Source: Bacillota bacterium
GTDB lineage: Bacteria; Bacillota; Sulfobacillia; Fermentithermobacillales; Fermentithermobacillaceae
Reading direction: 5' to 3'
Assembly (NCBI GenBank): GCA_012841065.1
Contig: DUVI01000002.1
Coordinates: 10,072-74,071, forward strand
Length of the DNA stretch: 64,000 nucleotides
Shown: positions 1 to 64,000 of the stretch, one piece after another
How the letters are laid out: each line of letters starts with the position of its first letter
How positions within the stretch are numbered: the stretch's first letter is position 1
Program-made: the position numbers and the translations under genes
The notes under the pieces: model-generated
What the model was told of the DNA's origin: nothing
Databases searched by the model: none
What the model saw: only the letters and a program-made list of their open reading frames with translations

Positions 1-419
1 GCGGGCTCATTGTGCTCGAAAGGGAAACGGGCCTTGAGGAGTTCATGGAAGATGCCGTGCGCATTGACGGCCTTGTGACCAGCCGGCTTATCGAGAATAT
101 CTTCGTGTTTGGGAGCCCCTTGCACGATGGAGCCGTCATTATCAGGGGGGACAGGGTTGCGGCGGCTGCAGGTTTCCTTCCTCCGACGGAAGATCCTGTG
201 GCTGTGGAACTGGGTTCCAGGCATAGGGCGGCCCTGGGCATTACCCAGGTGTCTGATGCCCTGGCGATAGTGATATCCGAGCAGACAGGCACAGTTTCAC
301 TCGCCTCAGGAGGCAGGTTAATCAGGGGCCTTGATCCCAAGACCTTAAGGGAGAAACTCTTGGAGGCGCTTGGCGCACAAACGACCATTCAAAGTGGCAG
401 CCGGAGGCCTGGAAAATGA
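1..419 (+). CDS. cdaA: Diadenylate cyclase CdaA, C-terminal part (5' end outside window)
   Basis: The frame is open from the window edge. GSPLHDGAVIIRGDRVAAAAGFLP...GSRHRAALGITQVSDALAIVISEQTGTVSLA matches the conserved DAC-domain core. It is followed by cdaR and glmM in the conserved Firmicute order, with an ATGA overlap onto the next gene. Confidence 0.9.
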   Translation, partial: GLIVLERETGLEEFMEDAVRIDGLVTSRLIENIFVFGSPLHDGAVIIRGDRVAAAAGFLPPTEDPVAVELGSRHRAALGITQVSDALAIVISEQTGTVSLASGGRLIRGLDPKTLREKLLEALGAQTTIQSGSRRPGK

Positions 420-1630
420 TTCGGAGAGTAATAGCTGACGATTATGCAGCGAAGATTATATGTTTGATTCTTGCCCTCATCGTCTGGGTCCAGGTGTTTA
501 ACGATAAGAATCCTCTGGAGAGGCGGATTCTTGCGATAGATGTGGTTCCCAATGCAGCCGGTGAGGAACTGATCATCGTGTCCACCGACCCGCCCAAGGT
601 CAACGTCACCTTAGAAGGCCGCGCCAACACTCTGGATGAGATCGACGAAGAGACCTTGAAAGCGGTAGCTGATCTGTCTGAGGCGGGGGAAGGCGTGTTT
701 TCCGCCGAATTGTCGGTTGATGCCCCTTACGGCGTGAAAGTGGTTGAAATAAATCCCCAGGTAGTCAGCTTCCATGTGGACGTGATGTCTTCGGCAAACG
801 TTGGCGTGGCCATTGAAACCCTGGGGGTTCCTCACGAAGACTTTGAGATGGGCCAACCTGTGCCTTCGACAGGAACCGTGAGGGTGGCAGGGCCTAAGCG
901 GCTGGTGGAACGGGTAAAATACGTAGCGGGTTCCGTGGATATTACGGGTGCTGGTGAAGCAGTATCTACAGTGGCCAAACTGTCAGCACGTGACGGGGCC
1001 GGCAATGAAGTCGCGGGAGTAAGCCTTGAACCCAACCAGGTACATGTCACTGTACCCCTCAATCCGCTTCCGCCATCAAAAGCCGTGCCCGTACAAGCTG
1101 TAGTCACAGGCGAGCCACAGGCCGGGTTCGCAGTGGGGCCTGTTACGGCCAGTCCGGCACAGGTGAAGATACGGGCCGATGAACAGGTGCTGAGGACTAT
1201 CGGGCATATATCTACCAAGCCCATTGATGTGAGCGGAAAAGACAGCACTTTCTTGCACCAAGCCACCCTTGATCTCCCGCAGGGGATAACGGTGCAAGAC
1301 GGGCGTGTGCTTATTACAGTTGAAATAGTTGAGGATATTACGACCAAGACCTACCAAGGCGTAATAGTCCAGCTTGAATCCCCGCCTGTCGGCTATGCGT
1401 GGGAGATCGATCCGGCAATAGTGAGCGTCGACATTACCGGCCGGAGCGATATTCTGGATAAAATTGATAAAGACGACATAACAGTTTATATAGATGCCTA
1501 CGGCAGGACCGAAGGTACTTCGGATCTGGTGGTTGCTTACAGGATAAACACTCCTGAAGGTGTCGATGCAGATACCCTGCAACTTGATATTAAGCCGGCC
1601 CGGGTCAAACTTACCTTGACCAAACGCTAA
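416..1630 (+). CDS. cdaR: CdaR / YbbR-domain regulator of CdaA
   Basis: Sits between cdaA and glmM. Has an N-terminal TM helix (IICLILALIVWVQVF) followed by repeated beta-rich YbbR-like segments. Its start overlaps the cdaA stop. Confidence 0.8.
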   Translation: MIRRVIADDYAAKIICLILALIVWVQVFNDKNPLERRILAIDVVPNAAGEELIIVSTDPPKVNVTLEGRANTLDEIDEETLKAVADLSEAGEGVFSAELSVDAPYGVKVVEINPQVVSFHVDVMSSANVGVAIETLGVPHEDFEMGQPVPSTGTVRVAGPKRLVERVKYVAGSVDITGAGEAVSTVAKLSARDGAGNEVAGVSLEPNQVHVTVPLNPLPPSKAVPVQAVVTGEPQAGFAVGPVTASPAQVKIRADEQVLRTIGHISTKPIDVSGKDSTFLHQATLDLPQGITVQDGRVLITVEIVEDITTKTYQGVIVQLESPPVGYAWEIDPAIVSVDITGRSDILDKIDKDDITVYIDAYGRTEGTSDLVVAYRINTPEGVDADTLQLDIKPARVKLTLTKR

Positions 1631-1709
1631 ACCGGAGGTTCTTGCGGAGCCTCACGCGGAGGTTTGTATGCCGTGGGCCTGTATGGGAAGATGACCGGAG
1701 GTTACTTGG

Positions 1710-3071
1710 ATGAATCTGTTTGGAACTGACGGTATTCGCGGTGTTGCCAACGAAGATCTGACGTGTGAAACCGCTTTCAAGCTGGGTCAGGCCGTAGGCC
1801 TGCGCCTTTCGCCAGGCAAGCAGGTTTGCGTAGGAAGGGACACCAGGATTTCCGGCGACATGCTGGAAGCATCACTGGTTGCAGGAATCACCTCTACAGG
1901 CAGGGATGTAATACGCCTGGGAGTGGTTACCACCCCGGGGCTTTCCTTTATTGTGAGCCGTTTTAACCTGGGCGGCGGGGTGATGATTTCCGCATCTCAC
2001 AATCCCTTCGAATATAACGGGCTCAAAGCGTTCGGCCCTGATGGAAGAAAGATTTCAGACGATACTGAGCTGGAGTTCTCCCAGATGATACTCGGCCGTT
2101 CTGATAACCGTCATTTGCCCACAGGTGCCGACATCGGACGGGTAATCGACGGAACCGGTATGGTTGATGCCTATGTTGAGTTCCTTGCCCGGTTTATCGA
2201 GCCTGGGATGTCCGGGCTGAGGATTGTGATCGATGCAGCCAATGGTTCTGCATCTTACCTCGCCCCGAGAGCATGGAGCCCCCTCAGCGCAAATGTGAAG
2301 GTTACTAACTGCAAGCCTGATGGGATCAACATTAACAACGAGTGTGGCTCAACCCACCCGGCGTGTTTGGCTGAGGAGGTAGTCAGGGGTGGGTATCATG
2401 CAGGTTTTGCTTACGACGGGGACGGTGACAGGTGTATAGCTGTAGACGAAAAAGGCAGTGTGCTCAACGGCGACCACATAATGGCGATCATGGCTTCAGA
2501 CATGGCGGAAAACAGCCGGCTTACGGGGAAGACTGTTGTGGGTACGATAATGGCCAACTTCGGGTTGGAGAGTTATCTGTCTTCGTGCGGGATAAGGTTG
2601 CTCAGGACGCCTGTGGGTGACCGCTTCGTGCTTGAGGAAATGGAGCGTGGCGGATATACCCTGGGCGGAGAGCAGTCGGGCCATATTATCTTCGGAGATA
2701 TTTTGCCGGCAGGCGACGGTATGTTGACCTCCCTGTGTCTCGCGCGGGCGCTTGCCCGGTCCGGCCGCAAGCTATCGGAACTTGCCTCGGTTGTCAAGCA
2801 AACACCCCAGGTGTTGGTAAACGTGGAGTCCCAGTGTCCTGAACTGGTCGTGAAATTGCCCCAGGTGCAGCAAGCGGTCATGAAAGTAAGCAAAGACCTC
2901 GAAGGCGTGGGACGGGTGGTAGTACGCCCCTCAGGCACGGAACCTTTGGTCAGGATAATGGTTGAATCCCAAGATGCCGGACTGGTTGACAGGTGCATTG
3001 ACTACCTGAAAGCAGTGATCACAGAGCAGGCACAGTCAGGGGCTTCCGGCTGGAAACCCCCGAATGCTTAA
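1710..3071 (+). CDS. glmM: Phosphoglucosamine mutase
   Basis: MNLFGTDGIRGVAN N-terminus, active-site ISASHNPFEYNGLK, and metal site AYDGDGDRCIAVD. An SD (GGAGG) lies 7 nt upstream. Confidence 0.95.
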   Translation: MNLFGTDGIRGVANEDLTCETAFKLGQAVGLRLSPGKQVCVGRDTRISGDMLEASLVAGITSTGRDVIRLGVVTTPGLSFIVSRFNLGGGVMISASHNPFEYNGLKAFGPDGRKISDDTELEFSQMILGRSDNRHLPTGADIGRVIDGTGMVDAYVEFLARFIEPGMSGLRIVIDAANGSASYLAPRAWSPLSANVKVTNCKPDGININNECGSTHPACLAEEVVRGGYHAGFAYDGDGDRCIAVDEKGSVLNGDHIMAIMASDMAENSRLTGKTVVGTIMANFGLESYLSSCGIRLLRTPVGDRFVLEEMERGGYTLGGEQSGHIIFGDILPAGDGMLTSLCLARALARSGRKLSELASVVKQTPQVLVNVESQCPELVVKLPQVQQAVMKVSKDLEGVGRVVVRPSGTEPLVRIMVESQDAGLVDRCIDYLKAVITEQAQSGASGWKPPNA

Positions 3072-4567
3072 AGCTTCATCAATTCATCAAACAATGCCCT
3101 CCAGGCCTGCCACGCTTTCTTAGCTTGGGCATTGGTGTAGTCTGTGAGCATTGCCCTGGCTCTGGCCGGATCCTCCTTGAAAACTTCATATACTTGCCGT
3201 TCAAACTGGGCCTGTGATTCCGCCCATAGGTTTTCCAGGGTATCTCTTGCCTCTGCAATCTTTGGGAACACTTGGGCGTATGCGGCGTCAGCAAGATCCT
3301 GAACCGATTGAAAAGCCCACCATGCACGGCCGGGACGGTAGGACAGGTCACCTTGTGGAACGTCGAAGTGGCTGGCCAATGCTGCTTCCGGCGACATCCA
3401 TGAGTAGCCTGCAGGTATCTTCGTAATCCCCAGGTACCAGGGCACATAGGGGCTGGTACACGGGTTAAGCAGCGTCCGCCATATACATGTGAATTCAGGT
3501 TGCTCCCTGAATTGGATCACAAAACTCTCAAGGGTAGTGGATGTGCAGATGGTGCGCGTACCCGTCCTGTGAGGGTTTATGAGATAGCCCTTGGACAAAT
3601 CGTCGCCGGTGCCCTCGTAGTGGGTGCGCAGGATTGCTTTTACATCCTCTACTCCCAGTTTGTCCGGAGGCCTTACCGAAAACGCACGCACATCGTCTGG
3701 CTCAGCCTTGAGGATGAGCCTCAAGGCGTTCTTGTGGCGCATGATATTGCCATCCTGGTTCTTTTCCGGGTCCTGGTAAGCTTGTGCAAAACTGAAGCTG
3801 CTGTAGTCTCCGGGGCGTCGAGGGGCGTACCAGCCACGGCTTATAGCGTAAACGATGATATCGTCTGATGTTATGTAATTGGCTTGGTCTGACAGATCTA
3901 CCTCGTGAATGGTATACCAATTGGGTATGAACATCACTTCGTCATCTGGAACCCTCTTTGCCACATAGTGCTTGCCTTGCACCACCTGGAGCACCCAACC
4001 CTCGTTCTTGTCCACAATCTGGTAAGCGCGGCCTGATGCAGTGTATCCATACTTCTCTATCAGTTGTGCCGCAATTTCCACACCTTCCCTGGCCGTCCTG
4101 GCCCTCTGGGCAATGATGTGTCCTAAGCCATACCCAATTCCCCCGTTGGTGAGTTCAGGCATATCTTCCCGGGAGGGGGAGCAGTTGTCTGTAGCTATTG
4201 CCACTCCCCATTCGTTGATGAACGTATCGCTGAAAGAAGATTTCCAACTGGCTCTCGTTTCTGACCACAGGTATGCCCAGGTTTGCTCAACCTGGGGGAT
4301 CTTGGCGCATTCAGGTTCGAACTCAAGCAGTCTGCCCCGCTCATGGGTTGCCCTGGGTACCAGATGCTGCATCATCACGTTGTTGCCTGAATCGTCTTCG
4401 TTGTGTCCAAAAAGCACTTCGCCGGTTGCCGATGCCTGTTTCCCTACGATGATTGCGCTGCAATCTTCCAGGGCAAGTTCGGGATCTATTCCAACAGGAA
4501 GTCCGTCCATGGTGTGCTCCCTCCAGTATTTGTGGCTTGGCTCAAAGCCAATCACCGAAACCCGCAT
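3068..4567 (-). CDS. Family C69-like (Ntn-hydrolase) dipeptidase
   Basis: About 500 aa. The N-terminal region CSAIIVGKQASATGEVLFGHNEDD resembles the Cys-nucleophile segment of C69 dipeptidases. The assignment is from memory of that motif only. Confidence 0.7.
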   Translation of the reverse strand: MRVSVIGFEPSHKYWREHTMDGLPVGIDPELALEDCSAIIVGKQASATGEVLFGHNEDDSGNNVMMQHLVPRATHERGRLLEFEPECAKIPQVEQTWAYLWSETRASWKSSFSDTFINEWGVAIATDNCSPSREDMPELTNGGIGYGLGHIIAQRARTAREGVEIAAQLIEKYGYTASGRAYQIVDKNEGWVLQVVQGKHYVAKRVPDDEVMFIPNWYTIHEVDLSDQANYITSDDIIVYAISRGWYAPRRPGDYSSFSFAQAYQDPEKNQDGNIMRHKNALRLILKAEPDDVRAFSVRPPDKLGVEDVKAILRTHYEGTGDDLSKGYLINPHRTGTRTICTSTTLESFVIQFREQPEFTCIWRTLLNPCTSPYVPWYLGITKIPAGYSWMSPEAALASHFDVPQGDLSYRPGRAWWAFQSVQDLADAAYAQVFPKIAEARDTLENLWAESQAQFERQVYEVFKEDPARARAMLTDYTNAQAKKAWQAWRALFDELMKL

Positions 4568-4620
4568 TTTGTTTTCAATATGCCGCTAAGGGTTTCCTTC
4601 TCACAAATGCCAATACTTAA

Positions 4621-4649
4621 TTGACAAAGGGTACCGTTTCGACTGCAAT
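4621..4649 (+). promoter_or_regulatory. Putative sigma-A promoter for acpS-nnr (TTGACA-17-TGCAAT)
   Basis: A perfect -35 TTGACA (4621-4626), a 17-nt spacer, then TGCAAT followed by an AT-rich tract, in the divergent intergenic region. Confidence 0.4.
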
Positions 4650-4655
4650 ATATAT

Positions 4656-5093
4656 ATGAAAGTGAAAGGCGTGATGGATGTGCATAGGCCCGTTCCGCTT
4701 CGTATAGGCCTGGATGTGGTGCTCATATCCCGCGTGAAGCAGATGTACGAGAAGAGGCCCCGACAATTTGTCGAAAGGTTTTTCGGAGAACATGAAAGGG
4801 AGTATTGTCTTGCTGCGGCCCGGCCTTGCCGCCGGTTTGAGCGGTTTGCAGGGCGTATTGCAGCCAAGGAAGCGGTGATGAAGGTTCTCGGACATGGCTG
4901 GCCTCATGTACCGTGGACTGATATTGAAATAGTCAATGACGGGTCGGGGCAACCTGCAGCTAACCTCAAGGGGAAAGCGTTGGACATCATGGAGCGGCAG
5001 GAATTGGCATCCATACAGGTTTCCATCACTCATGACGGGCAAGTGGCCGCTGCAGTTGCGGTTGGAATCTCTACGGCGATTAGGACCATGTGA
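4656..5093 (+). CDS. acpS: Holo-[acyl-carrier-protein] synthase
   Basis: IGLDVVLISRV...FAGRIAAKEAVMKVLG...DIEIVNDGSGQP...ITHDG are AcpS motifs. The start is uncertain: 4656, 4674 and 4680 are all possible, and 4656 would sit almost at the predicted transcription start. Confidence 0.85.
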   Translation: MKVKGVMDVHRPVPLRIGLDVVLISRVKQMYEKRPRQFVERFFGEHEREYCLAAARPCRRFERFAGRIAAKEAVMKVLGHGWPHVPWTDIEIVNDGSGQPAANLKGKALDIMERQELASIQVSITHDGQVAAAVAVGISTAIRTM

Positions 5094-5171
5094 GCCCATC
5101 TCAACCCACCGGGAGGGGTGGGCTAAACTCATAGATGTGGTAATTCACCAAAGGTCAGGGGAGTTGATCGA

Positions 5172-6842
5172 ATGTTCATCGTTTCTGCCGATGAGATGCG
5201 CCGATTGGATAACATGGTGCAACGGATGGGGGTACCCGCCCTCCTGCTCATGGAAAACGCAGGCAGAGCCCTGGCGAACCATTGTGAGAGGTTGTTGGCA
5301 GGGATTCCATTTGAAGCACACGAGACAGCTCAATCAGCCCCGGTACAACGCAAGAGGATTGCGGTTTTGGCAGGCCAGGGACAGAATGGCGGAGACGGGT
5401 TTTGCGCTGCCAGGCATTTGGCTGCAAGGGGGCATGACGTAAGGGTGGGCTTCTTCGGGAAACAGGCCAGGTTGCCCGAGGAAGCGCTTCTCAACTACCA
5501 GATGCTTGAGTCTTACCCTGTGGAGGCTTATTCGTGTGAATCTATGTCCCCTCAAGAAGTGCTTGACGCCCTGGGCCATCCAGAACTGATAATCGATGCC
5601 CTCCTGGGGATTGGAGGCAAAGGCGGCCCACGATTTCCCATGGACGTGGCGATCAGGTGGGCCAATTCCCAGGGTGCACCTGTGGTCGCGTGCGATATAC
5701 CTTCGGGCGTTTCAGCCGATACAGGCTACGCCTATTCTCCTTGCATCCAGGCAGATCTTACTGTCACCATGGGTTTCGCCAAGATAGGGCTTGTCAGCTA
5801 CCCAGGCCGCATGTATACAGGGGAGTTGGTTGTTGAAAACCTCGCTTTCCCTCCTGACCTATTGGTTGATTTTGACGCCGGTCAAAACGGCCGGACCTGT
5901 CAGAGCCAAGAGAACCCTCATGGTGAACAGCCCCAAGGGCGTATGAGAATTCTTGCCAAGGCAGCCACGTTTGAGGAAGCAGGCAAACTGATGCCCACAA
6001 GGCGGGGGAATCACCATAAAGGGAAGTCGGGCCATGTCCTGGTTATTGCAGGTTGTGTAGGTATGGCCGGAGCCGCGGTGTTGGCTGCCAAGAGCGCTCT
6101 CAGGGCCGGTGCCGGGACCGTCACCCTCATCTGTCCCGGTGAAGCGTACAACGTGTGCGCAGGAGCGGTACCTGAGGTAATGGTAGTACCGTGTGGTTCG
6201 TCAGGTGTGTTCTACCCGGCTAAAGAATGTATTGACGTGGTGCAGAGCCATCTTGAGAGGGCCGCGGCTGTGGTGATCGGGCCGGGGTGGGGGAGGGGAA
6301 ATTTTCAGACACGGTTCCTGAAGGAGATCCTCCCTGTAACGTCGAAAAAAACCTGTGTGATAGATGCAGATGCGCTGTTTGCCCTGAAACAACTGGGCGG
6401 GTTTTCATATCTGGCCGGCATCCAGGGAAGCTTTATTCTGACACCCCATCCGGGGGAAATGTCAGTGCTTACCGGGCTCAGCGCAGAGGAAATCGAAAAA
6501 GACAGGCCCGGTTACACAAGACAAGCGGCGCGTCAATCAAACAGCATCGTGTGCCTTAAAGGTGGCGGAACGTGCACTGCCGCGCCTTCAGGAAAGCTGT
6601 TTGTGAATACATCAGGCGGGCCCGGTATGGCGACTGCGGGTTCAGGTGATGTTCTCACCGGAGTTATTGCCGCGTTGGCTGCTCAAGGGCTCCCTTCTTA
6701 TTCAAGTGCTTGGCTGGGAGTGTTCTGGCACGGGGTTGCAGGAGAAACTGCCTTGAAGCGTAAAGGATCCTACGGCATATTGGCCGGAGATATCCTTGAG
6801 TGTTTACCCGGGGCCAGAGCGCTTATAGCAGGACAAATTTGA
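5172..6842 (+). CDS. nnr: Bifunctional NAD(P)H-hydrate repair enzyme (epimerase + ADP-dependent dehydratase)
   Basis: N-terminal YjeF_N (VLAGQGQNGGDGFCAARHL...DALLGIGGKG), C-terminal carbohydrate-kinase-like domain (HKGKSGHVLVIAG...GPGMATAGSGDVLTG). A low-complexity linker joins the two domains. Confidence 0.9.
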   Translation: MFIVSADEMRRLDNMVQRMGVPALLLMENAGRALANHCERLLAGIPFEAHETAQSAPVQRKRIAVLAGQGQNGGDGFCAARHLAARGHDVRVGFFGKQARLPEEALLNYQMLESYPVEAYSCESMSPQEVLDALGHPELIIDALLGIGGKGGPRFPMDVAIRWANSQGAPVVACDIPSGVSADTGYAYSPCIQADLTVTMGFAKIGLVSYPGRMYTGELVVENLAFPPDLLVDFDAGQNGRTCQSQENPHGEQPQGRMRILAKAATFEEAGKLMPTRRGNHHKGKSGHVLVIAGCVGMAGAAVLAAKSALRAGAGTVTLICPGEAYNVCAGAVPEVMVVPCGSSGVFYPAKECIDVVQSHLERAAAVVIGPGWGRGNFQTRFLKEILPVTSKKTCVIDADALFALKQLGGFSYLAGIQGSFILTPHPGEMSVLTGLSAEEIEKDRPGYTRQAARQSNSIVCLKGGGTCTAAPSGKLFVNTSGGPGMATAGSGDVLTGVIAALAAQGLPSYSSAWLGVFWHGVAGETALKRKGSYGILAGDILECLPGARALIAGQI

Positions 6843-6901
6843 CCGGTTTCAGAAGCAGGCTGAGGGCCGGCTATAAGGAGGCCGAACCTATCTTGGCTAG
6901 A

Positions 6902-7216
6902 ATGAGACGAGTGGTTGTAGCGTTCCCCGAAGACATATTGGCAGGTATTGATGACATAGTAGTAGAAACAAACAAGACCCGTTCCCTGTTTATACGTGAA
7001 GCTTGTTGTTTTTACATGGAAAAGGTGAAACAAGAGAACATGCGGGAGCAGATGAAAACCGGGTATTTGGAGATGGCCGAGATTAACAGTCTCTTGGCTG
7101 AAGAGATAGCGTGTGATTTCGATTGCTGTCCGAGATTCGGGCCTATCGATGAATGCAGTGCCTATGCACAAGCTGTTTCCCGGCATGATGTATCTGCCAG
7201 ATGGAGGAAGTCTTGA
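6902..7216 (+). CDS. mazE: MazE/EndoAI-type RHH antitoxin
   Basis: MRRVVVAFPEDILAGIDDIV...RSLFIREACCFYMEK...MKTGYLEMAEINS parallels B. subtilis EndoAI. It lies directly upstream of mazF. An alternative TTG start at 6893 is closer to the AAGGAGG at 6875-6881. Confidence 0.8.
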   Translation: MRRVVVAFPEDILAGIDDIVVETNKTRSLFIREACCFYMEKVKQENMREQMKTGYLEMAEINSLLAEEIACDFDCCPRFGPIDECSAYAQAVSRHDVSARWRKS

Positions 7217-7567
7217 TTGGAGCCTTCCAGAGGTGAGATTTACTTTGCCGATCTAAACCCTGTTCTTGGTTCAGAACAAGGGGGATTTAGGCCGGTCTTG
7301 ATCATTCAAAACGATATCGGAAACAAGTACAGCCCTACAGTGATTATCTCTGCAATTACTTCCCAGATTCAAAAGGCGAGGCTTCCAACTCATGTAGAAC
7401 TCCCTGCACGTCTCTCAAACCTTGAACGAGACTCAGTTATCTTGCTCGAACAGATAAGGACCATAGATAAAAGACGTCTCAAGAAGAGGGTAGCTAAGCT
7501 GGACAGCGAAATTATGTCTCAAGTGGATGAAGGCTTGGTAATATCTTTAGGGTTAAAGCCTTTGTAG
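7217..7567 (+). CDS. mazF: MazF/EndoA (PemK family) mRNA interferase toxin
   Basis: [58 protein letters not shown]...[17 protein letters not shown] is near-colinear with B. subtilis EndoA. The TTG start abuts the mazE stop. Confidence 0.93.
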
Positions 7568-7612
7568 TAGTAAGGCCGGTTGCGGCAGTAAATCTCAAAG
7601 GAGAGGATGTAG

Positions 7613-8320
7613 ATGAAACCGGTAATTGGCATCGTAGCTAGTTGGAACGAGGAGAAAGAGTCCTCTGTGTTGTCCTACACGTACGTTTCTGCCGTGCTGG
7701 AAGCGGGTGGAGTTCCTTTGGCCATACCCATGGTGGGTAAAGATGAAACTGATGAGATCCTGCCCAAACTGGACGGCATCGTGTTTCCGGGCGGCGCCGA
7801 CGTTGACCCGGCCCGGTACGGAGAGCGGCCCCATCTGAAACTCGGCAGTGTCAACCCAAGGCTCGATGAACTGGAGTTGTATTTGGCCAGGAGAGTATTG
7901 GATATGGGGCTCCCGGTTGTGGGAATATGCAGAGGCTGCCAGGTGGTTAACGTTGCAGCCGGTGGCACTTTGGTCCAGGATATCCCGTCTCAGGTTGGCG
8001 GAGCGATGAAACATCAGCAGCAGGCTCCCAGATGGCACGGTACACATGAAGTCATCATTGAAGAGGATTCCCTGGCATTTGAGGTGTTTGGTGTCAGGCG
8101 GCTGTCGGTGAACTCATATCACCACCAGGCAGTCAGGGATCCGGGTAAGGGTTTGGTTATTTCAGGCAGGGCTCTCGACGGCGTCAACGAGGTGGTTGAG
8201 GGGCGCAAGAATTTTGTGCTGCTGCTGCAATGGCACCCTGAATGCATGTGGAAGCATAACCGTGTTTTCCTCAGGCCGTTTGAAGCACTTGTGGAGGCCG
8301 CCAAGAATTCTCATGATTGA
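7613..8320 (+). CDS. Class-I glutamine amidotransferase / gamma-glutamyl hydrolase-like (peptidase C26, PuuD-like)
   Basis: Nucleophile elbow GICRGCQVVNVAAGG, NSYHHQAV, and LLLQWHPE (His/Glu of the triad). Confidence 0.8.
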   Translation: MKPVIGIVASWNEEKESSVLSYTYVSAVLEAGGVPLAIPMVGKDETDEILPKLDGIVFPGGADVDPARYGERPHLKLGSVNPRLDELELYLARRVLDMGLPVVGICRGCQVVNVAAGGTLVQDIPSQVGGAMKHQQQAPRWHGTHEVIIEEDSLAFEVFGVRRLSVNSYHHQAVRDPGKGLVISGRALDGVNEVVEGRKNFVLLLQWHPECMWKHNRVFLRPFEALVEAAKNSHD

Positions 8321-8336
8321 GTGGAGCAAGTAGACG

Positions 8337-9443
8337 ATGAACAATTCGAGGCCTAGGTGCAGGGATCTTGGGATCTCTATCGGAACGCTCCCCACAGGAC
8401 CTTATAATGCGATTACCGATGTTCCCGGGGTTCTTGTAGGGCATTCGACGATCATAGAGGGTGAAGGGCCTCTTGTTCCAGGAAGAGGGCCGGTGAGAAC
8501 GGGCGTAACCGCTATCAGACCTCATCCTGGCAACTTGTTTCAAGAAAAGGTGCCGGGAGCCGTGTATGTGATAAACGGGTTCGGGAAAGCCACAGGCCTT
8601 GCCCAGGTTCAGGAGCTCGGGGTCATTGAAACCCCTGTTATCCTAACCAATACCCTGAGCGTAGGCCAGGCCTGGGATGCCCTCTGCGAGTACATGCTGG
8701 AACAAAATCCTGACATCGGCGTGACTACAGGTACCGTGAACCCCTTGGTGCTTGAATGCAACGACGGCTACCTGAATGACATCAGGGGCCGGCATGTAAG
8801 AAAGCATCATGTGTTGGCAGCGTTGAATGAGGCGTCATCGGGGCCTGTAACGGAAGGCAACGTAGGAGGCGGTACCGGGATGTCGTGCTTGGGTTTCAAG
8901 GGAGGCATAGGTACAGCTTCCAGGTGTGTAGAAGTTGGTGAAAACCAATGGTCTGTAGGCGTATTGGTGATGTCCAATTTCGGTAGCATGAAAGAACTCA
9001 GGATATCAGGGATCCCGGTCGGGCTGGAACTGGAGAAACGTTTAGGGAGGCAACATAAGACTCCCCCTGGTTCCATAGTTATTGTACTGGGAACAGATGC
9101 GCCCGTTTCACACAGGCAGCTTAACAGGATCGCCAAGAGGTGCCAGGGGGGACTGGCGCGTGTAGGCTCCACTTTCCAAAACGGAAGCGGCGATTTCGTC
9201 GTGGCGTTTTCTACGGCTAACCGTGTGCGCCATAAAGATTCGTCTGCTTTTGTAGAAGGCAAATGGCTGAGGGATGACTCCCGTGACTTGGGCCGGATTT
9301 TTGCGGCTGCTGTTGAAGCCACTGAAGAAGCGATCCTTAATTCACTGTCGGCTGCAGACACTATGGAAGGGCGGGACGGCAACACCAGAATGGGCCTGCC
9401 TGTTAGCATGGTGCTTGATATTCTTGGAACCTGGAAAGCCTAA
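8337..9443 (+). CDS. DmpA/P1-family (S58) aminopeptidase
   Basis: GPYNAITDVPGVLVGHSTI...RTGVTAI...VGGGTGMSCLGFKGGIGTASR is typical of DmpA-like self-processing Ntn peptidases. Confidence 0.8.
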   Translation: MNNSRPRCRDLGISIGTLPTGPYNAITDVPGVLVGHSTIIEGEGPLVPGRGPVRTGVTAIRPHPGNLFQEKVPGAVYVINGFGKATGLAQVQELGVIETPVILTNTLSVGQAWDALCEYMLEQNPDIGVTTGTVNPLVLECNDGYLNDIRGRHVRKHHVLAALNEASSGPVTEGNVGGGTGMSCLGFKGGIGTASRCVEVGENQWSVGVLVMSNFGSMKELRISGIPVGLELEKRLGRQHKTPPGSIVIVLGTDAPVSHRQLNRIAKRCQGGLARVGSTFQNGSGDFVVAFSTANRVRHKDSSAFVEGKWLRDDSRDLGRIFAAAVEATEEAILNSLSAADTMEGRDGNTRMGLPVSMVLDILGTWKA

Positions 9444-9530
9444 TACAGGGTTACATGGTTTACGGCAGGAAAAATTGGATAATCGTCGAATGTTGAATGT
9501 TGTAAGAAGCAGATCTTAGGGAGGTTTGTA

Positions 9531-10193
9531 ATGCCGCGCAAGAACAACGATAGCCAAGCGGAGCAGAGCCGGCCGGGTGAGACCGGAAGACCCGCTTATC
9601 TTAGGGGGTTGAGGCCCCGGGAAAAGCCCCCGGGTGAGATCAAGGAGGTTGCTCCCGTTGAGGAGGAACAAGAACCTAAGGAAGACGTGGAACTGTATAG
9701 GTGGACAAATTGGCTTCTTCCTAGGCGCCCCCTTGTTGCCGTTCTTGTCATCGGTTCGCTCATAGGATGCATAGCTCTTGCATATTGGGCGGTACCCCAA
9801 CCGTTTTTTGTCGCGGTTATCACCGTGATATTCCTTAATCGCCTGGCTCCGTATCTCTTTCCCGTAACATTTGTCCTTACTGAGGAAACAGCGGGCTACA
9901 AGACGTTTCTGGCGCGCGATATCCGCAATTGGGATGTGTTCTTGGCCTACAGGGAATTTCCTGACGGTGTGTTCCTTACACACGATATACGGACTCTTAG
10001 AGGGCGTCTGAAGGAGGGGATTTTTCTCTACTATTACGAAGATTGTTCCAACAAAGATGAAATCCTTCGCATAGTCGGCTCTAAGTTGAAGCCTCTCGAT
10101 GAAGCACTGTCCACCGAACCCGATAAGAAGGAAAACAAGGGCGGACTGCGTTCAGCTTTCGAGCGGATTCGCAGGTTGCGCTCCAAGAAGTAA
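9531..10193 (+). CDS. Hypothetical membrane protein (charged N-terminus, 2 predicted TM helices, cytosolic C-domain, basic tail)
   Basis: Strong SD (GGGAGG, 7-nt spacing). Hydrophobic stretches LVAVLVIGSLIGCIALAYWAV and FFVAVITVIFLNRLAPYLF. No family recognised. Confidence 0.6.
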   Translation: MPRKNNDSQAEQSRPGETGRPAYLRGLRPREKPPGEIKEVAPVEEEQEPKEDVELYRWTNWLLPRRPLVAVLVIGSLIGCIALAYWAVPQPFFVAVITVIFLNRLAPYLFPVTFVLTEETAGYKTFLARDIRNWDVFLAYREFPDGVFLTHDIRTLRGRLKEGIFLYYYEDCSNKDEILRIVGSKLKPLDEALSTEPDKKENKGGLRSAFERIRRLRSKK

Positions 10194-10289
10194 TGAAGTA
10201 ATCAGGACTACTCATCCTCCAGCATAGCCTATGAGAGCTTTTTTCTTCATTCTTTGATTAGCGACAGGGAGAGCAAGGAGGGATCTGGT

Positions 10290-12185
10290 ATGGAAGAGAG
10301 AAGAGTTGAGTCTATTTTGGCCACAGACGTTGGCTCTACTACCACTAAAGCTGTTCTCATTGAGAAGATCGGGGATGAGTACAGGCTGGTCACCCGCGGA
10401 GAAATGCCCACCACAGTAGAAGCCCCATGGGAAAACGTGATGATCGGCGTGAAGAAAGCCGTAAAGCGGGTAGAGGAACTCATAGACAGGCCGCTTCTTG
10501 ATGAGGATGGTAACCTGATTAGGCCAAAGCAAGGCGAAAAGGGAGTCGACATGTACGTTTCTACATCCTCAGCCGGAGGCGGGCTCCAAATGATGGTGGC
10601 CGGCCTGGTGAAGTCGATTAGCGCCAGTTCAGCTCACAGGGCAGCGTTGGGAGCCGGGGCGGTAGTACTTGATGTCATATCAGTGGACGACGGACGATCT
10701 CAATCAGAGCAAATCACCAGAATCACCGAGTTACGCCCTGACATAATCCTGGTGTCAGGCGGCGTCGATGGGGGTTCTGTGGCATATCTGGCGTTAATTG
10801 CGGAGATTATCAAACAGGCTAACCCTCAGCCACGTTTTGGTGCCACGTATAAACTGCCCCTTATTTATGCGGGTAACAAAGACGCCCAGGATATTGTGAT
10901 GCAAATCTGCGGAGACACAATGGACGTGCATCTGGTCCCTAACCTCAGGCCGCGTCACGACATTGAGAACCTCGGGCCCTCAAGGGAAGCCATACACGAT
11001 CTCTTCATGAACCACGTCATGGCTCAAGCTCCCGGATATGGCGAACTCATGGAATTGGTAGATACAACTATTATGCCCACACCCGGTGCTGTCGGAAAAC
11101 TGATTATGGTTCTGGGCGAACAGAATAATCAGAGCATTATCGGTGTGGATATTGGCGGAGCAACCACTGACGTGTTTTCTAACTTCGAGGATACCTTCAC
11201 GAGGACGGTGTCTGCGAACCTGGGGATGAGCTATTCGATATGCAATGTGCTTGAAGAGGCAGGTTTCGACAATATTCTACGCTGGGTGCCTTTCGGCATG
11301 GACCAGTCACAGATTTCAGACTGGATTGCCAACAAGATGGTCAGGCCTACCACTATACCTCAGACTGTTTACCACCTTGTAGTTGAGCACGCGCTTGCCA
11401 GGGAAGCTCTGCGGCTCAGCTTCGAGCACCACAAGAGCCTCGCGAAAAAAGTCGAGGAAGAAAAAGTCGGATTTGGCCGTGAGAGCGGAGTTGCCAAAGC
11501 CTCGGGACGCGACATTATCAACATGATGGAGCTTGACATGCTGGTGGGTTCAGGCGGCGTACTGTCACATGCCCCCAGGCGGCACCAGGCTGCACTCATG
11601 CTCATAGATGCTTTCCAGCCTGAAGGGATCACCCAGCTGGCCGTAGACTCTATTTTCATGATGCCCCACCTGGGAGTGCTTTCATCTGTGTATCCGGACA
11701 TTGCTGCTGAAGTATTTGATAAAGACTGTCTGGTGAGGCTGGGCACAGTCGTCGCGCCTGTCGGCCAGGCACCCAGAAATGGCGTCTGGGCGACAATTCA
11801 CATCACCATGCCCAATGGGGAGATTGTGGAGCGTCAAATCACAAGCGGCGATATCCAGGTTATCCCTTTAGATGTAGGCGAGACTGCATCATGCAAGATT
11901 CAGCCTAACGGCGCGCGTATAGATGTGGGTGCAGGCAGAGGCAAGGCTTTTGAAACCGAACTCCACGGCGGGCTTGTGGGGATTGTCTTGGATGGCAGGG
12001 GCCGTCCAATAGAGATACCCGAAAGCGGGGCTGAACGAATCAAGCGATTGACCTCGTGGTTTGAAGCGATGAACGCTTATCCGATGGAGCCCATTTACGA
12101 ACTCCAGGAGCGGTATCCCATCAAAGAGGAAGACACAAAGGGAGGGAAGAAACGTGGCGGTCTCTTCGGTTTATTCAGGAGATAG
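10290..12185 (+). CDS. ASKHA-fold ATPase, long GlmL/MutL-like, copy 1
   Basis: ATDVGSTTTKAVL (phosphate-1), GVDIGGATTDVFS (phosphate-2), GSGGVLSHAP (adenosine). AAGGAGGGA lies 6 nt before the ATG at 10290, whereas the ORF track starts at 10254. The C-terminal tail reads KKRGGLFGLFRR. Confidence 0.8.
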   Translation: MEERRVESILATDVGSTTTKAVLIEKIGDEYRLVTRGEMPTTVEAPWENVMIGVKKAVKRVEELIDRPLLDEDGNLIRPKQGEKGVDMYVSTSSAGGGLQMMVAGLVKSISASSAHRAALGAGAVVLDVISVDDGRSQSEQITRITELRPDIILVSGGVDGGSVAYLALIAEIIKQANPQPRFGATYKLPLIYAGNKDAQDIVMQICGDTMDVHLVPNLRPRHDIENLGPSREAIHDLFMNHVMAQAPGYGELMELVDTTIMPTPGAVGKLIMVLGEQNNQSIIGVDIGGATTDVFSNFEDTFTRTVSANLGMSYSICNVLEEAGFDNILRWVPFGMDQSQISDWIANKMVRPTTIPQTVYHLVVEHALAREALRLSFEHHKSLAKKVEEEKVGFGRESGVAKASGRDIINMMELDMLVGSGGVLSHAPRRHQAALMLIDAFQPEGITQLAVDSIFMMPHLGVLSSVYPDIAAEVFDKDCLVRLGTVVAPVGQAPRNGVWATIHITMPNGEIVERQITSGDIQVIPLDVGETASCKIQPNGARIDVGAGRGKAFETELHGGLVGIVLDGRGRPIEIPESGAERIKRLTSWFEAMNAYPMEPIYELQERYPIKEEDTKGGKKRGGLFGLFRR

Positions 12186-13512
12186 TCAAACCGGCCGGAT
12201 AGAACTTATCAGAAAAGCAAGGCGGCTGCCTCTGCCAGGGGAGGTCCTTGTTAAGCAGGGAGATCAGATGTTGCCTGACACGCCTGTTGCTAAGATAGCT
12301 TTAAGGCCCGGTATTCCCTGGGTCATTCCGGCTGCCAGGTTGCTCGGTATAGAGCCTTCGGAACTGGGAAAAAGCATGCTGAAACAGGTGGGTGAGCGGG
12401 TCAAGACCCAGGATGTTATTGCCAGGGCTGAACAAGGGCTGTATGGCCGGAAGGAAATCACCTCACCTACAGACGGTGTAATCGAAGACGTATCTGACCG
12501 TTCCGGAAGGATTACCATCCGCGAGGAATTTGGTAAGGAAGAGCCGCCAATAACCTTCGATGTGGCCTTTGAGATCGGTTGCAGGCCTGAAGAACTTCCC
12601 CAGCACATGCTAAGGCAGGTAGGCCAGGAGATCAAGAAGGGCCAGATGATCGCTAAGAAGGGCGAAGCTCAGGCGTTTTTCACCAAGACTGCCTTGGCTC
12701 CTGTATCCGGCATTATATCTAAGATTTGTACCGAGACGGGCAAAGTCACAATTGCCAGGCCGTTCAAAGAGGTTGTGGTAACTGCGTATGTGCAGGGAAC
12801 TGTCTCTGAGATTATTGAGAATCGCGGGTGTGTAGTTGACACTGTGGGAATCCGGCTCAACGGGGTATTCGGGCTGGGAAGAGAGACCCACGGCGAACTC
12901 AAAATGCTCTGCAACAGCCCGGATCAAGTGCTCGAGGCAGACATGATCACCGAAGACTGCAAAGACAAGATTATCGTCGGCGGGTCTTTTGCTACCAACG
13001 AAGCTCTTTCCCGGGCGCTTGATGTTGGAGTAAGGGGAGTGATTACAGGCACGGTCAACTACTTCAACCTGACCCAGTCCCTTGGAGTCAAACTTGGCGT
13101 GGGTATAACGGGCCAGGAGGATATTGACATAACCGTAATACTTATGGAGGGGTTCGGCCACCTGTCCATGCGCAAGGAAGCATGGGAGACACTGGCTTCC
13201 TTGGAGGGAAGGATGGCTTCGATCAACGGTGCAACCCAAATCCGGGCCGGAGCGATAAGGCCTGAGATTATCGTGCCTTTCACGGACTATAAAGGCGAGC
13301 TGGCTAAACCTGCTGTGTTTGATCCTGACTTGCGGGTAGGAATGGATGTGAGGATCATCAACGAACCCTATTTCGGGGCCACCGGGAAAATCTGCGAGAT
13401 CGTCAGGGAACCTGTGGCAATCGAGACTGAAGCCAGAGTACCCGTTGTCCGGGTTGAACTTTTGGATGCGGCTCAAGTGGTGGTTCCCAGGGCTAACGTC
13501 GAGCTGTTGTAA
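12154..13512 (+). CDS. Uncharacterised barrel-sandwich-hybrid repeat protein with KOW/SH3-like C-terminus, copy 1
   Basis: GTG start with GGGAGGG 7 nt upstream, overlapping the upstream gene by 32 nt. Repeated G-x-V-x-x-G-x-x-I...SP.DG.I motifs, and a C-terminus DVRIINEPYFGATGKICEI...VVPRANVELL. Paralogous to 16004-17125. Confidence 0.75.
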   Translation: MAVSSVYSGDSQTGRIELIRKARRLPLPGEVLVKQGDQMLPDTPVAKIALRPGIPWVIPAARLLGIEPSELGKSMLKQVGERVKTQDVIARAEQGLYGRKEITSPTDGVIEDVSDRSGRITIREEFGKEEPPITFDVAFEIGCRPEELPQHMLRQVGQEIKKGQMIAKKGEAQAFFTKTALAPVSGIISKICTETGKVTIARPFKEVVVTAYVQGTVSEIIENRGCVVDTVGIRLNGVFGLGRETHGELKMLCNSPDQVLEADMITEDCKDKIIVGGSFATNEALSRALDVGVRGVITGTVNYFNLTQSLGVKLGVGITGQEDIDITVILMEGFGHLSMRKEAWETLASLEGRMASINGATQIRAGAIRPEIIVPFTDYKGELAKPAVFDPDLRVGMDVRIINEPYFGATGKICEIVREPVAIETEARVPVVRVELLDAAQVVVPRANVELL

Positions 13513-13638
13513 CCTGAGCGAGCAGCTGTGGATGCCTGGCTAAAGCTGCTCGTTGTCTGCTGTGGAATTATTAGGTTGCAATGTGTTGGCTGGAATATTG
13601 TAAAATAGACACAACGCTATCCGCTGGGAGGTGAATAG

Positions 13639-14034
13639 ATGCTTAATTTCCGCGAACCAATTGATGAGAAGCGACGAGAAGAGCTGTTGGACGCGATGGC
13701 TAACAAAATCAACCAATTCGGGATGACGGTTCCTGCGATTTTCTTCTTGGAGATGAACAAGCCCTTCAGTTATATAGGTGGACAGCTCATGCATTTTTTC
13801 TCTCCGATGATCGGAGTGTTTTTCGAGACCTTTGAAGATTATGCATACTTCTTTGATGATAGGAAAAACGTAGAACTTCTGATTCAGCGGCTTGAAGCTC
13901 TTGCTATGGAAGAAGAGGAAGAAAGACGCAAGCAGAAAGAGATGAAGAAAGCAGCAAAGCAGAAGAAAGCAGAAACATCAATGCTGGATGAAGCGCTTAA
14001 GATGGGACCGCAAGATACGAAGGATGAAAAATGA
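13639..14034 (+). CDS. Small hypothetical protein (hydrophobic core, Glu/Lys-rich C-terminus)
   Basis: GGGAGGTGA SD 5 nt before the ATG. Hydrophobic segment MTVPAIFFLEMNKPFSYIGGQLMHFFSPMIGVFF followed by EEEEERRKQKEMKKAAKQKK. No family recognised. Confidence 0.6.
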   Translation: MLNFREPIDEKRREELLDAMANKINQFGMTVPAIFFLEMNKPFSYIGGQLMHFFSPMIGVFFETFEDYAYFFDDRKNVELLIQRLEALAMEEEEERRKQKEMKKAAKQKKAETSMLDEALKMGPQDTKDEK

Positions 14035-14129
14035 TACTGGTATAAGAGGATTTTTTGCGGTGGATGTCGTAATTGACCCAAGTAGTCTTATTGTGTCTTG
14101 ATGGTGCCAGTGAGGGAGGGGAAGACTTA

Positions 14130-15986
14130 GTGCAGGAGCAGAAAAATGCGTTTCATCTGGACAGAGAGATAGACTCTGTGTTGGCTACTGACTGTGGTTC
14201 CACAACGACCAAAGCTATCCTTATTGAAAAGATCGACGATGAATATCGCCTGGTCGTGCGAGGAGAAGCTCCGACAACTGTTGAGGCACCTTTTGAGGAC
14301 GTTACAATGGGTGCAAGGAATGCTATCAGAGAAATTGAGGAACTTACCGGTAGGCGATTTCTCAACGATCAGGGTGTAATCACACCAAGGCAAGCTGACG
14401 GTTCAGGGGCAGATATCTACATGTCAACCTCATCTGCAGGTGGAGGCCTCCAGATGATGGTGGCAGGTGTGGTTAAGACAATGACCGCCGAATCTGCCGC
14501 ACGAGCTGCTCTGGGAGCCGGGGCTATCGTAATGGACGTGATTTCAGTAGATGACGGCCGGAAACCCCACGAGAAGATCCAGCGGATTAGGCAGCTCAGG
14601 CCGGACATGATTCTGCTTTCCGGCGGAATTGACGGGGGAACGATCACCCACGTAGCAGAAATCGGCGAGCTCATATCCGCCGCTGATCCCAAACCGAGGT
14701 TGGGTATAGGGTACAAACTGCCGATCATTTACGCCGGCAACAAGATGGCACGCAAGCACATCAACGATATCCTCGGTGAGAAGACCGACCTTAGAATCGT
14801 GGATAACCTGCGGCCTGTACTTGAAGCCGAAGTGCTCGGGCCGGCCAGGGAAGAGATCCACAACCTCTTCATGGAGCACGTTATGGCTCAAGCGCCGGGT
14901 TACAACAAACTTATGCAGTGGACTCCCGTACCGATTATGCCCACCCCAGGGGCAGTTGGCGCTTGTATGCAGACTGCTGCAAAGGAATACGACATGAGCG
15001 TCATAGGGGTTGACATCGGAGGCGCTACCACTGACGTATTTTCAGTGTTCGGCGAGTTCTTTAACAGGACTGTGTCAGCTAACCTTGGTATGAGCTATTC
15101 CATCTGTAACGTGCTTCTCGAAGCAGGCGTTGCGAATATCGAGAGATGGATTCCGTTTACCATCGAAGAAGGGGCTCTCAGGAACAGGATCCGGAACAAG
15201 ATGATTCGTCCCACCACTATTCCTCAGACCCTTGACGAGCTAATCATCGAACAAGCTATTGCAAGGGAAGCTTTGCGCCTTGCTTTTGAACACCATAAGA
15301 GCTTGGCAGTAGGGCTTAGGGGTGTACACAGGCAAAGGACCATTGGAGATACCTTTGAACAAACCGGAAGTGACGAGACATACATCGACATGGCTGAACT
15401 TGGCATGCTCATCGATTCAGGCGGATGTCTGTCCCACGCACCCAGGCGGGCACAAGCTGCCATGATGCTCATTGACGCTTTCCAGCCGGAATCCACAACC
15501 ATGCTGGCGGTTGACTCAATCTTCATGATGCCGCAGCTGGGTATTTTGGCATCTATCCATCCGAAAGCTTCAATGCAGGTGTTTGACAGGGACTGCCTGG
15601 TCAAACTCGGGATGGCAATTGCTCCTAAAGGGCCCAACGGTAAGGTTGAGTTCGGCAGCCCCTGTCTGGAAGTAACCCTTGAGGTTGACGGTCAGACCCT
15701 CGAGGAATCAGTGCCCTTCGGTTCCATGAAGGTGATTCGGCTCTCCGAAGACAAGACTGCAGAAGCTGTGATTCGCCCAACCAGGCACTTTGATGTGGGC
15801 AAAGGATACGGCCATGAACTCAAAACCACCGTCAACGGCGGAGTGGTCGGAGTGATCATAGATTGCAGAGGCCGCCCGGTTGTACTGCCTGAAGATCTGA
15901 AAGCACGCAACGAGAAACTGGTGGAATGGTTCCTTGCGATGAACATGTATCCTAAGGAATCACTCGGGCAATACGTTGAGGTTTAA
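14130..15986 (+). CDS. ASKHA-fold ATPase, long GlmL/MutL-like, copy 2
   Basis: ATDCGSTTTKAIL, GVDIGGATTDVFS and DSGGCLSHAP. Colinear with copy 1. GTG at 14130 is preceded by GAGGGAGGGG with 8-nt spacing, whereas the ORF track starts at 14073. Confidence 0.8.
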   Translation: MQEQKNAFHLDREIDSVLATDCGSTTTKAILIEKIDDEYRLVVRGEAPTTVEAPFEDVTMGARNAIREIEELTGRRFLNDQGVITPRQADGSGADIYMSTSSAGGGLQMMVAGVVKTMTAESAARAALGAGAIVMDVISVDDGRKPHEKIQRIRQLRPDMILLSGGIDGGTITHVAEIGELISAADPKPRLGIGYKLPIIYAGNKMARKHINDILGEKTDLRIVDNLRPVLEAEVLGPAREEIHNLFMEHVMAQAPGYNKLMQWTPVPIMPTPGAVGACMQTAAKEYDMSVIGVDIGGATTDVFSVFGEFFNRTVSANLGMSYSICNVLLEAGVANIERWIPFTIEEGALRNRIRNKMIRPTTIPQTLDELIIEQAIAREALRLAFEHHKSLAVGLRGVHRQRTIGDTFEQTGSDETYIDMAELGMLIDSGGCLSHAPRRAQAAMMLIDAFQPESTTMLAVDSIFMMPQLGILASIHPKASMQVFDRDCLVKLGMAIAPKGPNGKVEFGSPCLEVTLEVDGQTLEESVPFGSMKVIRLSEDKTAEAVIRPTRHFDVGKGYGHELKTTVNGGVVGVIIDCRGRPVVLPEDLKARNEKLVEWFLAMNMYPKESLGQYVEV

Positions 15987-16003
15987 GAGGAGGGAAGGTA
16001 TAA

Positions 16004-17125
16004 ATGGCACACGCATATACACCTGGACTCAAGGTTACTGAGAGAGCGGTGATCACCAAGACACGCCGCCTTCCTATCCTCGGCGAAGTGCTGGTTGAGA
16101 AAGGACAGGCGGTTTCGCCGGACACTATTGTGGCGAGAACCAATATTCCCGGTAACCCGCAGACCGTTAACGTGGCAAACATTTTAGGCGTCGATCCTGA
16201 TGACATTGCCGATTTGATGAAGAAGAAGGAAGGCGATTTTGTCAAGGAGGGCGAGATTCTGGCCGAGTACAAATCGTTCTTCGGGCTTATCAAGCACGAT
16301 GTAGAATCGCCCACTGACGGGACCATTGAGATGATCTCTACAATTACAGGGCAGGTCACTTTGCGTGAACCACCGGTCCCCATTGAGATAGATGCCTATA
16401 TAGACGGTGTGGTCGAGGAAATCCTCCCCAAGGAAGGGGTTATCGTAAAGACAGAAGGCGCCTTTATTCAGGGTATTTTTGGCGTCGGAGGAGAAGCTCA
16501 GGGCATTATCAGGGTTGCTGTAGAAGGCCCCAATGATGTGCTGGATGCTGCTGCCATCAAACCTGATGACAAGGGCAAGATACTTGTGGGCGGTTCCTTG
16601 GTGACCGCCGAGGCGATTAAGAAGGCCGGCGAAGTAGGCGCCACGGGAATTGTGGCCGGGGGAATAATCGACACCGAATTAATCGAGTACCTGGGCTTTG
16701 ACATTGGCGTAGCAATTACAGGCCATGAAGATATTCCTGTAACTGTGATCATCACTGAAGGCTTTGGAAAGATGAGAATGGCAGACCGCACTTTCGGCCT
16801 GCTGAAGAGACTGGATGGCTTCAAGGCTTCAATCAACGGTGCAACCCAGATCCGCGCAGGAGTCATGCGTCCTGAGATCATCGTGCCCGGTTATGAGGCT
16901 GAGTCCACTGATGAGGGCCTGGACCTCACTGCAGGGCTTGTACCAGGCACACCCATCAGGATCATCAGGGAGCCTTACTTCGGCATGCTGGCTGAGATAG
17001 TCGAATTGCCGCCGGATCTTGAGGTCATCGAATCTGAGGCCAAGGTGAGAATCCTAAGGGCCAAACTGGAAGACGGCACAATTGTCACCGTGCCCAGGGC
17101 AAATGTGGAGATAATCGAAAGCTAA
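16004..17125 (+). CDS. Uncharacterised barrel-sandwich-hybrid repeat protein with KOW/SH3-like C-terminus, copy 2
   Basis: Paralogue of 12154-13512 (RRLPILGEVLVEKGQ..., INGATQIRAGVMRPEIIVP, PIRIIREPYFGMLAEIVE...VPRANVEII) but about 80 aa shorter. An SD lies upstream. Confidence 0.75.
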   Translation: MAHAYTPGLKVTERAVITKTRRLPILGEVLVEKGQAVSPDTIVARTNIPGNPQTVNVANILGVDPDDIADLMKKKEGDFVKEGEILAEYKSFFGLIKHDVESPTDGTIEMISTITGQVTLREPPVPIEIDAYIDGVVEEILPKEGVIVKTEGAFIQGIFGVGGEAQGIIRVAVEGPNDVLDAAAIKPDDKGKILVGGSLVTAEAIKKAGEVGATGIVAGGIIDTELIEYLGFDIGVAITGHEDIPVTVIITEGFGKMRMADRTFGLLKRLDGFKASINGATQIRAGVMRPEIIVPGYEAESTDEGLDLTAGLVPGTPIRIIREPYFGMLAEIVELPPDLEVIESEAKVRILRAKLEDGTIVTVPRANVEIIES

Positions 17126-17151
17126 GAACCAGGCTGTCAGTGTAGACTTAG

Positions 17152-17181
17152 AAGGAGAGGGTTTCCTCTCCTTTTGTTTTT
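17152..17181 (+). terminator. Rho-independent terminator closing the duplicated module
   Basis: Stem AAGGAGAGG, loop gttt, stem CCTCTCCTT, followed by TTGTTTTT. Confidence 0.8.
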
Positions 17182-17330
17182 GGCACACAATGGCAATACT
17201 GAGTTATGTGGATGTTATCCCACATGTGTTTTGGTATGAGATAAAGGGATAACATGTCTGGGCGCAGAACAGAGTTAAGCGTGTGATGCTTGAAGAATGC
17301 GGAGAAAGGAGGAACTAGACTCAAGAGGCC

Positions 17331-18275
17331 ATGGACCAACAGATGTATCGTGAATTCATGGATGAACACGTGATCCCCCTCAAGGCCAGGCTGGATGATT
17401 TCTTGCCTGTGGTCTTGGGCTTGCGTAAGGCTGCGCAGATTGTGATGCCTGCCGAACTGCCTGACGCCGGCATCCTAGGTGCTACCATCGACGATAGCTT
17501 TCGGCAGAAAATGGCCGGCAAGAGGCTTCCCGGCGAGTCGCTGACGGATTACCTTAAGAACAGGACCGCCCGCATGCGGAGCAAAAACAAGGCACAGGAT
17601 CTACGTTTCCGGTTGCAGATGCTCAGGGATATCTACAGAGATGTTGTTGAGAAATCCAGATCGTACCAGGTATATATGAACTGGATAGACAAATGGGGAT
17701 TGCACCGGAAGGAACTGGAAGCCCGTCCTACTATACGGGAGATATACATCTTCGAAGATGAGGACATTGCCGTCCAGCTTGAAGAACTTCAAGATCTCCG
17801 GAAAGACATAAGGTACAACTTCGCCAAGAACCCCGATCCCTCGTTGAGCGGCTCACTCAGGGTGTTCCCTGAAGAGCATAATTCTGCGTTCTTGCGCAAA
17901 GCCGGAGGCATACTTGGATTTCCCGATTGCTGCATAGAACGGTATGTGTTTGACAGGAATTCAGGGGTTTTGAGCCCGGAAGTAAGGGCTTCAAACCAGA
18001 TAGCCCATTCAGATAGTCCTGATGATGTGGACACCTATGCGTATTTCACCAAAGACTTCTTCCCCTGCCAACCCGATTGCCCCGAAGCTGCAAAGATAGG
18101 CAGGGCAATCCATAAAGCGCTCTGCGAGGTAGATCCTGACCTTGCCAAGAGCTATGAGGAACATGTGGCAGGCAACATGAGATTGGTCAAGCAGTATCCT
18201 GATATCATACAGAACAGGCTGGCGAGATTGCAGCAGGAAGCCAGGCAACAAGAGGTTGAGCCGGGTGAAGAGTAG
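17331..18275 (+). CDS. Hypothetical protein with GFPDCC...FFPCQPDC four-Cys motif
   Basis: 314-aa ORF, first gene after the terminator, overlapping udg by 20 nt. The Cys motif suggests a metal site. No family confidently recognised. Confidence 0.6.
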   Translation: MDQQMYREFMDEHVIPLKARLDDFLPVVLGLRKAAQIVMPAELPDAGILGATIDDSFRQKMAGKRLPGESLTDYLKNRTARMRSKNKAQDLRFRLQMLRDIYRDVVEKSRSYQVYMNWIDKWGLHRKELEARPTIREIYIFEDEDIAVQLEELQDLRKDIRYNFAKNPDPSLSGSLRVFPEEHNSAFLRKAGGILGFPDCCIERYVFDRNSGVLSPEVRASNQIAHSDSPDDVDTYAYFTKDFFPCQPDCPEAAKIGRAIHKALCEVDPDLAKSYEEHVAGNMRLVKQYPDIIQNRLARLQQEARQQEVEPGEE

Positions 18276-18963
18276 ATCTGACATTATCCAGCACTCGTTG
18301 TTCGAAGCTGAACCTGTGCCGGGGCAGCACAGACTGTTCAGCGGACGAGCGCCGGAAAACACCGTGCCGCGTGTAGAGGATCGGCCTGCAGGGCTTGCAG
18401 CCATTGACGACCTGGATCTTTTGAGGCAAACTGTGCTCAAATGCAGGCAGTGCTGCTTGAGGGAAGGCGCCAGGGGCGTCGTGTTCGGCGAAGGCAACCC
18501 GAAGGCTGACATAATGTTCGTGGGGGAAGGTCCGGGAAAGACAGAAGACGAAATGGGAAGGCCCTTCGTTGGGCGGGCCGGGCAGCTTCTGGACCTCATG
18601 CTTAAGTCACACGGGTTTTCAAGGGAAGAGATATTCATCGCCAACATAGTGAAATGCCGTCCGCCTGGGAACAGGCTGCCTACACCTCAAGAGGTAGAGG
18701 CGTGTCTTCCCAATCTCATGGCGCAGATCCGGGTAATACGCCCCAAGATAATCGTGACGTTAGGAGCTCTGGCTTCTCAAACCTTGATAAACCCAGGTTT
18801 GAGGGTCACCAGAGATAGGGGTAAATGGTTTGAGAAGGACGGAATCAGCTATATTGTAACGTTCCATCCTGCTGCCGTGCTTAGGGATGAGAGGAACAAG
18901 AAGCGGCTCATCTGGGAGGATTTTGGCAGCCTCAAGCGAAAATATGCTGAGTTGTGCGGGTGA
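18256..18963 (+). CDS. udg: Uracil-DNA glycosylase, family 4
   Basis: CRQCCL...[37 protein letters not shown]...[13 protein letters not shown]...HPAAVLR. The start is uncertain (TTG 18256 or GTG 18265). Confidence 0.88.
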
Positions 18964-19502
18964 AAAGATACTGTCTAATGTCACAGGAAGGCAAAACTGT
19001 CAAACGGACCTTCGTGGCCGGGACTCCGGCTGAGACCAGGTGTCTTGGGAAACTCCTGGGAGAGCATCTTGAAGGTGGAGAAATCATCCTGCTGGCCGGT
19101 TCCCTGGGGGCAGGCAAAACCACCATGGTACAAGGAATCGCTGCCGGACTCGGTATACAAGAACCTGTCAAGAGCCCGAGCTTCGTCCTGGAGAGGATCT
19201 ACCGGGGCAGACCGGCCCTCCATCATTTTGACTTCTACAGGCTTACTCAGGAGGACATTATAGAGTCAGGCCTTTTGTATGATATCGAGGATTCAGCGGT
19301 TATAGCCATAGAGTGGCCTGAGCGTGCCGGTGAAGCTTTGCCGGGATGGACTCTGAAAGTCAGCATTGAGTTCCATGAGGAATGGGTGGATTCAAAGCGG
19401 GTGAAATCGGAGAATAAGCGCAAGATCACCATTGAAAGCAGCGTAGTAAGGTGGGTAGAAGTTATTGAAGCTATCTGGAAACACAGACAAGCAAACAGCT
19501 AG
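18954..19502 (+). CDS. tsaE: tRNA t6A37 biosynthesis ATPase TsaE
   Basis: [27 protein letters not shown]...[10 protein letters not shown]...HFDFYRL. The likely start is the ATG at 18978. Confidence 0.9.
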
Positions 19503-20268
19503 GATTTTGGCCATAGAAACAAGCACGGAGCTTCTGGGAGTGGCGCTTGTAGATGATACGGGGATACGCTGTGAGTTTACAGCAGTAGAACCTATGATCC
19601 ATTCAAAGATGCTGCTTCCCTTGTCTAAACACGCGCTGGAGACGGTAGGTTGGGCTCCTCATGACCTGGATTGCCTGGCGGTATCGGGCGGTCCCGGATC
19701 GTTTACGGGACTCAGGATAGGCTTTGCCATGGCGCAAGGCCTGGGTTTCGCTTTGGATAAGCCTATTGCCAAGGTGCCTACCTTTGAGGTTTACCTGAGG
19801 CAATGTTCCCCTTATCCAAGAGTCGGTATAGTGCAAGGGAGAGCCAGAAGCCAGACTGTATGCGCTTTGTACGAAAAGGCAGTACCGGAGGTATCGCACG
19901 GCGGGCAGGCCTCTGGGACCCAATCGGGTTTCAATGAAATCGTGCCTCTTACCGCCATGGGTTCCAATGAGTTCTTGGACTATCTGGTGGATTACCTGGG
20001 CGATACTGCTTCGTTGCCTGTGTGGATTGCAGGAGATGCTGCAGATCAGTTTGCCGCCATGGCCGGTGAAGCGGGAATTGAGTGTGTCAGGACGGTTGAC
20101 AGCCACCTCAGGCTGCCGGCTCCGGGGGTCCTGGGCTTGATCGGCGTTGAGATGTTCCTGGAAGGCAAGGCGGTGTCCGCGTCTTCAGCACTCCCTGATT
20201 ATTACCGGAAATCCCAGGCTGAAGTGGTGTTTGCCTGCAAGACGAAGAAGGGGGACAGAGGTGATTAG
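19465..20268 (+). CDS. tsaB: tRNA t6A37 biosynthesis protein TsaB
   Basis: ILAIETSTELLGVALVDD...VSGGPGSFTGLRIG. The real start may be the TTG at 19507, just after the tsaE stop. Confidence 0.88.
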   Translation: MKLSGNTDKQTARILAIETSTELLGVALVDDTGIRCEFTAVEPMIHSKMLLPLSKHALETVGWAPHDLDCLAVSGGPGSFTGLRIGFAMAQGLGFALDKPIAKVPTFEVYLRQCSPYPRVGIVQGRARSQTVCALYEKAVPEVSHGGQASGTQSGFNEIVPLTAMGSNEFLDYLVDYLGDTASLPVWIAGDAADQFAAMAGEAGIECVRTVDSHLRLPAPGVLGLIGVEMFLEGKAVSASSALPDYYRKSQAEVVFACKTKKGDRGD

Positions 20269-20761
20269 CGCAGAGAAACTGGTCATCAGCAAGATGACCC
20301 CAAGGGATCTTGACGAAGTGCTTTCAATCGAGCGCCAGTCGTATCCGACGCCGTGGTCCAGACATGCTTTCACTTCTGAGCTTACGGCAAATGTATACGC
20401 CCATTACTTCACAGCCCGTATTGACGGTACTCTCGTGGGTTATTTTGGGATGTGGGTGTTTTTCGATGAAGCCCATATCACCAATATAGCTGTCCATCCC
20501 GGATTCCGGCGCCAAGGCATAGGCGAACGGATGATGAGATTTGCATTTGAGAAAGCCCGGGAACTTGGCGCTACCAAGATGACCCTGGAGGTGAGGCTTT
20601 CTAACCACGGTGCCCAGAGCCTCTACCGGAAACTTGGTTTCGAGGACAGGGGTATACGCAAAGGATATTACTCTGACACCAATGAGGACGCAATTATCAT
20701 GTGGAAAGACGACCTAAGCCCTGACGCCCCGCCGGAAGATAAGGTCCAGTGGATGCTATAG
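20261..20761 (+). CDS. rimI: Ribosomal-protein-alanine N-acetyltransferase
   Basis: IERQSYPTPWS...ITNIAVHPGFRRQGIGERMM...LEVRLSNHGAQSLYRKLGF (GNAT). The GTG at 20261 overlaps the tsaB stop, so the upstream part of the ORF-track ORF is probably untranslated. Confidence 0.88.
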   Translation: MISAEKLVISKMTPRDLDEVLSIERQSYPTPWSRHAFTSELTANVYAHYFTARIDGTLVGYFGMWVFFDEAHITNIAVHPGFRRQGIGERMMRFAFEKARELGATKMTLEVRLSNHGAQSLYRKLGFEDRGIRKGYYSDTNEDAIIMWKDDLSPDAPPEDKVQWML

Positions 20762-20858
20762 TTGAACCTTGTTATTGCTGTCATCGTTGTTATCGCTGTA
20801 CCATCGCCTTACACAGCAGTTTTATGACCTTGGTATCATACCGGGGTTTCGCCCTTGT

Positions 20859-21821
20859 CTACGGCAGAGCTACTGAATTGATGTCGTCTCTGGCCTTTTC
20901 CGCTGCGTTGGCCATGGCTTCATAAATACCGTTATCACTTGGCTGTGGGAGGTTTTCATAGGCGAAAATAATGCCCCTTGAGGATGAAACCACAGCCCCT
21001 GTGCCGCCTGGGTAGAAAGCTGCCTTTACGTCACCGGGCGTTCCGCCTTGTGCGCCGTAACCGGGTACAAGTAAGATTGACTTGGGCATGACTTGCCTCA
21101 TCATATCCAAGTGTTCGGGGTAGGTAGCTCCCACTACTGCACCGATATTTGAAAAACCGGACTTGCCTATATGTGACTCTCCAAGGCTGTTTACGCATTC
21201 GGCTACTTTTGCTGCTACAGTTCTTGGACTTGCATCAGGCTCATCAGACACTTTAAGATCTTGAAACGCATGGGAGCCTGGGTTCGATGTCTTTACCAAC
21301 ACGAACAGCCCGCAGCCGTTCTGACTGGCCATGTTCATGAAGGGATGGAGGGTGTCAGGGCCAAGGTAGGGATTTACGGTAAGTGCGTCTGCAAACAACT
21401 CAGATCCCGGATCCAGGTACGCCTTGGCGTAGGCACCTGCAGTGTGGCCTATATCTCCCCGCTTTGCGTCGAGGATTACGGGTATGGCATGCTTCCGGGC
21501 GTTTTGTATACATGAGGCCAGGGCTTTCCACCCCATGAGCCCCATGCTTTCGAAAAACGCGGCCTGGGGCTTAACTGCACAAGCGTAGGTTTTGGCTACT
21601 TCTATGATGGTGGAACAGAAAGCGTCGAGCAGGAACTCATCTGATTTGCCCGGGAACGCAGCTTTGAACTTGGATTGGTCTGCAAGAAGCCGTTTTGGAT
21701 CGGGATCGATGCCGATTACAACCCTCGAACCTGTGCTGTTTATCCGGCCGTTGAGTTTGTCTGCAAAATGCATTCTACCTACCTCGCTATCCAGTGTTAT
21801 GTATTGTCTTAAATGTTTCAC
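20859..21821 (-). CDS. pyrF: Orotidine 5'-phosphate decarboxylase, type 2
   Basis: VVIGIDPDP...ILDAKRGDIGHTAGAYAKAY...LLVPGYGAQGG, at the long-form length of about 320 aa. Confidence 0.88.
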   Translation of the reverse strand: MKHLRQYITLDSEVGRMHFADKLNGRINSTGSRVVIGIDPDPKRLLADQSKFKAAFPGKSDEFLLDAFCSTIIEVAKTYACAVKPQAAFFESMGLMGWKALASCIQNARKHAIPVILDAKRGDIGHTAGAYAKAYLDPGSELFADALTVNPYLGPDTLHPFMNMASQNGCGLFVLVKTSNPGSHAFQDLKVSDEPDASPRTVAAKVAECVNSLGESHIGKSGFSNIGAVVGATYPEHLDMMRQVMPKSILLVPGYGAQGGTPGDVKAAFYPGGTGAVVSSSRGIIFAYENLPQPSDNGIYEAMANAAEKARDDINSVALP

Positions 21822-21970
21822 TTAAACATTTCATGAATGCCCGGAAGTGTCAATACTGCAACTCATGTGGGAGGCGGCCAGAATTGCAGTAGGATAATCA
21901 CCTATCAAACCACTGGGACCGCCTCCGGTGTTTCAGGGTATAATTGGGATAAGTCTTGAGAGGTGATCAC

Positions 21971-23002
21971 ATGCTCATACTTGGGATTGATACATCTTGC
22001 GATGATACTTCGTGTGCTGTTGTCAAAGACGGGCGGCAGGTCTTGTCAAATATTGTTTCTTCCCAGACAAACCTTCATGAGAAGTTTGGAGGGGTTGTAC
22101 CTGAAATAGCTTCCAGAAGGCACTTGGAGATGCTCATTCCGGTGTGTGGCGAAGCTCTTGAACAGGCAGGTGTGACCCTCAAGGATATTGACGGGATTGC
22201 CGTTACCAATGGGCCGGGGCTCTTGGGCTCGCTATTGGTCGGGGTTGGTTTTGCCAAGGCCCTGGCTTATGCGACCAAGGTGCCGCTTATTGACGTTCAC
22301 CATATTGCAGGACACATCTATGCCAACTTCCTTGGCGAAACGTTGCCTGAATTCCCAGTGCTTAACCTGGTGGTGTCGGGAGGGCATTCTGAGCTAATCC
22401 TCATGGAATCCCACGGGCGGTTCACCCTTTTGGCTGAGACCAGGGATGATGCCGCAGGTGAAGTGTTTGACAAAGTCGCCAGGGAAATGGGACTGGGCTT
22501 TCCCGGAGGCCCTTACCTGGATCGTTTAGCTGAATCAGGTGATCCGGATAAGATTGCCTTCCCCTTGCCCAAAATCCGCGGCTCCAAGTACGATTACAGT
22601 TTTTCAGGAATTAAGACCCGGGCTTTGCTGGAATTCGAATCGGCAGACAAGACCGAAGAGTCAAAGCGTGACCTGGCGGCCGGTTTCAGAAAGGGCGTGG
22701 TGGATCAGCTCTTGAACCCGGTGGAAGAGTTGATCAGGCAAACAGGCGCCAGGACCCTTGCGCTTTCAGGCGGTGTTGCAGCTAACGCGTTGCTCCGGCG
22801 GGAAAGCCAAGCGCTGGCTGACAGGCTGAACATCCCACTATTCGTCCCTTCAAGGGAATTGTGCACTGACAATGGCGCCATGATTGCTTCGGCCGGCTAT
22901 TATAAGTACAGGGAGGCCGGTAGCAGCCGGCTTGAATCTGAAGGCTTACTGATGGAATGCTCAGCGGGCCTTGAGCTTCGGTCGTGGGGAGTGGATATGT
23001 GA
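21971..23002 (+). CDS. tsaD: tRNA N6-adenosine threonylcarbamoyltransferase
   Basis: MLILGIDTSCDDTSCAVV...HIAGHIYAN...VVSGGHSEL...LSGGVAAN. Confidence 0.95.
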   Translation: MLILGIDTSCDDTSCAVVKDGRQVLSNIVSSQTNLHEKFGGVVPEIASRRHLEMLIPVCGEALEQAGVTLKDIDGIAVTNGPGLLGSLLVGVGFAKALAYATKVPLIDVHHIAGHIYANFLGETLPEFPVLNLVVSGGHSELILMESHGRFTLLAETRDDAAGEVFDKVAREMGLGFPGGPYLDRLAESGDPDKIAFPLPKIRGSKYDYSFSGIKTRALLEFESADKTEESKRDLAAGFRKGVVDQLLNPVEELIRQTGARTLALSGGVAANALLRRESQALADRLNIPLFVPSRELCTDNGAMIASAGYYKYREAGSSRLESEGLLMECSAGLELRSWGVDM

Positions 23003-24339
23003 TGTTGCTTGAGCGTACACCGCCCCCATCCATGGAAGCCATGTTGTACCACGCCCAGATGCAAGGGATTTTGCCCCTTACGTCCCGCTGCAACATGCAG
23101 TGTGTCTTTTGCTCCAATGCTTACAACCCTGAGACCTGCGAGGTGTTTACCATACCACCCAGGTCCCTGGCTGAAATCGAAGATACTATATTGTGGCTCA
23201 CAGGCTCCAGGGGGCCTATTGTTATCGGTGAATCGGTTACCAGGATCAATGAAGGTGAACCGCTTACACATCCTGAGTTTCCGGACATCCTTAAGCTATT
23301 GCGTAAGCACTACCCTGACAGAATCATCAGAGTTACAACCAACGGTTCATTACTTACCCCTGAACTTATCAAGAGGCTTTCAGAGTTTGACGTTGAGCTG
23401 ATGGTATCTCTGAACACCGTGGGTTACAGGGAACAGGTTATGGGCGACAAGCAGCCTGAGACAACCTTGCGCAATGTAGAAGCTCTTGGCGGCAAAGTGA
23501 GGTTTGAGGGAAGCATAATTGCATTGCCGTTTATAACCGGATGGGAGGATATTAGGGATACCGCCAGGTTCTTGAGGGATTCGGGGGCATGGTCAATACG
23601 GATCTTGGCGCCGGGATTTTCCCGGTACCACCCGCTTAGCGAGTACGCGGCTTCATTCGACTTGGATGAAGCAAGAGGGGCCGGCCAGGAACTCCAGAAA
23701 GATCTCAAGATCCCTGTGTTGTTCGAACCTCCCGGAATCACATCGGTAACCCCGGTTGTCGAGTATGTGCTGCCAAGGTCGCCGGCCAGGCGGGCGGGAC
23801 TAAGGTCCGGAGACGTGATTACTCAGGTGCTCAAGCGGTATGTGATGTCGCGGACGGAAGCTTTTGAGCTGATAAGGGATCATGAAAAGCCGCGGGTAGT
23901 TTGTGACAGGCAGGGCGTGCTCTATGAAACTGTGATCAACAAGCACAGGTTCCAGCCGTCCGGGCTGGTGATGTATGACGACCTGGACCCTGATGCATGG
24001 TTTAAGTGGGAACTTGAATCCAGGGTGAAACGCAGGCGGGTGCTTGTGCTTACCTCAGGACCGGCAAAACCGGTTATCGAAGACGCGCTGGAAGTACGCG
24101 GGCTAAACGCGAAGGTTGAAGCGGTGCCTTCTGTGTTCTTCGGAGGCAATATCGATGCTGCCGGCCTTCTCACCGTGAGAGACTTTATCGCCAAGTACAG
24201 TGAGATCACCGGTGGAGGTTATGAACCTGAGATCGTAACCCTGCCTAAGAGAGCCTTTGATCCTTGGGGCAGGGATCTTGAAGGGGTCAGCTACAGAAGT
24301 TTTGAGCAGATGTCGGGAAAACCTGTTGTACTTGCTTGA
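23002..24339 (+). CDS. Radical SAM protein with PDZ-like domain (DUF512-type)
   Basis: CNMQCVFC (CxxxCxxC) and a PDZ-like segment LPRSPARRAGLRSGDVITQV. The ATG overlaps the tsaD stop (TGATG). GTG starts at 22984 and 22999 are alternatives. Confidence 0.75.
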   Translation: MLLERTPPPSMEAMLYHAQMQGILPLTSRCNMQCVFCSNAYNPETCEVFTIPPRSLAEIEDTILWLTGSRGPIVIGESVTRINEGEPLTHPEFPDILKLLRKHYPDRIIRVTTNGSLLTPELIKRLSEFDVELMVSLNTVGYREQVMGDKQPETTLRNVEALGGKVRFEGSIIALPFITGWEDIRDTARFLRDSGAWSIRILAPGFSRYHPLSEYAASFDLDEARGAGQELQKDLKIPVLFEPPGITSVTPVVEYVLPRSPARRAGLRSGDVITQVLKRYVMSRTEAFELIRDHEKPRVVCDRQGVLYETVINKHRFQPSGLVMYDDLDPDAWFKWELESRVKRRRVLVLTSGPAKPVIEDALEVRGLNAKVEAVPSVFFGGNIDAAGLLTVRDFIAKYSEITGGGYEPEIVTLPKRAFDPWGRDLEGVSYRSFEQMSGKPVVLA

Positions 24340-24409
24340 GTTTCGGAAGGATTGTCCGGCGTTCCAAAGAATGTTAATCATAACAAACGTTGCTTAGGGG
24401 GTTGAGCGA

Positions 24410-25471
24410 TTGGACTTAAGAGAGTTTCTCAAGAAAGCCTCGCTGGCCCATGGGGTGTCGGGGTTTGAGTTCATGGACATTGCATCATTGGCAAAGGATG
24501 CAATGGAGGGCTTGGTGGATGAAATCCACGTGGATGTGCTCGGCAATGTAATAGGAGTGAAGCATGGTCAAGGTCCCCAGCCCAGGCCGAAGATCATGCT
24601 TGCAGGCCATATGGACGAAATCGGCCTGATTGTCACCAAGATTGAGGAAGGCGGCTTCCTGAGGTTTGCCCCTGTAGGCGGGGTAGACCAGCGGGTCTTG
24701 CCTGCCCATGAAGTGATAGTGTACGGCAAGAGGCCGCTCACAGCCGTAATCGGGGTGAAACCTCCCCACCTTACTTCGCCTGAAGAGGCCAAGAATGCTC
24801 ACAAGATGAAAGACTTATTCATCGATACCGGATTGCCTGAGGAAGAAGTCCGCAACCTGGTTCGTGTGGGCGACGTTGTAACCTTCAAGCGACAGGTGAG
24901 CGAGCTAATGGGCGACAGGTTGTCAGGCAAAGCTCTCGACGACAGGGCAGGGGTTGCGGTTATTCTGGCTTGCCTCGATGAGTTGCGCAAGTACAAAGTG
25001 GACGCAGATGTGTATGCTGTAGCTACCAGCCAGGAGGAAGTAAGCTTAGGCGGCGCCGTTGTTTCAGCTTACGGCATCCAGCCTGACATCGGCATAGCTA
25101 TCGACGTGTGCCATGGTGAAACTCCTGGGGTCCCTGAGTGGAGAACCTCATCTGTGGGGAAGGGGCCTGCCCTGGCCCAAGGTGCCAACATTCATCCTAA
25201 GGTATTTGCCGCGCTTGAAAAGGCAGCTAAAGAAACAGGCGTCAACGTACAGAAGGAGATCGCTCCTGCAGCCACAGGGACCGATGCATGGGCCATGCAA
25301 GTTACCAGGGCAGGAGTAGCAACCGGCCTGGTTTCCATTCCTTTGCGCTATATGCACACATCGGTTGAGACCCTCTCAATGAGTGACATAGAGGGCGCAG
25401 GCAGGCTATTGGCCAGGTTTATTGCGTCTTGTGATGCAGGTTTTGTGAAGGAGTTGAAGACATGGATCTGA
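24410..25471 (+). CDS. M42 family (TET/FrvX-type) aminopeptidase, paralogue 1
   Basis: SGFE...VDVLGNVIG...MLAGHMDEIGLIVTKIEEGGFLRF..GG...KALDDRAGV...ATSQEEVSLGGA...IPLRYMHT. Confidence 0.88.
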   Translation: MDLREFLKKASLAHGVSGFEFMDIASLAKDAMEGLVDEIHVDVLGNVIGVKHGQGPQPRPKIMLAGHMDEIGLIVTKIEEGGFLRFAPVGGVDQRVLPAHEVIVYGKRPLTAVIGVKPPHLTSPEEAKNAHKMKDLFIDTGLPEEEVRNLVRVGDVVTFKRQVSELMGDRLSGKALDDRAGVAVILACLDELRKYKVDADVYAVATSQEEVSLGGAVVSAYGIQPDIGIAIDVCHGETPGVPEWRTSSVGKGPALAQGANIHPKVFAALEKAAKETGVNVQKEIAPAATGTDAWAMQVTRAGVATGLVSIPLRYMHTSVETLSMSDIEGAGRLLARFIASCDAGFVKELKTWI

Positions 25472-26481
25472 GAACTCTTACAACCCTTTCAGGGGTTTCG
25501 GGAAACGAATATGAAGTCCGGTCCGCGATAATCGAACAACTCCAGTCCATGGGGATTTCATACGAATGCGACGTAATGGGCAACGTGATCGCCAAGAAGG
25601 GCAGCCGGGGTCCGAAAGTGCTGCTCGATGCCCATATGGACGAAGTGGGGCTTGTAATAACCCACATCGAGAAGAACGGGTTTCTCAGATTTGCCCGTGT
25701 GGGGGGAATAGACCCGCGGGTATTGGTTTCCAAGCGTGTGCTTGTAGGCAAGGAAAAGCTTCCCGGTGTGATAGGAGCGAAAGCTATCCACCTTCAAGAA
25801 CGTGATGAACGGTCCCGGGTAATCCCCATAGACCAGCTGTTTATCGATATTGGCGCAGAGTCCCTGGAACAGGCCAAAAGCAAAGTACAACCGGGGGACT
25901 ACGTGGCATTCGACACCGAGTACGAAGAACTTGCCCCAGGGATCATCAAAGCTAAGGCGTTGGATGACAGGGTTGGGTGTGCGCTCCTGTTTGAAGTGCT
26001 GAAACAGGACTGGCAGGACATACAACTCTATGCCGTGTTCGCAGTCCAGGAAGAAATAGGGCTCAGGGGAGCAAAGGTTGCCGCATTTGCAGTTGAACCT
26101 GACATGGGCATAGCTCTTGAGGGCACGGTTTGCGCTGACATACCTGGAACTGACAAGGAATTTCAGGCAACCCGGTTGGGCAAGGGGGCTGCCATCAGCA
26201 TAATGGACAGAGGCTCTATACCCAACCGTGCAATGCTCGACCAGCTTGTGAAGATTGCTGAGAACGAGGCGATACCTTACCAGTTCAGAGAAGCTACTTC
26301 CGGGGGTAACGACGCGGGCGCTATACAGCAAGCTAAAGCAGGTTGTCCTGTAGCATCGGTATCTGTGCCTTGCCGCTGTATACATACCCCTTGTTCGATC
26401 ATGTCAATGTCAGATTTTGACGCAGCCCGGAAATTGGTCATCAAGTTCTTAGAGAGTGTTGAGGGAGGTTTCAGACCGTGA
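25462..26481 (+). CDS. M42 family aminopeptidase, paralogue 2
   Basis: SGNE...LDAHMDEVGLVITHIEKNGFLRF...KALDDRVGC...FAVQEEIGLRGA...VPCRCIHT. Overlaps paralogue 1 by 10 nt. Confidence 0.88.
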   Translation: MDLRTLTTLSGVSGNEYEVRSAIIEQLQSMGISYECDVMGNVIAKKGSRGPKVLLDAHMDEVGLVITHIEKNGFLRFARVGGIDPRVLVSKRVLVGKEKLPGVIGAKAIHLQERDERSRVIPIDQLFIDIGAESLEQAKSKVQPGDYVAFDTEYEELAPGIIKAKALDDRVGCALLFEVLKQDWQDIQLYAVFAVQEEIGLRGAKVAAFAVEPDMGIALEGTVCADIPGTDKEFQATRLGKGAAISIMDRGSIPNRAMLDQLVKIAENEAIPYQFREATSGGNDAGAIQQAKAGCPVASVSVPCRCIHTPCSIMSMSDFDAARKLVIKFLESVEGGFRP

Positions 26482-27473
26482 AAGACCTTATCAAGAGACT
26501 GACAGAAGCTTTTGGGCCTTCAGGTTCCGAGGGGCCTGTAAGGGAAGTTATCAGGAAAGAGGTCGAGCCCTACGTTGACGAGATCAGGGTGGATGCTATG
26601 GGCAACCTCATTTGCCTCAAGAAAGGGAGCGGCGGAGGCAAAAAGGTAATCCTTGATGCTCATATGGATGAAATCGGCGTTATAGTGACCCATATAGACG
26701 ACAACGGTTTTCTGCGGTTTGCCAATATCGGGGGAGTATCCCCTATGGTTGCCCTTGGACAGCGGGTATATTTCGAAAACGGCACTTTCGGTGTGATCGG
26801 ATGCGAAAAGCTGGATGACATCAAAGATCTTAGACTCGAAAAGCTTTATATGGATATTGGCGCCACCAGCCGGGAAGAAGCTTCCAAGAAGGTTAAGGTA
26901 GGCGATATGGCCGCTTTCTTCCAGCCTGCTATTGACATGGGCAACCGCATTGTAGCCAAAGCCATGGATGACAGGATTGGTTGCGTGGTGGTAATTGAAG
27001 CTTTGAAGCGGATAAAGCAATCTGAACATGATATCTACGCGGTGTTTGCAACCCAGGAAGAGGTCGGGCTGAGAGGGGCCAGGGTAGCCGCTTACGGGAT
27101 CAATCCGGATGTGGGCATAGCTTTTGACGTTACCGGCACAGGAGATACCCCGAAAGCTCACACTATGGAGGTTTCCCTTGGCAAAGGGGCTGCCATAAAG
27201 GTCAAAGATTCCAGCTTGATATGCCATCCCGGGCTCAGGGACTACCTTGTGAAACTGGCCGAGGAGAAGGGTATCCCTTATCAGATGGAAGTATTGCAAC
27301 GCGGAGGCACAGACTCCGGCGCCATCCAGCTCACCCGGGCAGGCGTGCCGGCCGGGGTGATTTCAATCCCGTCCAGGTATATCCACAGTCCCTGTGAGAT
27401 GGTGGATCTGGGAGACGTAGAAGCTTGCGTCAACCTGTGCGTGGCTGCATGTGAGAGTCCGCTGGATTTCTGA
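26478..27473 (+). CDS. M42 family aminopeptidase, paralogue 3
   Basis: SGSE...LDAHMDEIGVIVTHIDDNGFLRF...KAMDDRIGC...FATQEEVGLRGA...IPSRYIHS. The GTG start overlaps the paralogue 2 stop. Confidence 0.88.
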   Translation: MKDLIKRLTEAFGPSGSEGPVREVIRKEVEPYVDEIRVDAMGNLICLKKGSGGGKKVILDAHMDEIGVIVTHIDDNGFLRFANIGGVSPMVALGQRVYFENGTFGVIGCEKLDDIKDLRLEKLYMDIGATSREEASKKVKVGDMAAFFQPAIDMGNRIVAKAMDDRIGCVVVIEALKRIKQSEHDIYAVFATQEEVGLRGARVAAYGINPDVGIAFDVTGTGDTPKAHTMEVSLGKGAAIKVKDSSLICHPGLRDYLVKLAEEKGIPYQMEVLQRGGTDSGAIQLTRAGVPAGVISIPSRYIHSPCEMVDLGDVEACVNLCVAACESPLDF

Positions 27474-27496
27474 ACAGTAAGCAGGTCTTAGAATCT

Positions 27497-27545
27497 AACA
27501 GGGCGTTCCCCCTCTGACTTACCGGGAACCGCCCTGTTTTATTTG
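27497..27545. terminator. Hairpin terminator between convergent genes (possibly bidirectional)
   Basis: AACAGGGCGTTCCC, a 13-nt loop, then GGGAACCGCCCTGTT followed by TTTTATTTG. It sits between the M42 operon end and the amidase gene end. Confidence 0.75.
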
Positions 27546-27617
27546 TGTACTCTTGCAGACCGGTCTTGATAGCGATCTGCACCTTCTTGCCAACTTATCA
27601 CCGGCCCGGATACAGTT

Positions 27618-29837
27618 CTAATAGGTGCCTGCCCCTGAGCCAGCTGAGAAGTATGCCTCAAGAGCTTTGAATATGCCCTTGGCTGCAGCTTCCAGAACAT
27701 AATCTTGCTTGAGCAGGTTTTCTTCCCTGGGGTTGGACAAGTACATTACTTCCACCAACACCGAGGGGCAATGAGATTCCCTGTTGACGAAGAAGTCTGC
27801 GTTTCTCACTCCCCTGTCATAGGTGCCAAGACTTGCAGTCAGGTGTTTCTGGATGAGCGTTGCCAGCCGCCTGGACTCAGATGTGTTCAAAGTGGTGCTG
27901 CATATATAAGAAGTTGTGCCCGCAGTCTGAGGGTTGCTGTGCCAGTCGTTGTGTATCGAAACAAACGCGTGAGCTTTCTGAGACCAAGCCGCCCTCTTCG
28001 CCAGATCCCCGGAATATTCATCTATGTCGGGCTTCCAGTCTTCAGGGGGAGTGGCATCTTCATACTCTCCCAACCTTGTTAGAATCACGGTTGCACCGGC
28101 CGACTCCAGGAGGTCACGGAGTTTCAGCGCAATCTTCCAGTTTACCGCGCGTTCCTGGTAACCGGTAGGGCCTGATGCCCCGGGATCGTTGCCTCCGTGC
28201 CCAGGGTCAACCACTATCACCTTGCCTGAAAGCCCTGGGTTGACGAAGAAAGCTTCGAGGGAGTTGGCATTTTTCTTTAGCAGGTAAGCACCGCTTAAGG
28301 ATGCATCCAGCGATAGGCTCACCCCGTCATTGGTGGTGCCTATGTCCACTTGCCTGACCAAGTCACCCCGCACCCGGGAAGCTTGTCCGGTGTAAGAAGC
28401 GCCTGGCAGGAACATGGTAACTGAATTGCCGTTCCTGGTGACAGTCGGCCAGGTATATCCCAGTGTATGGACAGTGAGCGCTTCTCCGTCGTCCTCACGC
28501 TTAACATCTACCGCGGTTACAGTCGGGGCAAAGCCAAGCACCACTTTTCCGGCTGATTGCTCCTGTACCACGTATGACGGTGTTTCAGAAAACTTGATGG
28601 TAACATCGCTACCTTCAACCTTGACTGATTCAAACTCGTAAGCATTTATGTCGAGCCTGCCTGCTGTGTTGAAAAACTCTGAGGTGCTTATCATCACGGT
28701 ATTGTCTGCTTGGCGTACAATCTGGCAGTCTTGAAACGGGCCCTGTACAGTAAGGGTGCGTATGCTGGAACTTGCGTCAAGGGCGATGGAAAAGCCGGGA
28801 GATGTGCCGGCTGAAGCTCCTGTGGTCAGCCACGCAGCCACCCAGCCTACCACACCTTTAGGGGGTATGCCCCTTATCCAACGATCCCGTACTTCAAGCA
28901 CGCGGATTGTGTCGCCTTTTTGCACCATGGATATCACAGGGTAATTGGTGCCCGGGCCTGCCCTGAAATTCACGTCAGTGGCATTTACCGTCGTGGTACT
29001 GTATTTCCCCAGAGACCACGAGGTCTCAGATACTCCGAAGGAAAGGGAGGGATCGTTTACTGCGGAAATCGTCGCATCAGGGCCGTATACCCAGCCTCTT
29101 ATCCCGGCCGAAGTCTGAACTGCAATCCAGGCCCCTCTTGAGGTAATGTATTTGGCAGAATCGCCCGTTCTCAAGGTAGCCATGGCAGGCGAACCTTTGA
29201 TGGGCCTTTGATATACGGTCACCGATTGGCCCCGGGGACGCACTACCATGTCTTCTGCCACCGGAACGGTCTCTTCAATAGTGGGCAGGGTGAGTTGCAA
29301 CAGTTCCTCATATATCCAGGCCGTCCGGCCTCCTCCCAGGGCGACCCTGATCCAGTCGTTCCGCTTAGCTTCAGCAGCGTATGTATGGCCTCTTTGAGTC
29401 ATCCCCACTACAGGGTAATCGGTGCCCGGTCCCTGGCGCATGTTAACATCGGTCCTGGTTACCACTGCGGTGATGCCCCTGGATCCCAGGTCGATATCAA
29501 CGAGCCATGCCGCGATCCATGCTTCCCGGCCTTTATATGAAACCTTAAGCCAATCATTTTGCCTTGACATTATGTCCAGCCAGGTACCTTCAAGCACTGT
29601 TCCTGAAGCGCTGTAGTTTGTCCCCGGGCCCGACCTCAAATTACAAACATCTCCTACTACAACTCCTTTGAAACCTGAGAAGTCAGAGGTCAGAAGCGAG
29701 GCACTGCCGTTGGACAAAGCCGTTCCGGGGGACCATATGAGGCCCAGGGTCACAGCTAAGAGGAGCATGCCCGGCAACACCCGGCGGCTCAATATTTGGA
29801 AATGTTTCATCGAAATATGTCGGATCGGTTTTGCCAT
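27618..29837 (-). CDS. Secreted N-acetylmuramoyl-L-alanine amidase with multiple SH3b-like repeats
   Basis: Signal peptide (LPGMLLLAVTLGLIWSPGTALS). Repeats CNLRSGPGTNYSA, VNMRQGPGTDYPV, VNFRAGPGTNYPV. C-terminal Amidase_3 domain (VVDPGHGGNDPGA...SIHNDW...VLVEVMYLSNPRE). Confidence 0.85.
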   Translation of the reverse strand: MAKPIRHISMKHFQILSRRVLPGMLLLAVTLGLIWSPGTALSNGSASLLTSDFSGFKGVVVGDVCNLRSGPGTNYSASGTVLEGTWLDIMSRQNDWLKVSYKGREAWIAAWLVDIDLGSRGITAVVTRTDVNMRQGPGTDYPVVGMTQRGHTYAAEAKRNDWIRVALGGGRTAWIYEELLQLTLPTIEETVPVAEDMVVRPRGQSVTVYQRPIKGSPAMATLRTGDSAKYITSRGAWIAVQTSAGIRGWVYGPDATISAVNDPSLSFGVSETSWSLGKYSTTTVNATDVNFRAGPGTNYPVISMVQKGDTIRVLEVRDRWIRGIPPKGVVGWVAAWLTTGASAGTSPGFSIALDASSSIRTLTVQGPFQDCQIVRQADNTVMISTSEFFNTAGRLDINAYEFESVKVEGSDVTIKFSETPSYVVQEQSAGKVVLGFAPTVTAVDVKREDDGEALTVHTLGYTWPTVTRNGNSVTMFLPGASYTGQASRVRGDLVRQVDIGTTNDGVSLSLDASLSGAYLLKKNANSLEAFFVNPGLSGKVIVVDPGHGGNDPGASGPTGYQERAVNWKIALKLRDLLESAGATVILTRLGEYEDATPPEDWKPDIDEYSGDLAKRAAWSQKAHAFVSIHNDWHSNPQTAGTTSYICSTTLNTSESRRLATLIQKHLTASLGTYDRGVRNADFFVNRESHCPSVLVEVMYLSNPREENLLKQDYVLEAAAKGIFKALEAYFSAGSGAGTY

Positions 29838-29995
29838 ATGTATTTACCTCTCATTTCAGTATGGGTTCTGGTGCTTTCGCTGAACTTCTTACCTGATATA
29901 GTAATCGTAATCATTCTTTCGGTTTAGACGGAATTTCCAAGGCAGATGTTCCGTTTCGACAATTTTAGCAATAACTATGATAGAGAGGGAATAGG

Positions 29996-30035
29996 CGGAA
30001 AAAAGCAGTCGCCGAACACAGGTGTCCGGCGGCTG
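29996..30035 (-). terminator. Rho-independent terminator of the isc operon
   Basis: On the minus strand: CAGCCGCCGGACAC, ct, GTGTTCGGCGACTG (one mismatch, one G-U) followed by CTTTTTTCC, about 65 nt after the iscU stop. Confidence 0.65.
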
Positions 30036-30100
30036 AGTGAAAACCTACAGGCCCCAAATATGATCAAAGGGACGGACAAACCGGCACAGGCCAGTGCATA

Positions 30101-30550
30101 TTATTCTTCGCTGCTTTCATCGTCAACGCTGTGATCATGAGTGCTGTGATCATGGCTGCTGCCGTTATCATCGCTGACGACGAGCCCCTGCTTCTTGTAG
30201 TAATCCTGAATGGCAGCATGTACTGCCTCGGCGGCCAGGTTAGAACAGTGCAGCTTCTGGGGTGGCAGCCCGCCCAGGGATTCTGCTACCTGCTTATTTG
30301 AGACTTCCAGCGCTTCTTCCAAAGTGAGCCCTTTAACCAGCTCGGTAACCATTGAGCTGGTAGCGATGGCCGCTCCGCATCCGAAAGTCCTGAACTTGAT
30401 GTCTTCAATTCTGTTATCTTTGATCTTCAGGGTTATCCTCATCGTATCCCCGCACACCGGGTTTCCCACCTGGCCAACGCCATCAGGGTTCTCCAGTTCC
30501 CCTACATTTCTCGGGTTGAAAAAGTGGTCCATAACTTTGTCATTGTACAT
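30101..30550 (-). CDS. iscU: Fe-S cluster scaffold IscU/NifU-N type
   Basis: MYNDKVMDHFFNPRNVG...GNPVCGDTM...FGCGAAIATSS...LHCSNLA (three Cys ligands). Has an unusual acidic/His-rich C-terminal tail. Confidence 0.92.
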   Translation of the reverse strand: MYNDKVMDHFFNPRNVGELENPDGVGQVGNPVCGDTMRITLKIKDNRIEDIKFRTFGCGAAIATSSMVTELVKGLTLEEALEVSNKQVAESLGGLPPQKLHCSNLAAEAVHAAIQDYYKKQGLVVSDDNGSSHDHSTHDHSVDDESSEE

Positions 30551-30570
30551 GTCTTATCCCCGCCTTTACA

Positions 30571-31761
30571 TCATAAAACGCTGCCTGGGCCTAACGGCGA
30601 CATGGCACGAAGCTTCTCTACTATTGGTGGCAGAATCTCCAGCACGTAGTTGATATCCTCTTCTGTATTGGACATCCCCAGGGAGAATCTCAGGGATCCA
30701 TGGGTCGTTTCGTGCGACAAGCCCATTGCCAAGAGCACATGGGACGGTTCAAGGGAACCTGAAGTACAAGCCGAACCTGACGAGGCCGCTACGCCCATCC
30801 GGTCGAGGTTGAGCAATATGGATTCACCTTCCAGATACTTCACGCTCACATTGACGTTGTGAGGCAGCCTCAGTACCGGGTGCCCGTTGAGAACCACATC
30901 AGGGATCTCATTGAGAAGCCCTTCAATCAGCTTGTCGCGCAGTTTGGTGAGTCTTGCTGATTCTTCCGGGAGTTCTGCTTTAGCCAAGCGGCACGCTTCG
31001 CCGAACCCCACGATTCCTGGGACGTTTTCAGTGCCGGCACGCATCCTTCTTTCGTGGGCGCCGCCGGTCACCTGGGGTGTAAGCCTGACGCCTTTTGTCA
31101 CATACAGGGCTCCAACTCCTTTAGGCCCGTATATCTTGTGGCTGGATAGGGTAAGCAGGTCAACGTTGAGCTCTTTGACGTCGATTGGAATCTTGCCTGC
31201 GCTTTGCACTGCGTCAGAGTGGAACAAAGCCCCATGTTCCCGGGCTATTTCCCCGATCTCCTTAATGGGCTCTACCGTGCCCACTTCGTTTTGTCCGTGC
31301 ATGATGGAAACCAGAATCGTGTCTTTTCTGATGGCTTTTCTTACGTCATCCGGATCAATCAACCCATACTTATCACACGGCAGGAACGTGACTTCAAACC
31401 CTTCCTTCTGAAGAACTTCAAAAGTATGGAGCACCGCATGATGTTCAATCTGACTTGTGATCAGGTGATTGCCCCGGGACCTTCTTGCATGGGCAACACC
31501 CCTTATCGCCAAGTTATCGGCCTCAGTGCCCCCTGACGTGAACAGTATCTCACTGGGAGAGGCCCCGATCAGGGAGGCCACTTTTTCCCGGGCGTCGTTG
31601 ATAGCTTCTCTCGCCTCGTATCCCCATCTGTGTATACTTGACGCGTTGCCAAATTTACCGGCGAAATATGGCAACATGGCAGCCAGCACTTCGGGTCTCA
31701 CCGGAGTGGTTGCCGAATGGTCTAGGTAGACCTGTCTTTGAGCGTTGGGCTGACTACTCAT
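30571..31761 (-). CDS. iscS: Cysteine desulfurase (NifS/IscS class)
   Basis: VYLDHSATTP...FTSGGTEADN...SSHKIYGPKG (PLP Lys)...SSGSACTSGS (active Cys). The ATG at 31761, with GGGGGA upstream, overlaps the iscR stop. Confidence 0.92.
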   Translation of the reverse strand: MSSQPNAQRQVYLDHSATTPVRPEVLAAMLPYFAGKFGNASSIHRWGYEAREAINDAREKVASLIGASPSEILFTSGGTEADNLAIRGVAHARRSRGNHLITSQIEHHAVLHTFEVLQKEGFEVTFLPCDKYGLIDPDDVRKAIRKDTILVSIMHGQNEVGTVEPIKEIGEIAREHGALFHSDAVQSAGKIPIDVKELNVDLLTLSSHKIYGPKGVGALYVTKGVRLTPQVTGGAHERRMRAGTENVPGIVGFGEACRLAKAELPEESARLTKLRDKLIEGLLNEIPDVVLNGHPVLRLPHNVNVSVKYLEGESILLNLDRMGVAASSGSACTSGSLEPSHVLLAMGLSHETTHGSLRFSLGMSNTEEDINYVLEILPPIVEKLRAMSPLGPGSVL

Positions 31762-32200
31762 GGTCAATGTCCCCCTTTTGTTCGATGTGTGCGGCCCCCT
31801 CAACCAGGTCATGTAAGGTTATTGAATTGAGGACGCCTTCAATGGCATCTCCGACTTTTTGCCAAACCAATCTCGCTCTGCAATCATCGGGGCAGTCGCA
31901 GTCCGAAAAGTCTTCATGCATGCACTTGACAGGCGCAACAGGTCCTTCGGCCACTTTCACGATTTCACCGACGGTAATCTCCGCCGCCGGCCTGGCGAGC
32001 TTGTAGCCGCCGCCAAATCCACGTTTTCCTTGTACCAGGCCGTGCTCTCTGAGCGGGATTACGATTTGTTCAAGATAGCCCTGGGATACTTTTTGGGTGG
32101 CGGAGACTTCTGCAAGCGATATAAAACCGTCTCCGGTCCTGGCCAGTTCATACATGAGCAATACTGCATAATGCCCTTTAGTCGACAGCGAAAAAGACAG
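31754..32200 (-). CDS. iscR: Rrf2-family regulator (IscR-like), apparent CTG start
   Basis: The ORF-track ORF starts at TTG 32161, but the in-frame upstream codons encode LSTKGHYAV, the conserved Rrf2 N-terminus. The only start-like codon is the CTG at 32200, 6 nt after GAGGTGA. The C-terminal Cys cluster is CMHEDFSDCDCPDDC. Confidence 0.8.
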   Translation of the reverse strand: MSFSLSTKGHYAVLLMYELARTGDGFISLAEVSATQKVSQGYLEQIVIPLREHGLVQGKRGFGGGYKLARPAAEITVGEIVKVAEGPVAPVKCMHEDFSDCDCPDDCRARLVWQKVGDAIEGVLNSITLHDLVEGAAHIEQKGDIDHE

Positions 32201-32239
32201 TTGTTCTCACCTCAATCAGGATCTCAGTGTGTGCGAATC

Positions 32240-32275
32240 TAATCCTATTATTCTACTAGGATTATAACAAGTCAA
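32240..32275 (-). promoter_or_regulatory. Putative iscR promoter (TTGACT-17-AATAAT) overlapped by the palindrome TAATCCTA-N9-TAGGATTA
   Basis: On the minus strand, the -35 TTGACT is at 32275-32270 and the -10 AATAAT at 32252-32247. A perfect 8-bp inverted repeat at 32240-32247/32257-32264 covers the spacer and -10, as expected for an autoregulatory operator. Confidence 0.4.
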
Positions 32276-32302
32276 GCATATTTGTTTAGTAGGGAATGAG
32301 TT

Positions 32303-32330
32303 TTGGAAAATATTCAACAGGAGGTATTAT
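32303..32330 (+). promoter_or_regulatory. Putative sigma-A promoter for the TPR gene (TTGGAA-16-TATTAT)
   Basis: Hexamers at 32303-32308 and 32325-32330 in the divergent intergenic region. Confidence 0.35.
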
Positions 32331-32397
32331 AACGACCGGAAGCGAAGAACAAGGAGTGAATGTTGACTACACTTTATTAGTATCGTGAGGGGTTAAC

Positions 32398-33855
32398 GTG
32401 GGTAATATGAACATTGATGAGAAGTCCCTCCGGGCGATAGTCAAGAACCTGGAAAGAGATGTGGAGAAGAGGCCCAAAGACATCGCTACAAGGCTTCAGC
32501 TGGCCTTATCCTACATGAGGCTTGCAGATGCTGACAATGCCCGGGTCCACCTGGAGAAAGTGATTGAACTAGATAAGCGCAATGTGGAAGCCAATTATTA
32601 CCTCGGGGTTCTTTGGGCTGATACAGGCAATCTGGAAGAAGCCAAGAACGCATTCAAGAGAACCGTTGCCCTGGATAAGTCCCACTCACCGTCCCACTAT
32701 TTCCTGGGGAAAATCTATGCTTTTGAAGGTAATTTGGACGCTGCCATCTCCCAAACCGAGAAGGCCAGGGATGCAAGTCCGGGTAACGTGTTTGCCCGGT
32801 CACAGCTGGGTGAACTGTATCTGGCGAAAGGCATGATCAGAGAGAGCCTGGATGAATGGCTTGAAGTCTTGAAGTTGGAGCCTGCCAACCTTCAGGCGTT
32901 GCACAATGTAGGAGCTATATGCACAGACCTTAAGATGTTTGATGAAGCTATTGATGTCCTCGAGCGTGCAGAACGGTTGGGCTCAGACGCCCCGCTCTTG
33001 TTCTACAACAAAGGGCTTTGCTATTTGGGCAAAGGTGAACATTGCAAAGCGATCGAAGCTCTCACCAAAGCCAGGGAGCTGGAGCCGGAAAATACCGTGA
33101 CCCTTATCACCCTGGGAGAAGCTTACGCTATGTCAGGAGACATCGACACGGCCATGGCTAAATGGCAGGAAGTGCTTGAAGCCAACCCTGACGACGTGTT
33201 TGCCACTTACAACCTGGGGCTTGCATTCCTTGAGAAAAGCCAGACAGACAAAGCAGTTGAAATGTGGGAGAAATGTGTATCTTTGAATCCCGCGTACGTC
33301 CCTGCACGGCAAAACCTGGCCACCCTGGCAGTCAATGCGGGGGATTTCCGCAAAGCCATAGATCATTGGCTTGCAATAAGCAGCTTGGATCCTAATAATC
33401 CCCAGCCGCAGATGGTGTTGGGAGAACTCTACTACAGGGCAGGAAATCTCATCCAAGCCAGGCGGTTCGCTGAGGAACTTGTCAACATGCTGGAGCAGGT
33501 TGAACCCAAGGACAAAGATGCGCGCAAACTAAGGTCGGACACTGAGTTTCTCTACGGAACCGTGCTCATTGCGTCCGGCAATCCTCAAGGCGGCCTTGAA
33601 CATTGGGTGAAAGCCCTCAATTACAATCCTAACTTCGCCCTTGAAGCAAGCGGGTTCATATCCAGGACAATCTGGCCTGAACTCATAAAGTTCGCCGAGG
33701 ATTATGCCAAGACTGAAGATCATAAGAAAGTATTGAGCTTGGTAAGCAGTTTCGTCAAAGAAGATACCCAGCCTCCTGAGGGTGTGCAGGCAGTTCCTGA
33801 GGTAGAAGAACCTAGAAAGGCAGGTCTTAGGTGGTTCTCACGGGGAAAGAAGTAG
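32398..33855 (+). CDS. Tetratricopeptide (TPR) repeat protein
   Basis: About 10 successive 34-residue A/Y/L-patterned repeats (e.g. ANYYLGVLWADTGNLEEAKNAFKRTVALDKSH). The start is GTG 32398 or ATG 32407. Confidence 0.8.
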   Translation: MGNMNIDEKSLRAIVKNLERDVEKRPKDIATRLQLALSYMRLADADNARVHLEKVIELDKRNVEANYYLGVLWADTGNLEEAKNAFKRTVALDKSHSPSHYFLGKIYAFEGNLDAAISQTEKARDASPGNVFARSQLGELYLAKGMIRESLDEWLEVLKLEPANLQALHNVGAICTDLKMFDEAIDVLERAERLGSDAPLLFYNKGLCYLGKGEHCKAIEALTKARELEPENTVTLITLGEAYAMSGDIDTAMAKWQEVLEANPDDVFATYNLGLAFLEKSQTDKAVEMWEKCVSLNPAYVPARQNLATLAVNAGDFRKAIDHWLAISSLDPNNPQPQMVLGELYYRAGNLIQARRFAEELVNMLEQVEPKDKDARKLRSDTEFLYGTVLIASGNPQGGLEHWVKALNYNPNFALEASGFISRTIWPELIKFAEDYAKTEDHKKVLSLVSSFVKEDTQPPEGVQAVPEVEEPRKAGLRWFSRGKK

Positions 33856-34691
33856 CAACCGATCCGGGTTTGCAGGGCATCGAAGTGATTGCCCTGGTTG
33901 GCCCAAGTGGAACAGGTAAGTCCCATCACGCGATGTGGATTGCCCAGGAATATGGCTGCCAGGCAATCATAGATGACGGCCTGCTTATTTCGGGTTCAAG
34001 GATTGTGGCAGGGAGATCGGCCAAGAGGGAGGAGACCAAGACTGCCGCGGTCAGAAGGGCGGTGTTTACTTCGGCCGGGCATGCGTTGGAAGTCCGGTCC
34101 GCCCTTGAAGACCTGGACATACAGCGGGTGCTGGTGCTTGGCACGTCAGTTTCGATGATACAACGCATAATTTCACGGCTGGGCCTCCCTGAGCCTTCGC
34201 TCATATTGGACATAAGGGATTTGGCCAGTGAAGAGGAGATCCGGGAGGCCCTGTGGCGGCGCCGGCAAGAAGGCAAGCATGTAATTCCGGCCCCGGCGTT
34301 TGAGGTGAAAAAAACCTTCTCCGGTTATCTGGTTGACCCTCTCAAGATCTTCGTCAGGGCCCGGGAGAAGAAATCTGCTGTCATGGAAAGAAGTGTGGTC
34401 AGGCCCACATACAGCTATTTCGGCAGCTTCTACATCGCTGACAATGTTGTGATGCAAATAGCTACAAGAATCTGTTCCGAAATTGAGGGCGTGAAACGGG
34501 TTCTGAGGGTCTTGGTGTTGACCACGGGCGACGGTGCCATCCTTGAAGTGGAGTTAGTGCTTAAGTACGGCGCTGAAGTGTTTGCCGTAATGAGGGAAGT
34601 CCAGTCAAAACTCAAACAAAAGCTTGAGCACCTTACCGGAATTTACCTGCTGAGCGTAGATGTAATTACCAAGAAAATCGGATTAGATTAG
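33831..34691 (+). CDS. P-loop NTPase fused to an Asp23/Gls24-like C-terminal domain
   Basis: Walker A LVGPSGTGKSH near the N-terminus. The C-terminal about 100 aa (FYIADNVVMQIATRICSEIEGVKRV...VELVLKYGAEVFAVMREVQSKLKQKLEHLTGIYLLSVDVI) resembles Asp23-family proteins. Overlaps the TPR gene by 25 nt, and the start is uncertain. Confidence 0.6.
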   Translation: MVLTGKEVATDPGLQGIEVIALVGPSGTGKSHHAMWIAQEYGCQAIIDDGLLISGSRIVAGRSAKREETKTAAVRRAVFTSAGHALEVRSALEDLDIQRVLVLGTSVSMIQRIISRLGLPEPSLILDIRDLASEEEIREALWRRRQEGKHVIPAPAFEVKKTFSGYLVDPLKIFVRAREKKSAVMERSVVRPTYSYFGSFYIADNVVMQIATRICSEIEGVKRVLRVLVLTTGDGAILEVELVLKYGAEVFAVMREVQSKLKQKLEHLTGIYLLSVDVITKKIGLD

Positions 34692-34749
34692 GCTTGGCCG
34701 GAGCAAGCGACGAGCAGTGTTGCAATAGTAATAGAAAGGGAGGGGGACC

Positions 34750-36129
34750 ATGAAACCGGCCTACGGGCTCGAACTAATTCAAACACAGAAGCTCGTCCTA
34801 ACGCCTGAACTGCATCAAGCTATCATGATCCTGCAGATGAACGTTCAGGAACTGTCAGCGCTTATAGCTGAGGAGGTTGAAAACAACCCCCTCTTGGATT
34901 TGGTTCACGACACAACGGAAAGATTGCCGGAACATTCCTCAGAAGATGAAGAAGACTGGATAGCGTATTTCTGTGACTCTTCAGACCTTGGCCTTGGCGG
35001 GAGAGCAACGGGCAGATCTTCAGATGGGCGCCTTGATGCTTACTGCGCTCCGGGCTACGTTTGCGCCCAAGCCAACCTTTCAATCCGAAGTCACCTGTTA
35101 TCCCAATTGGGCGTGTTACCCCTTGGCCATAAGGAGCAGAGCATCGCTCATTTCATCATCGGAAGTATAGACGACAACGGGTATTTGCAGGCTACTGTGG
35201 GCGAGATTGCATCGGCAACGGCAAGCACTTCGGAGCAGGTTGAGGATGTGCTTAAGCTAATCCAGAAGTTTGATCCTCCCGGGGTTGCCGCCAGAGACCT
35301 CAGGGAATGCCTTGAACTACAAGCTCAAGCTAAAGGGCTCAGCCGGCTAGCATTGCAAATCATCAGACATCATCTGGATGACCTTGCCGACGGTAGGTAC
35401 ACCAGGATATGTCAAAGCACCAATGCTTCGCTCAAACAAGTGTTGAGGGCCAGGGACTCTATCGTCAAACTGCAGCCAAAGCCAGGCGCGGCATTTTCAG
35501 CAGGCCATGTTACTTTCATAGTGCCCGACATTACCGTGAGAAGGATCGACGATGAATTCGTAGTGATTCCAAACGACAGTGCTTTGCCATCTATCAGATG
35601 GAATCCTTATTACAGGAAACTGCTTACAGCCGGAGAGCAAGATGCCAGGAGCTACCTGGTTAAGCAGATGAAAAGAGCCCGTTTCCTGCTAAAGAGCATA
35701 GAGCAAAGAAGGTTAACCATATCCAGGGTCATGGAGACCATTGTGGGGCGGCAGCGGCGATTCTTCCTGGAAGGGCCTGGACATCTGGAACCTATGACCC
35801 TCAAAGACGTTGCACACGAACTTGATATCCACGATTCCACAGTATCCAGAGCTGTATCAGGTAAGTATGTGGATACGCCTTTCGGGGTGTTTCCCTGCAA
35901 GATGTTTTTTACCCCTGGGGTGGAGTCTTACGGACATGAGGTTTCACAATATAACATAAAGAAAATGATTGAACAAATGATCCGCAGCGAAGACTCCGGG
36001 AATCCGTTGACCGACAGCCAGATCGCCCATGGTCTCAGCAGGCGGGGAGTAGAGATCGCGAGGCGCACAGTTGCCAAGTATCGCTCCCAGCTGGGAATTC
36101 CTCCTTCGAACCGCAGGAAGAAACTGTGA
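34750..36129 (+). CDS. rpoN: RNA polymerase sigma-54 factor
   Basis: N-terminal LKQTQKL-type region I (LELIQTQKLVLTPELHQAI), an HTH, and the RpoN box ARRTVAKYR near the C-terminus. Confidence 0.93.
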   Translation: MKPAYGLELIQTQKLVLTPELHQAIMILQMNVQELSALIAEEVENNPLLDLVHDTTERLPEHSSEDEEDWIAYFCDSSDLGLGGRATGRSSDGRLDAYCAPGYVCAQANLSIRSHLLSQLGVLPLGHKEQSIAHFIIGSIDDNGYLQATVGEIASATASTSEQVEDVLKLIQKFDPPGVAARDLRECLELQAQAKGLSRLALQIIRHHLDDLADGRYTRICQSTNASLKQVLRARDSIVKLQPKPGAAFSAGHVTFIVPDITVRRIDDEFVVIPNDSALPSIRWNPYYRKLLTAGEQDARSYLVKQMKRARFLLKSIEQRRLTISRVMETIVGRQRRFFLEGPGHLEPMTLKDVAHELDIHDSTVSRAVSGKYVDTPFGVFPCKMFFTPGVESYGHEVSQYNIKKMIEQMIRSEDSGNPLTDSQIAHGLSRRGVEIARRTVAKYRSQLGIPPSNRRKKL

Positions 36130-36180
36130 TTGCAGTTCCGGATTGCTTGAGGATGCAAAACCTTCAACGGGGCTTGCTAT

Positions 36181-36209
36181 TTGACGTTTGCGGTGTTAGG
36201 CACTACAAT
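36181..36209 (+). promoter_or_regulatory. Sigma-A promoter of the rnf operon (TTGACG-17-TACAAT)
   Basis: Near-consensus hexamers with exact 17-nt spacing, about 95 nt upstream of rnfC. Confidence 0.55.
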
Positions 36210-36305
36210 TATCACTGTATAACGTGATCTGAAGTGTCTGTAAACTAGGGTGCCTGGTTGCATTTTAGTCGAGGTTGCATATGTTAATTCTTACTTGCAA
36301 TCGAG

Positions 36306-37661
36306 GTGGAGAAGGTGATTACTATCATAAAGAAGATGATCGGAGGCGTGCCGGTTCCTGACAAGAAGGAACTATCTGAGAAATCTCCGGTAGGGTTCGC
36401 AGGAATTCCTGATGAACTCGTTCTTTTTGTGTCTCAACATATAGGCGCCTCGCCGGTGCCCTTGGTGAAACCAAAGGACACGGTAAAACGGGGGCAGATC
36501 ATAGCTGAACCTCAGGGGTTCGTAAGTGCTGCCTTGCATGCCCCTACTTCCGGGGTAATTAAGGCTATTGAGCCGAGATTTCATCCTGTTCAGGCCCGCA
36601 TGTGCGAAGCTATCATACTTGAGCCTGACGGCAGGCACGAACCGGTTGAAGAGCTATCTCCTGTGGCATCTGATCTGGATAGCATTTCACCGGAGAAGAT
36701 CAGGGCCGTGGCCGAACAATCCGGAATTGTGGGGCTTGGGGGGGCATGTTTTCCCACATCCGTAAAACTTACCCCTCCTGAGGACAAGCATATAGATACC
36801 TACTTGCTCAACGGATCTGAATGTGAGCCCTATCTCACTGCAGATCACAGGGTAATGCTTGAACAAGCGGACAAAGTGATCTTTGGGTTAAAGGCGCTGA
36901 TGAAGGCCTCCGGAGTTGAACGCGGGATCGTGTGTATAGAGGATAATAAGCCTGATGCCATTGAAGCTATGAAGCAAGCTATGTCCCGTTACGACGGGTT
37001 GGAGCTTGCTGTGTTGAGCACCCGGTACCCCAGGGGTGGGGAAAAGCAGCTCACCCAGGCTGTCCTGGGCAGAGAAGTGCCTCCTCCTCCGGGCTTGCCT
37101 TATGATGTGGGGGTTCTGGTATCAAACGTAGGTACTGCCTATGCGTTGGCTGAGGCCATACTTACCGGCCTTCCCTTGGTCGAGAGGGTTGTGACGGTTA
37201 CGGGCGAAGGTGTGGCCAAACCATCTAATTTCAAAGCTCTCATCGGTACCCCGGTGTCGTACCTGATTGAGAAGGCGGGCGGCTTTTCGGGTACTCCGGG
37301 TAAGGTGATTATGGGCGGCCCCATGATGGGATGTGCCATCAAGAGCTTGGATGTTCCGATAGTGAAGGGTACTGGCGGGATACTGGTGCTCACTAAGGAG
37401 CAGGCAGCCCAAGAGCCCATCCTTCCGTGCATTAAGTGCGGCAAATGTATCGATGCGTGCCCCTTGGGACTGCAACCCTTGTGGATCTCGGCTTATGCTG
37501 AGCGTGGTTTCATGGAAGAAGCTGAAAGCTTCAGGGCAATGGATTGTATGGAATGCGGGTGTTGTGCTTATATCTGCCCTGCAAAGAGGCCGTTGGTGCA
37601 ATGGATAAGGATGGCCAAGTCAGAAATAACATCGAGACGGAAGGCTCGCAGGCAGAGCTAG
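36306..37661 (+). CDS. rnfC: Rnf complex subunit C
   Basis: N-terminal barrel-sandwich domain (VKRGQIIAEPQGFVSAALHAPTSGVI), SLBB/NADH-binding region GLGGACFPT, and two ferredoxin motifs CIKCGKCIDACP and CMECGCCAYICP. The start is uncertain (36306, 36315 or 36336). Confidence 0.93.
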   Translation: MEKVITIIKKMIGGVPVPDKKELSEKSPVGFAGIPDELVLFVSQHIGASPVPLVKPKDTVKRGQIIAEPQGFVSAALHAPTSGVIKAIEPRFHPVQARMCEAIILEPDGRHEPVEELSPVASDLDSISPEKIRAVAEQSGIVGLGGACFPTSVKLTPPEDKHIDTYLLNGSECEPYLTADHRVMLEQADKVIFGLKALMKASGVERGIVCIEDNKPDAIEAMKQAMSRYDGLELAVLSTRYPRGGEKQLTQAVLGREVPPPPGLPYDVGVLVSNVGTAYALAEAILTGLPLVERVVTVTGEGVAKPSNFKALIGTPVSYLIEKAGGFSGTPGKVIMGGPMMGCAIKSLDVPIVKGTGGILVLTKEQAAQEPILPCIKCGKCIDACPLGLQPLWISAYAERGFMEEAESFRAMDCMECGCCAYICPAKRPLVQWIRMAKSEITSRRKARRQS

Positions 37662-37689
37662 GCCTGTCCGGAGATACGGAGGTATTAGC

Positions 37690-38664
37690 ATGGGAGATAG
37701 ATTACTGGTAACACCGTCACCTCATGTGAAGAGCACCAAGACTGTGCAGGGAATTATGCTTGACGTGGTAATAGCGCTTTGCCCCGCCGCAATAGCCGGA
37801 ACTGTGTTGTTCGGTTTCAGGTCGGCCTTAATTATCCTTGTTTCAGTGGCTTCGGCGGTGGCTTCAGAAGCTCTTTATCAAAAAGCAGTAAAACGACAAG
37901 TGAGCATCAATGACTTCTCAGCGGTGATCACAGGGTTGCTCTTGGCATTGACGCTGCCGCCGCATGTACCTCTGTGGATCCCGGCAATCGGGGCTGCGTT
38001 TGCGATTGTACTTGTAAAACAGGTTTTCGGCGGTTTGGGGAATAATTTCCTAAACCCGGCGCTTGCCGCCAGGGCGTTTCTGCTCGCCGCATGGCCTTTG
38101 CATATGACACAGGATTGGGTTAACCCCATGACTTATGATGCAGCTACTTCGGCGACGCCCCTGGCCGGGTTCAACGCCACCGGGCAGACTGCTTTCACGC
38201 TCAAACAAATGCTCCTTGGCCAGAGGCCGGGCTCGATTGGGGAAACTTGCATACTGGCATTGCTGCTGGGCGGCCTGTACCTGATTGTCAGGGATATAAT
38301 AGATTACAGGATTCCTTTGGGTTACCTGGGTACCCTGGCTATAGGCACATGGATTTTCGGAAAGCCCGGGGCGTTTTTCCAGGGGGACCCGCTGGGTGCC
38401 ATATTCCTGGGCGGCGCCTTTATCGGTGCGTTTTTCATGGCTACTGATTACGTGACCTCGCCTGTCACCCCACGGGGTAGGTTGTACATGGGGATAGGCT
38501 GCGGGCTAATCACTTTAGTGATTAGGCTTTGGGGCGGCTACCCTGAAGGGGTTACCTACGCGATCTTGTTCATGAATCTTGTTACGCCGCTGATTGATAA
38601 GTATGTGGTGCCGAGATATTACGGTTCTGGTCACGACAAAATGGCCCGTAAAGGCGGGAGGTGA
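37690..38664 (+). CDS. rnfD: Rnf complex subunit D
   Basis: A polytopic membrane protein with SPH at the N-terminus and a flavinylation-type motif DAATSATPLAG, in rnf context. Confidence 0.92.
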   Translation: MGDRLLVTPSPHVKSTKTVQGIMLDVVIALCPAAIAGTVLFGFRSALIILVSVASAVASEALYQKAVKRQVSINDFSAVITGLLLALTLPPHVPLWIPAIGAAFAIVLVKQVFGGLGNNFLNPALAARAFLLAAWPLHMTQDWVNPMTYDAATSATPLAGFNATGQTAFTLKQMLLGQRPGSIGETCILALLLGGLYLIVRDIIDYRIPLGYLGTLAIGTWIFGKPGAFFQGDPLGAIFLGGAFIGAFFMATDYVTSPVTPRGRLYMGIGCGLITLVIRLWGGYPEGVTYAILFMNLVTPLIDKYVVPRYYGSGHDKMARKGGR

Positions 38665-38670
38665 AACCAG

Positions 38671-39303
38671 ATGAAGGAGAACAGAGCATCTCTCGGTTAC
38701 GACTTTATTAAAGGATTCATAAAGGAGAATCCGACGTTCGCCCTGGCGGTAGGTATGTGTCCTACACTGGCGGTTACAACGTGTTTGGTTAACGGGTTTT
38801 GGATGGGTGTTGCAGTGATTTTTGTGCTTACCTTTTCCAATGTGCTTATATCGCTGCTGAGGAAGCTAATCCCTGACGAAATCCGTATCCCTGTATTTAT
38901 CATCATGATTGCAACTCCGGTTGTGATAGTTGAATTGGTGATGAAAGCATATTTGCCTGAGATGTACAGCATTTTGGGGATTTTTGTGCCGCTTATCGTG
39001 GTTAACTGTATAGTCTTCCACCGTGCTGAAGCTTTTGCGTATAGGAACCCGGTGCTCAACTCAGCAATGGATGCCCTGGGTTCCGGCATGGCTTTTACCC
39101 TTAACCTGATGCTGATAGGTGGTATACGGGAATTCTTGGGCACGGGCCAAATCGCCATTGGAAATGTTGTATTTCCTAAAGCACCTCTGTTTGAACCTGC
39201 GGCGGTTATGCTGACGCCTCCAGGCGGGTTCATAACATTGGGTGTCCTTATGGCTTTGCTCAATATTGTTATAGCCAGGGTGGGCAAGCGGAAACAAGCT
39301 TAG
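38671..39303 (+). CDS. rnfE: Rnf complex subunit E
   Basis: NPTFALAVGMCPTLAVTT...GIFVPLIVVNCIVF are RnfE/NqrD signatures. It follows rnfD after a 6-nt gap with no rnfG between them. Confidence 0.9.
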   Translation: MKENRASLGYDFIKGFIKENPTFALAVGMCPTLAVTTCLVNGFWMGVAVIFVLTFSNVLISLLRKLIPDEIRIPVFIIMIATPVVIVELVMKAYLPEMYSILGIFVPLIVVNCIVFHRAEAFAYRNPVLNSAMDALGSGMAFTLNLMLIGGIREFLGTGQIAIGNVVFPKAPLFEPAAVMLTPPGGFITLGVLMALLNIVIARVGKRKQA

Positions 39304-39345
39304 TCTGATGTGGGTTGAGGCGACAGCCGGAAGGAGTGAATTTGC

Positions 39346-39933
39346 ATGGAAGTGCTGGGAATAATCTTGGCAGGCGTGCTAGTGAATAATTTCGTTTTCA
39401 TGCAGTACCTAGGGATCTGCCCGTTTTTGGGAGTTTCTAAAGACTTTGATATGGCCACAGGTATGTCAGGTGCGGTGATCTTCGTGATAACCGTGGCATC
39501 GACGGTGACGGCAGCTCTTGAACAATATGTTCTGAAGCCGTTGGAGCTGGAATACCTGAGGACTATTGTATATATCCTGGTTATCGCATCATTTGTGCAG
39601 TTGGTTGAGATATTTATGAAGAAGACTTTGCCCGGCTTGTATCAGGCCCTGGGGATATACCTTCCCCTCATTACCACCAACTGCGCCGTCTTGGGGGCGG
39701 CTATGTTGAACGTGACCAAGTCATACGGGGTCGTGTTGAGCACTGTCAGCGGGTTTGCAGGAGCTCTTGGTTGGAGTCTTGCGATTATTATCTTCGCAGG
39801 GATACGCGAAAGATGGAAGTTAATGGACATTCCAGCCACTCTGGACGGTTTCCCGCTTGCCCTGATATCAACTGGCCTCATGTCTCTTGCATTTCTTGGC
39901 TTTTCGGGGCTCTTCAGCAACTTGGTTAAGTAG
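39346..39933 (+). CDS. rnfA: Rnf complex subunit A
   Basis: VNNFVFMQYLGICPFLGVS...GIYLPLITTNCAVLG are RnfA/NqrE signatures. Confidence 0.92.
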   Translation: MEVLGIILAGVLVNNFVFMQYLGICPFLGVSKDFDMATGMSGAVIFVITVASTVTAALEQYVLKPLELEYLRTIVYILVIASFVQLVEIFMKKTLPGLYQALGIYLPLITTNCAVLGAAMLNVTKSYGVVLSTVSGFAGALGWSLAIIIFAGIRERWKLMDIPATLDGFPLALISTGLMSLAFLGFSGLFSNLVK

Positions 39934-39946
39934 GGAGGGAGCATAG

Positions 39947-40771
39947 ATGCTATCTGCGGTCTTGACATTAGGGGCGGCCGGGCTTGTGTTTGGCGGTTTC
40001 CTGGCTCTGGCTGCTCAGAGGTTCAAGGTCGAAGAGGATTCCAGGGTGGCTGAGATCCTTGCAGTTTTGCCCGGGGCCAATTGCGGGGCATGCGGCTTTC
40101 CCGGGTGTGCAGGCCTGGCTGAGGCAGTAGCCAAAGGGGAAGCTCCTTGTAAAGCTTGCGTACCAGGCGGGGATGCGGTTGCAGAGAAGCTGGCTTCCAT
40201 CATGGGCATGGCGCGCGAAGCCGTCAGACCGATGAAAGCTGTGGTATATTGCCAAGGCGATGATGACCGCGCCGAGATTGTGGCAGAGTACCACGGGGTA
40301 ATGGATTGCCGGGCGCTGCACCAGCTGGGCGGTTCCAAAGGATGCCCGTACGGATGCCTTGGACTTGGCAACTGTGTGAGGGCGTGTGCGTTTGGTGCAA
40401 TATACATGGCCCCCGGCGGGTTGCCTGTAGTGAACGAAGAGAAGTGCACAGGATGCGGCGCATGTGTCAGGGCATGCCCCAGGGGTGTTATTGACCTGGT
40501 ACCCGCCGACAAGCAGGTTCACATACTTTGCAGGTCCTACGATAAAGGGCCTCAGGTGCGGCAGTATTGCAAGGTAGGCTGCATTGCATGCCGTATTTGT
40601 GTGAGATCTTGCCCCCAGAACGCAATATCCATGGACAGGGATACCTTGGCTGTAATCGACTATTCCCTGTGTGACAATTGTGGGATTTGCGCCACCAAGT
40701 GTCCGGTTAAGACCATTGTTGACAACAACAATAAATCAGAGGTTCCAGAGGCAGGCAAGCAAGTTTCGTAG
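39947..40771 (+). CDS. rnfB: Rnf complex subunit B (polyferredoxin)
   Basis: N-terminal TM helix, NCGACGFPGCAGLAEAV, and several CxxCxxCxxxCP clusters. Confidence 0.92.
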   Translation: MLSAVLTLGAAGLVFGGFLALAAQRFKVEEDSRVAEILAVLPGANCGACGFPGCAGLAEAVAKGEAPCKACVPGGDAVAEKLASIMGMAREAVRPMKAVVYCQGDDDRAEIVAEYHGVMDCRALHQLGGSKGCPYGCLGLGNCVRACAFGAIYMAPGGLPVVNEEKCTGCGACVRACPRGVIDLVPADKQVHILCRSYDKGPQVRQYCKVGCIACRICVRSCPQNAISMDRDTLAVIDYSLCDNCGICATKCPVKTIVDNNNKSEVPEAGKQVS

Positions 40772-40840
40772 CGGGTCTTTTTGTCCTGGGCTCTGTTAAC
40801 CCGTCCGCTTCAGGCGGATTTGGTGCCTAGGAGGTAAGAC

Positions 40841-41884
40841 GTGACTAAGCAAGGTGACAGTCAAAGAACCAGTGCTGCCTGGAATAAGCGGATTCAGATC
40901 GGGCTTATTCCGGCAGTGCTGGTTTTGATTATGAGCGGTTGTTTGCTTTTTGGCGGTAGGGGCCAACCGGTTGAGAAGCAGGTTTTCGACATAATGGACA
41001 CTGACGTGAGCGTCAAAGCGTTCGGCCCTGATGCGGAAGAAGCTATAACACAGGCCATAGATGAAATCATACGTCTTGATTTGCTGCTCAGCGCTCACAA
41101 TCCTGATTCTGAAGTGTCGGCAATAAACCGGATGGCCGGCGAAGCTCCTGTTAAGGTTTCAGATGATACCCTGGCGGTGATTGAAAGAGCTCTCTACTTC
41201 GCTGAGGTTTCAGGCGGAGTGTTTGACCCCACTATCTTACCTGTGTCAAGACTGTGGTCGGTTGCCCGGGAGCAGGCTCAAGTACCTTCCCAGGAAGATG
41301 TGGCAGCGGCCCTTGATCTGGTGGATTACAGGCGCGTGCAGATTGACCGGGATAAGGGCACGGTGTTTCTTCCGGTGAAAGGGATGGGCCTGGACCTGGG
41401 TGCCATAGCTAAGGGATACGCAGTTGACAAGATGGCCGGGGTTCTCCGAGCTTCACAAGTTGAGTGTTTCCTCGTTAATGCCGGCGGGAACGTGTATGCG
41501 GGGGGCAGAAAACCCGACGATTCACTGTGGCGGGTAGGTGTCACAGATCCGAGAGACCCAGGGGACATTATCGGCGTAATGCCTGCAGAGGACATGGCCG
41601 TTGTGAGCTCAGGCGATTACCGGAGGTATTTCGTAGTCGACAACATTGTGTATCACCATATCATAGATCCCAGGACAGGGTACCCTGCTGACACTTGCCG
41701 CGGAACTACCGTGTTTGCGCCGTCGTCTACAGATGCAGACGCTCTATCTACAATAATGTTTATACTTGGGCCTGACGACAGCCAGGCCATCCTTGCAGAA
41801 TTTGACGATATTGGCGTTATTTTCGTCAGGCGGGACGGAAGTATTGTCAGCAAAGGGCTTGTGGAAGGCTTTGAGTTCAAATAG
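40841..41884 (+). CDS. apbE: FAD:protein FMN transferase (ApbE family), lipoprotein
   Basis: Lipobox-like LIMSGC, then DIMDTDVSV...DPTILPVSRLW...GLDLGAIAKGYAVD...SGDYRRYF...HHIIDPRTGYP. AGGAGGT SD upstream. Confidence 0.9.
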   Translation: MTKQGDSQRTSAAWNKRIQIGLIPAVLVLIMSGCLLFGGRGQPVEKQVFDIMDTDVSVKAFGPDAEEAITQAIDEIIRLDLLLSAHNPDSEVSAINRMAGEAPVKVSDDTLAVIERALYFAEVSGGVFDPTILPVSRLWSVAREQAQVPSQEDVAAALDLVDYRRVQIDRDKGTVFLPVKGMGLDLGAIAKGYAVDKMAGVLRASQVECFLVNAGGNVYAGGRKPDDSLWRVGVTDPRDPGDIIGVMPAEDMAVVSSGDYRRYFVVDNIVYHHIIDPRTGYPADTCRGTTVFAPSSTDADALSTIMFILGPDDSQAILAEFDDIGVIFVRRDGSIVSKGLVEGFEFK

Positions 41885-41944
41885 TATTGCAGGTAAGATA
41901 GAGTTTGTGGAGTTTAAGCGGGGATAAGTGGGGAGGAATATGCC

Positions 41945-42190
41945 ATGAGGAGACAGTCCCGCACCTGGGTTCTGTTCATAGCTTTGCTTGCCGGAGCAAT
42001 CGTAGGTAGCGTTATAGGCGAGGTTCTTTCAGACGTAGCACCGATACTCTCCAGGGGGTTTTCCGTTGGGTTGCAACCTCCTTTCCATCTGGATCTCAAT
42101 GTCATCTCATTGACTTTCGGGTTCAACATCCGCCTCAATTTGGCAGGTGCAATACTCGTTCTGTTGCTGGTGTTGTTGCTTGGAAGGTGA
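41945..42190 (+). CDS. Small membrane protein (DUF4321-like, recalled from memory)
   Basis: 81 aa with two hydrophobic segments and a good SD. It occupies the position upstream of maf-radC-mreB typical of Clostridia. Confidence 0.6.
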   Translation: MRRQSRTWVLFIALLAGAIVGSVIGEVLSDVAPILSRGFSVGLQPPFHLDLNVISLTFGFNIRLNLAGAILVLLLVLLLGR

Positions 42191-42195
42191 ACTGA

Positions 42196-42786
42196 TTGCG
42201 GTTAGTACTTGCATCCAGGTCTCCTCGGAGGAAGGCCCTGCTAGAGACTATAGGAATACAACCCCTTGTGGTGCCTTCCAAGTTTGACGAATCGTGTTTC
42301 GACCCAAAGGCGATGAGCTCCGAAGATCTGGCCATGGCGCTGGCCAGGGGGAAAGCAGCTGCAGTAGCCCGTGAATATCCGGAAGATGTGGTCGTGGGCG
42401 CTGACACCATCGTGGTCCTCGGTGACAGCGTGCTTGGCAAGCCTGAAAGCCCCAAGGAAGCGGCCAAGATGCTGGAGCGACTCTCAGGAAGAACCCACCA
42501 GGTGTACACAGGCATTGCCCTCTATGAACCTGGATCGAGAAAGATGTTTTCAGATGTGGACTGTACTCTTGTAACCATGCGACAGATGGAGCCGTCTGAG
42601 ATCGAATGGTATGTGGGTACGGGAGAACCTATGGGCAAGGCCGGAGGCTATGGGATCCAGGGGAAGGCCGCTTTGTTTGTCACTGCAATAAATGGTGATT
42701 ATACTGGTGTAATAGGGCTTCCATTATCGAGATTTTATGAGATACTTAAGAAAGCCGGACTTCTGATCACAAGCTTTTTCGTTTAG
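42196..42786 (+). CDS. maf: Maf-like nucleoside-triphosphate pyrophosphatase
   Basis: LVLASRSPRRKALLETIGI...VVGADTIVVL...GKAGGYGIQG. TTG start with GGAAGGTGA upstream. Confidence 0.92.
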   Translation: MRLVLASRSPRRKALLETIGIQPLVVPSKFDESCFDPKAMSSEDLAMALARGKAAAVAREYPEDVVVGADTIVVLGDSVLGKPESPKEAAKMLERLSGRTHQVYTGIALYEPGSRKMFSDVDCTLVTMRQMEPSEIEWYVGTGEPMGKAGGYGIQGKAALFVTAINGDYTGVIGLPLSRFYEILKKAGLLITSFFV

Positions 42787-42866
42787 TGTATATTGAGAGA
42801 TACATAAGTGGTGTTCATGTTTGGGGTTGGCTGCGAAGGGGAATATAAAAGGAGGTAGCCATAACC

Positions 42867-43583
42867 CTGAACCGGTTAACGATCAAAGATTGGCCTGAGC
42901 ATGAGAAGCCCAGGGAAAGACTGTTCCGGGTGGGTCCTCAAGCTCTTTCAGATGCCGAACTTGTAGCGATTTTGCTGGGCACTGGCAACAAATCTGAGAC
43001 AGCACTTGACGTGGCAAAAAAGCTGATTCACTGGGGTGAGGCCAACTACGGTCCTGGACTTGGTTTCCTGCAAGAGGCTTCCAAACAAGAGCTCATGGCC
43101 GTCTCAGGGATAGGGATTGCGAAAGCGGCCAAACTCAAGGCGTGCGCAGAGATTCACAGGCGGTTGCAACAGCCCGGACCATATATGACGCCCCGGATTG
43201 AAATAACTTGCGGGCGCGACGTGTATGAACTGTTAAAGGCTGATATGGAGCAACTGGACAGGGAACAGGTCCGGGTGTTGATGCTCAACGTAAGAAATCA
43301 CCTCATACATCGCGAAGTGATATCTGTCGGGAGTTTGGACACGTCAATTGTACATCCGAGAGAAATATTCAAGAATTGCATAAAACGGAGCGCGGCTGCC
43401 GTTATTCTTGCCCATAACCATCCCAGCGGGGATGCGGCACCAAGCGACGACGATATCAGGATGACAAAAAGAATAATAGAAGCGGGAAAAATCGTGGGAA
43501 TTACCGTGTTGGACCATGTGATAATAGGGCGTGGGCAGTATGTCAGCCTGAGGGAGTCTTTTGCAGGATGGTTTACTTGGTAA
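42867..43583 (+). CDS. radC: RadC-family JAMM protein, apparent non-canonical start
   Basis: HNHPSGDAAPSDDDIRMTKRI (JAMM) and an HhH region. The conserved N-terminus IKDWPEHEKPRERL is encoded upstream of the first canonical start (GTG 42930). The candidates after AAAGGAGGT are ATA 42861 and CTG 42867. Confidence 0.8.
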   Translation: MNRLTIKDWPEHEKPRERLFRVGPQALSDAELVAILLGTGNKSETALDVAKKLIHWGEANYGPGLGFLQEASKQELMAVSGIGIAKAAKLKACAEIHRRLQQPGPYMTPRIEITCGRDVYELLKADMEQLDREQVRVLMLNVRNHLIHREVISVGSLDTSIVHPREIFKNCIKRSAAAVILAHNHPSGDAAPSDDDIRMTKRIIEAGKIVGITVLDHVIIGRGQYVSLRESFAGWFTW

Positions 43584-43621
43584 GTCTCGACGGTTTGTAA
43601 CTAAGAGGGGAGTGGCAGAAG

Positions 43622-44647
43622 GTGCAATGGCTTTTCAAGTATATTACCAGGGACATTGGCATAGATCTGGGTACCGCTAACACTCTGGTACACCTCAGGG
43701 GAAAAGGAATAGTGTTAGTCGAGCCCTCAGTGGTTGCCATCCATGCAGACACCAAGGAATTGCTCGCTGTGGGAACTGAAGCGAAGCAAATGATTGGCCG
43801 GACTCCTGGTAATATAATCGCTATCAGGCCCATGAAAGACGGAGTTATTGCTGATTTTGACGTAACCCAAACCATGATGCACCATTTCATCAGGAAAGCT
43901 TACAGGCGCGGGCTCCTGAAGCCCAGGGTTATTGTGGCCGTTCCGTCCGGCTGCACTGAGGTTGAAAGAAGGGCCGTGTTAGACGCTGTACTCAGGGCGG
44001 GTGCCAGGGAAGCTTATACCATTGAAGAACCTATGGCAGCAGCTATTGGTGCAGGACTTCCCGTGGATGAGCCCACAGGCAACATGATAGTAGACATCGG
44101 CGGCGGCACAAGTGAAGTAGCAGTGATCTCCCTTGAAGGCATAGTAGCTTCCCGGTCCATCAGGGTAGGCGGAGACGAAATGGATGAAGCTGTTGTCAAC
44201 TACGTAAAGCGTGCTTACAACCTGCTCATAGGTGAAAGGACCGCCGAGGAAGTGAAGACCACCATAGGATCAGCCTTCGAACTTGACCAAGAGGAGACGA
44301 TGGAAATCAGAGGGCGTGACCTGGTCACAGGTTTGCCCAGAACCATAAGCGTCGACTCGCGGGAAATACGGAAGGCCCTTTCTGAGCCTGTAAACGCTAT
44401 TCTGGAAGCTGTCAAAGAAACCCTTGAGAACACTCCCCCAGAATTGGCTGCCGATATTATGGATAGGGGAATTGTCATGACAGGCGGCGGCTCTATGTTG
44501 AAAGGGCTCGACAAGTTGATTAGCCAGGAAACCGGTATGCCTGTCCATACAGTGGACGAGCCGATGTATGCAGTTGTCAGAGGCGCTGGAAAGGCTTTGG
44601 AAGAGATCGAGACTCTTAGAAAAGTGCTTGCTTCTTCTAAGCGTTGA
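43622..44647 (+). CDS. mreB: Rod shape-determining actin homologue MreB
   Basis: [13 protein letters not shown]...[16 protein letters not shown]...[14 protein letters not shown]. Confidence 0.95.
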
Positions 44648-44667
44648 AAAAGGAAGGATGACTCTCT

Positions 44668-45480
44668 TTGAGGCGGCTGTTTCCGTATAAGAAGTTGATA
44701 GCCCTTGTACTTCTTGTGGCCGCCTCAGTGTTATTGATGAATATCACTGGGAGCTCCCAGGACAACCCCTCGCTCTGGGAGAGGCTGCTTTGGAAAGGGA
44801 TGCAACCGTTTCTCGGAGGCTTCTTGGCCGTCAAGGATAAGTTCAGCGAGTACAGCGCCTTGTTTCAGCAAAAGGAAGCCCTAATGGAAGAAAACAAAGA
44901 ACTTAAGAGCAGATTAGATTCGCTTGAGTCGCTCCTGACCCGGTTAAGAGAGATTGAGAACGAAAACCAGCGGCTCAAGGAGCTGCTTGGATTCAGGGAA
45001 CAGCTTGAACAGGAGTACAAGGCAGCTGACGTAATAGGGCGGAGCCCGAGTAAATGGTTTTCAACGATAACCATTTCCCTTGGGAGCGAAGACGGCGTAA
45101 CGGTAGACGCTCCTGTGATTTCCAGAAGGGGGCTTGTCGGCAGGGTTATCAAGGTTGAAGCACGCAGTGCCCAGGTATTGCTGCTGACTGATCCTGAAAG
45201 CGGAGTGGGCTCACTCATATCAAGGTCCAGGGACTACGGAGCGGTAGTCGGAGGGAACGGGTCGGATGCTTTGGTAATGCGGTTTTTCTCGAGGGATGCT
45301 GATGTCCGCGTGGGGGACGAAGTGCTCACTTCAGGTGTTGGCAGTGTGTATCCGGCAGGTTTGGTTGTGGGAGAAGTTGCCGAAGTTTATGTACCCCAAC
45401 CTGGGCTGGTAAAGGAATGTTACGTAAGGCCGGCGGTGGATTTTGCACATCTGGAAGAAGTTCTAGTGATGATAAAATGA
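44668..45480 (+). CDS. mreC: Rod shape-determining protein MreC
   Basis: TM helix, coiled coil (ENKELKSRLDSL...ENQRLKELL), and beta domains (VISRRGLVGRVIKVEARSAQVLLLTD). Positioned after mreB. Confidence 0.9.
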   Translation: MRRLFPYKKLIALVLLVAASVLLMNITGSSQDNPSLWERLLWKGMQPFLGGFLAVKDKFSEYSALFQQKEALMEENKELKSRLDSLESLLTRLREIENENQRLKELLGFREQLEQEYKAADVIGRSPSKWFSTITISLGSEDGVTVDAPVISRRGLVGRVIKVEARSAQVLLLTDPESGVGSLISRSRDYGAVVGGNGSDALVMRFFSRDADVRVGDEVLTSGVGSVYPAGLVVGEVAEVYVPQPGLVKECYVRPAVDFAHLEEVLVMIK

Positions 45481-46025
45481 ACGGGAAAAGACTGAGCTTC
45501 TTCATTACATATGCATTGCTCGCGCCCCTGATGCTGCTCGTGCAATATGTCTACCTGGGAAGTGCACAAGGATTGGATTTAGGTATTGTGCTGGCATGTT
45601 CTGCCGGGTGGCTGGGCCCTGTGCCGGCAAGCTGGGTAGTTGGATTTGGCATAGGGCTTATTCAAGATGTATTTGTCGGCAGGACCCTAGGCTTTGCTGC
45701 TTTGTCGTTATCCGTGGTTTCTATGATGATGTCATGGGTCCGGGGATTCTTGAATCCCAGAATGCCCTTTGCCGCCAGCATTGCAGCCATGGTGTCAACA
45801 GGGGTTGGAGACTGCGTGTCCTGTGCAGTTTTGCGCTTGGTCAATACTCCTCTTACATGGGAGTTTTTCATAAGAGACATATTGCCTTACAGTCTGATAT
45901 GGGCTTTTGCCTTGATAATACCCGTCAACCTTATGGTGAACGCTCTATCAGGGATTTTGGCTATGGTATGGCCGGACAGCAAGGGAGAAGGGGTCGGTAT
46001 AACCAGCAATGAATCGCGGCTATAG
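45477..46025 (+). CDS. mreD: Rod shape-determining protein MreD
   Basis: A polytopic hydrophobic protein after mreC. The ATG at 45477 overlaps the mreC stop (ATGA). Confidence 0.8.
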   Translation: MNGKRLSFFITYALLAPLMLLVQYVYLGSAQGLDLGIVLACSAGWLGPVPASWVVGFGIGLIQDVFVGRTLGFAALSLSVVSMMMSWVRGFLNPRMPFAASIAAMVSTGVGDCVSCAVLRLVNTPLTWEFFIRDILPYSLIWAFALIIPVNLMVNALSGILAMVWPDSKGEGVGITSNESRL

Positions 46026-47865
46026 GAATAGGGATAATAGTTCGGGCAATTTGCCTGCCCGCGAACTCAAGCGAATAAGGGATTATGTACTGGTCCTGGT
46101 GATCACTTGCTTTGCCATCCTTACGGCCCAGCTGTTTAACCTCCAGATTATCCAAGGAGAGAAATACCGGTCTCTTTCAGAAGACAACTATATGAGAATC
46201 ACCCCCATCCCTGCCCCGAGAGGGGAGATACTTGACAGGAACGGGAACGTGCTGGTCACATCGAGGCCTGCATTTACCGTGTTTTACTGGTACCTCGACG
46301 AAAGCGAAGCTACAACCACCTTGCCGAGGTTGGCAGATATTCTTGGGATGGAACTTGGCGAAATTGAGGAGAAGGTCAAAAGATACGAAGGCAGGTATTT
46401 TGAACCTGTACCCATTGCAAGGGACATTACGCCTGAGATCTATACCAAGATCGCGGAAGATTCCCCCAATCTCCCTGGCGTGTTTATAGATCCCCAGCCT
46501 ATCCGGTACTACCCCCAGAATGATCTCCTCAGCACGACCCTTGGGTATGTAGGTGAGATTACGCAATCGCAACTGGATGATCCTCAGTGGAAGGATTACA
46601 AAATGGGTAGCATAGTGGGCCAGCAAGGGCTGGAACTGTATTATGAGAGCATTCTAAGGGGTAAGAACGGAGGATACCAGGTTGAGGTGGATTACAGGGG
46701 AAGGCCTACCGGCAATGTGGGCCCGGGTATTGAACCTGAACCAGGCAAGACAATCCAGCTGGAAATTGACCTTGACCTCCAGACAGCTGTGGAGAATGCG
46801 CTAAAAAGCGCCCTGGAGGAAAATCCGGCAGCCAATGGGGCTTCTGCCGTGGTGTTGGATGTGAATACCGGCGGGGTTTTGGCCATTGCTTCGATGCCGG
46901 GATTTGATCCTAACGTGTTGATCTCCGGAATAAGCTACACAGACTTGAACCAGAAAATCACTTCAGGCGAATGGCGGTTTGCCAACTTAGCTACTACGGG
47001 GTTGTACCCTCCGGGTTCGGCTTTCAAAATAGTCACGGCAGTTGCTGCCCTGGCAGAGGGCAAGACTGATCCTACGGACGAGGTTTTCGATCCTGGCTAC
47101 CATCCTTCTGCTCCCACTCTGGTTTGTCACAAGCGGGCTGGTCACGGGTACGTTAATATAGAAGAGGCGTTGGAGGTATCGTGCAATACGTATTTCTACG
47201 AGATGGGCAGGCGGCTTGGTGTGGATACCCTTGCCGAATACTGCCGCGCCTTGGGTTTAGGCATGAAAACCGGAGTAGATCTTGGCGGTGAGAACTACGG
47301 TACAGTTCCAAGTACCGAGTGGAAGGCAAAAGCTTATGGCGAAGGCAGGGTAGCCCAGCCTGAGTTCTTGTTTTCGGAGCACATGATGGTTGCCATGGGC
47401 CAAACGTTCCATCTGTATACACCTATCCAGATGGCTTCGGTAACCCAGGCCATTGCCAACTACGGAGTGAGGATGCGGCCAAGGCTTGTATCTAAGATCT
47501 TGGACTCTGAGCACGATTTGGTTGAAGAAATCTTGCCGGAAGTGGCCGGAGAGCTTCAGGTAGACCCCAGCGTGTTTGATATTGTAAAAGATGGGATGCT
47601 CAGAGTGACAAATGAGCCGGGGGGAACCGCATATTGGACTTTCCATGATTGTCCGATAAAGGTATGTGGAAAAACCGGAACCGCCCAAAACCCGCTTGGG
47701 GATGACCATTCGTGGTTTGTAGGATTTGGGCCGTACGAAGACCCGGAAATCGCTTTAGCTGTGGTTGTGGATCAAGGCGGCTCCGGTTCATCTGTGGCGG
47801 CTCCTGTAGCGAGACAGATATTCGATGCGTTCCTGGCGATTTCACAGCCCCAAGAGGCAGAGTAG
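46009..47865 (+). CDS. mrdA: Penicillin-binding protein 2 (elongasome transpeptidase)
   Basis: TM anchor, PBP dimerisation domain, SxxK PPGSAFKIVTA, SxN SCNTYF, and KTG CGKTGTA. Confidence 0.92.
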   Translation: MNRGYRNRDNSSGNLPARELKRIRDYVLVLVITCFAILTAQLFNLQIIQGEKYRSLSEDNYMRITPIPAPRGEILDRNGNVLVTSRPAFTVFYWYLDESEATTTLPRLADILGMELGEIEEKVKRYEGRYFEPVPIARDITPEIYTKIAEDSPNLPGVFIDPQPIRYYPQNDLLSTTLGYVGEITQSQLDDPQWKDYKMGSIVGQQGLELYYESILRGKNGGYQVEVDYRGRPTGNVGPGIEPEPGKTIQLEIDLDLQTAVENALKSALEENPAANGASAVVLDVNTGGVLAIASMPGFDPNVLISGISYTDLNQKITSGEWRFANLATTGLYPPGSAFKIVTAVAALAEGKTDPTDEVFDPGYHPSAPTLVCHKRAGHGYVNIEEALEVSCNTYFYEMGRRLGVDTLAEYCRALGLGMKTGVDLGGENYGTVPSTEWKAKAYGEGRVAQPEFLFSEHMMVAMGQTFHLYTPIQMASVTQAIANYGVRMRPRLVSKILDSEHDLVEEILPEVAGELQVDPSVFDIVKDGMLRVTNEPGGTAYWTFHDCPIKVCGKTGTAQNPLGDDHSWFVGFGPYEDPEIALAVVVDQGGSGSSVAAPVARQIFDAFLAISQPQEAE

Positions 47866-47900
47866 GAAGACTGGATTAACCATGGGGAGGAACACTGGAG

Positions 47901-48623
47901 ATGGCTCGGAAACAAGATGTGATTTTCATAGGCAGCAAGGACGGCCTCCAACTTATATTCAATGACAATCAAGATTACGAGATATTAAAGGGGAAGCTGA
48001 AGGCTCATTTGCAGAGGGCCGAGATGTTCTTCCAAGGCGCTGATGTAGTGCTGGATATCGGAAACCTGGAGTTTTCCATCGAACAGATCCTGGAGATCCA
48101 GAACATACTTGCCTTTCCCCATGGGCTGCGACTTAGGAAGGTCATACACGGCGGAAGTGAGCCTCGGCCGGTTGCAAAAACTGTCAAGAGGCAAAGGGCA
48201 TTGGAACCGGAAAAGCGAAACATAGATTACAAGCAGCAAATTGTCGAAAATTGGGGACAAGCGCCGATGACGCCGGACACTTTTCTGTATAAGGGGACGT
48301 TGAGATCCGGACAACGTATCACACATGACGGTAATGTGGTGGTTGTAGGGGATGTCAACCCTGGCGCTGAGGTAAGAGCTACAGGTGACATAATCGTAAT
48401 GGGTACTCTCAGGGGGCTTGCCCACGCCGGTGCAGGAGGTGCTACCGACGTGGTGATCGTCGCCTTCAAGCTGGAGCCTACACAGATTAGGATCGGGGAT
48501 GTAATAGGGCGGCCTCCCGAGGGCGAGTTCGGTACTCCAAGGGAACCTGAAGTGGCGAGGTTGAAAGACGGCGTGATTCTGGTGGAACCATTAGATGGAA
48601 GCCGATGGGAGGGAGAACGGTGA
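47901..48623 (+). CDS. minC: Septum site-determining protein MinC
   Basis: C-terminal beta-helix GTLRSGQRITHDGNVVVVGDVNPGAEVRATGDIIVMGTLRGLAHAG. Positioned upstream of minD. Confidence 0.9.
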   Translation: MARKQDVIFIGSKDGLQLIFNDNQDYEILKGKLKAHLQRAEMFFQGADVVLDIGNLEFSIEQILEIQNILAFPHGLRLRKVIHGGSEPRPVAKTVKRQRALEPEKRNIDYKQQIVENWGQAPMTPDTFLYKGTLRSGQRITHDGNVVVVGDVNPGAEVRATGDIIVMGTLRGLAHAGAGGATDVVIVAFKLEPTQIRIGDVIGRPPEGEFGTPREPEVARLKDGVILVEPLDGSRWEGER

Positions 48624-49417
48624 GTGAAGCAATAGTTATAACATCTGGAAAAGGTGGTGTCGGGAAGACTACTGCTTGTGCCAATCTGGGAGTAGCTCTT
48701 GCATCTTTGGGGCACAGAGTAGTGCTTGTGGATGCAGATATCGGGCTCAGGAATTTGGATGTCGTTATGGGCCTTGAGAACCGTATAGTGTACGATCTTG
48801 TTGACGTAGTCGAAGGGTTTTGCAGGCTCAGGCAGGCCCTCATCAAAGACAAGCGGCTCGACGGGTTATTCTTGTTGCCGGCAGCCCAGACCAAGGACAA
48901 GACCTCGATAACTCCCGACCAGATGAAGCAACTGGTCGACCAGTTAAAGGAAGAACATGATTACATATTGGTTGATTGCCCGGCGGGTATTGAGCAAGGA
49001 TTCAAGAATGCGATTGCCGGGGCCGACAGAGCTGTGATAGTCACAACTCCTGAAGTAGCAGCCGTACGCGATGCCGACAGGATAATCGGGTTGCTTGAGT
49101 CGTCAGGGTTTGATAATCCAGGGTTGATAGTCAACAGGCTAAGGCCTAAAATGGTGGCTAAAGGCGATATGATGGATATACCGGACATCATAGACATCCT
49201 GGCCGTTACCCTTATCGGGGTTGTCCCTGATGATGAGTACATAGTTGTTTCCACAAACCGCGGGGAGCCGGCAGCTTTGACGGCTAACAAATCAAAGGCG
49301 GGACAAGCTTTTATGAATATAGCCCGCCGCCTCTTGGAAGAGGAAGTACCTTTCCTGGACCTTAACGAACACGAAACATTTTGGGAAAGACTGCTCAGGT
49401 TAATCAAGACCGGGTAA
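48620..49417 (+). CDS. minD: Septum site-determining ATPase MinD
   Basis: Deviant Walker A ITSGKGGVGKTT...LVDADIGLRNLD, and a C-terminal amphipathic helix FWERLLRLIK. The GTG overlaps the minC stop. Confidence 0.95.
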   Translation: MSEAIVITSGKGGVGKTTACANLGVALASLGHRVVLVDADIGLRNLDVVMGLENRIVYDLVDVVEGFCRLRQALIKDKRLDGLFLLPAAQTKDKTSITPDQMKQLVDQLKEEHDYILVDCPAGIEQGFKNAIAGADRAVIVTTPEVAAVRDADRIIGLLESSGFDNPGLIVNRLRPKMVAKGDMMDIPDIIDILAVTLIGVVPDDEYIVVSTNRGEPAALTANKSKAGQAFMNIARRLLEEEVPFLDLNEHETFWERLLRLIKTG

Positions 49418-49429
49418 GGGGGTATAGGC

Positions 49430-49690
49430 TTGTTTGGATGGTTTAGCAGGAAACAACAGTCTAAAGACGTGGCCAGAGACAGGCTAAAGCTTGTGCTGAT
49501 GCAAGACAGGATGGCCCTTGCCCCCCATACAATGGAACAGATGAAAGATGCCGTGATAATGGCGATTTCCAGGTTCGTAGAGATAGATGAAAACGGGCTT
49601 GAATTTGAGTGGAAAGGCAATGAAAGAAGCAAAGCTTTGGTTGCCAACATCCCTGTGAGATCCGTAAGGAGGGGCAAGACCAACGATTGA
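49430..49690 (+). CDS. minE: Cell division topological specificity factor MinE
   Basis: FGWFSRKQQSKDVARDRLKLVLMQDR is the typical MinE N-terminus. Positioned after minD. Confidence 0.9.
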   Translation: MFGWFSRKQQSKDVARDRLKLVLMQDRMALAPHTMEQMKDAVIMAISRFVEIDENGLEFEWKGNERSKALVANIPVRSVRRGKTND

Positions 49691-50825
49691 ACTGCCCAGC
49701 ATCAGGATTGAAACCAGAGCAGTACGGCGTATAGACTTCTGGCTCTTAGGCGCGGTACTGTTCCTTGAGATCTTGTCCCTTCCGCTTATAGACAGCGCCA
49801 CCCATTCGGCTGGCGGACACTATTACTTGAAGAGACAACTCCTGTTGATAGCAGTGTCTTTGGTAATGATGGGTCTGGCTGCTTTCATTGACTATCGTGA
49901 CCTGGTATGGCTGTCCCCATTGATATTGGGCCTGAACGTGCTGCTATTGGTGGCCGTGCTCTTCATGGGTAGAACTGCAGGTGGCTCTACGCGCTGGATC
50001 TCATTGGGGTTTTTCGATCTGCAGCCTTCAGAGTTGTTTAAGCTTACAGCCATATTGTTTGGAACCAGGGTATTGTGCTCCCTGGACAGGCCACTTGATT
50101 CCATTGGTCCGATAATCGCCTTTTACTCCTGGTCGGCAATCCCCGCGTTCCTGATCCTGAAACAACCTGACCTCGGCACCACCTTGGTGATAGTTGCTAT
50201 TGTCACAGGCATGTTGTATTTTTCGGGAACTCCGGGCAAAGCTATCTTCACAATGGCTTTGGCAGGCATGATCATAGTGGGGATCTTGTTGTGGCTTTAT
50301 CTTTACGTAGGTGTGCCCTTGCCCATAGAAGAACACTGGATCGACCGGCTCGTGACCGGGTTTAACCCGGAAAAGGATCCGTTAGGCAAGGGCTACCAGG
50401 TGCTTCAATCCAAGATAGCTATAGGCTCAGGTTCGGTTTGGGGTAAAGGCTTGGGGAAAGGGACTCAGAACCGGCTGGATTTCATACCCCATCAGGAAAC
50501 AGACTTCATCTTTTCAGTTGTAGGTGAAGAACTAGGATTTGTGCGTACGACTGTAGTGCTGGGCATGTATGTGCTCATCCTGGTCCGGTGTCTGATAGCG
50601 GCCGTTAACTCTGCCGACAAAGAGGGAACGTTGATTGCCGGCGGGGTGCTTAGCATGCTCTTGTTCCAAAGCCTGGTGAATATCGGGATGACGATGGGGA
50701 TTATGCCGGTTACAGGTATCCCTCTTCCGTTCTTGAGCTACGGTGGCACCGCATCGGTGGTAAACGCGTTTGCAATCGGGCTTGTACTCAATGTAAGCTG
50801 GAAACGGCACAAGATCTTGTTCTGA
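49686..50825 (+). CDS. rodA: SEDS-family peptidoglycan polymerase RodA, apparent non-canonical start
   Basis: FtsW/RodA motifs (KQPDLGT...HQETDFIFSVVGEELGF...PLPFLSYGGTA). The first TM helix (RRIDFWLLGAVLFLEILSL) is encoded upstream of the first canonical start (TTG 49773). ATT 49686 and CTG 49692 follow AAGGAGGGG. Confidence 0.8.
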   Translation: MELPSIRIETRAVRRIDFWLLGAVLFLEILSLPLIDSATHSAGGHYYLKRQLLLIAVSLVMMGLAAFIDYRDLVWLSPLILGLNVLLLVAVLFMGRTAGGSTRWISLGFFDLQPSELFKLTAILFGTRVLCSLDRPLDSIGPIIAFYSWSAIPAFLILKQPDLGTTLVIVAIVTGMLYFSGTPGKAIFTMALAGMIIVGILLWLYLYVGVPLPIEEHWIDRLVTGFNPEKDPLGKGYQVLQSKIAIGSGSVWGKGLGKGTQNRLDFIPHQETDFIFSVVGEELGFVRTTVVLGMYVLILVRCLIAAVNSADKEGTLIAGGVLSMLLFQSLVNIGMTMGIMPVTGIPLPFLSYGGTASVVNAFAIGLVLNVSWKRHKILF

Positions 50826-51268
50826 TGGATTCTGGAGGAACCCAGTTGCAGGAGATAGGAATCGTAATCTCGATCAATGACCGGTCAGTGACAGTAGAGG
50901 TGAAAAGGAAAGACGCGTGCAGCACTTGCGGGCGTTGCGGCGGGCATTTGTCCCTTGGCGGTGATTCCATGATTGTGGAAGCCGTAAAGACGGGAAATCC
51001 GAAGCCGGGCGACCTGGTTAAATTGGAACTTCCGGACGACGATTACTTGAGGCTTTCGTTCCTGGTGTACATGTTACCTCTGCTGTGTTTAGGCTTGGGC
51101 TATGCAGGAGGTTGGTTTTTGGGCAAGGTTCTGGGCAACCCTTCTGTATGGGGGGCCGTGTTTGCCGTGGGCAGCATGGCAACTTGTTTCGCATGGCTCA
51201 GGAGCTATGATGCTTCTTCCAGGAAAGCCGGTAGGTATATGCCTGTGGCCAGGCCCTTAGACGATTGA
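50825..51268 (+). CDS. rseC: RseC/MucC-family (SoxR-reducing-system) membrane protein
   Basis: EIGIVISINDRSVTVEVKRKDACSTCGRCGG followed by two TM helices. The ATG overlaps the rodA stop (TGATG). Confidence 0.75.
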   Translation: MDSGGTQLQEIGIVISINDRSVTVEVKRKDACSTCGRCGGHLSLGGDSMIVEAVKTGNPKPGDLVKLELPDDDYLRLSFLVYMLPLLCLGLGYAGGWFLGKVLGNPSVWGAVFAVGSMATCFAWLRSYDASSRKAGRYMPVARPLDD

Positions 51269-52843
51269 CTCAGACTGCTCGACTGCAGTTCGGGGACCGC
51301 GTTTGACCTTGGGCATGTATCCTTCTTCTGAAAGCGCTGCAACCAGTGCTTGATACGATTCCCTTTCTACCACAATGTAACATGGGCCTACTTTTTTCTT
51401 AAGATAAGGCTTGATCCTGGGCGACAGCATGAGCTCGTCGGCAAGCTCCTTGGAATCGCACTTCAACAGAATCACGTCTTCGAATTCTATCCGGCCGTAT
51501 GAGGTTCCCCACTGGGCTATTGAATAACTCACGTTTTGGGGAAGCGGGATCCTGGAATGCTCCTGGAGAAACTGTCTGATTGTGTCCGGGGTATGGCCGT
51601 GCAGCATTGCCCGGTATACAGAGTCCTTTGAGAGCTTGTACACCAGCATTTGGTCGACTTTGGTTATGTTTGCAAAAGCGTCTATTGACCAGAGGACCCT
51701 CGGTTCAATAGTACATGGCACCAACGCCTCAAAGTTGGGTTGGACGTAAATGTCGGTGTCAAACCTTTCTTCGGGCCAGGGTGCCAGTCCGAAAAGGGCT
51801 TTGCCTGTTTCAGTCATCCTGATCATTGTGTCGTTTCGCGATTCGCAGACTTCAAACGCTCCAAGGTATTCCAACATATCTACCAGGTTCTTCTCTACCC
51901 TGAGGCTTAACCCGTGGGATGAATGAGTCGTTGACAAAGCGTGCATTTCTTCCAGCAACGCTGATATTGACAATACGGTATCCCGGGGGCACCTCTCGAT
52001 CAACCACAACAGCGTCTGGAGGTCCGAGTCTTGTTCGATAAATGTCTGCTTCCAATAGTTGTAAAGATCTTTCCGCCATTCAGAATACGGGGCTGCCAGC
52101 CAGTTCTCAGCTTCTGAGCCCAGCCAGAGGGTGTTGTTTCTTTGCTCGCACAAACTATTGGACTTTGCAAAAAACAGCAAAAAGGCAAGACGTGGCGGAT
52201 ACCTTACCGGGAAGAAGGATTCTTCAAGGCTCCTCTCGTCTTCTTCTATGATAACTACCAGATCATCCTGGAATTTCTTGAACAAGCTGCCGGATTGGGT
52301 AATCCGGACATCATGTTTTCTCACGTAAGACAAGAGCAGGCATATGTGCCTTAGAGGAGCTGCAAAATCGAACCGATAACGCGGAGAGAAACGCTCAGGG
52401 TCAATGCTCGTCCTTTGGAAAATCGCCGACAGGAAGAAGTCTGACAGCACTTTTCGCAAGTCATCCGGAACAAAGTATACTTGCCTATAACCGTCTCTCC
52501 TGGTAAACACAAGACCCCTGGTAATCAGGCCTTCTATTACCTTAAATCCGTTCCGGCGCCATTTGCGTGAGATCTGGTTAAGCTTCTGGTGGCACTGTTC
52601 CACGATTACGCCGTTTCCCCCGCCTGCAACGGTGATCATGCGCAATGCCAGGAGTTCCTCGTCGTTAAGCCCGTTCATGGCAACCAGGGCATTGGCAGGA
52701 ATCAGAAGATGGTTTGAGATAAGCTCAGCAAGCTCAGACGCGTGATCCGATTCAGGCACTTCGGGCAAGGTGATCCCATAGAAGTAAGCTATGGCATCGA
52801 GGCGCTCAACCGGAAGTGCAACCAGAGCTTCTCTCAAGTTCAT
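51257..52843 (-). CDS. XPB-associated accessory protein (helicase-associated, uncharacterised)
   Basis: 528 aa. Its ATG overlaps the XPB stop (ATGA), with AAGGAG 8 nt upstream. No catalytic motif recognised. It resembles the large partner genes found next to bacterial XPB/ERCC3 homologues (recalled, not verified). Confidence 0.6.
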   Translation of the reverse strand: MNLREALVALPVERLDAIAYFYGITLPEVPESDHASELAELISNHLLIPANALVAMNGLNDEELLALRMITVAGGGNGVIVEQCHQKLNQISRKWRRNGFKVIEGLITRGLVFTRRDGYRQVYFVPDDLRKVLSDFFLSAIFQRTSIDPERFSPRYRFDFAAPLRHICLLLSYVRKHDVRITQSGSLFKKFQDDLVVIIEEDERSLEESFFPVRYPPRLAFLLFFAKSNSLCEQRNNTLWLGSEAENWLAAPYSEWRKDLYNYWKQTFIEQDSDLQTLLWLIERCPRDTVLSISALLEEMHALSTTHSSHGLSLRVEKNLVDMLEYLGAFEVCESRNDTMIRMTETGKALFGLAPWPEERFDTDIYVQPNFEALVPCTIEPRVLWSIDAFANITKVDQMLVYKLSKDSVYRAMLHGHTPDTIRQFLQEHSRIPLPQNVSYSIAQWGTSYGRIEFEDVILLKCDSKELADELMLSPRIKPYLKKKVGPCYIVVERESYQALVAALSEEGYMPKVKRGPRTAVEQSESIV

Positions 52844-54546
52844 CTATTGCTTCTCCTTTTCCACTCGTTTAGAAAACTCTCACTTTCCCAAATGGTATAC
52901 TTATATCCTTGCTCAGTCAAAAACAGCTGCCGCTTTTGCGAAAATTCCTGATCTTTTGTATTCCGAGTGACCAACGTATAAAATGTTGCACTTTCGCCCT
53001 GGGGCTTGGGGCGCAGGATTCTGCCAAGGCGCTGTGCTTCTTCCTGGCGCGAGCCAAAGGTGCCTGACACCTGTATTGCCACACTTGCATCAGGAAGGTC
53101 AATGGCAAAATTTGCGACCTTGGATACCACAAGCACCCGTATCTTGCCTTCCCTGAATTTAGCGTATAACTCTTCACGGACATTGTTGGGGGTTTGGCCG
53201 TATATCATGGGCGCATCCAGAAGTTCAGCTATGTTCTCGAGCTGGTCTATATACTGGCCCAATACCAGTATCTGGTCTTCCGCATGGTGCTCAACAATTG
53301 CCTTCACCAAGGGGAGCTTTTCCGGGTTTGTAGCTGCCACCCTGTACTTGTCCCGTTCTCCGGCTATGTGGTATTCAAGGCGCTTGTCTTGAGGGAAATC
53401 CACCCTTATTTCATGGCAATGGGCGGTTGCAATCCAGTTTTCGGCTTCCAGCTCTTTCCAAGGCTTATCGAACTTCTTCGGTCCAATCAAACTGAACACG
53501 TCGTCTTCACGCCCGTCTTCACGGACCAGGGTAGCTGTAAGCCCCAACCTTCTTCTGGCTTGCAGATCCGCGGTTATTCTAAACACAGGTGCAGGCAACA
53601 GATGCACTTCGTCGTAGATTATGAGTCCCCAGTTTCTCTTGCTGAACAAATCGAAATGGGGATAGATTTCTTCGGAAGTGCCTCGTTTCCTGTAAGTCAG
53701 GATTTGATATGTGGTCACGGTCACCGGGCCCACTTCTTTCTTGTCCCCGCTGTATTCCTTGACCATATCCTCAGTAAGGCTGGTTTTGTCCAGGAGTTCG
53801 TTTATCCACTGCCTGAGCGCCACGACGTTGGTTGTGAGAATCAGCGTCTGGGCTCCCACAAGCTCCATGACTCCCATGCCCACGATTGTCTTGCCCGCTC
53901 CGCATGGGAGCACTATAACACCGCTTCCGCCCCTGACGCTGCCGCCCGCCCAAAACGCGTCCATTGCAGCTTTCTGGTATGGCCTGAGGCCGAAGGGCTT
54001 TCCTTCTTTCGTAACGCTCACAAGCAACAGGTCAAGAGGATCACCTTCCGTGTAGCCTGCCAGATCTTCGCAAGGGTAGCCCATCTTGATGAGGATCTGC
54101 TTCACCAGCCCGCGGGAATACGGCTTTATTATGAGCGATCCCTTTCCCAAAGGCTTCTGAATGTGCGGCTCCATCTTGTCCGACCGTTTGATCTCTTCCA
54201 TGATGAACTCGTCAGAGCAGGTCAAAACCAAGTTCCCGTCTTCTTCGATGAGCTTGACGATGCCGAATCTTTCCATAGTGTCTTTGATGTACACTATGAT
54301 GTTTTCCGGCAACGGGTATCTGGAGTACCTGCTGAGCCCATCTATCACCTCTTCGGTGGTAAAGCCGCACGAAGCAGCGTTCCACAGCGACAGCACTGAC
54401 AGCAGGTAGGTATGGATGTACTCGGGGCTCTTGACCAGATCGGCAAACCGCATGATGACATCCCGGGCGTTTTCGTAATCTGGATTGTCAACTTCCAGCA
54501 GTATAGTACCGTCACTTAGAACTGTAGCCGGTGGATTTCTTGGCAA
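52840..54546 (-). CDS. XPB/Rad25 (ERCC3)-type SF2 DNA helicase
   Basis: VLPCGAGKTIVG (motif I), IYDEVHLLPA (II), GLTATLVREDGRED (III plus the XPB-specific RED motif), and the N-terminal damage-recognition-like domain ILLEVDNPDYENARD...YIHTYLLSVLSLWNAAS. The TTG at 54546 with CAGGAGGAA 7 nt upstream is the likely start. Confidence 0.85.
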   Translation of the reverse strand: MPRNPPATVLSDGTILLEVDNPDYENARDVIMRFADLVKSPEYIHTYLLSVLSLWNAASCGFTTEEVIDGLSRYSRYPLPENIIVYIKDTMERFGIVKLIEEDGNLVLTCSDEFIMEEIKRSDKMEPHIQKPLGKGSLIIKPYSRGLVKQILIKMGYPCEDLAGYTEGDPLDLLLVSVTKEGKPFGLRPYQKAAMDAFWAGGSVRGGSGVIVLPCGAGKTIVGMGVMELVGAQTLILTTNVVALRQWINELLDKTSLTEDMVKEYSGDKKEVGPVTVTTYQILTYRKRGTSEEIYPHFDLFSKRNWGLIIYDEVHLLPAPVFRITADLQARRRLGLTATLVREDGREDDVFSLIGPKKFDKPWKELEAENWIATAHCHEIRVDFPQDKRLEYHIAGERDKYRVAATNPEKLPLVKAIVEHHAEDQILVLGQYIDQLENIAELLDAPMIYGQTPNNVREELYAKFREGKIRVLVVSKVANFAIDLPDASVAIQVSGTFGSRQEEAQRLGRILRPKPQGESATFYTLVTRNTKDQEFSQKRQLFLTEQGYKYTIWESESFLNEWKRRSNR

Positions 54547-54654
54547 AAGCGTGTTCCTCCTGAATCTGTAGTAGTACCGGTAAAGTGGGCAATAACCCAA
54601 AGTCTTTATTCTACGTCGCAGGTTGCAGTTCCTGCAACAGCGGTTTTCAACCTT

Positions 54655-54684
54655 TTGCCCGGCGGTGAGCATATCCGTTATAAT
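54655..54684 (+). promoter_or_regulatory. Putative sigma-A promoter for pcrA-ligA (TTGCCC-18-TATAAT)
   Basis: A perfect -10 at 54679-54684, about 40 nt upstream of the pcrA TTG start. Confidence 0.4.
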
Positions 54685-54722
54685 CTAGGTGTTCAATTAT
54701 TCCCAATGGCGGTGTATGGATT

Positions 54723-59030
<4,308 letters not shown>

Positions 59031-59049
59031 GCAGAAGAGGTGTGTGACA

Positions 59050-60561
59050 ATGGAAATTTGGGGTTTGCCCGCGAGGGATATTCTAAAGTACATATCATCA
59101 GGCGAGATTTCCGCGATTGAGGTATTGGAGAGTTTCCTGGGTGCAATAAGTGAAATAGACACTGAAATTAACGCGTTTATCGAGGTTTTGGAGCCTATGG
59201 CGCGCATGGATGCATCCAGGGTCGACGCGCAGCTCCGTGAAGGTAATTCCCCAGGGCCTTTGGCGGGCCTGCCTGTTGCAATCAAAGACAACATCTGCGT
59301 TAAAGGCGCCGGGTGCACGTGTGGTTCCAAGATCTTGGAGAATTGGATTTCACCTTATGATGCTGCAACGGCAAAACGTCTACGGGAGCAAGGAGCGGTC
59401 ATCATCGGTAAAACCAACATGGACGAATTTGCCATGGGTTCTTCCACTGAGACTTCTGCTTTTGGGGTTACGAGAAACCCCTGGGATTTGGAACGGGTTC
59501 CGGGTGGCTCAAGCGGCGGGTCAGCAGCGGCAGTTGCTGCGGGAATGGCGCCTCTGGCTTTGGGGACGGATACGGGAGGTTCAATAAGGCAGCCTGCGAG
59601 TTTTACCGGGATTTGCGGACTAAAGCCTACCTACGGGCTGGTATCTCGGTTTGGCGCCACGGCGTATGCCTCGTCTTTAGATACGGTAGGGTCTATGGCC
59701 GAGACTGTATGGGATTGCGCCTTGCTCCTGGAGGCTATCGCCGGACACGATCCTCTGGATTCGACGTCTGCCGCGGGGGAGCCTGTAGCTTACACCAAAG
59801 GGCTTCAAGGTGATGTGGCAGGATTGCGGGTAGGTGTTCCCAAGGAATTGCTGGAAGGTGTGTCTGCGCCGGTTAAGCAGTTGTTCCACAACACTCTCGG
59901 TACCATGGAACACATGGGTATGACGGTTGAAGAGATGAGCATACCTTCGATAGCTCATGCAGTTGAAGCTTACTATGTTGTGGCAGCTGCTGAAGCTTCG
60001 TCCAACTTGTCGAGATTTGACGGGGTGAGGTTTGGCCGGAGGGCAGCTGTAGATACGCTGGATGAAATGTATACCAGGTCACGGGGAGAAGGGCTCGGCA
60101 AAGAAGTGATCAAGCGGATAATCCTAGGCACTTTTGTGTTGGACGCCGGGAACATAGACAGGTATTATAGGCGGGCGGCCCAGGTCAGGACGCTTATCAA
60201 GCGTGAATTTGAAAAAACGTTTGAGCGCTTTCAGGTAATCGTTTCGCCTGCTTCTCCTGATGTTGCCTTCAAGATCGGGGAGAAGATCCATGACCCGCTG
60301 ACTATGTACCTTTCTGACCTGATTACAATTCCCGTAAACATGGCAGGCTTGTGCGCCCTGTCCATGCCCATGGGATTTGTGGATTGTGAAGGTTCGAGCC
60401 TTCCGTGCGGTCTGCAGATAATCGGAAAACCCTTTGACGAGCAGACTGTGCTCAGGGTAGGCCATTACTTGGAGCAAGAAATCGGGCTCGGGATTCGCAA
60501 AGAGGTTTGCGCTATGCGGCGCAAGCTAACCCCTGTCAGGGAGTGTGAGTTGGTTGACTAA
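59050..60561 (+). CDS. gatA: Asp/Glu-tRNA amidotransferase subunit A
   Basis: Amidase signature GGSSGGSAAAVAAG...DTGGSIRQPA and KDNICVKG. The ATG at 59050 matches homologue N-termini, whereas the ORF track starts at 58987. Confidence 0.95.
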   Translation: MEIWGLPARDILKYISSGEISAIEVLESFLGAISEIDTEINAFIEVLEPMARMDASRVDAQLREGNSPGPLAGLPVAIKDNICVKGAGCTCGSKILENWISPYDAATAKRLREQGAVIIGKTNMDEFAMGSSTETSAFGVTRNPWDLERVPGGSSGGSAAAVAAGMAPLALGTDTGGSIRQPASFTGICGLKPTYGLVSRFGATAYASSLDTVGSMAETVWDCALLLEAIAGHDPLDSTSAAGEPVAYTKGLQGDVAGLRVGVPKELLEGVSAPVKQLFHNTLGTMEHMGMTVEEMSIPSIAHAVEAYYVVAAAEASSNLSRFDGVRFGRRAAVDTLDEMYTRSRGEGLGKEVIKRIILGTFVLDAGNIDRYYRRAAQVRTLIKREFEKTFERFQVIVSPASPDVAFKIGEKIHDPLTMYLSDLITIPVNMAGLCALSMPMGFVDCEGSSLPCGLQIIGKPFDEQTVLRVGHYLEQEIGLGIRKEVCAMRRKLTPVRECELVD

Positions 60562-61996
60562 TCAATATGAGATGATGATTGGGTTGGAAGTTCACGTAGA
60601 GCTGGCGACTGCTACCAAGATGTTCTGCCGGTGTTCATCCCGGTTCGGGGATCCGCCTAACACAAACATATGCCCTGTGTGCCTTGGGATGCCTGGGGCT
60701 CTGCCGCAAGCTAACATGGAAGCGGTGAAGCTGGCTACCAGGGCGGCAATAGCTCTTAACTGCAAGATCAATGCTTCCAGCAGGTTTGATCGCAAGAATT
60801 ACTTTTATCCCGATCTTCCCAAGGGGTATCAGGTTACCCAGTACTATGAACCTATTGCTACAGACGGGTACATACTGATAGACAACCCGCGCAAGAAGAT
60901 AAGGATAAACCGGGTTCACATTGAAGAAGACGCAGGCAAATCAATACATGCGGGCGACGAAATCATAACTGCTGAGTATTCCTTGGTGGACTGCAACAGG
61001 GCAGGAGTGCCCCTCATCGAAATTGTATCTGAGCCCGACATGTCATCGCCTGAAGAAGCCAGGCAATATCTAGAGAGACTCCAGAGATTGCTCAAGTTTG
61101 CCCGGGTTTCTGATGTGAAAATGGAAGAAGGATCTATGAGGGTTGACTGCAATATATCTGTAAGGAGAAAAGGCAGTCAAGAGTTCGGGACAGTGTGCGA
61201 AATGAAGAACCTGAGTTCATTTAGGGCAGTGGTAAGGGCGCTGGCATATGAGTTTGAGCGCCAGGTGCAAGTGCTGGCACAAGGCGGGAAGATTGTAAGG
61301 GAGACCAAGCACTGGGATGAAACTGAGCAGGTTACCAAGGCGTTGCGTACTAAAGAGTCAAGTGACGACTACAGGTACTTTCCCGATCCTGATCTGCCCA
61401 AGTTAGAGCTGAGTCGCGAGTTCATTGAGCAGGTAAGAAGGCAAATGCCCAAGCTTCCCGATGAGATCGTGTCCTATTACGTTGATGAACTCGGGCTTCC
61501 CGAGTATGATGCGCAAGTGCTTACCGCTGATCCTTTGCTGGCAGAGTTCTTTGATGCGTGTGTTTCGCTTGGCGCTGATCCTAAGACTGCGTCCAACTGG
61601 ATCATGGTTGAACTCCTGGGGTATATGAAAGCCAATAATATACCTTATGAAAATATCCCCTTGCGTCCCGAATATCTTGTATCAATGCTCGAACTTATAA
61701 GCGAGGGTGTGATCAGCGGCAAAATCGCTAAAGATGTGTTGGTCATAATGATTGAGACCGGGCAGGATCCGCGTACAATAGTTAAGGAACGCGGCTTGGA
61801 GCAGATTTCAGATGACGAGAGTATTGCACGGATCGTTGACGAGGTAATAGCAGAGCATTCATCGGTGGTTGAAGAAATAAAGGCGGGGAAAGCTAAAGCT
61901 ATTGGATTTTTGGTTGGACAGGTTATGAAACGTACCAAAGGGAAAGCTAACCCGGCCAAGGTCAGTACAATATTAAAGGACAAACTACTATCATGA
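60545..61996 (+). CDS. gatB: Asp/Glu-tRNA amidotransferase subunit B
   Basis: YEMMIGLEVHVEL...CPVCLGMPGALP...NRVHIEEDAGKS. The start may be the TTG at 60554. Confidence 0.95.
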   Translation: MSWLTNQYEMMIGLEVHVELATATKMFCRCSSRFGDPPNTNICPVCLGMPGALPQANMEAVKLATRAAIALNCKINASSRFDRKNYFYPDLPKGYQVTQYYEPIATDGYILIDNPRKKIRINRVHIEEDAGKSIHAGDEIITAEYSLVDCNRAGVPLIEIVSEPDMSSPEEARQYLERLQRLLKFARVSDVKMEEGSMRVDCNISVRRKGSQEFGTVCEMKNLSSFRAVVRALAYEFERQVQVLAQGGKIVRETKHWDETEQVTKALRTKESSDDYRYFPDPDLPKLELSREFIEQVRRQMPKLPDEIVSYYVDELGLPEYDAQVLTADPLLAEFFDACVSLGADPKTASNWIMVELLGYMKANNIPYENIPLRPEYLVSMLELISEGVISGKIAKDVLVIMIETGQDPRTIVKERGLEQISDDESIARIVDEVIAEHSSVVEEIKAGKAKAIGFLVGQVMKRTKGKANPAKVSTILKDKLLS

Positions 61997-62033
61997 TGAG
62001 GGAGCATAGTTTATTGAGAGAGGAGGAGCGGCC

Positions 62034-62999
62034 ATGGGCGGTGGAAGCGCTGATTCAAGAGAGGTTTACCAGCAGATCGCGGCTTCATTAACCAACTCTC
62101 AAGTGTTGTTTTCCGAGCCGATGTCCAATCATACGTCCTTTCGTATTGGTGGGCCATGTGACCTCCTCGTTATTCCCGGAACCCGCGATGATGCAATCAA
62201 GACCTGGGTGATGTGTAAGCAGCTTAGAGTGCCCTGCCACACAATTGGAAACGGGACCAACTTGCTGGTCAGGGATGGAGGTGTGCGGGGATGCGTACTC
62301 AAGCTGGCTTCGGGATATACAGGAATCGAAAGGAACGGCTCTAAGAGCCTTATGGTCAGTTCCGGCACCCTGCTCCAGACGATTGTTGAAGCCAGTGCAG
62401 ACTATGAATTGTCTGGTTTGGAGTTTGCAGTTGGGGTTCCTGGGAGTATGGGTGGCGCTGTTACAATGAACGCAGGAGCTTACGGGGGCGACGTGGGCTC
62501 CTTGGTGAACAGGGTTGAAGTGGCAACGTCCGACGGCACAACTCAATGGATTTCCAGCGATGAGATTGGGTTTTCATACAGAAACTCTTTGTTTTTGTCC
62601 AACGATGACCTTCTCATCCTCAATGTAGAAATGGTGCTTGAGCCGGGAGACAGGGACCGGATCCGCAAGGTTATGATGGAGTACCTGCAAAAGAGGGAAG
62701 AGAAGCAACCCCTGGATATGCCTTCTGCCGGTAGTGCCTTCAGGAGGCCACCCGGCAGGTACGTGGGCGCCATGATAGAAGAGCTGGGGCTCAAGGGATT
62801 TTCATGTGGCGGCGCAATGGTTTCGCCTAAACATGCAGGTTTTATTGTAAACAACGGTGGCGCTACCGCAAAAGACGTGCTTACCCTAATGGATATCATA
62901 AAGCATAAGGTGTACGAGAATTATGGGGTTGTCCTGGAATCTGAAATCATAGTGATTGGAGAGGACCCGGAGTCCGGGGAGGATTCCAAGTCAGAATAA
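62034..62999 (+). CDS. murB: UDP-N-acetylenolpyruvoylglucosamine reductase
   Basis: SNHTSFRIGGPCDLLVIP...GNGTNLLV...GVPGSMGGAVTMNAGAYG...SAGSAFRRP. Confidence 0.94.
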   Translation: MGGGSADSREVYQQIAASLTNSQVLFSEPMSNHTSFRIGGPCDLLVIPGTRDDAIKTWVMCKQLRVPCHTIGNGTNLLVRDGGVRGCVLKLASGYTGIERNGSKSLMVSSGTLLQTIVEASADYELSGLEFAVGVPGSMGGAVTMNAGAYGGDVGSLVNRVEVATSDGTTQWISSDEIGFSYRNSLFLSNDDLLILNVEMVLEPGDRDRIRKVMMEYLQKREEKQPLDMPSAGSAFRRPPGRYVGAMIEELGLKGFSCGGAMVSPKHAGFIVNNGGATAKDVLTLMDIIKHKVYENYGVVLESEIIVIGEDPESGEDSKSE

Positions 63000-63063
63000 C
63001 GTGAGAACCGCCCGATGGTTTGGATTGTCCCTTGGACTGCCTATGCCGGCAAGTGAAATGGAT

Positions 63064-63105
63064 GAGTCGTGAGCTAGGTGTCTAACTCACGACTCTTGGT
63101 TTTTC
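63064..63105 (+). terminator. Rho-independent terminator after murB
   Basis: GAGTCGTGAG, a 12-nt loop, then CTCACGACTC followed by TTGGTTTTTCGG. Confidence 0.75.
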
Positions 63106-63152
63106 GGCAGCAATCAAGTCTATTTTTCAAATGTCATTGTTAGGCCGCTTTG

Positions 63153-64000
63153 TCAGGTATCTTGGTCAGGTTTGGTCAGGTGTCTGTCGTTACCGGGTGT
63201 GGTCCGTTTCAAACGGTGAGTCTTCCTTATAACCCCGCCCCTCTGGCTCCTGTATTCAACTGTCACCGAAGGGGGAGGGGAATCATCCGGAGACACTTTC
63301 ACCACCCATGACACCTGGACCGCAGACTTAGCAGGGCTCCTTGTGCCGCTTATGTATCCTTCCAGAAAGCCTGTCTCGTGTCTAGGTTTGCCGGTTATCT
63401 CCACTCCTGGGCCGGGTATGAGCTCGACGATGTCTTTCTCAACAACCTTAAGTTGTACTGCTTTGTTGGTTATATTTGTGGGCAGATAGCCCCAGTTTTC
63501 AACCACAGCGGTTACCTTTTTGAGGCACCCGCCGATGTCCCCGACTTTGATGTCTGTGATATTGACCCATGGCAAAGCGGCTGCGTGCTTCATAATCCAC
63601 ATGGCCGCTTTGCGGCATTCTTCTTCTAAGAGATGAGGAGGCGCGTTTTGAACGCAGAATTTCCTGTCCCATCCGCCGATCTCAACTGTGCCCAGCTGGG
63701 GATGCTCAAAGGGCGTCCAGTCTATGAACCCTTTGCCTGACAGCTCCCGGTCGTTCCACTCCAAGAGCTTCAGGCTAATCTCCTCGAACTCGCCGGGGAA
63801 CTTATCCGGATCTGACTTGTCTCTTACATCTTCAAGAGGTATGCCTGCCCGCTCATAGCGGTTCCAGAGTTCTGTGGTGTAAGCGATTATGCCTCTGTGC
63901 TCGTAAGCCCATTCAGTTAAGGTTGCACTATTGGGCGATTTGACATCAGGATATCCGGTGACCTTGGTACCCTGGCGTGCAATAGCTTTGGTAGCTGTAA
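63153..64000 (-). CDS. M14-family metallocarboxypeptidase, C-terminal part (5' end outside window)
   Basis: The minus-strand frame stays open from 63764 to the window edge: my manual translation found no stop. ...SATLTEWAYEHRGIIAYTTELW resembles the substrate-binding Tyr / catalytic Glu segment of M14 enzymes, followed by a C-terminal beta domain. Confidence 0.6.
   Translation of the reverse strand, partial: TATKAIARQGTKVTGYPDVKSPNSATLTEWAYEHRGIIAYTTELWNRYERAGIPLEDVRDKSDPDKFPGEFEEISLKLLEWNDRELSGKGFIDWTPFEHPQLGTVEIGGWDRKFCVQNAPPHLLEEECRKAAMWIMKHAAALPWVNITDIKVGDIGGCLKKVTAVVENWGYLPTNITNKAVQLKVVEKDIVELIPGPGVEITGKPRHETGFLEGYISGTRSPAKSAVQVSWVVKVSPDDSPPPSVTVEYRSQRGGVIRKTHRLKRTTPGNDRHLTKPDQDT

Follow-up and report, generated by a model that had tools for sequence, protein, structure and literature searches.

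Two tandem copies of a module pairing a long-form GlmL/MutL-family ATPase with a barrel-sandwich/KOW partner protein in a Bacillota operon

Positions 9531-17125 of the window (the whole stretch of DNA analysed here, 64,000 nt) form a self-contained operon, which is composed of two ancient copies of a conserved two-protein module, an ATPase (B) and a partner protein (C), together with the small accessory proteins A and D. The pairing of the ATPase with its partner is real and recurrent, and it is routinely misannotated as "glutamate mutase L". The operon comprises six co-oriented genes in the order A, B1, C1, D, B2, C2 with strong Shine-Dalgarno sites, and all six open reading frames described in the earlier note were found at their coordinates:

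9531..10193, forward strand: protein A, 220 aa, two TM segments by Kyte-Doolittle, ORF with Shine-Dalgarno site
10290..12185, forward strand: ATPase B1, 631 aa, lineage-specific paralogue, PF13941 match (E=5e-121)
12154..13512, forward strand: partner C1, 452 aa, GTG start, RnfC_N and Biotin_lipoyl matches, Shine-Dalgarno site
13639..14034, forward strand: protein D, 131 aa, member of a conserved family, ORF with Shine-Dalgarno site
14130..15986, forward strand: ATPase B2, 618 aa, GTG start, universal type, PF13941 match (E=1.5e-122)
16004..17125, forward strand: partner C2, 373 aa, universal type, AF2 model and invariant columns
17149-17186, forward strand: intrinsic terminator at the operon end, 12-bp stem, 4-nt loop and T-run

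The starts at 9531, 10290, 12154, 13639, 14130 and 16004 each have a GGGAGG/GGAGGG Shine-Dalgarno sequence 6-10 nt upstream, which favours the starts proposed earlier over the upstream TTG codons at 10254 and 14073. The start codon at 14130 is GTG, which corrects the earlier note. The 32-nt overlap of B1 and C1, the 17-nt gap between B2 and C2 and the terminator that closes the operon, whose stem-loop spans 17149-17176, were all found as described, and each gene has a Shine-Dalgarno sequence of its own. The proposal of a tandem duplication also holds, as the similarity is far above chance: B1 and B2 share 55% identity across 615 aa (E=0), and C1 and C2 share 40% identity across 322 aa (E=1e-72) with a second match at the N-terminus. 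B1-type orthologues were found in only 8 loci, always with B2 alongside, and C1-type orthologues in 10 loci. The B1 orthologues are closer to B1 (67-74% identity) than to B2 (54-58%), indicating that the duplication is old.

The assignment of the ATPases to the GlmL/MutL family is borne out by the Pfam model PF13941 (MutL), which both proteins match over the full length of its 450 positions with scores of ~405-410 bits. The match spans residues ~9-489 (9-480 in B1, 17-489 for the B2 core) and is followed by a C-terminal extension of ~130 aa, and canonical GlmL is indeed shorter, by about 160 aa. The phosphate-1, phosphate-2 and adenosine motifs of ASKHA ATPases, noticed earlier in B1 and B2, are invariant in 33 homologues. 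In the AF2 model of B2 (pLDDT 75.5 overall, >90 in the C-terminal domain), several invariant segments have low confidence; the C-terminal part consists of a beta-sandwich (490-580) and two helices (590-617), for which only a weak Mop/TOBE-like match was obtained (E=0.0056). The ATPase is a long-form GlmL/MutL-family protein with an ASKHA core and a family-specific C-terminal beta-sandwich/helical domain.

A chaperone role in reactivating glutamate mutase has been ascribed to GlmL/MutL (PMC4682846). B1 and B2 share the Pfam family and the ASKHA motifs with GlmL (NF040745) and with Or-4 of the ornithine-degradation cluster (NF040744), and their ATP-driven conformational cycle is presumably alike; however, they carry the C-terminal domain of their own and score less than half of the equivalog cut-offs (220-223 bits against 475 for GlmL and 200-219 bits against 600 for Or-4). 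They also score under the TIGR01319 cut-off. Practically all long ORFs of the window were scanned with Pfam, which revealed no glmS, glmE or B12-binding gene, in agreement with the earlier note, and no B12-binding or mutase gene was found in about 2 Mb flanking 160 related loci. The claim that the window is also free of radical-enzyme genes did not stand: a radical-SAM gene fused to a PDZ domain lies at 22984-24339, about 6 kb from the cassette and unlinked to it. Pfam MutL membership and the source annotations ("glutamate mutase L" or "methylaspartate mutase") would suit a genuine reactivase whose B12-dependent mutase (for glutamate, ornithine or lysine) has its genes at another place in the genome. 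We consider this highly improbable, given the cut-offs, the B12 gene searches, the dedicated non-B12 partner, the natural fusions to it, the small membrane-associated proteins conserved alongside, and the presence of the pair in bacteria and archaea of widely differing lifestyles (at least 576 species). This operon does not serve as an accessory to glutamate mutase; in the window and the 160 related loci, ATPases of this type never stand beside glmS/glmE or a B12-binding gene and are instead coupled to the partner, in some cases by fusion.

The earlier description of the partners as barrel-sandwich (BSH) repeat proteins applies to C1, which has two BSH units, but C2 shows only one clear unit; the KOW/SH3-like C-terminus was confirmed. 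C1 comprises the two BSH units (Pfam RnfC_N, E=4.5e-8, at 152-194; Biotin_lipoyl at 73-118), a Gly-rich alpha/beta domain and a KOW-like barrel. The AF2 model of C2 (pLDDT 86.7, pTM 0.78) contains a BSH domain (~20-130), a beta-hairpin region bearing an invariant QGxFGxGxE motif, an alpha/beta domain (190-295) with the invariants TGxE, EGFG and TQxRAGxxRPE, and a KOW/SH3-like barrel (315-370). Pfam, PDB and Foldseek searches returned no whole-length relative of the partner, and a profile of its middle domain found no relative in Pfam or the PDB. A Foldseek search of the PDB with C2 gave domain-level matches only (NusG/Spt5 KOW, T. maritima NusG domain II and RnfC; TM<0.2). The C-terminal barrel superposes on NusG/Spt5 KOW domains with an rmsd of 1.3-1.5 A across ~57 residues (Foldseek probability ~1.0), and Thermotoga maritima NusG (2xhc) is the sole PDB chain that unites BSH-like and KOW elements; but its global TM-score to the partner is 0.15 and it lacks the middle alpha/beta domain. 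The partner has no NGN domain and is therefore not a member of the NusG/Spt5 family. With RnfC/NqrA it shares an N-terminal BSH of the RnfC_N/NQRA_N type and the coarse order of BSH, alpha/beta and small beta domains, and its N-terminal ~130 residues align with the RnfC encoded in the window (hhalign probability 72%), whereas the Complex1_51K FMN/NADH, SLBB and Fe-S domains are missing and the C-terminus is KOW/SH3-like. Profile and structure searches thus place the partner in no characterised family, as the earlier note had supposed. It is a soluble three-domain protein with a cofactor-less BSH, a novel Gly-rich alpha/beta domain and a KOW/SH3-like barrel, and the alpha/beta domain holds an invariant Glu/Arg/Gln cluster.

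The partner has the invariant residues E164, E242, E252, Q282, R284, R289 and E291; the charged ones among its invariants could equally well belong to the active site of an enzyme or to a site that binds a client. Foldseek searches with the B2 model returned generic ASKHA folds only (TM<=0.33), and in this model the ATPase has an ASKHA fold nearest the hydantoinase/acetone-carboxylase and Hsp70 branches. The best matches are the ATPase subunits of acetophenone carboxylase, N-methylhydantoinase, acetone carboxylase and caprolactamase (PDB 5l9w, 5m45, 6yra, 9h03; TM-scores of only 0.26-0.33), and HyuA-type ATPases likewise work in pairs with a second subunit. A two-component ATP-dependent enzyme is therefore conceivable, if rather unlikely, in which the ASKHA subunit would phosphorylate a small substrate and the Glu/Arg/Gln pocket of the partner's alpha/beta domain would perform a second chemical step, by analogy with the hydantoinase/oxoprolinase HyuA-HyuB or with acetone/acetophenone carboxylase. 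Weak similarity of the partner segment VGGS..T..A....G..G.V.GG to phosphate-binding motifs of TIM-barrel enzymes points the same way, as does the frequent presence of peptidase or amino-acid catabolic genes near cassette loci; yet no metabolic neighbour is consistent across phyla. For Pfam Hydantoinase_A, B2 scores just above the gathering threshold (23.2 against 22.9 bits), but this match spans only 39 residues in the phosphate-2 region. A HyuB-like (PF02538) subunit is absent, the architecture of the partner is wholly different, and small membrane-associated proteins and a four-gene membrane module are unexpected for a soluble catabolic enzyme. The model also matches FtsA, MreB and PilM (E~1e-4), and an actin-like filament-forming ATPase with the partner as adaptor and A and D as membrane tethers (cf. 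MreB-RodZ, FtsA-FtsN, PilM-PilN) would suit the membrane-associated neighbours and the setting among core housekeeping genes. This is improbable, as sequence and fold are nearer the hydantoinase/GlmL and Hsp70 branches than actins, and MreB is already encoded in the same genome (43622-44647).

The conserved pairing proposed earlier was recovered well beyond this genome. The partner family comprises 2612 clusters at 50% identity and is present in at least 576 species of many bacterial phyla, Bacillota, WOR-3, Poribacteria, Zixibacteria and Eisenbacteria among them, and of the archaeal Bathyarchaeia and Culexarchaeia. The genes of ATPase and partner lie next to each other in 39/67 partner-anchored and 37/63 ATPase-anchored loci (~58%), share the locus without adjacency in 10 more, and are naturally fused in two proteins, P0268 (995 aa) and P0333 (1003 aa). 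Some 25-37% of loci, from WOR-3, Stahlbacteria and Poribacteria, lack this neighbourhood, and in WOR-3 and Poribacteria the genes are dispersed. The earlier view that the location argues against mobile cargo was borne out: core housekeeping genes flank the operon, and no cassette protein matches a defence system in PADLOC. A search for a riboswitch found none.

No other protein accompanies the ATPase as constantly as protein D, which lies directly upstream of it in 43 of 72 loci and at another place in the locus in a further 7. The D family of 322 stand-alone proteins (116-182 aa, all named "hypothetical") has no Pfam match. D had been called small, hydrophobic and charged; in its sequence a conserved, moderately hydrophobic stretch (PAIFFLE..KPLSFIG.Q...F.P) leads into EDR.N.E.LI..LE and a tail rich in Lys and Glu, but no TM helix is predicted (Kyte-Doolittle, threshold 1.6). 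The protein upstream of the block, A, does contain the two TM helices claimed for it, adjacent at ~63-112, between a charged N-terminal region and a predicted cytoplasmic C-terminal domain of ~100 aa; a conserved motif follows the helices. A has no match in Pfam or NCBIfam. Its weak homologues (cluster c9) occur upstream of D-ATPase in other phyla and in 24 of 80 ATPase-anchored metagenome loci, and A, as far as its sequence indicates, serves the cassette as an accessory anchor in the membrane.

Many phyla add a module of four integral-membrane proteins (DUF6754, c2, c7 and c4), and the order DUF6754-c2-c7-c4-(A)-D-ATPase-partner, or a permutation of it, recurs across phyla. Genomes that carry this eight-gene cluster, in one of two permuted orders and sometimes with a duplicated membrane module, are found among Bathyarchaeia, Zixibacteria, Eisenbacteria and Fermentibacteria, besides Synergistia-like and some Bacillota-like ones. 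Together with the conservation of A and D, the membrane module strengthens the earlier suggestion of membrane association. It might also mean that the ATPase energises an undescribed membrane transporter or machine, with the four membrane proteins as its integral-membrane part and the partner as a peripheral adaptor like NqrA/RnfC, with which its BSH aligns. We regard this as unlikely, since the membrane module is present in only 14 of 48 ATPase-anchored loci with enough flank and absent from the 64-kb window, and c2 and c4 resemble neither RnfA/E nor each other. Moreover, we know of no ASKHA-powered transporter.

Our best, tentative explanation is a membrane-tethered, ATP-driven, chaperone-like switch that acts on or through the partner. 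ATPase and partner would form a stable complex, which D and A may tether at the cytoplasmic face of the membrane and which in many other phyla would be joined to the four-protein membrane module. By binding and hydrolysing ATP in its ASKHA cleft, the ATPase would be driven through an open/closed cycle like that of Hsp70 and the GlmL-, DdrA- and EutA-type chaperone/reactivases. This cycle would be passed on to the partner, whose conserved pocket may bind the ligand or client that undergoes loading, release or remodelling. A hetero-oligomer of the two paralogous pairs is the probable working form in DTU015 Bacillota.

The cassette at 9531-17186 consists of six open reading frames (ORFs) in one orientation, namely a two-transmembrane (2-TM) protein (A), two long GlmL-like ATPases (B1 and B2), each followed by its partner protein (C1 and C2), and a small protein (D) between the two pairs.

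Features of the cassette (window coordinates)
9531-10193, + strand: A, 2-TM protein, 220 aa
10290-12185, + strand: B1, ATPase, 631 aa
12154-13512, + strand: C1, partner of B1, 452 aa
13639-14034, + strand: D, small protein, 131 aa
14130-15986, + strand: B2, ATPase, 618 aa, GTG start
16004-17125, + strand: C2, partner of B2, 373 aa
17149-17176, + strand: terminator, 12-bp stem and T-run, 3' of C2

Shine-Dalgarno sequences (GGGAGG/GGAGGG) lie 6-10 nt upstream of all six starts, which favors the starts chosen in the earlier note over longer TTG-initiated ORFs. The 32-nt overlap of B1 and C1, the 17-nt gap between B2 and C2, and the terminator closing the operon are all found as first described. 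B1 and B2 are 55% identical over 615 aa, and C1 and C2 are 40% identical over 322 aa (E=1e-72), with a second C1/C2 alignment revealing an extra N-terminal barrel-sandwich unit in C1. These identities are far beyond chance, indicating that the two gene pairs are paralogous, as had been proposed by eye, and that the tandem duplication is real. The B1/C1 pair is found only in 8-10 DTU015-like loci, where B2/C2 is present every time, and the B1 orthologues are 67-74% identical to B1 versus 54-58% to B2, indicating that the duplication is old and has been maintained. Judged by sequence, B2/C2 is the universal type of the ATPase-partner pair. A Bathyarchaeota locus (L077, 8173-14352) carries two convergent, tail-to-tail pairs that are both of the B2/C2 type, and this duplication is independent of that in Bacillota. 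In A, two TM helices precede a conserved cytoplasmic domain, and D combines a moderately hydrophobic, conserved segment with a tail rich in Lys and Glu, in agreement with the 2-TM protein ahead of the block and the small hydrophobic/charged protein between the pairs reported before. Pfam and NCBIfam searches give no family assignment for A or D, and a D profile finds no match in the PDB.

The ATPase, by its profile matches, belongs to the GlmL/MutL Pfam superfamily (PF13941), the family that the earlier note had named as the closest. B1 scores 405.1 bits, covering the entire model (1-450/450), and B2 scores 410.1 bits (gathering score, 27 bits). The match spans residues ~9-489 (E~1e-121), and a ~130-aa C-terminal extension lies outside the model. 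The phosphate-1 (DxGSTTTK), phosphate-2 (DIGGATTD), and adenosine (SGG) motifs of ASKHA (actin/Hsp70/sugar-kinase superfamily) ATPases are present, with D21, G23-K28, D295-D302, and S430-G432 invariant in 33 homologues. B1 and B2 score below the cut-offs of the GlmL equivalog NF040745 (222.6 and 219.2 bits; cut-off 475), NF040744 (the GlmL-related ornithine-degradation protein Or-4; 220.6 and 199.6 bits; cut-off 600), and TIGR01319 (glmL_fam; 169 and 156.8 bits; cut-off 204). None of the long-form homologues exceeds the GlmL equivalog cut-off, and none has a mutase nearby. GlmL is a single domain of ~460 aa, whereas B1 and B2, noted from the start as longer than canonical GlmL, are 618-631 aa and have an extra well-folded domain (490-618) in the AF2 model. 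GlmL is also encoded between or next to glmS (the B12-binding sigma subunit) and glmE, whereas B1 and B2 have neither in the window. The ATPase therefore fails the score, the gene context, and the length of GlmL proper, and we classify B1 and B2 as a GlmL-family subfamily marked by a new domain and by an obligate partner and membrane accessories that are likewise new.

A Pfam scan of essentially all long ORFs detects no glmS, glmE (Met_asp_mut_E), or B12-binding genes in the 64 kb. Likewise, no GlmS-like match or B12-binding motif is found in ~2 Mb around 160 homologous loci, searched with a GlmS probe of approximate sequence. Both searches bear out the absence of a B12 mutase partner noticed in the window, and the results show that the ATPase-partner pair is independent of B12 mutases. 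In DdrAB-type and EutA reactivases, an ASKHA large subunit with a swivelling domain acts on a B12 enzyme; no DdrA or EutA chain is among the best 50 Foldseek matches of the ATPase, and Pfam finds none. The Pfam membership and the source annotations would fit a true B12-mutase reactivase whose mutase is encoded elsewhere, which we consider very improbable. The public automatic names of the long-form ATPases, including those in metagenome-assembled genomes (MAGs), are 'glutamate mutase L' or 'methylaspartate mutase', and the label 'MreC' is given to one D homologue and 'NusG' to one partner homologue. All four labels are likely misannotations. In MAGs, the ATPase bears such a mutase name systematically. 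GlmL has been described as a chaperone that reactivates glutamate mutase (PMC4682846). In the literature searched, GlmL appears only in this role, and the full-text search returned nothing relevant on the pairing, PF13941, DUF6754, or GlmL-like proteins.

The AF2 model of the ATPase has an overall pLDDT of 75.5, rising above 90 in the C-terminal beta-sandwich and two helices. A Foldseek search of the PDB returns only generic ASKHA folds with TM-scores of at most 0.33 (acetophenone/acetone carboxylase, hydantoinase, and caprolactamase subunits, Hsp70, Ppx/GppA, FtsA, MreB, and PilM), a PDB sequence search gives no match, and the C-terminal extension shows only a weak Mop/TOBE-like match (E=0.0056). 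A two-component ATP-dependent enzyme of the hydantoinase/acetone-carboxylase type is suggested by the best fold matches and by a marginal Hydantoinase_A (PF01968) match, which is a local match of 33-39 residues with 19.9 bits for B1 and 23.2 bits for B2 (cut-off 22.9). Hydant_A_N (PF05378) is under its cut-off in B1 and B2 and HyuB (PF02538) is not found in the window, and we regard such an enzyme as rather unlikely. An actin-like filament system would draw on the similarity to FtsA, MreB, and PilM; this reading is improbable. The similarity to the MreB/FtsA/ParM/PilM families is a distant one of fold only (E~1e-4, TM 0.2-0.3), and the MreB-like_C and PilM matches lie far under cut-off.

The partner model (pLDDT 86.7, pTM 0.78) has four parts: a barrel-sandwich hybrid (BSH) of the RnfC_N/NqrA_N/lipoyl type, a beta region with an invariant QGxFGxGxE, an alpha/beta domain with invariant TGxE, EGFG, and TQxRAGxxRPE, and a KOW/SH3-like barrel. 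Pfam, the model, and Foldseek thus agree with the BSH, Gly-rich middle domain, and KOW/SH3-like C-terminus previously read from the sequence. Lipoyl and biotinyl carrier domains have a conserved modifiable lysine at the BSH hairpin tip; the hairpin of the partner has no invariant or near-invariant lysine across 30-38 homologues, and the Biotin_lipoyl (PF00364) scores are under the cut-off. Foldseek and profile searches place the partner in no characterized family, giving only single-domain matches in the PDB (global TM<0.2) to NusG/Spt5 KOW domains, Thermotoga maritima NusG domain II, and RnfC. NusG/Spt5 consists of NGN and KOW, whereas the partner has a KOW-like barrel and no NGN by Pfam or Foldseek. 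RnfC_N is matched in 15 of 30 partner members and NQRA_N in 5 of 30, and hhalign aligns the partner with RnfC (72%) to residue ~180. RnfC combines the BSH with Complex1_51K, SLBB, and Fe-S domains, and NqrA combines it with Rossmann-like and SLBB domains, whereas the partner shares only the BSH and shows no match to 51K, SLBB, or Fer4 domains. We rejected an Rnf/Nqr analogy, as the likeness to RnfC is limited to the BSH and the membrane proteins c2 and c4 of related loci are related neither to RnfA/E nor to each other. A trimmed profile of the middle domain finds nothing convincing in Pfam or the PDB; its match to Cpl-7 CW_7 repeats (5i8l, E=4e-6) was judged spurious, because it comes from a short QG.(F/W)G.G.E motif that a protein of helical repeats contributes three times over.

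At 50% identity, the partner family falls into 2612 clusters (537 at E<=1e-30). Two of them are ~1000-aa fusions with the ATPase N-terminal to the partner. A scan with one genome per species finds the partner in at least 576 species, the carriers among the matches listed being Bacillota, WOR-3, Stahlbacteria, Eisenbacteria, Zixibacteria, Poribacteria, Latescibacterota, Cloacimonadota, Fermentibacteria, Planctomycetota, Synergistia, Armatimonadota, Bathyarchaeia, and Culexarchaeia. The ATPase is directly 5' of the partner in 39 of 67 informative partner-anchored loci and missing from 25, chiefly in WOR-3, Stahlbacteria, and Poribacteria. In an independent sample of ATPase-anchored metagenome loci, the partner is directly 3' in 37/63, farther along the locus in 10/63, and absent in 16/63, with no conserved substitute gene where an adjacent partner is lacking. 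The co-occurrence expected from the window is thus conserved as adjacency in both samples, but the pair is not adjacent everywhere. D is directly 5' of the ATPase in 43/72 ATPase-anchored loci, and an A-like 2-TM protein occurs in 24/80. An apparent ATPase-partner-DUF6754 triple fusion was discarded as an ORF-calling artefact in a high-GC contig, whose translation gives separate genes. The pairing of the ATPase with its partner is conserved and translationally coupled, goes as far as fusion in occasional cases, and comes with small accessory proteins dedicated to it.

Several neighboring genes recur in particular lineages. Twelve loci of WOR-3 and Stahlbacteria have a partner and no ATPase within 10 kb. 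Directly after this lone partner comes a ~280-aa protein that has a hydrophobic segment at its N-terminus and matches no Pfam family, next to which several of those loci have a putative accA (a ~313-aa ORF, by reading). In 15 FCB-group loci, putative glycine-cleavage genes (gcvT, gcvH, gcvPA, and gcvPB), called from ORF sizes and one example sequence, lie directly 5' of (A)-D-ATPase. GcvH is itself a lipoyl BSH protein, and this arrangement may reflect synteny within the lineage or hint at a function. In five Bathyarchaeia loci, the partner is followed by a ~409-aa ORF that, by its sequence, encodes a putative LarA-like protein (DUF2088).

Many phyla encode four further membrane proteins, DUF6754 (PF20539), c2 (~210 aa, ~6 TM), c7 (~280 aa, TM at both ends), and c4 (~240 aa, ~6 TM), in the order DUF6754-c2-c7-c4-(A)-D-ATPase-partner or a permutation of it, the membrane module being sometimes duplicated. 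Pfam families exist only for the ATPase (PF13941) and DUF6754; the partner, D, c2, and c4 each make up a separate sequence cluster. This appears to be a conserved, cross-domain cluster of six uncharacterized families that has not been described before. The recurrence of the eight-gene cluster could mean that the ATPase powers a new membrane transporter or machine, a reading that we consider unlikely; DUF6754, c2, c7, and c4 are seen in related loci only, with none in the 64-kb window.

The window belongs to Ca. Fermentithermobacillaceae (class DTU015, Bacillota), and the closest locus among the matches listed is 93% identical. Pfam scans of essentially every long ORF support the view that the cassette lies among core housekeeping genes, identifying cdaA, cdaR, glmM, nnr, UDG, tsaEBD, rimI, nifSU, sigma-54, rnfCDEAB, apbE, mreBCD, PBP2, minCD, rodA, helicases, ligA, gatAB, and murB. 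The statement that the window has no radical-enzyme gene does not hold, as a radical-SAM gene fused to PDZ (22984-24339, + strand) lies directly 3' of tsaD, 6 kb downstream of the cassette. Three M42 glutamyl-aminopeptidase paralogues in tandem (24410-27473, + strand) accompany three further peptidases:

3068-4567: peptidase C69
7613-8320: peptidase C26
8337-9443: peptidase S58

This peptidase-rich neighborhood is consistent with peptide fermentation, the family having been described as thermophiles, so far uncultured, that ferment peptides and amino acids (PMC10215811). The Rnf operon (36306-41884, + strand) encodes rnfC, rnfD, two Rnf-Nqr family subunits, rnfB, and then the flavin transferase apbE; rnfG was not found in it, and the genome description published for the related Bu02 likewise gives rnfCDEAB. 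Just past the terminator, a Cys-rich 314-aa protein (17331-18275, + strand; GFPDCCIERY...FFPCQPDCPEA) has no Pfam family; its position is kept in DTU015-like Bacillota, and the Bathyarchaeota locus L050 has a relative with 31% identity at 7 kb 3' of the cassette. No Rfam element is found in the window, and no riboswitch or leader RNA is found 5' of the cassette in the window or in 8 related loci. PADLOC, whose models cover known anti-phage defense systems, gives 0 matches for all seven proteins searched, and we rejected a defense role.

Taken together, the results support the overall interpretation of the earlier note, a conserved pair without a B12 mutase whose partner lies outside characterized families. 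We infer, tentatively and with somewhat less than even confidence in the scheme as a whole, that the ATPase and its partner would form a complex, that D and A would tether this complex to the cytoplasmic face of the membrane, and that in many phyla it would cooperate with the DUF6754 module. The ASKHA cleft would open and close with ATP, in a cycle of the kind used by Hsp70 and GlmL, and this motion would be passed on to the partner, whose invariant charged pocket may bind a client or ligand. A bolder and rather doubtful possibility is that the ATPase, partner, A, D, DUF6754, c2, c7, and c4 make up an unrecognized ASKHA-powered membrane machine of Bacteria and Archaea; it would be a transporter or a device for membrane-protein or envelope assembly, with the duplicated soluble module of the window as its cytoplasmic motor. 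The pair is well defined, widely conserved, and currently misannotated. If the pair turns out to be a chaperone-like switch acting on a non-B12 client, or to drive a membrane machine, the GlmL branch of the ASKHA proteins would span more functions than are known today, and the partner would represent a new protein architecture.
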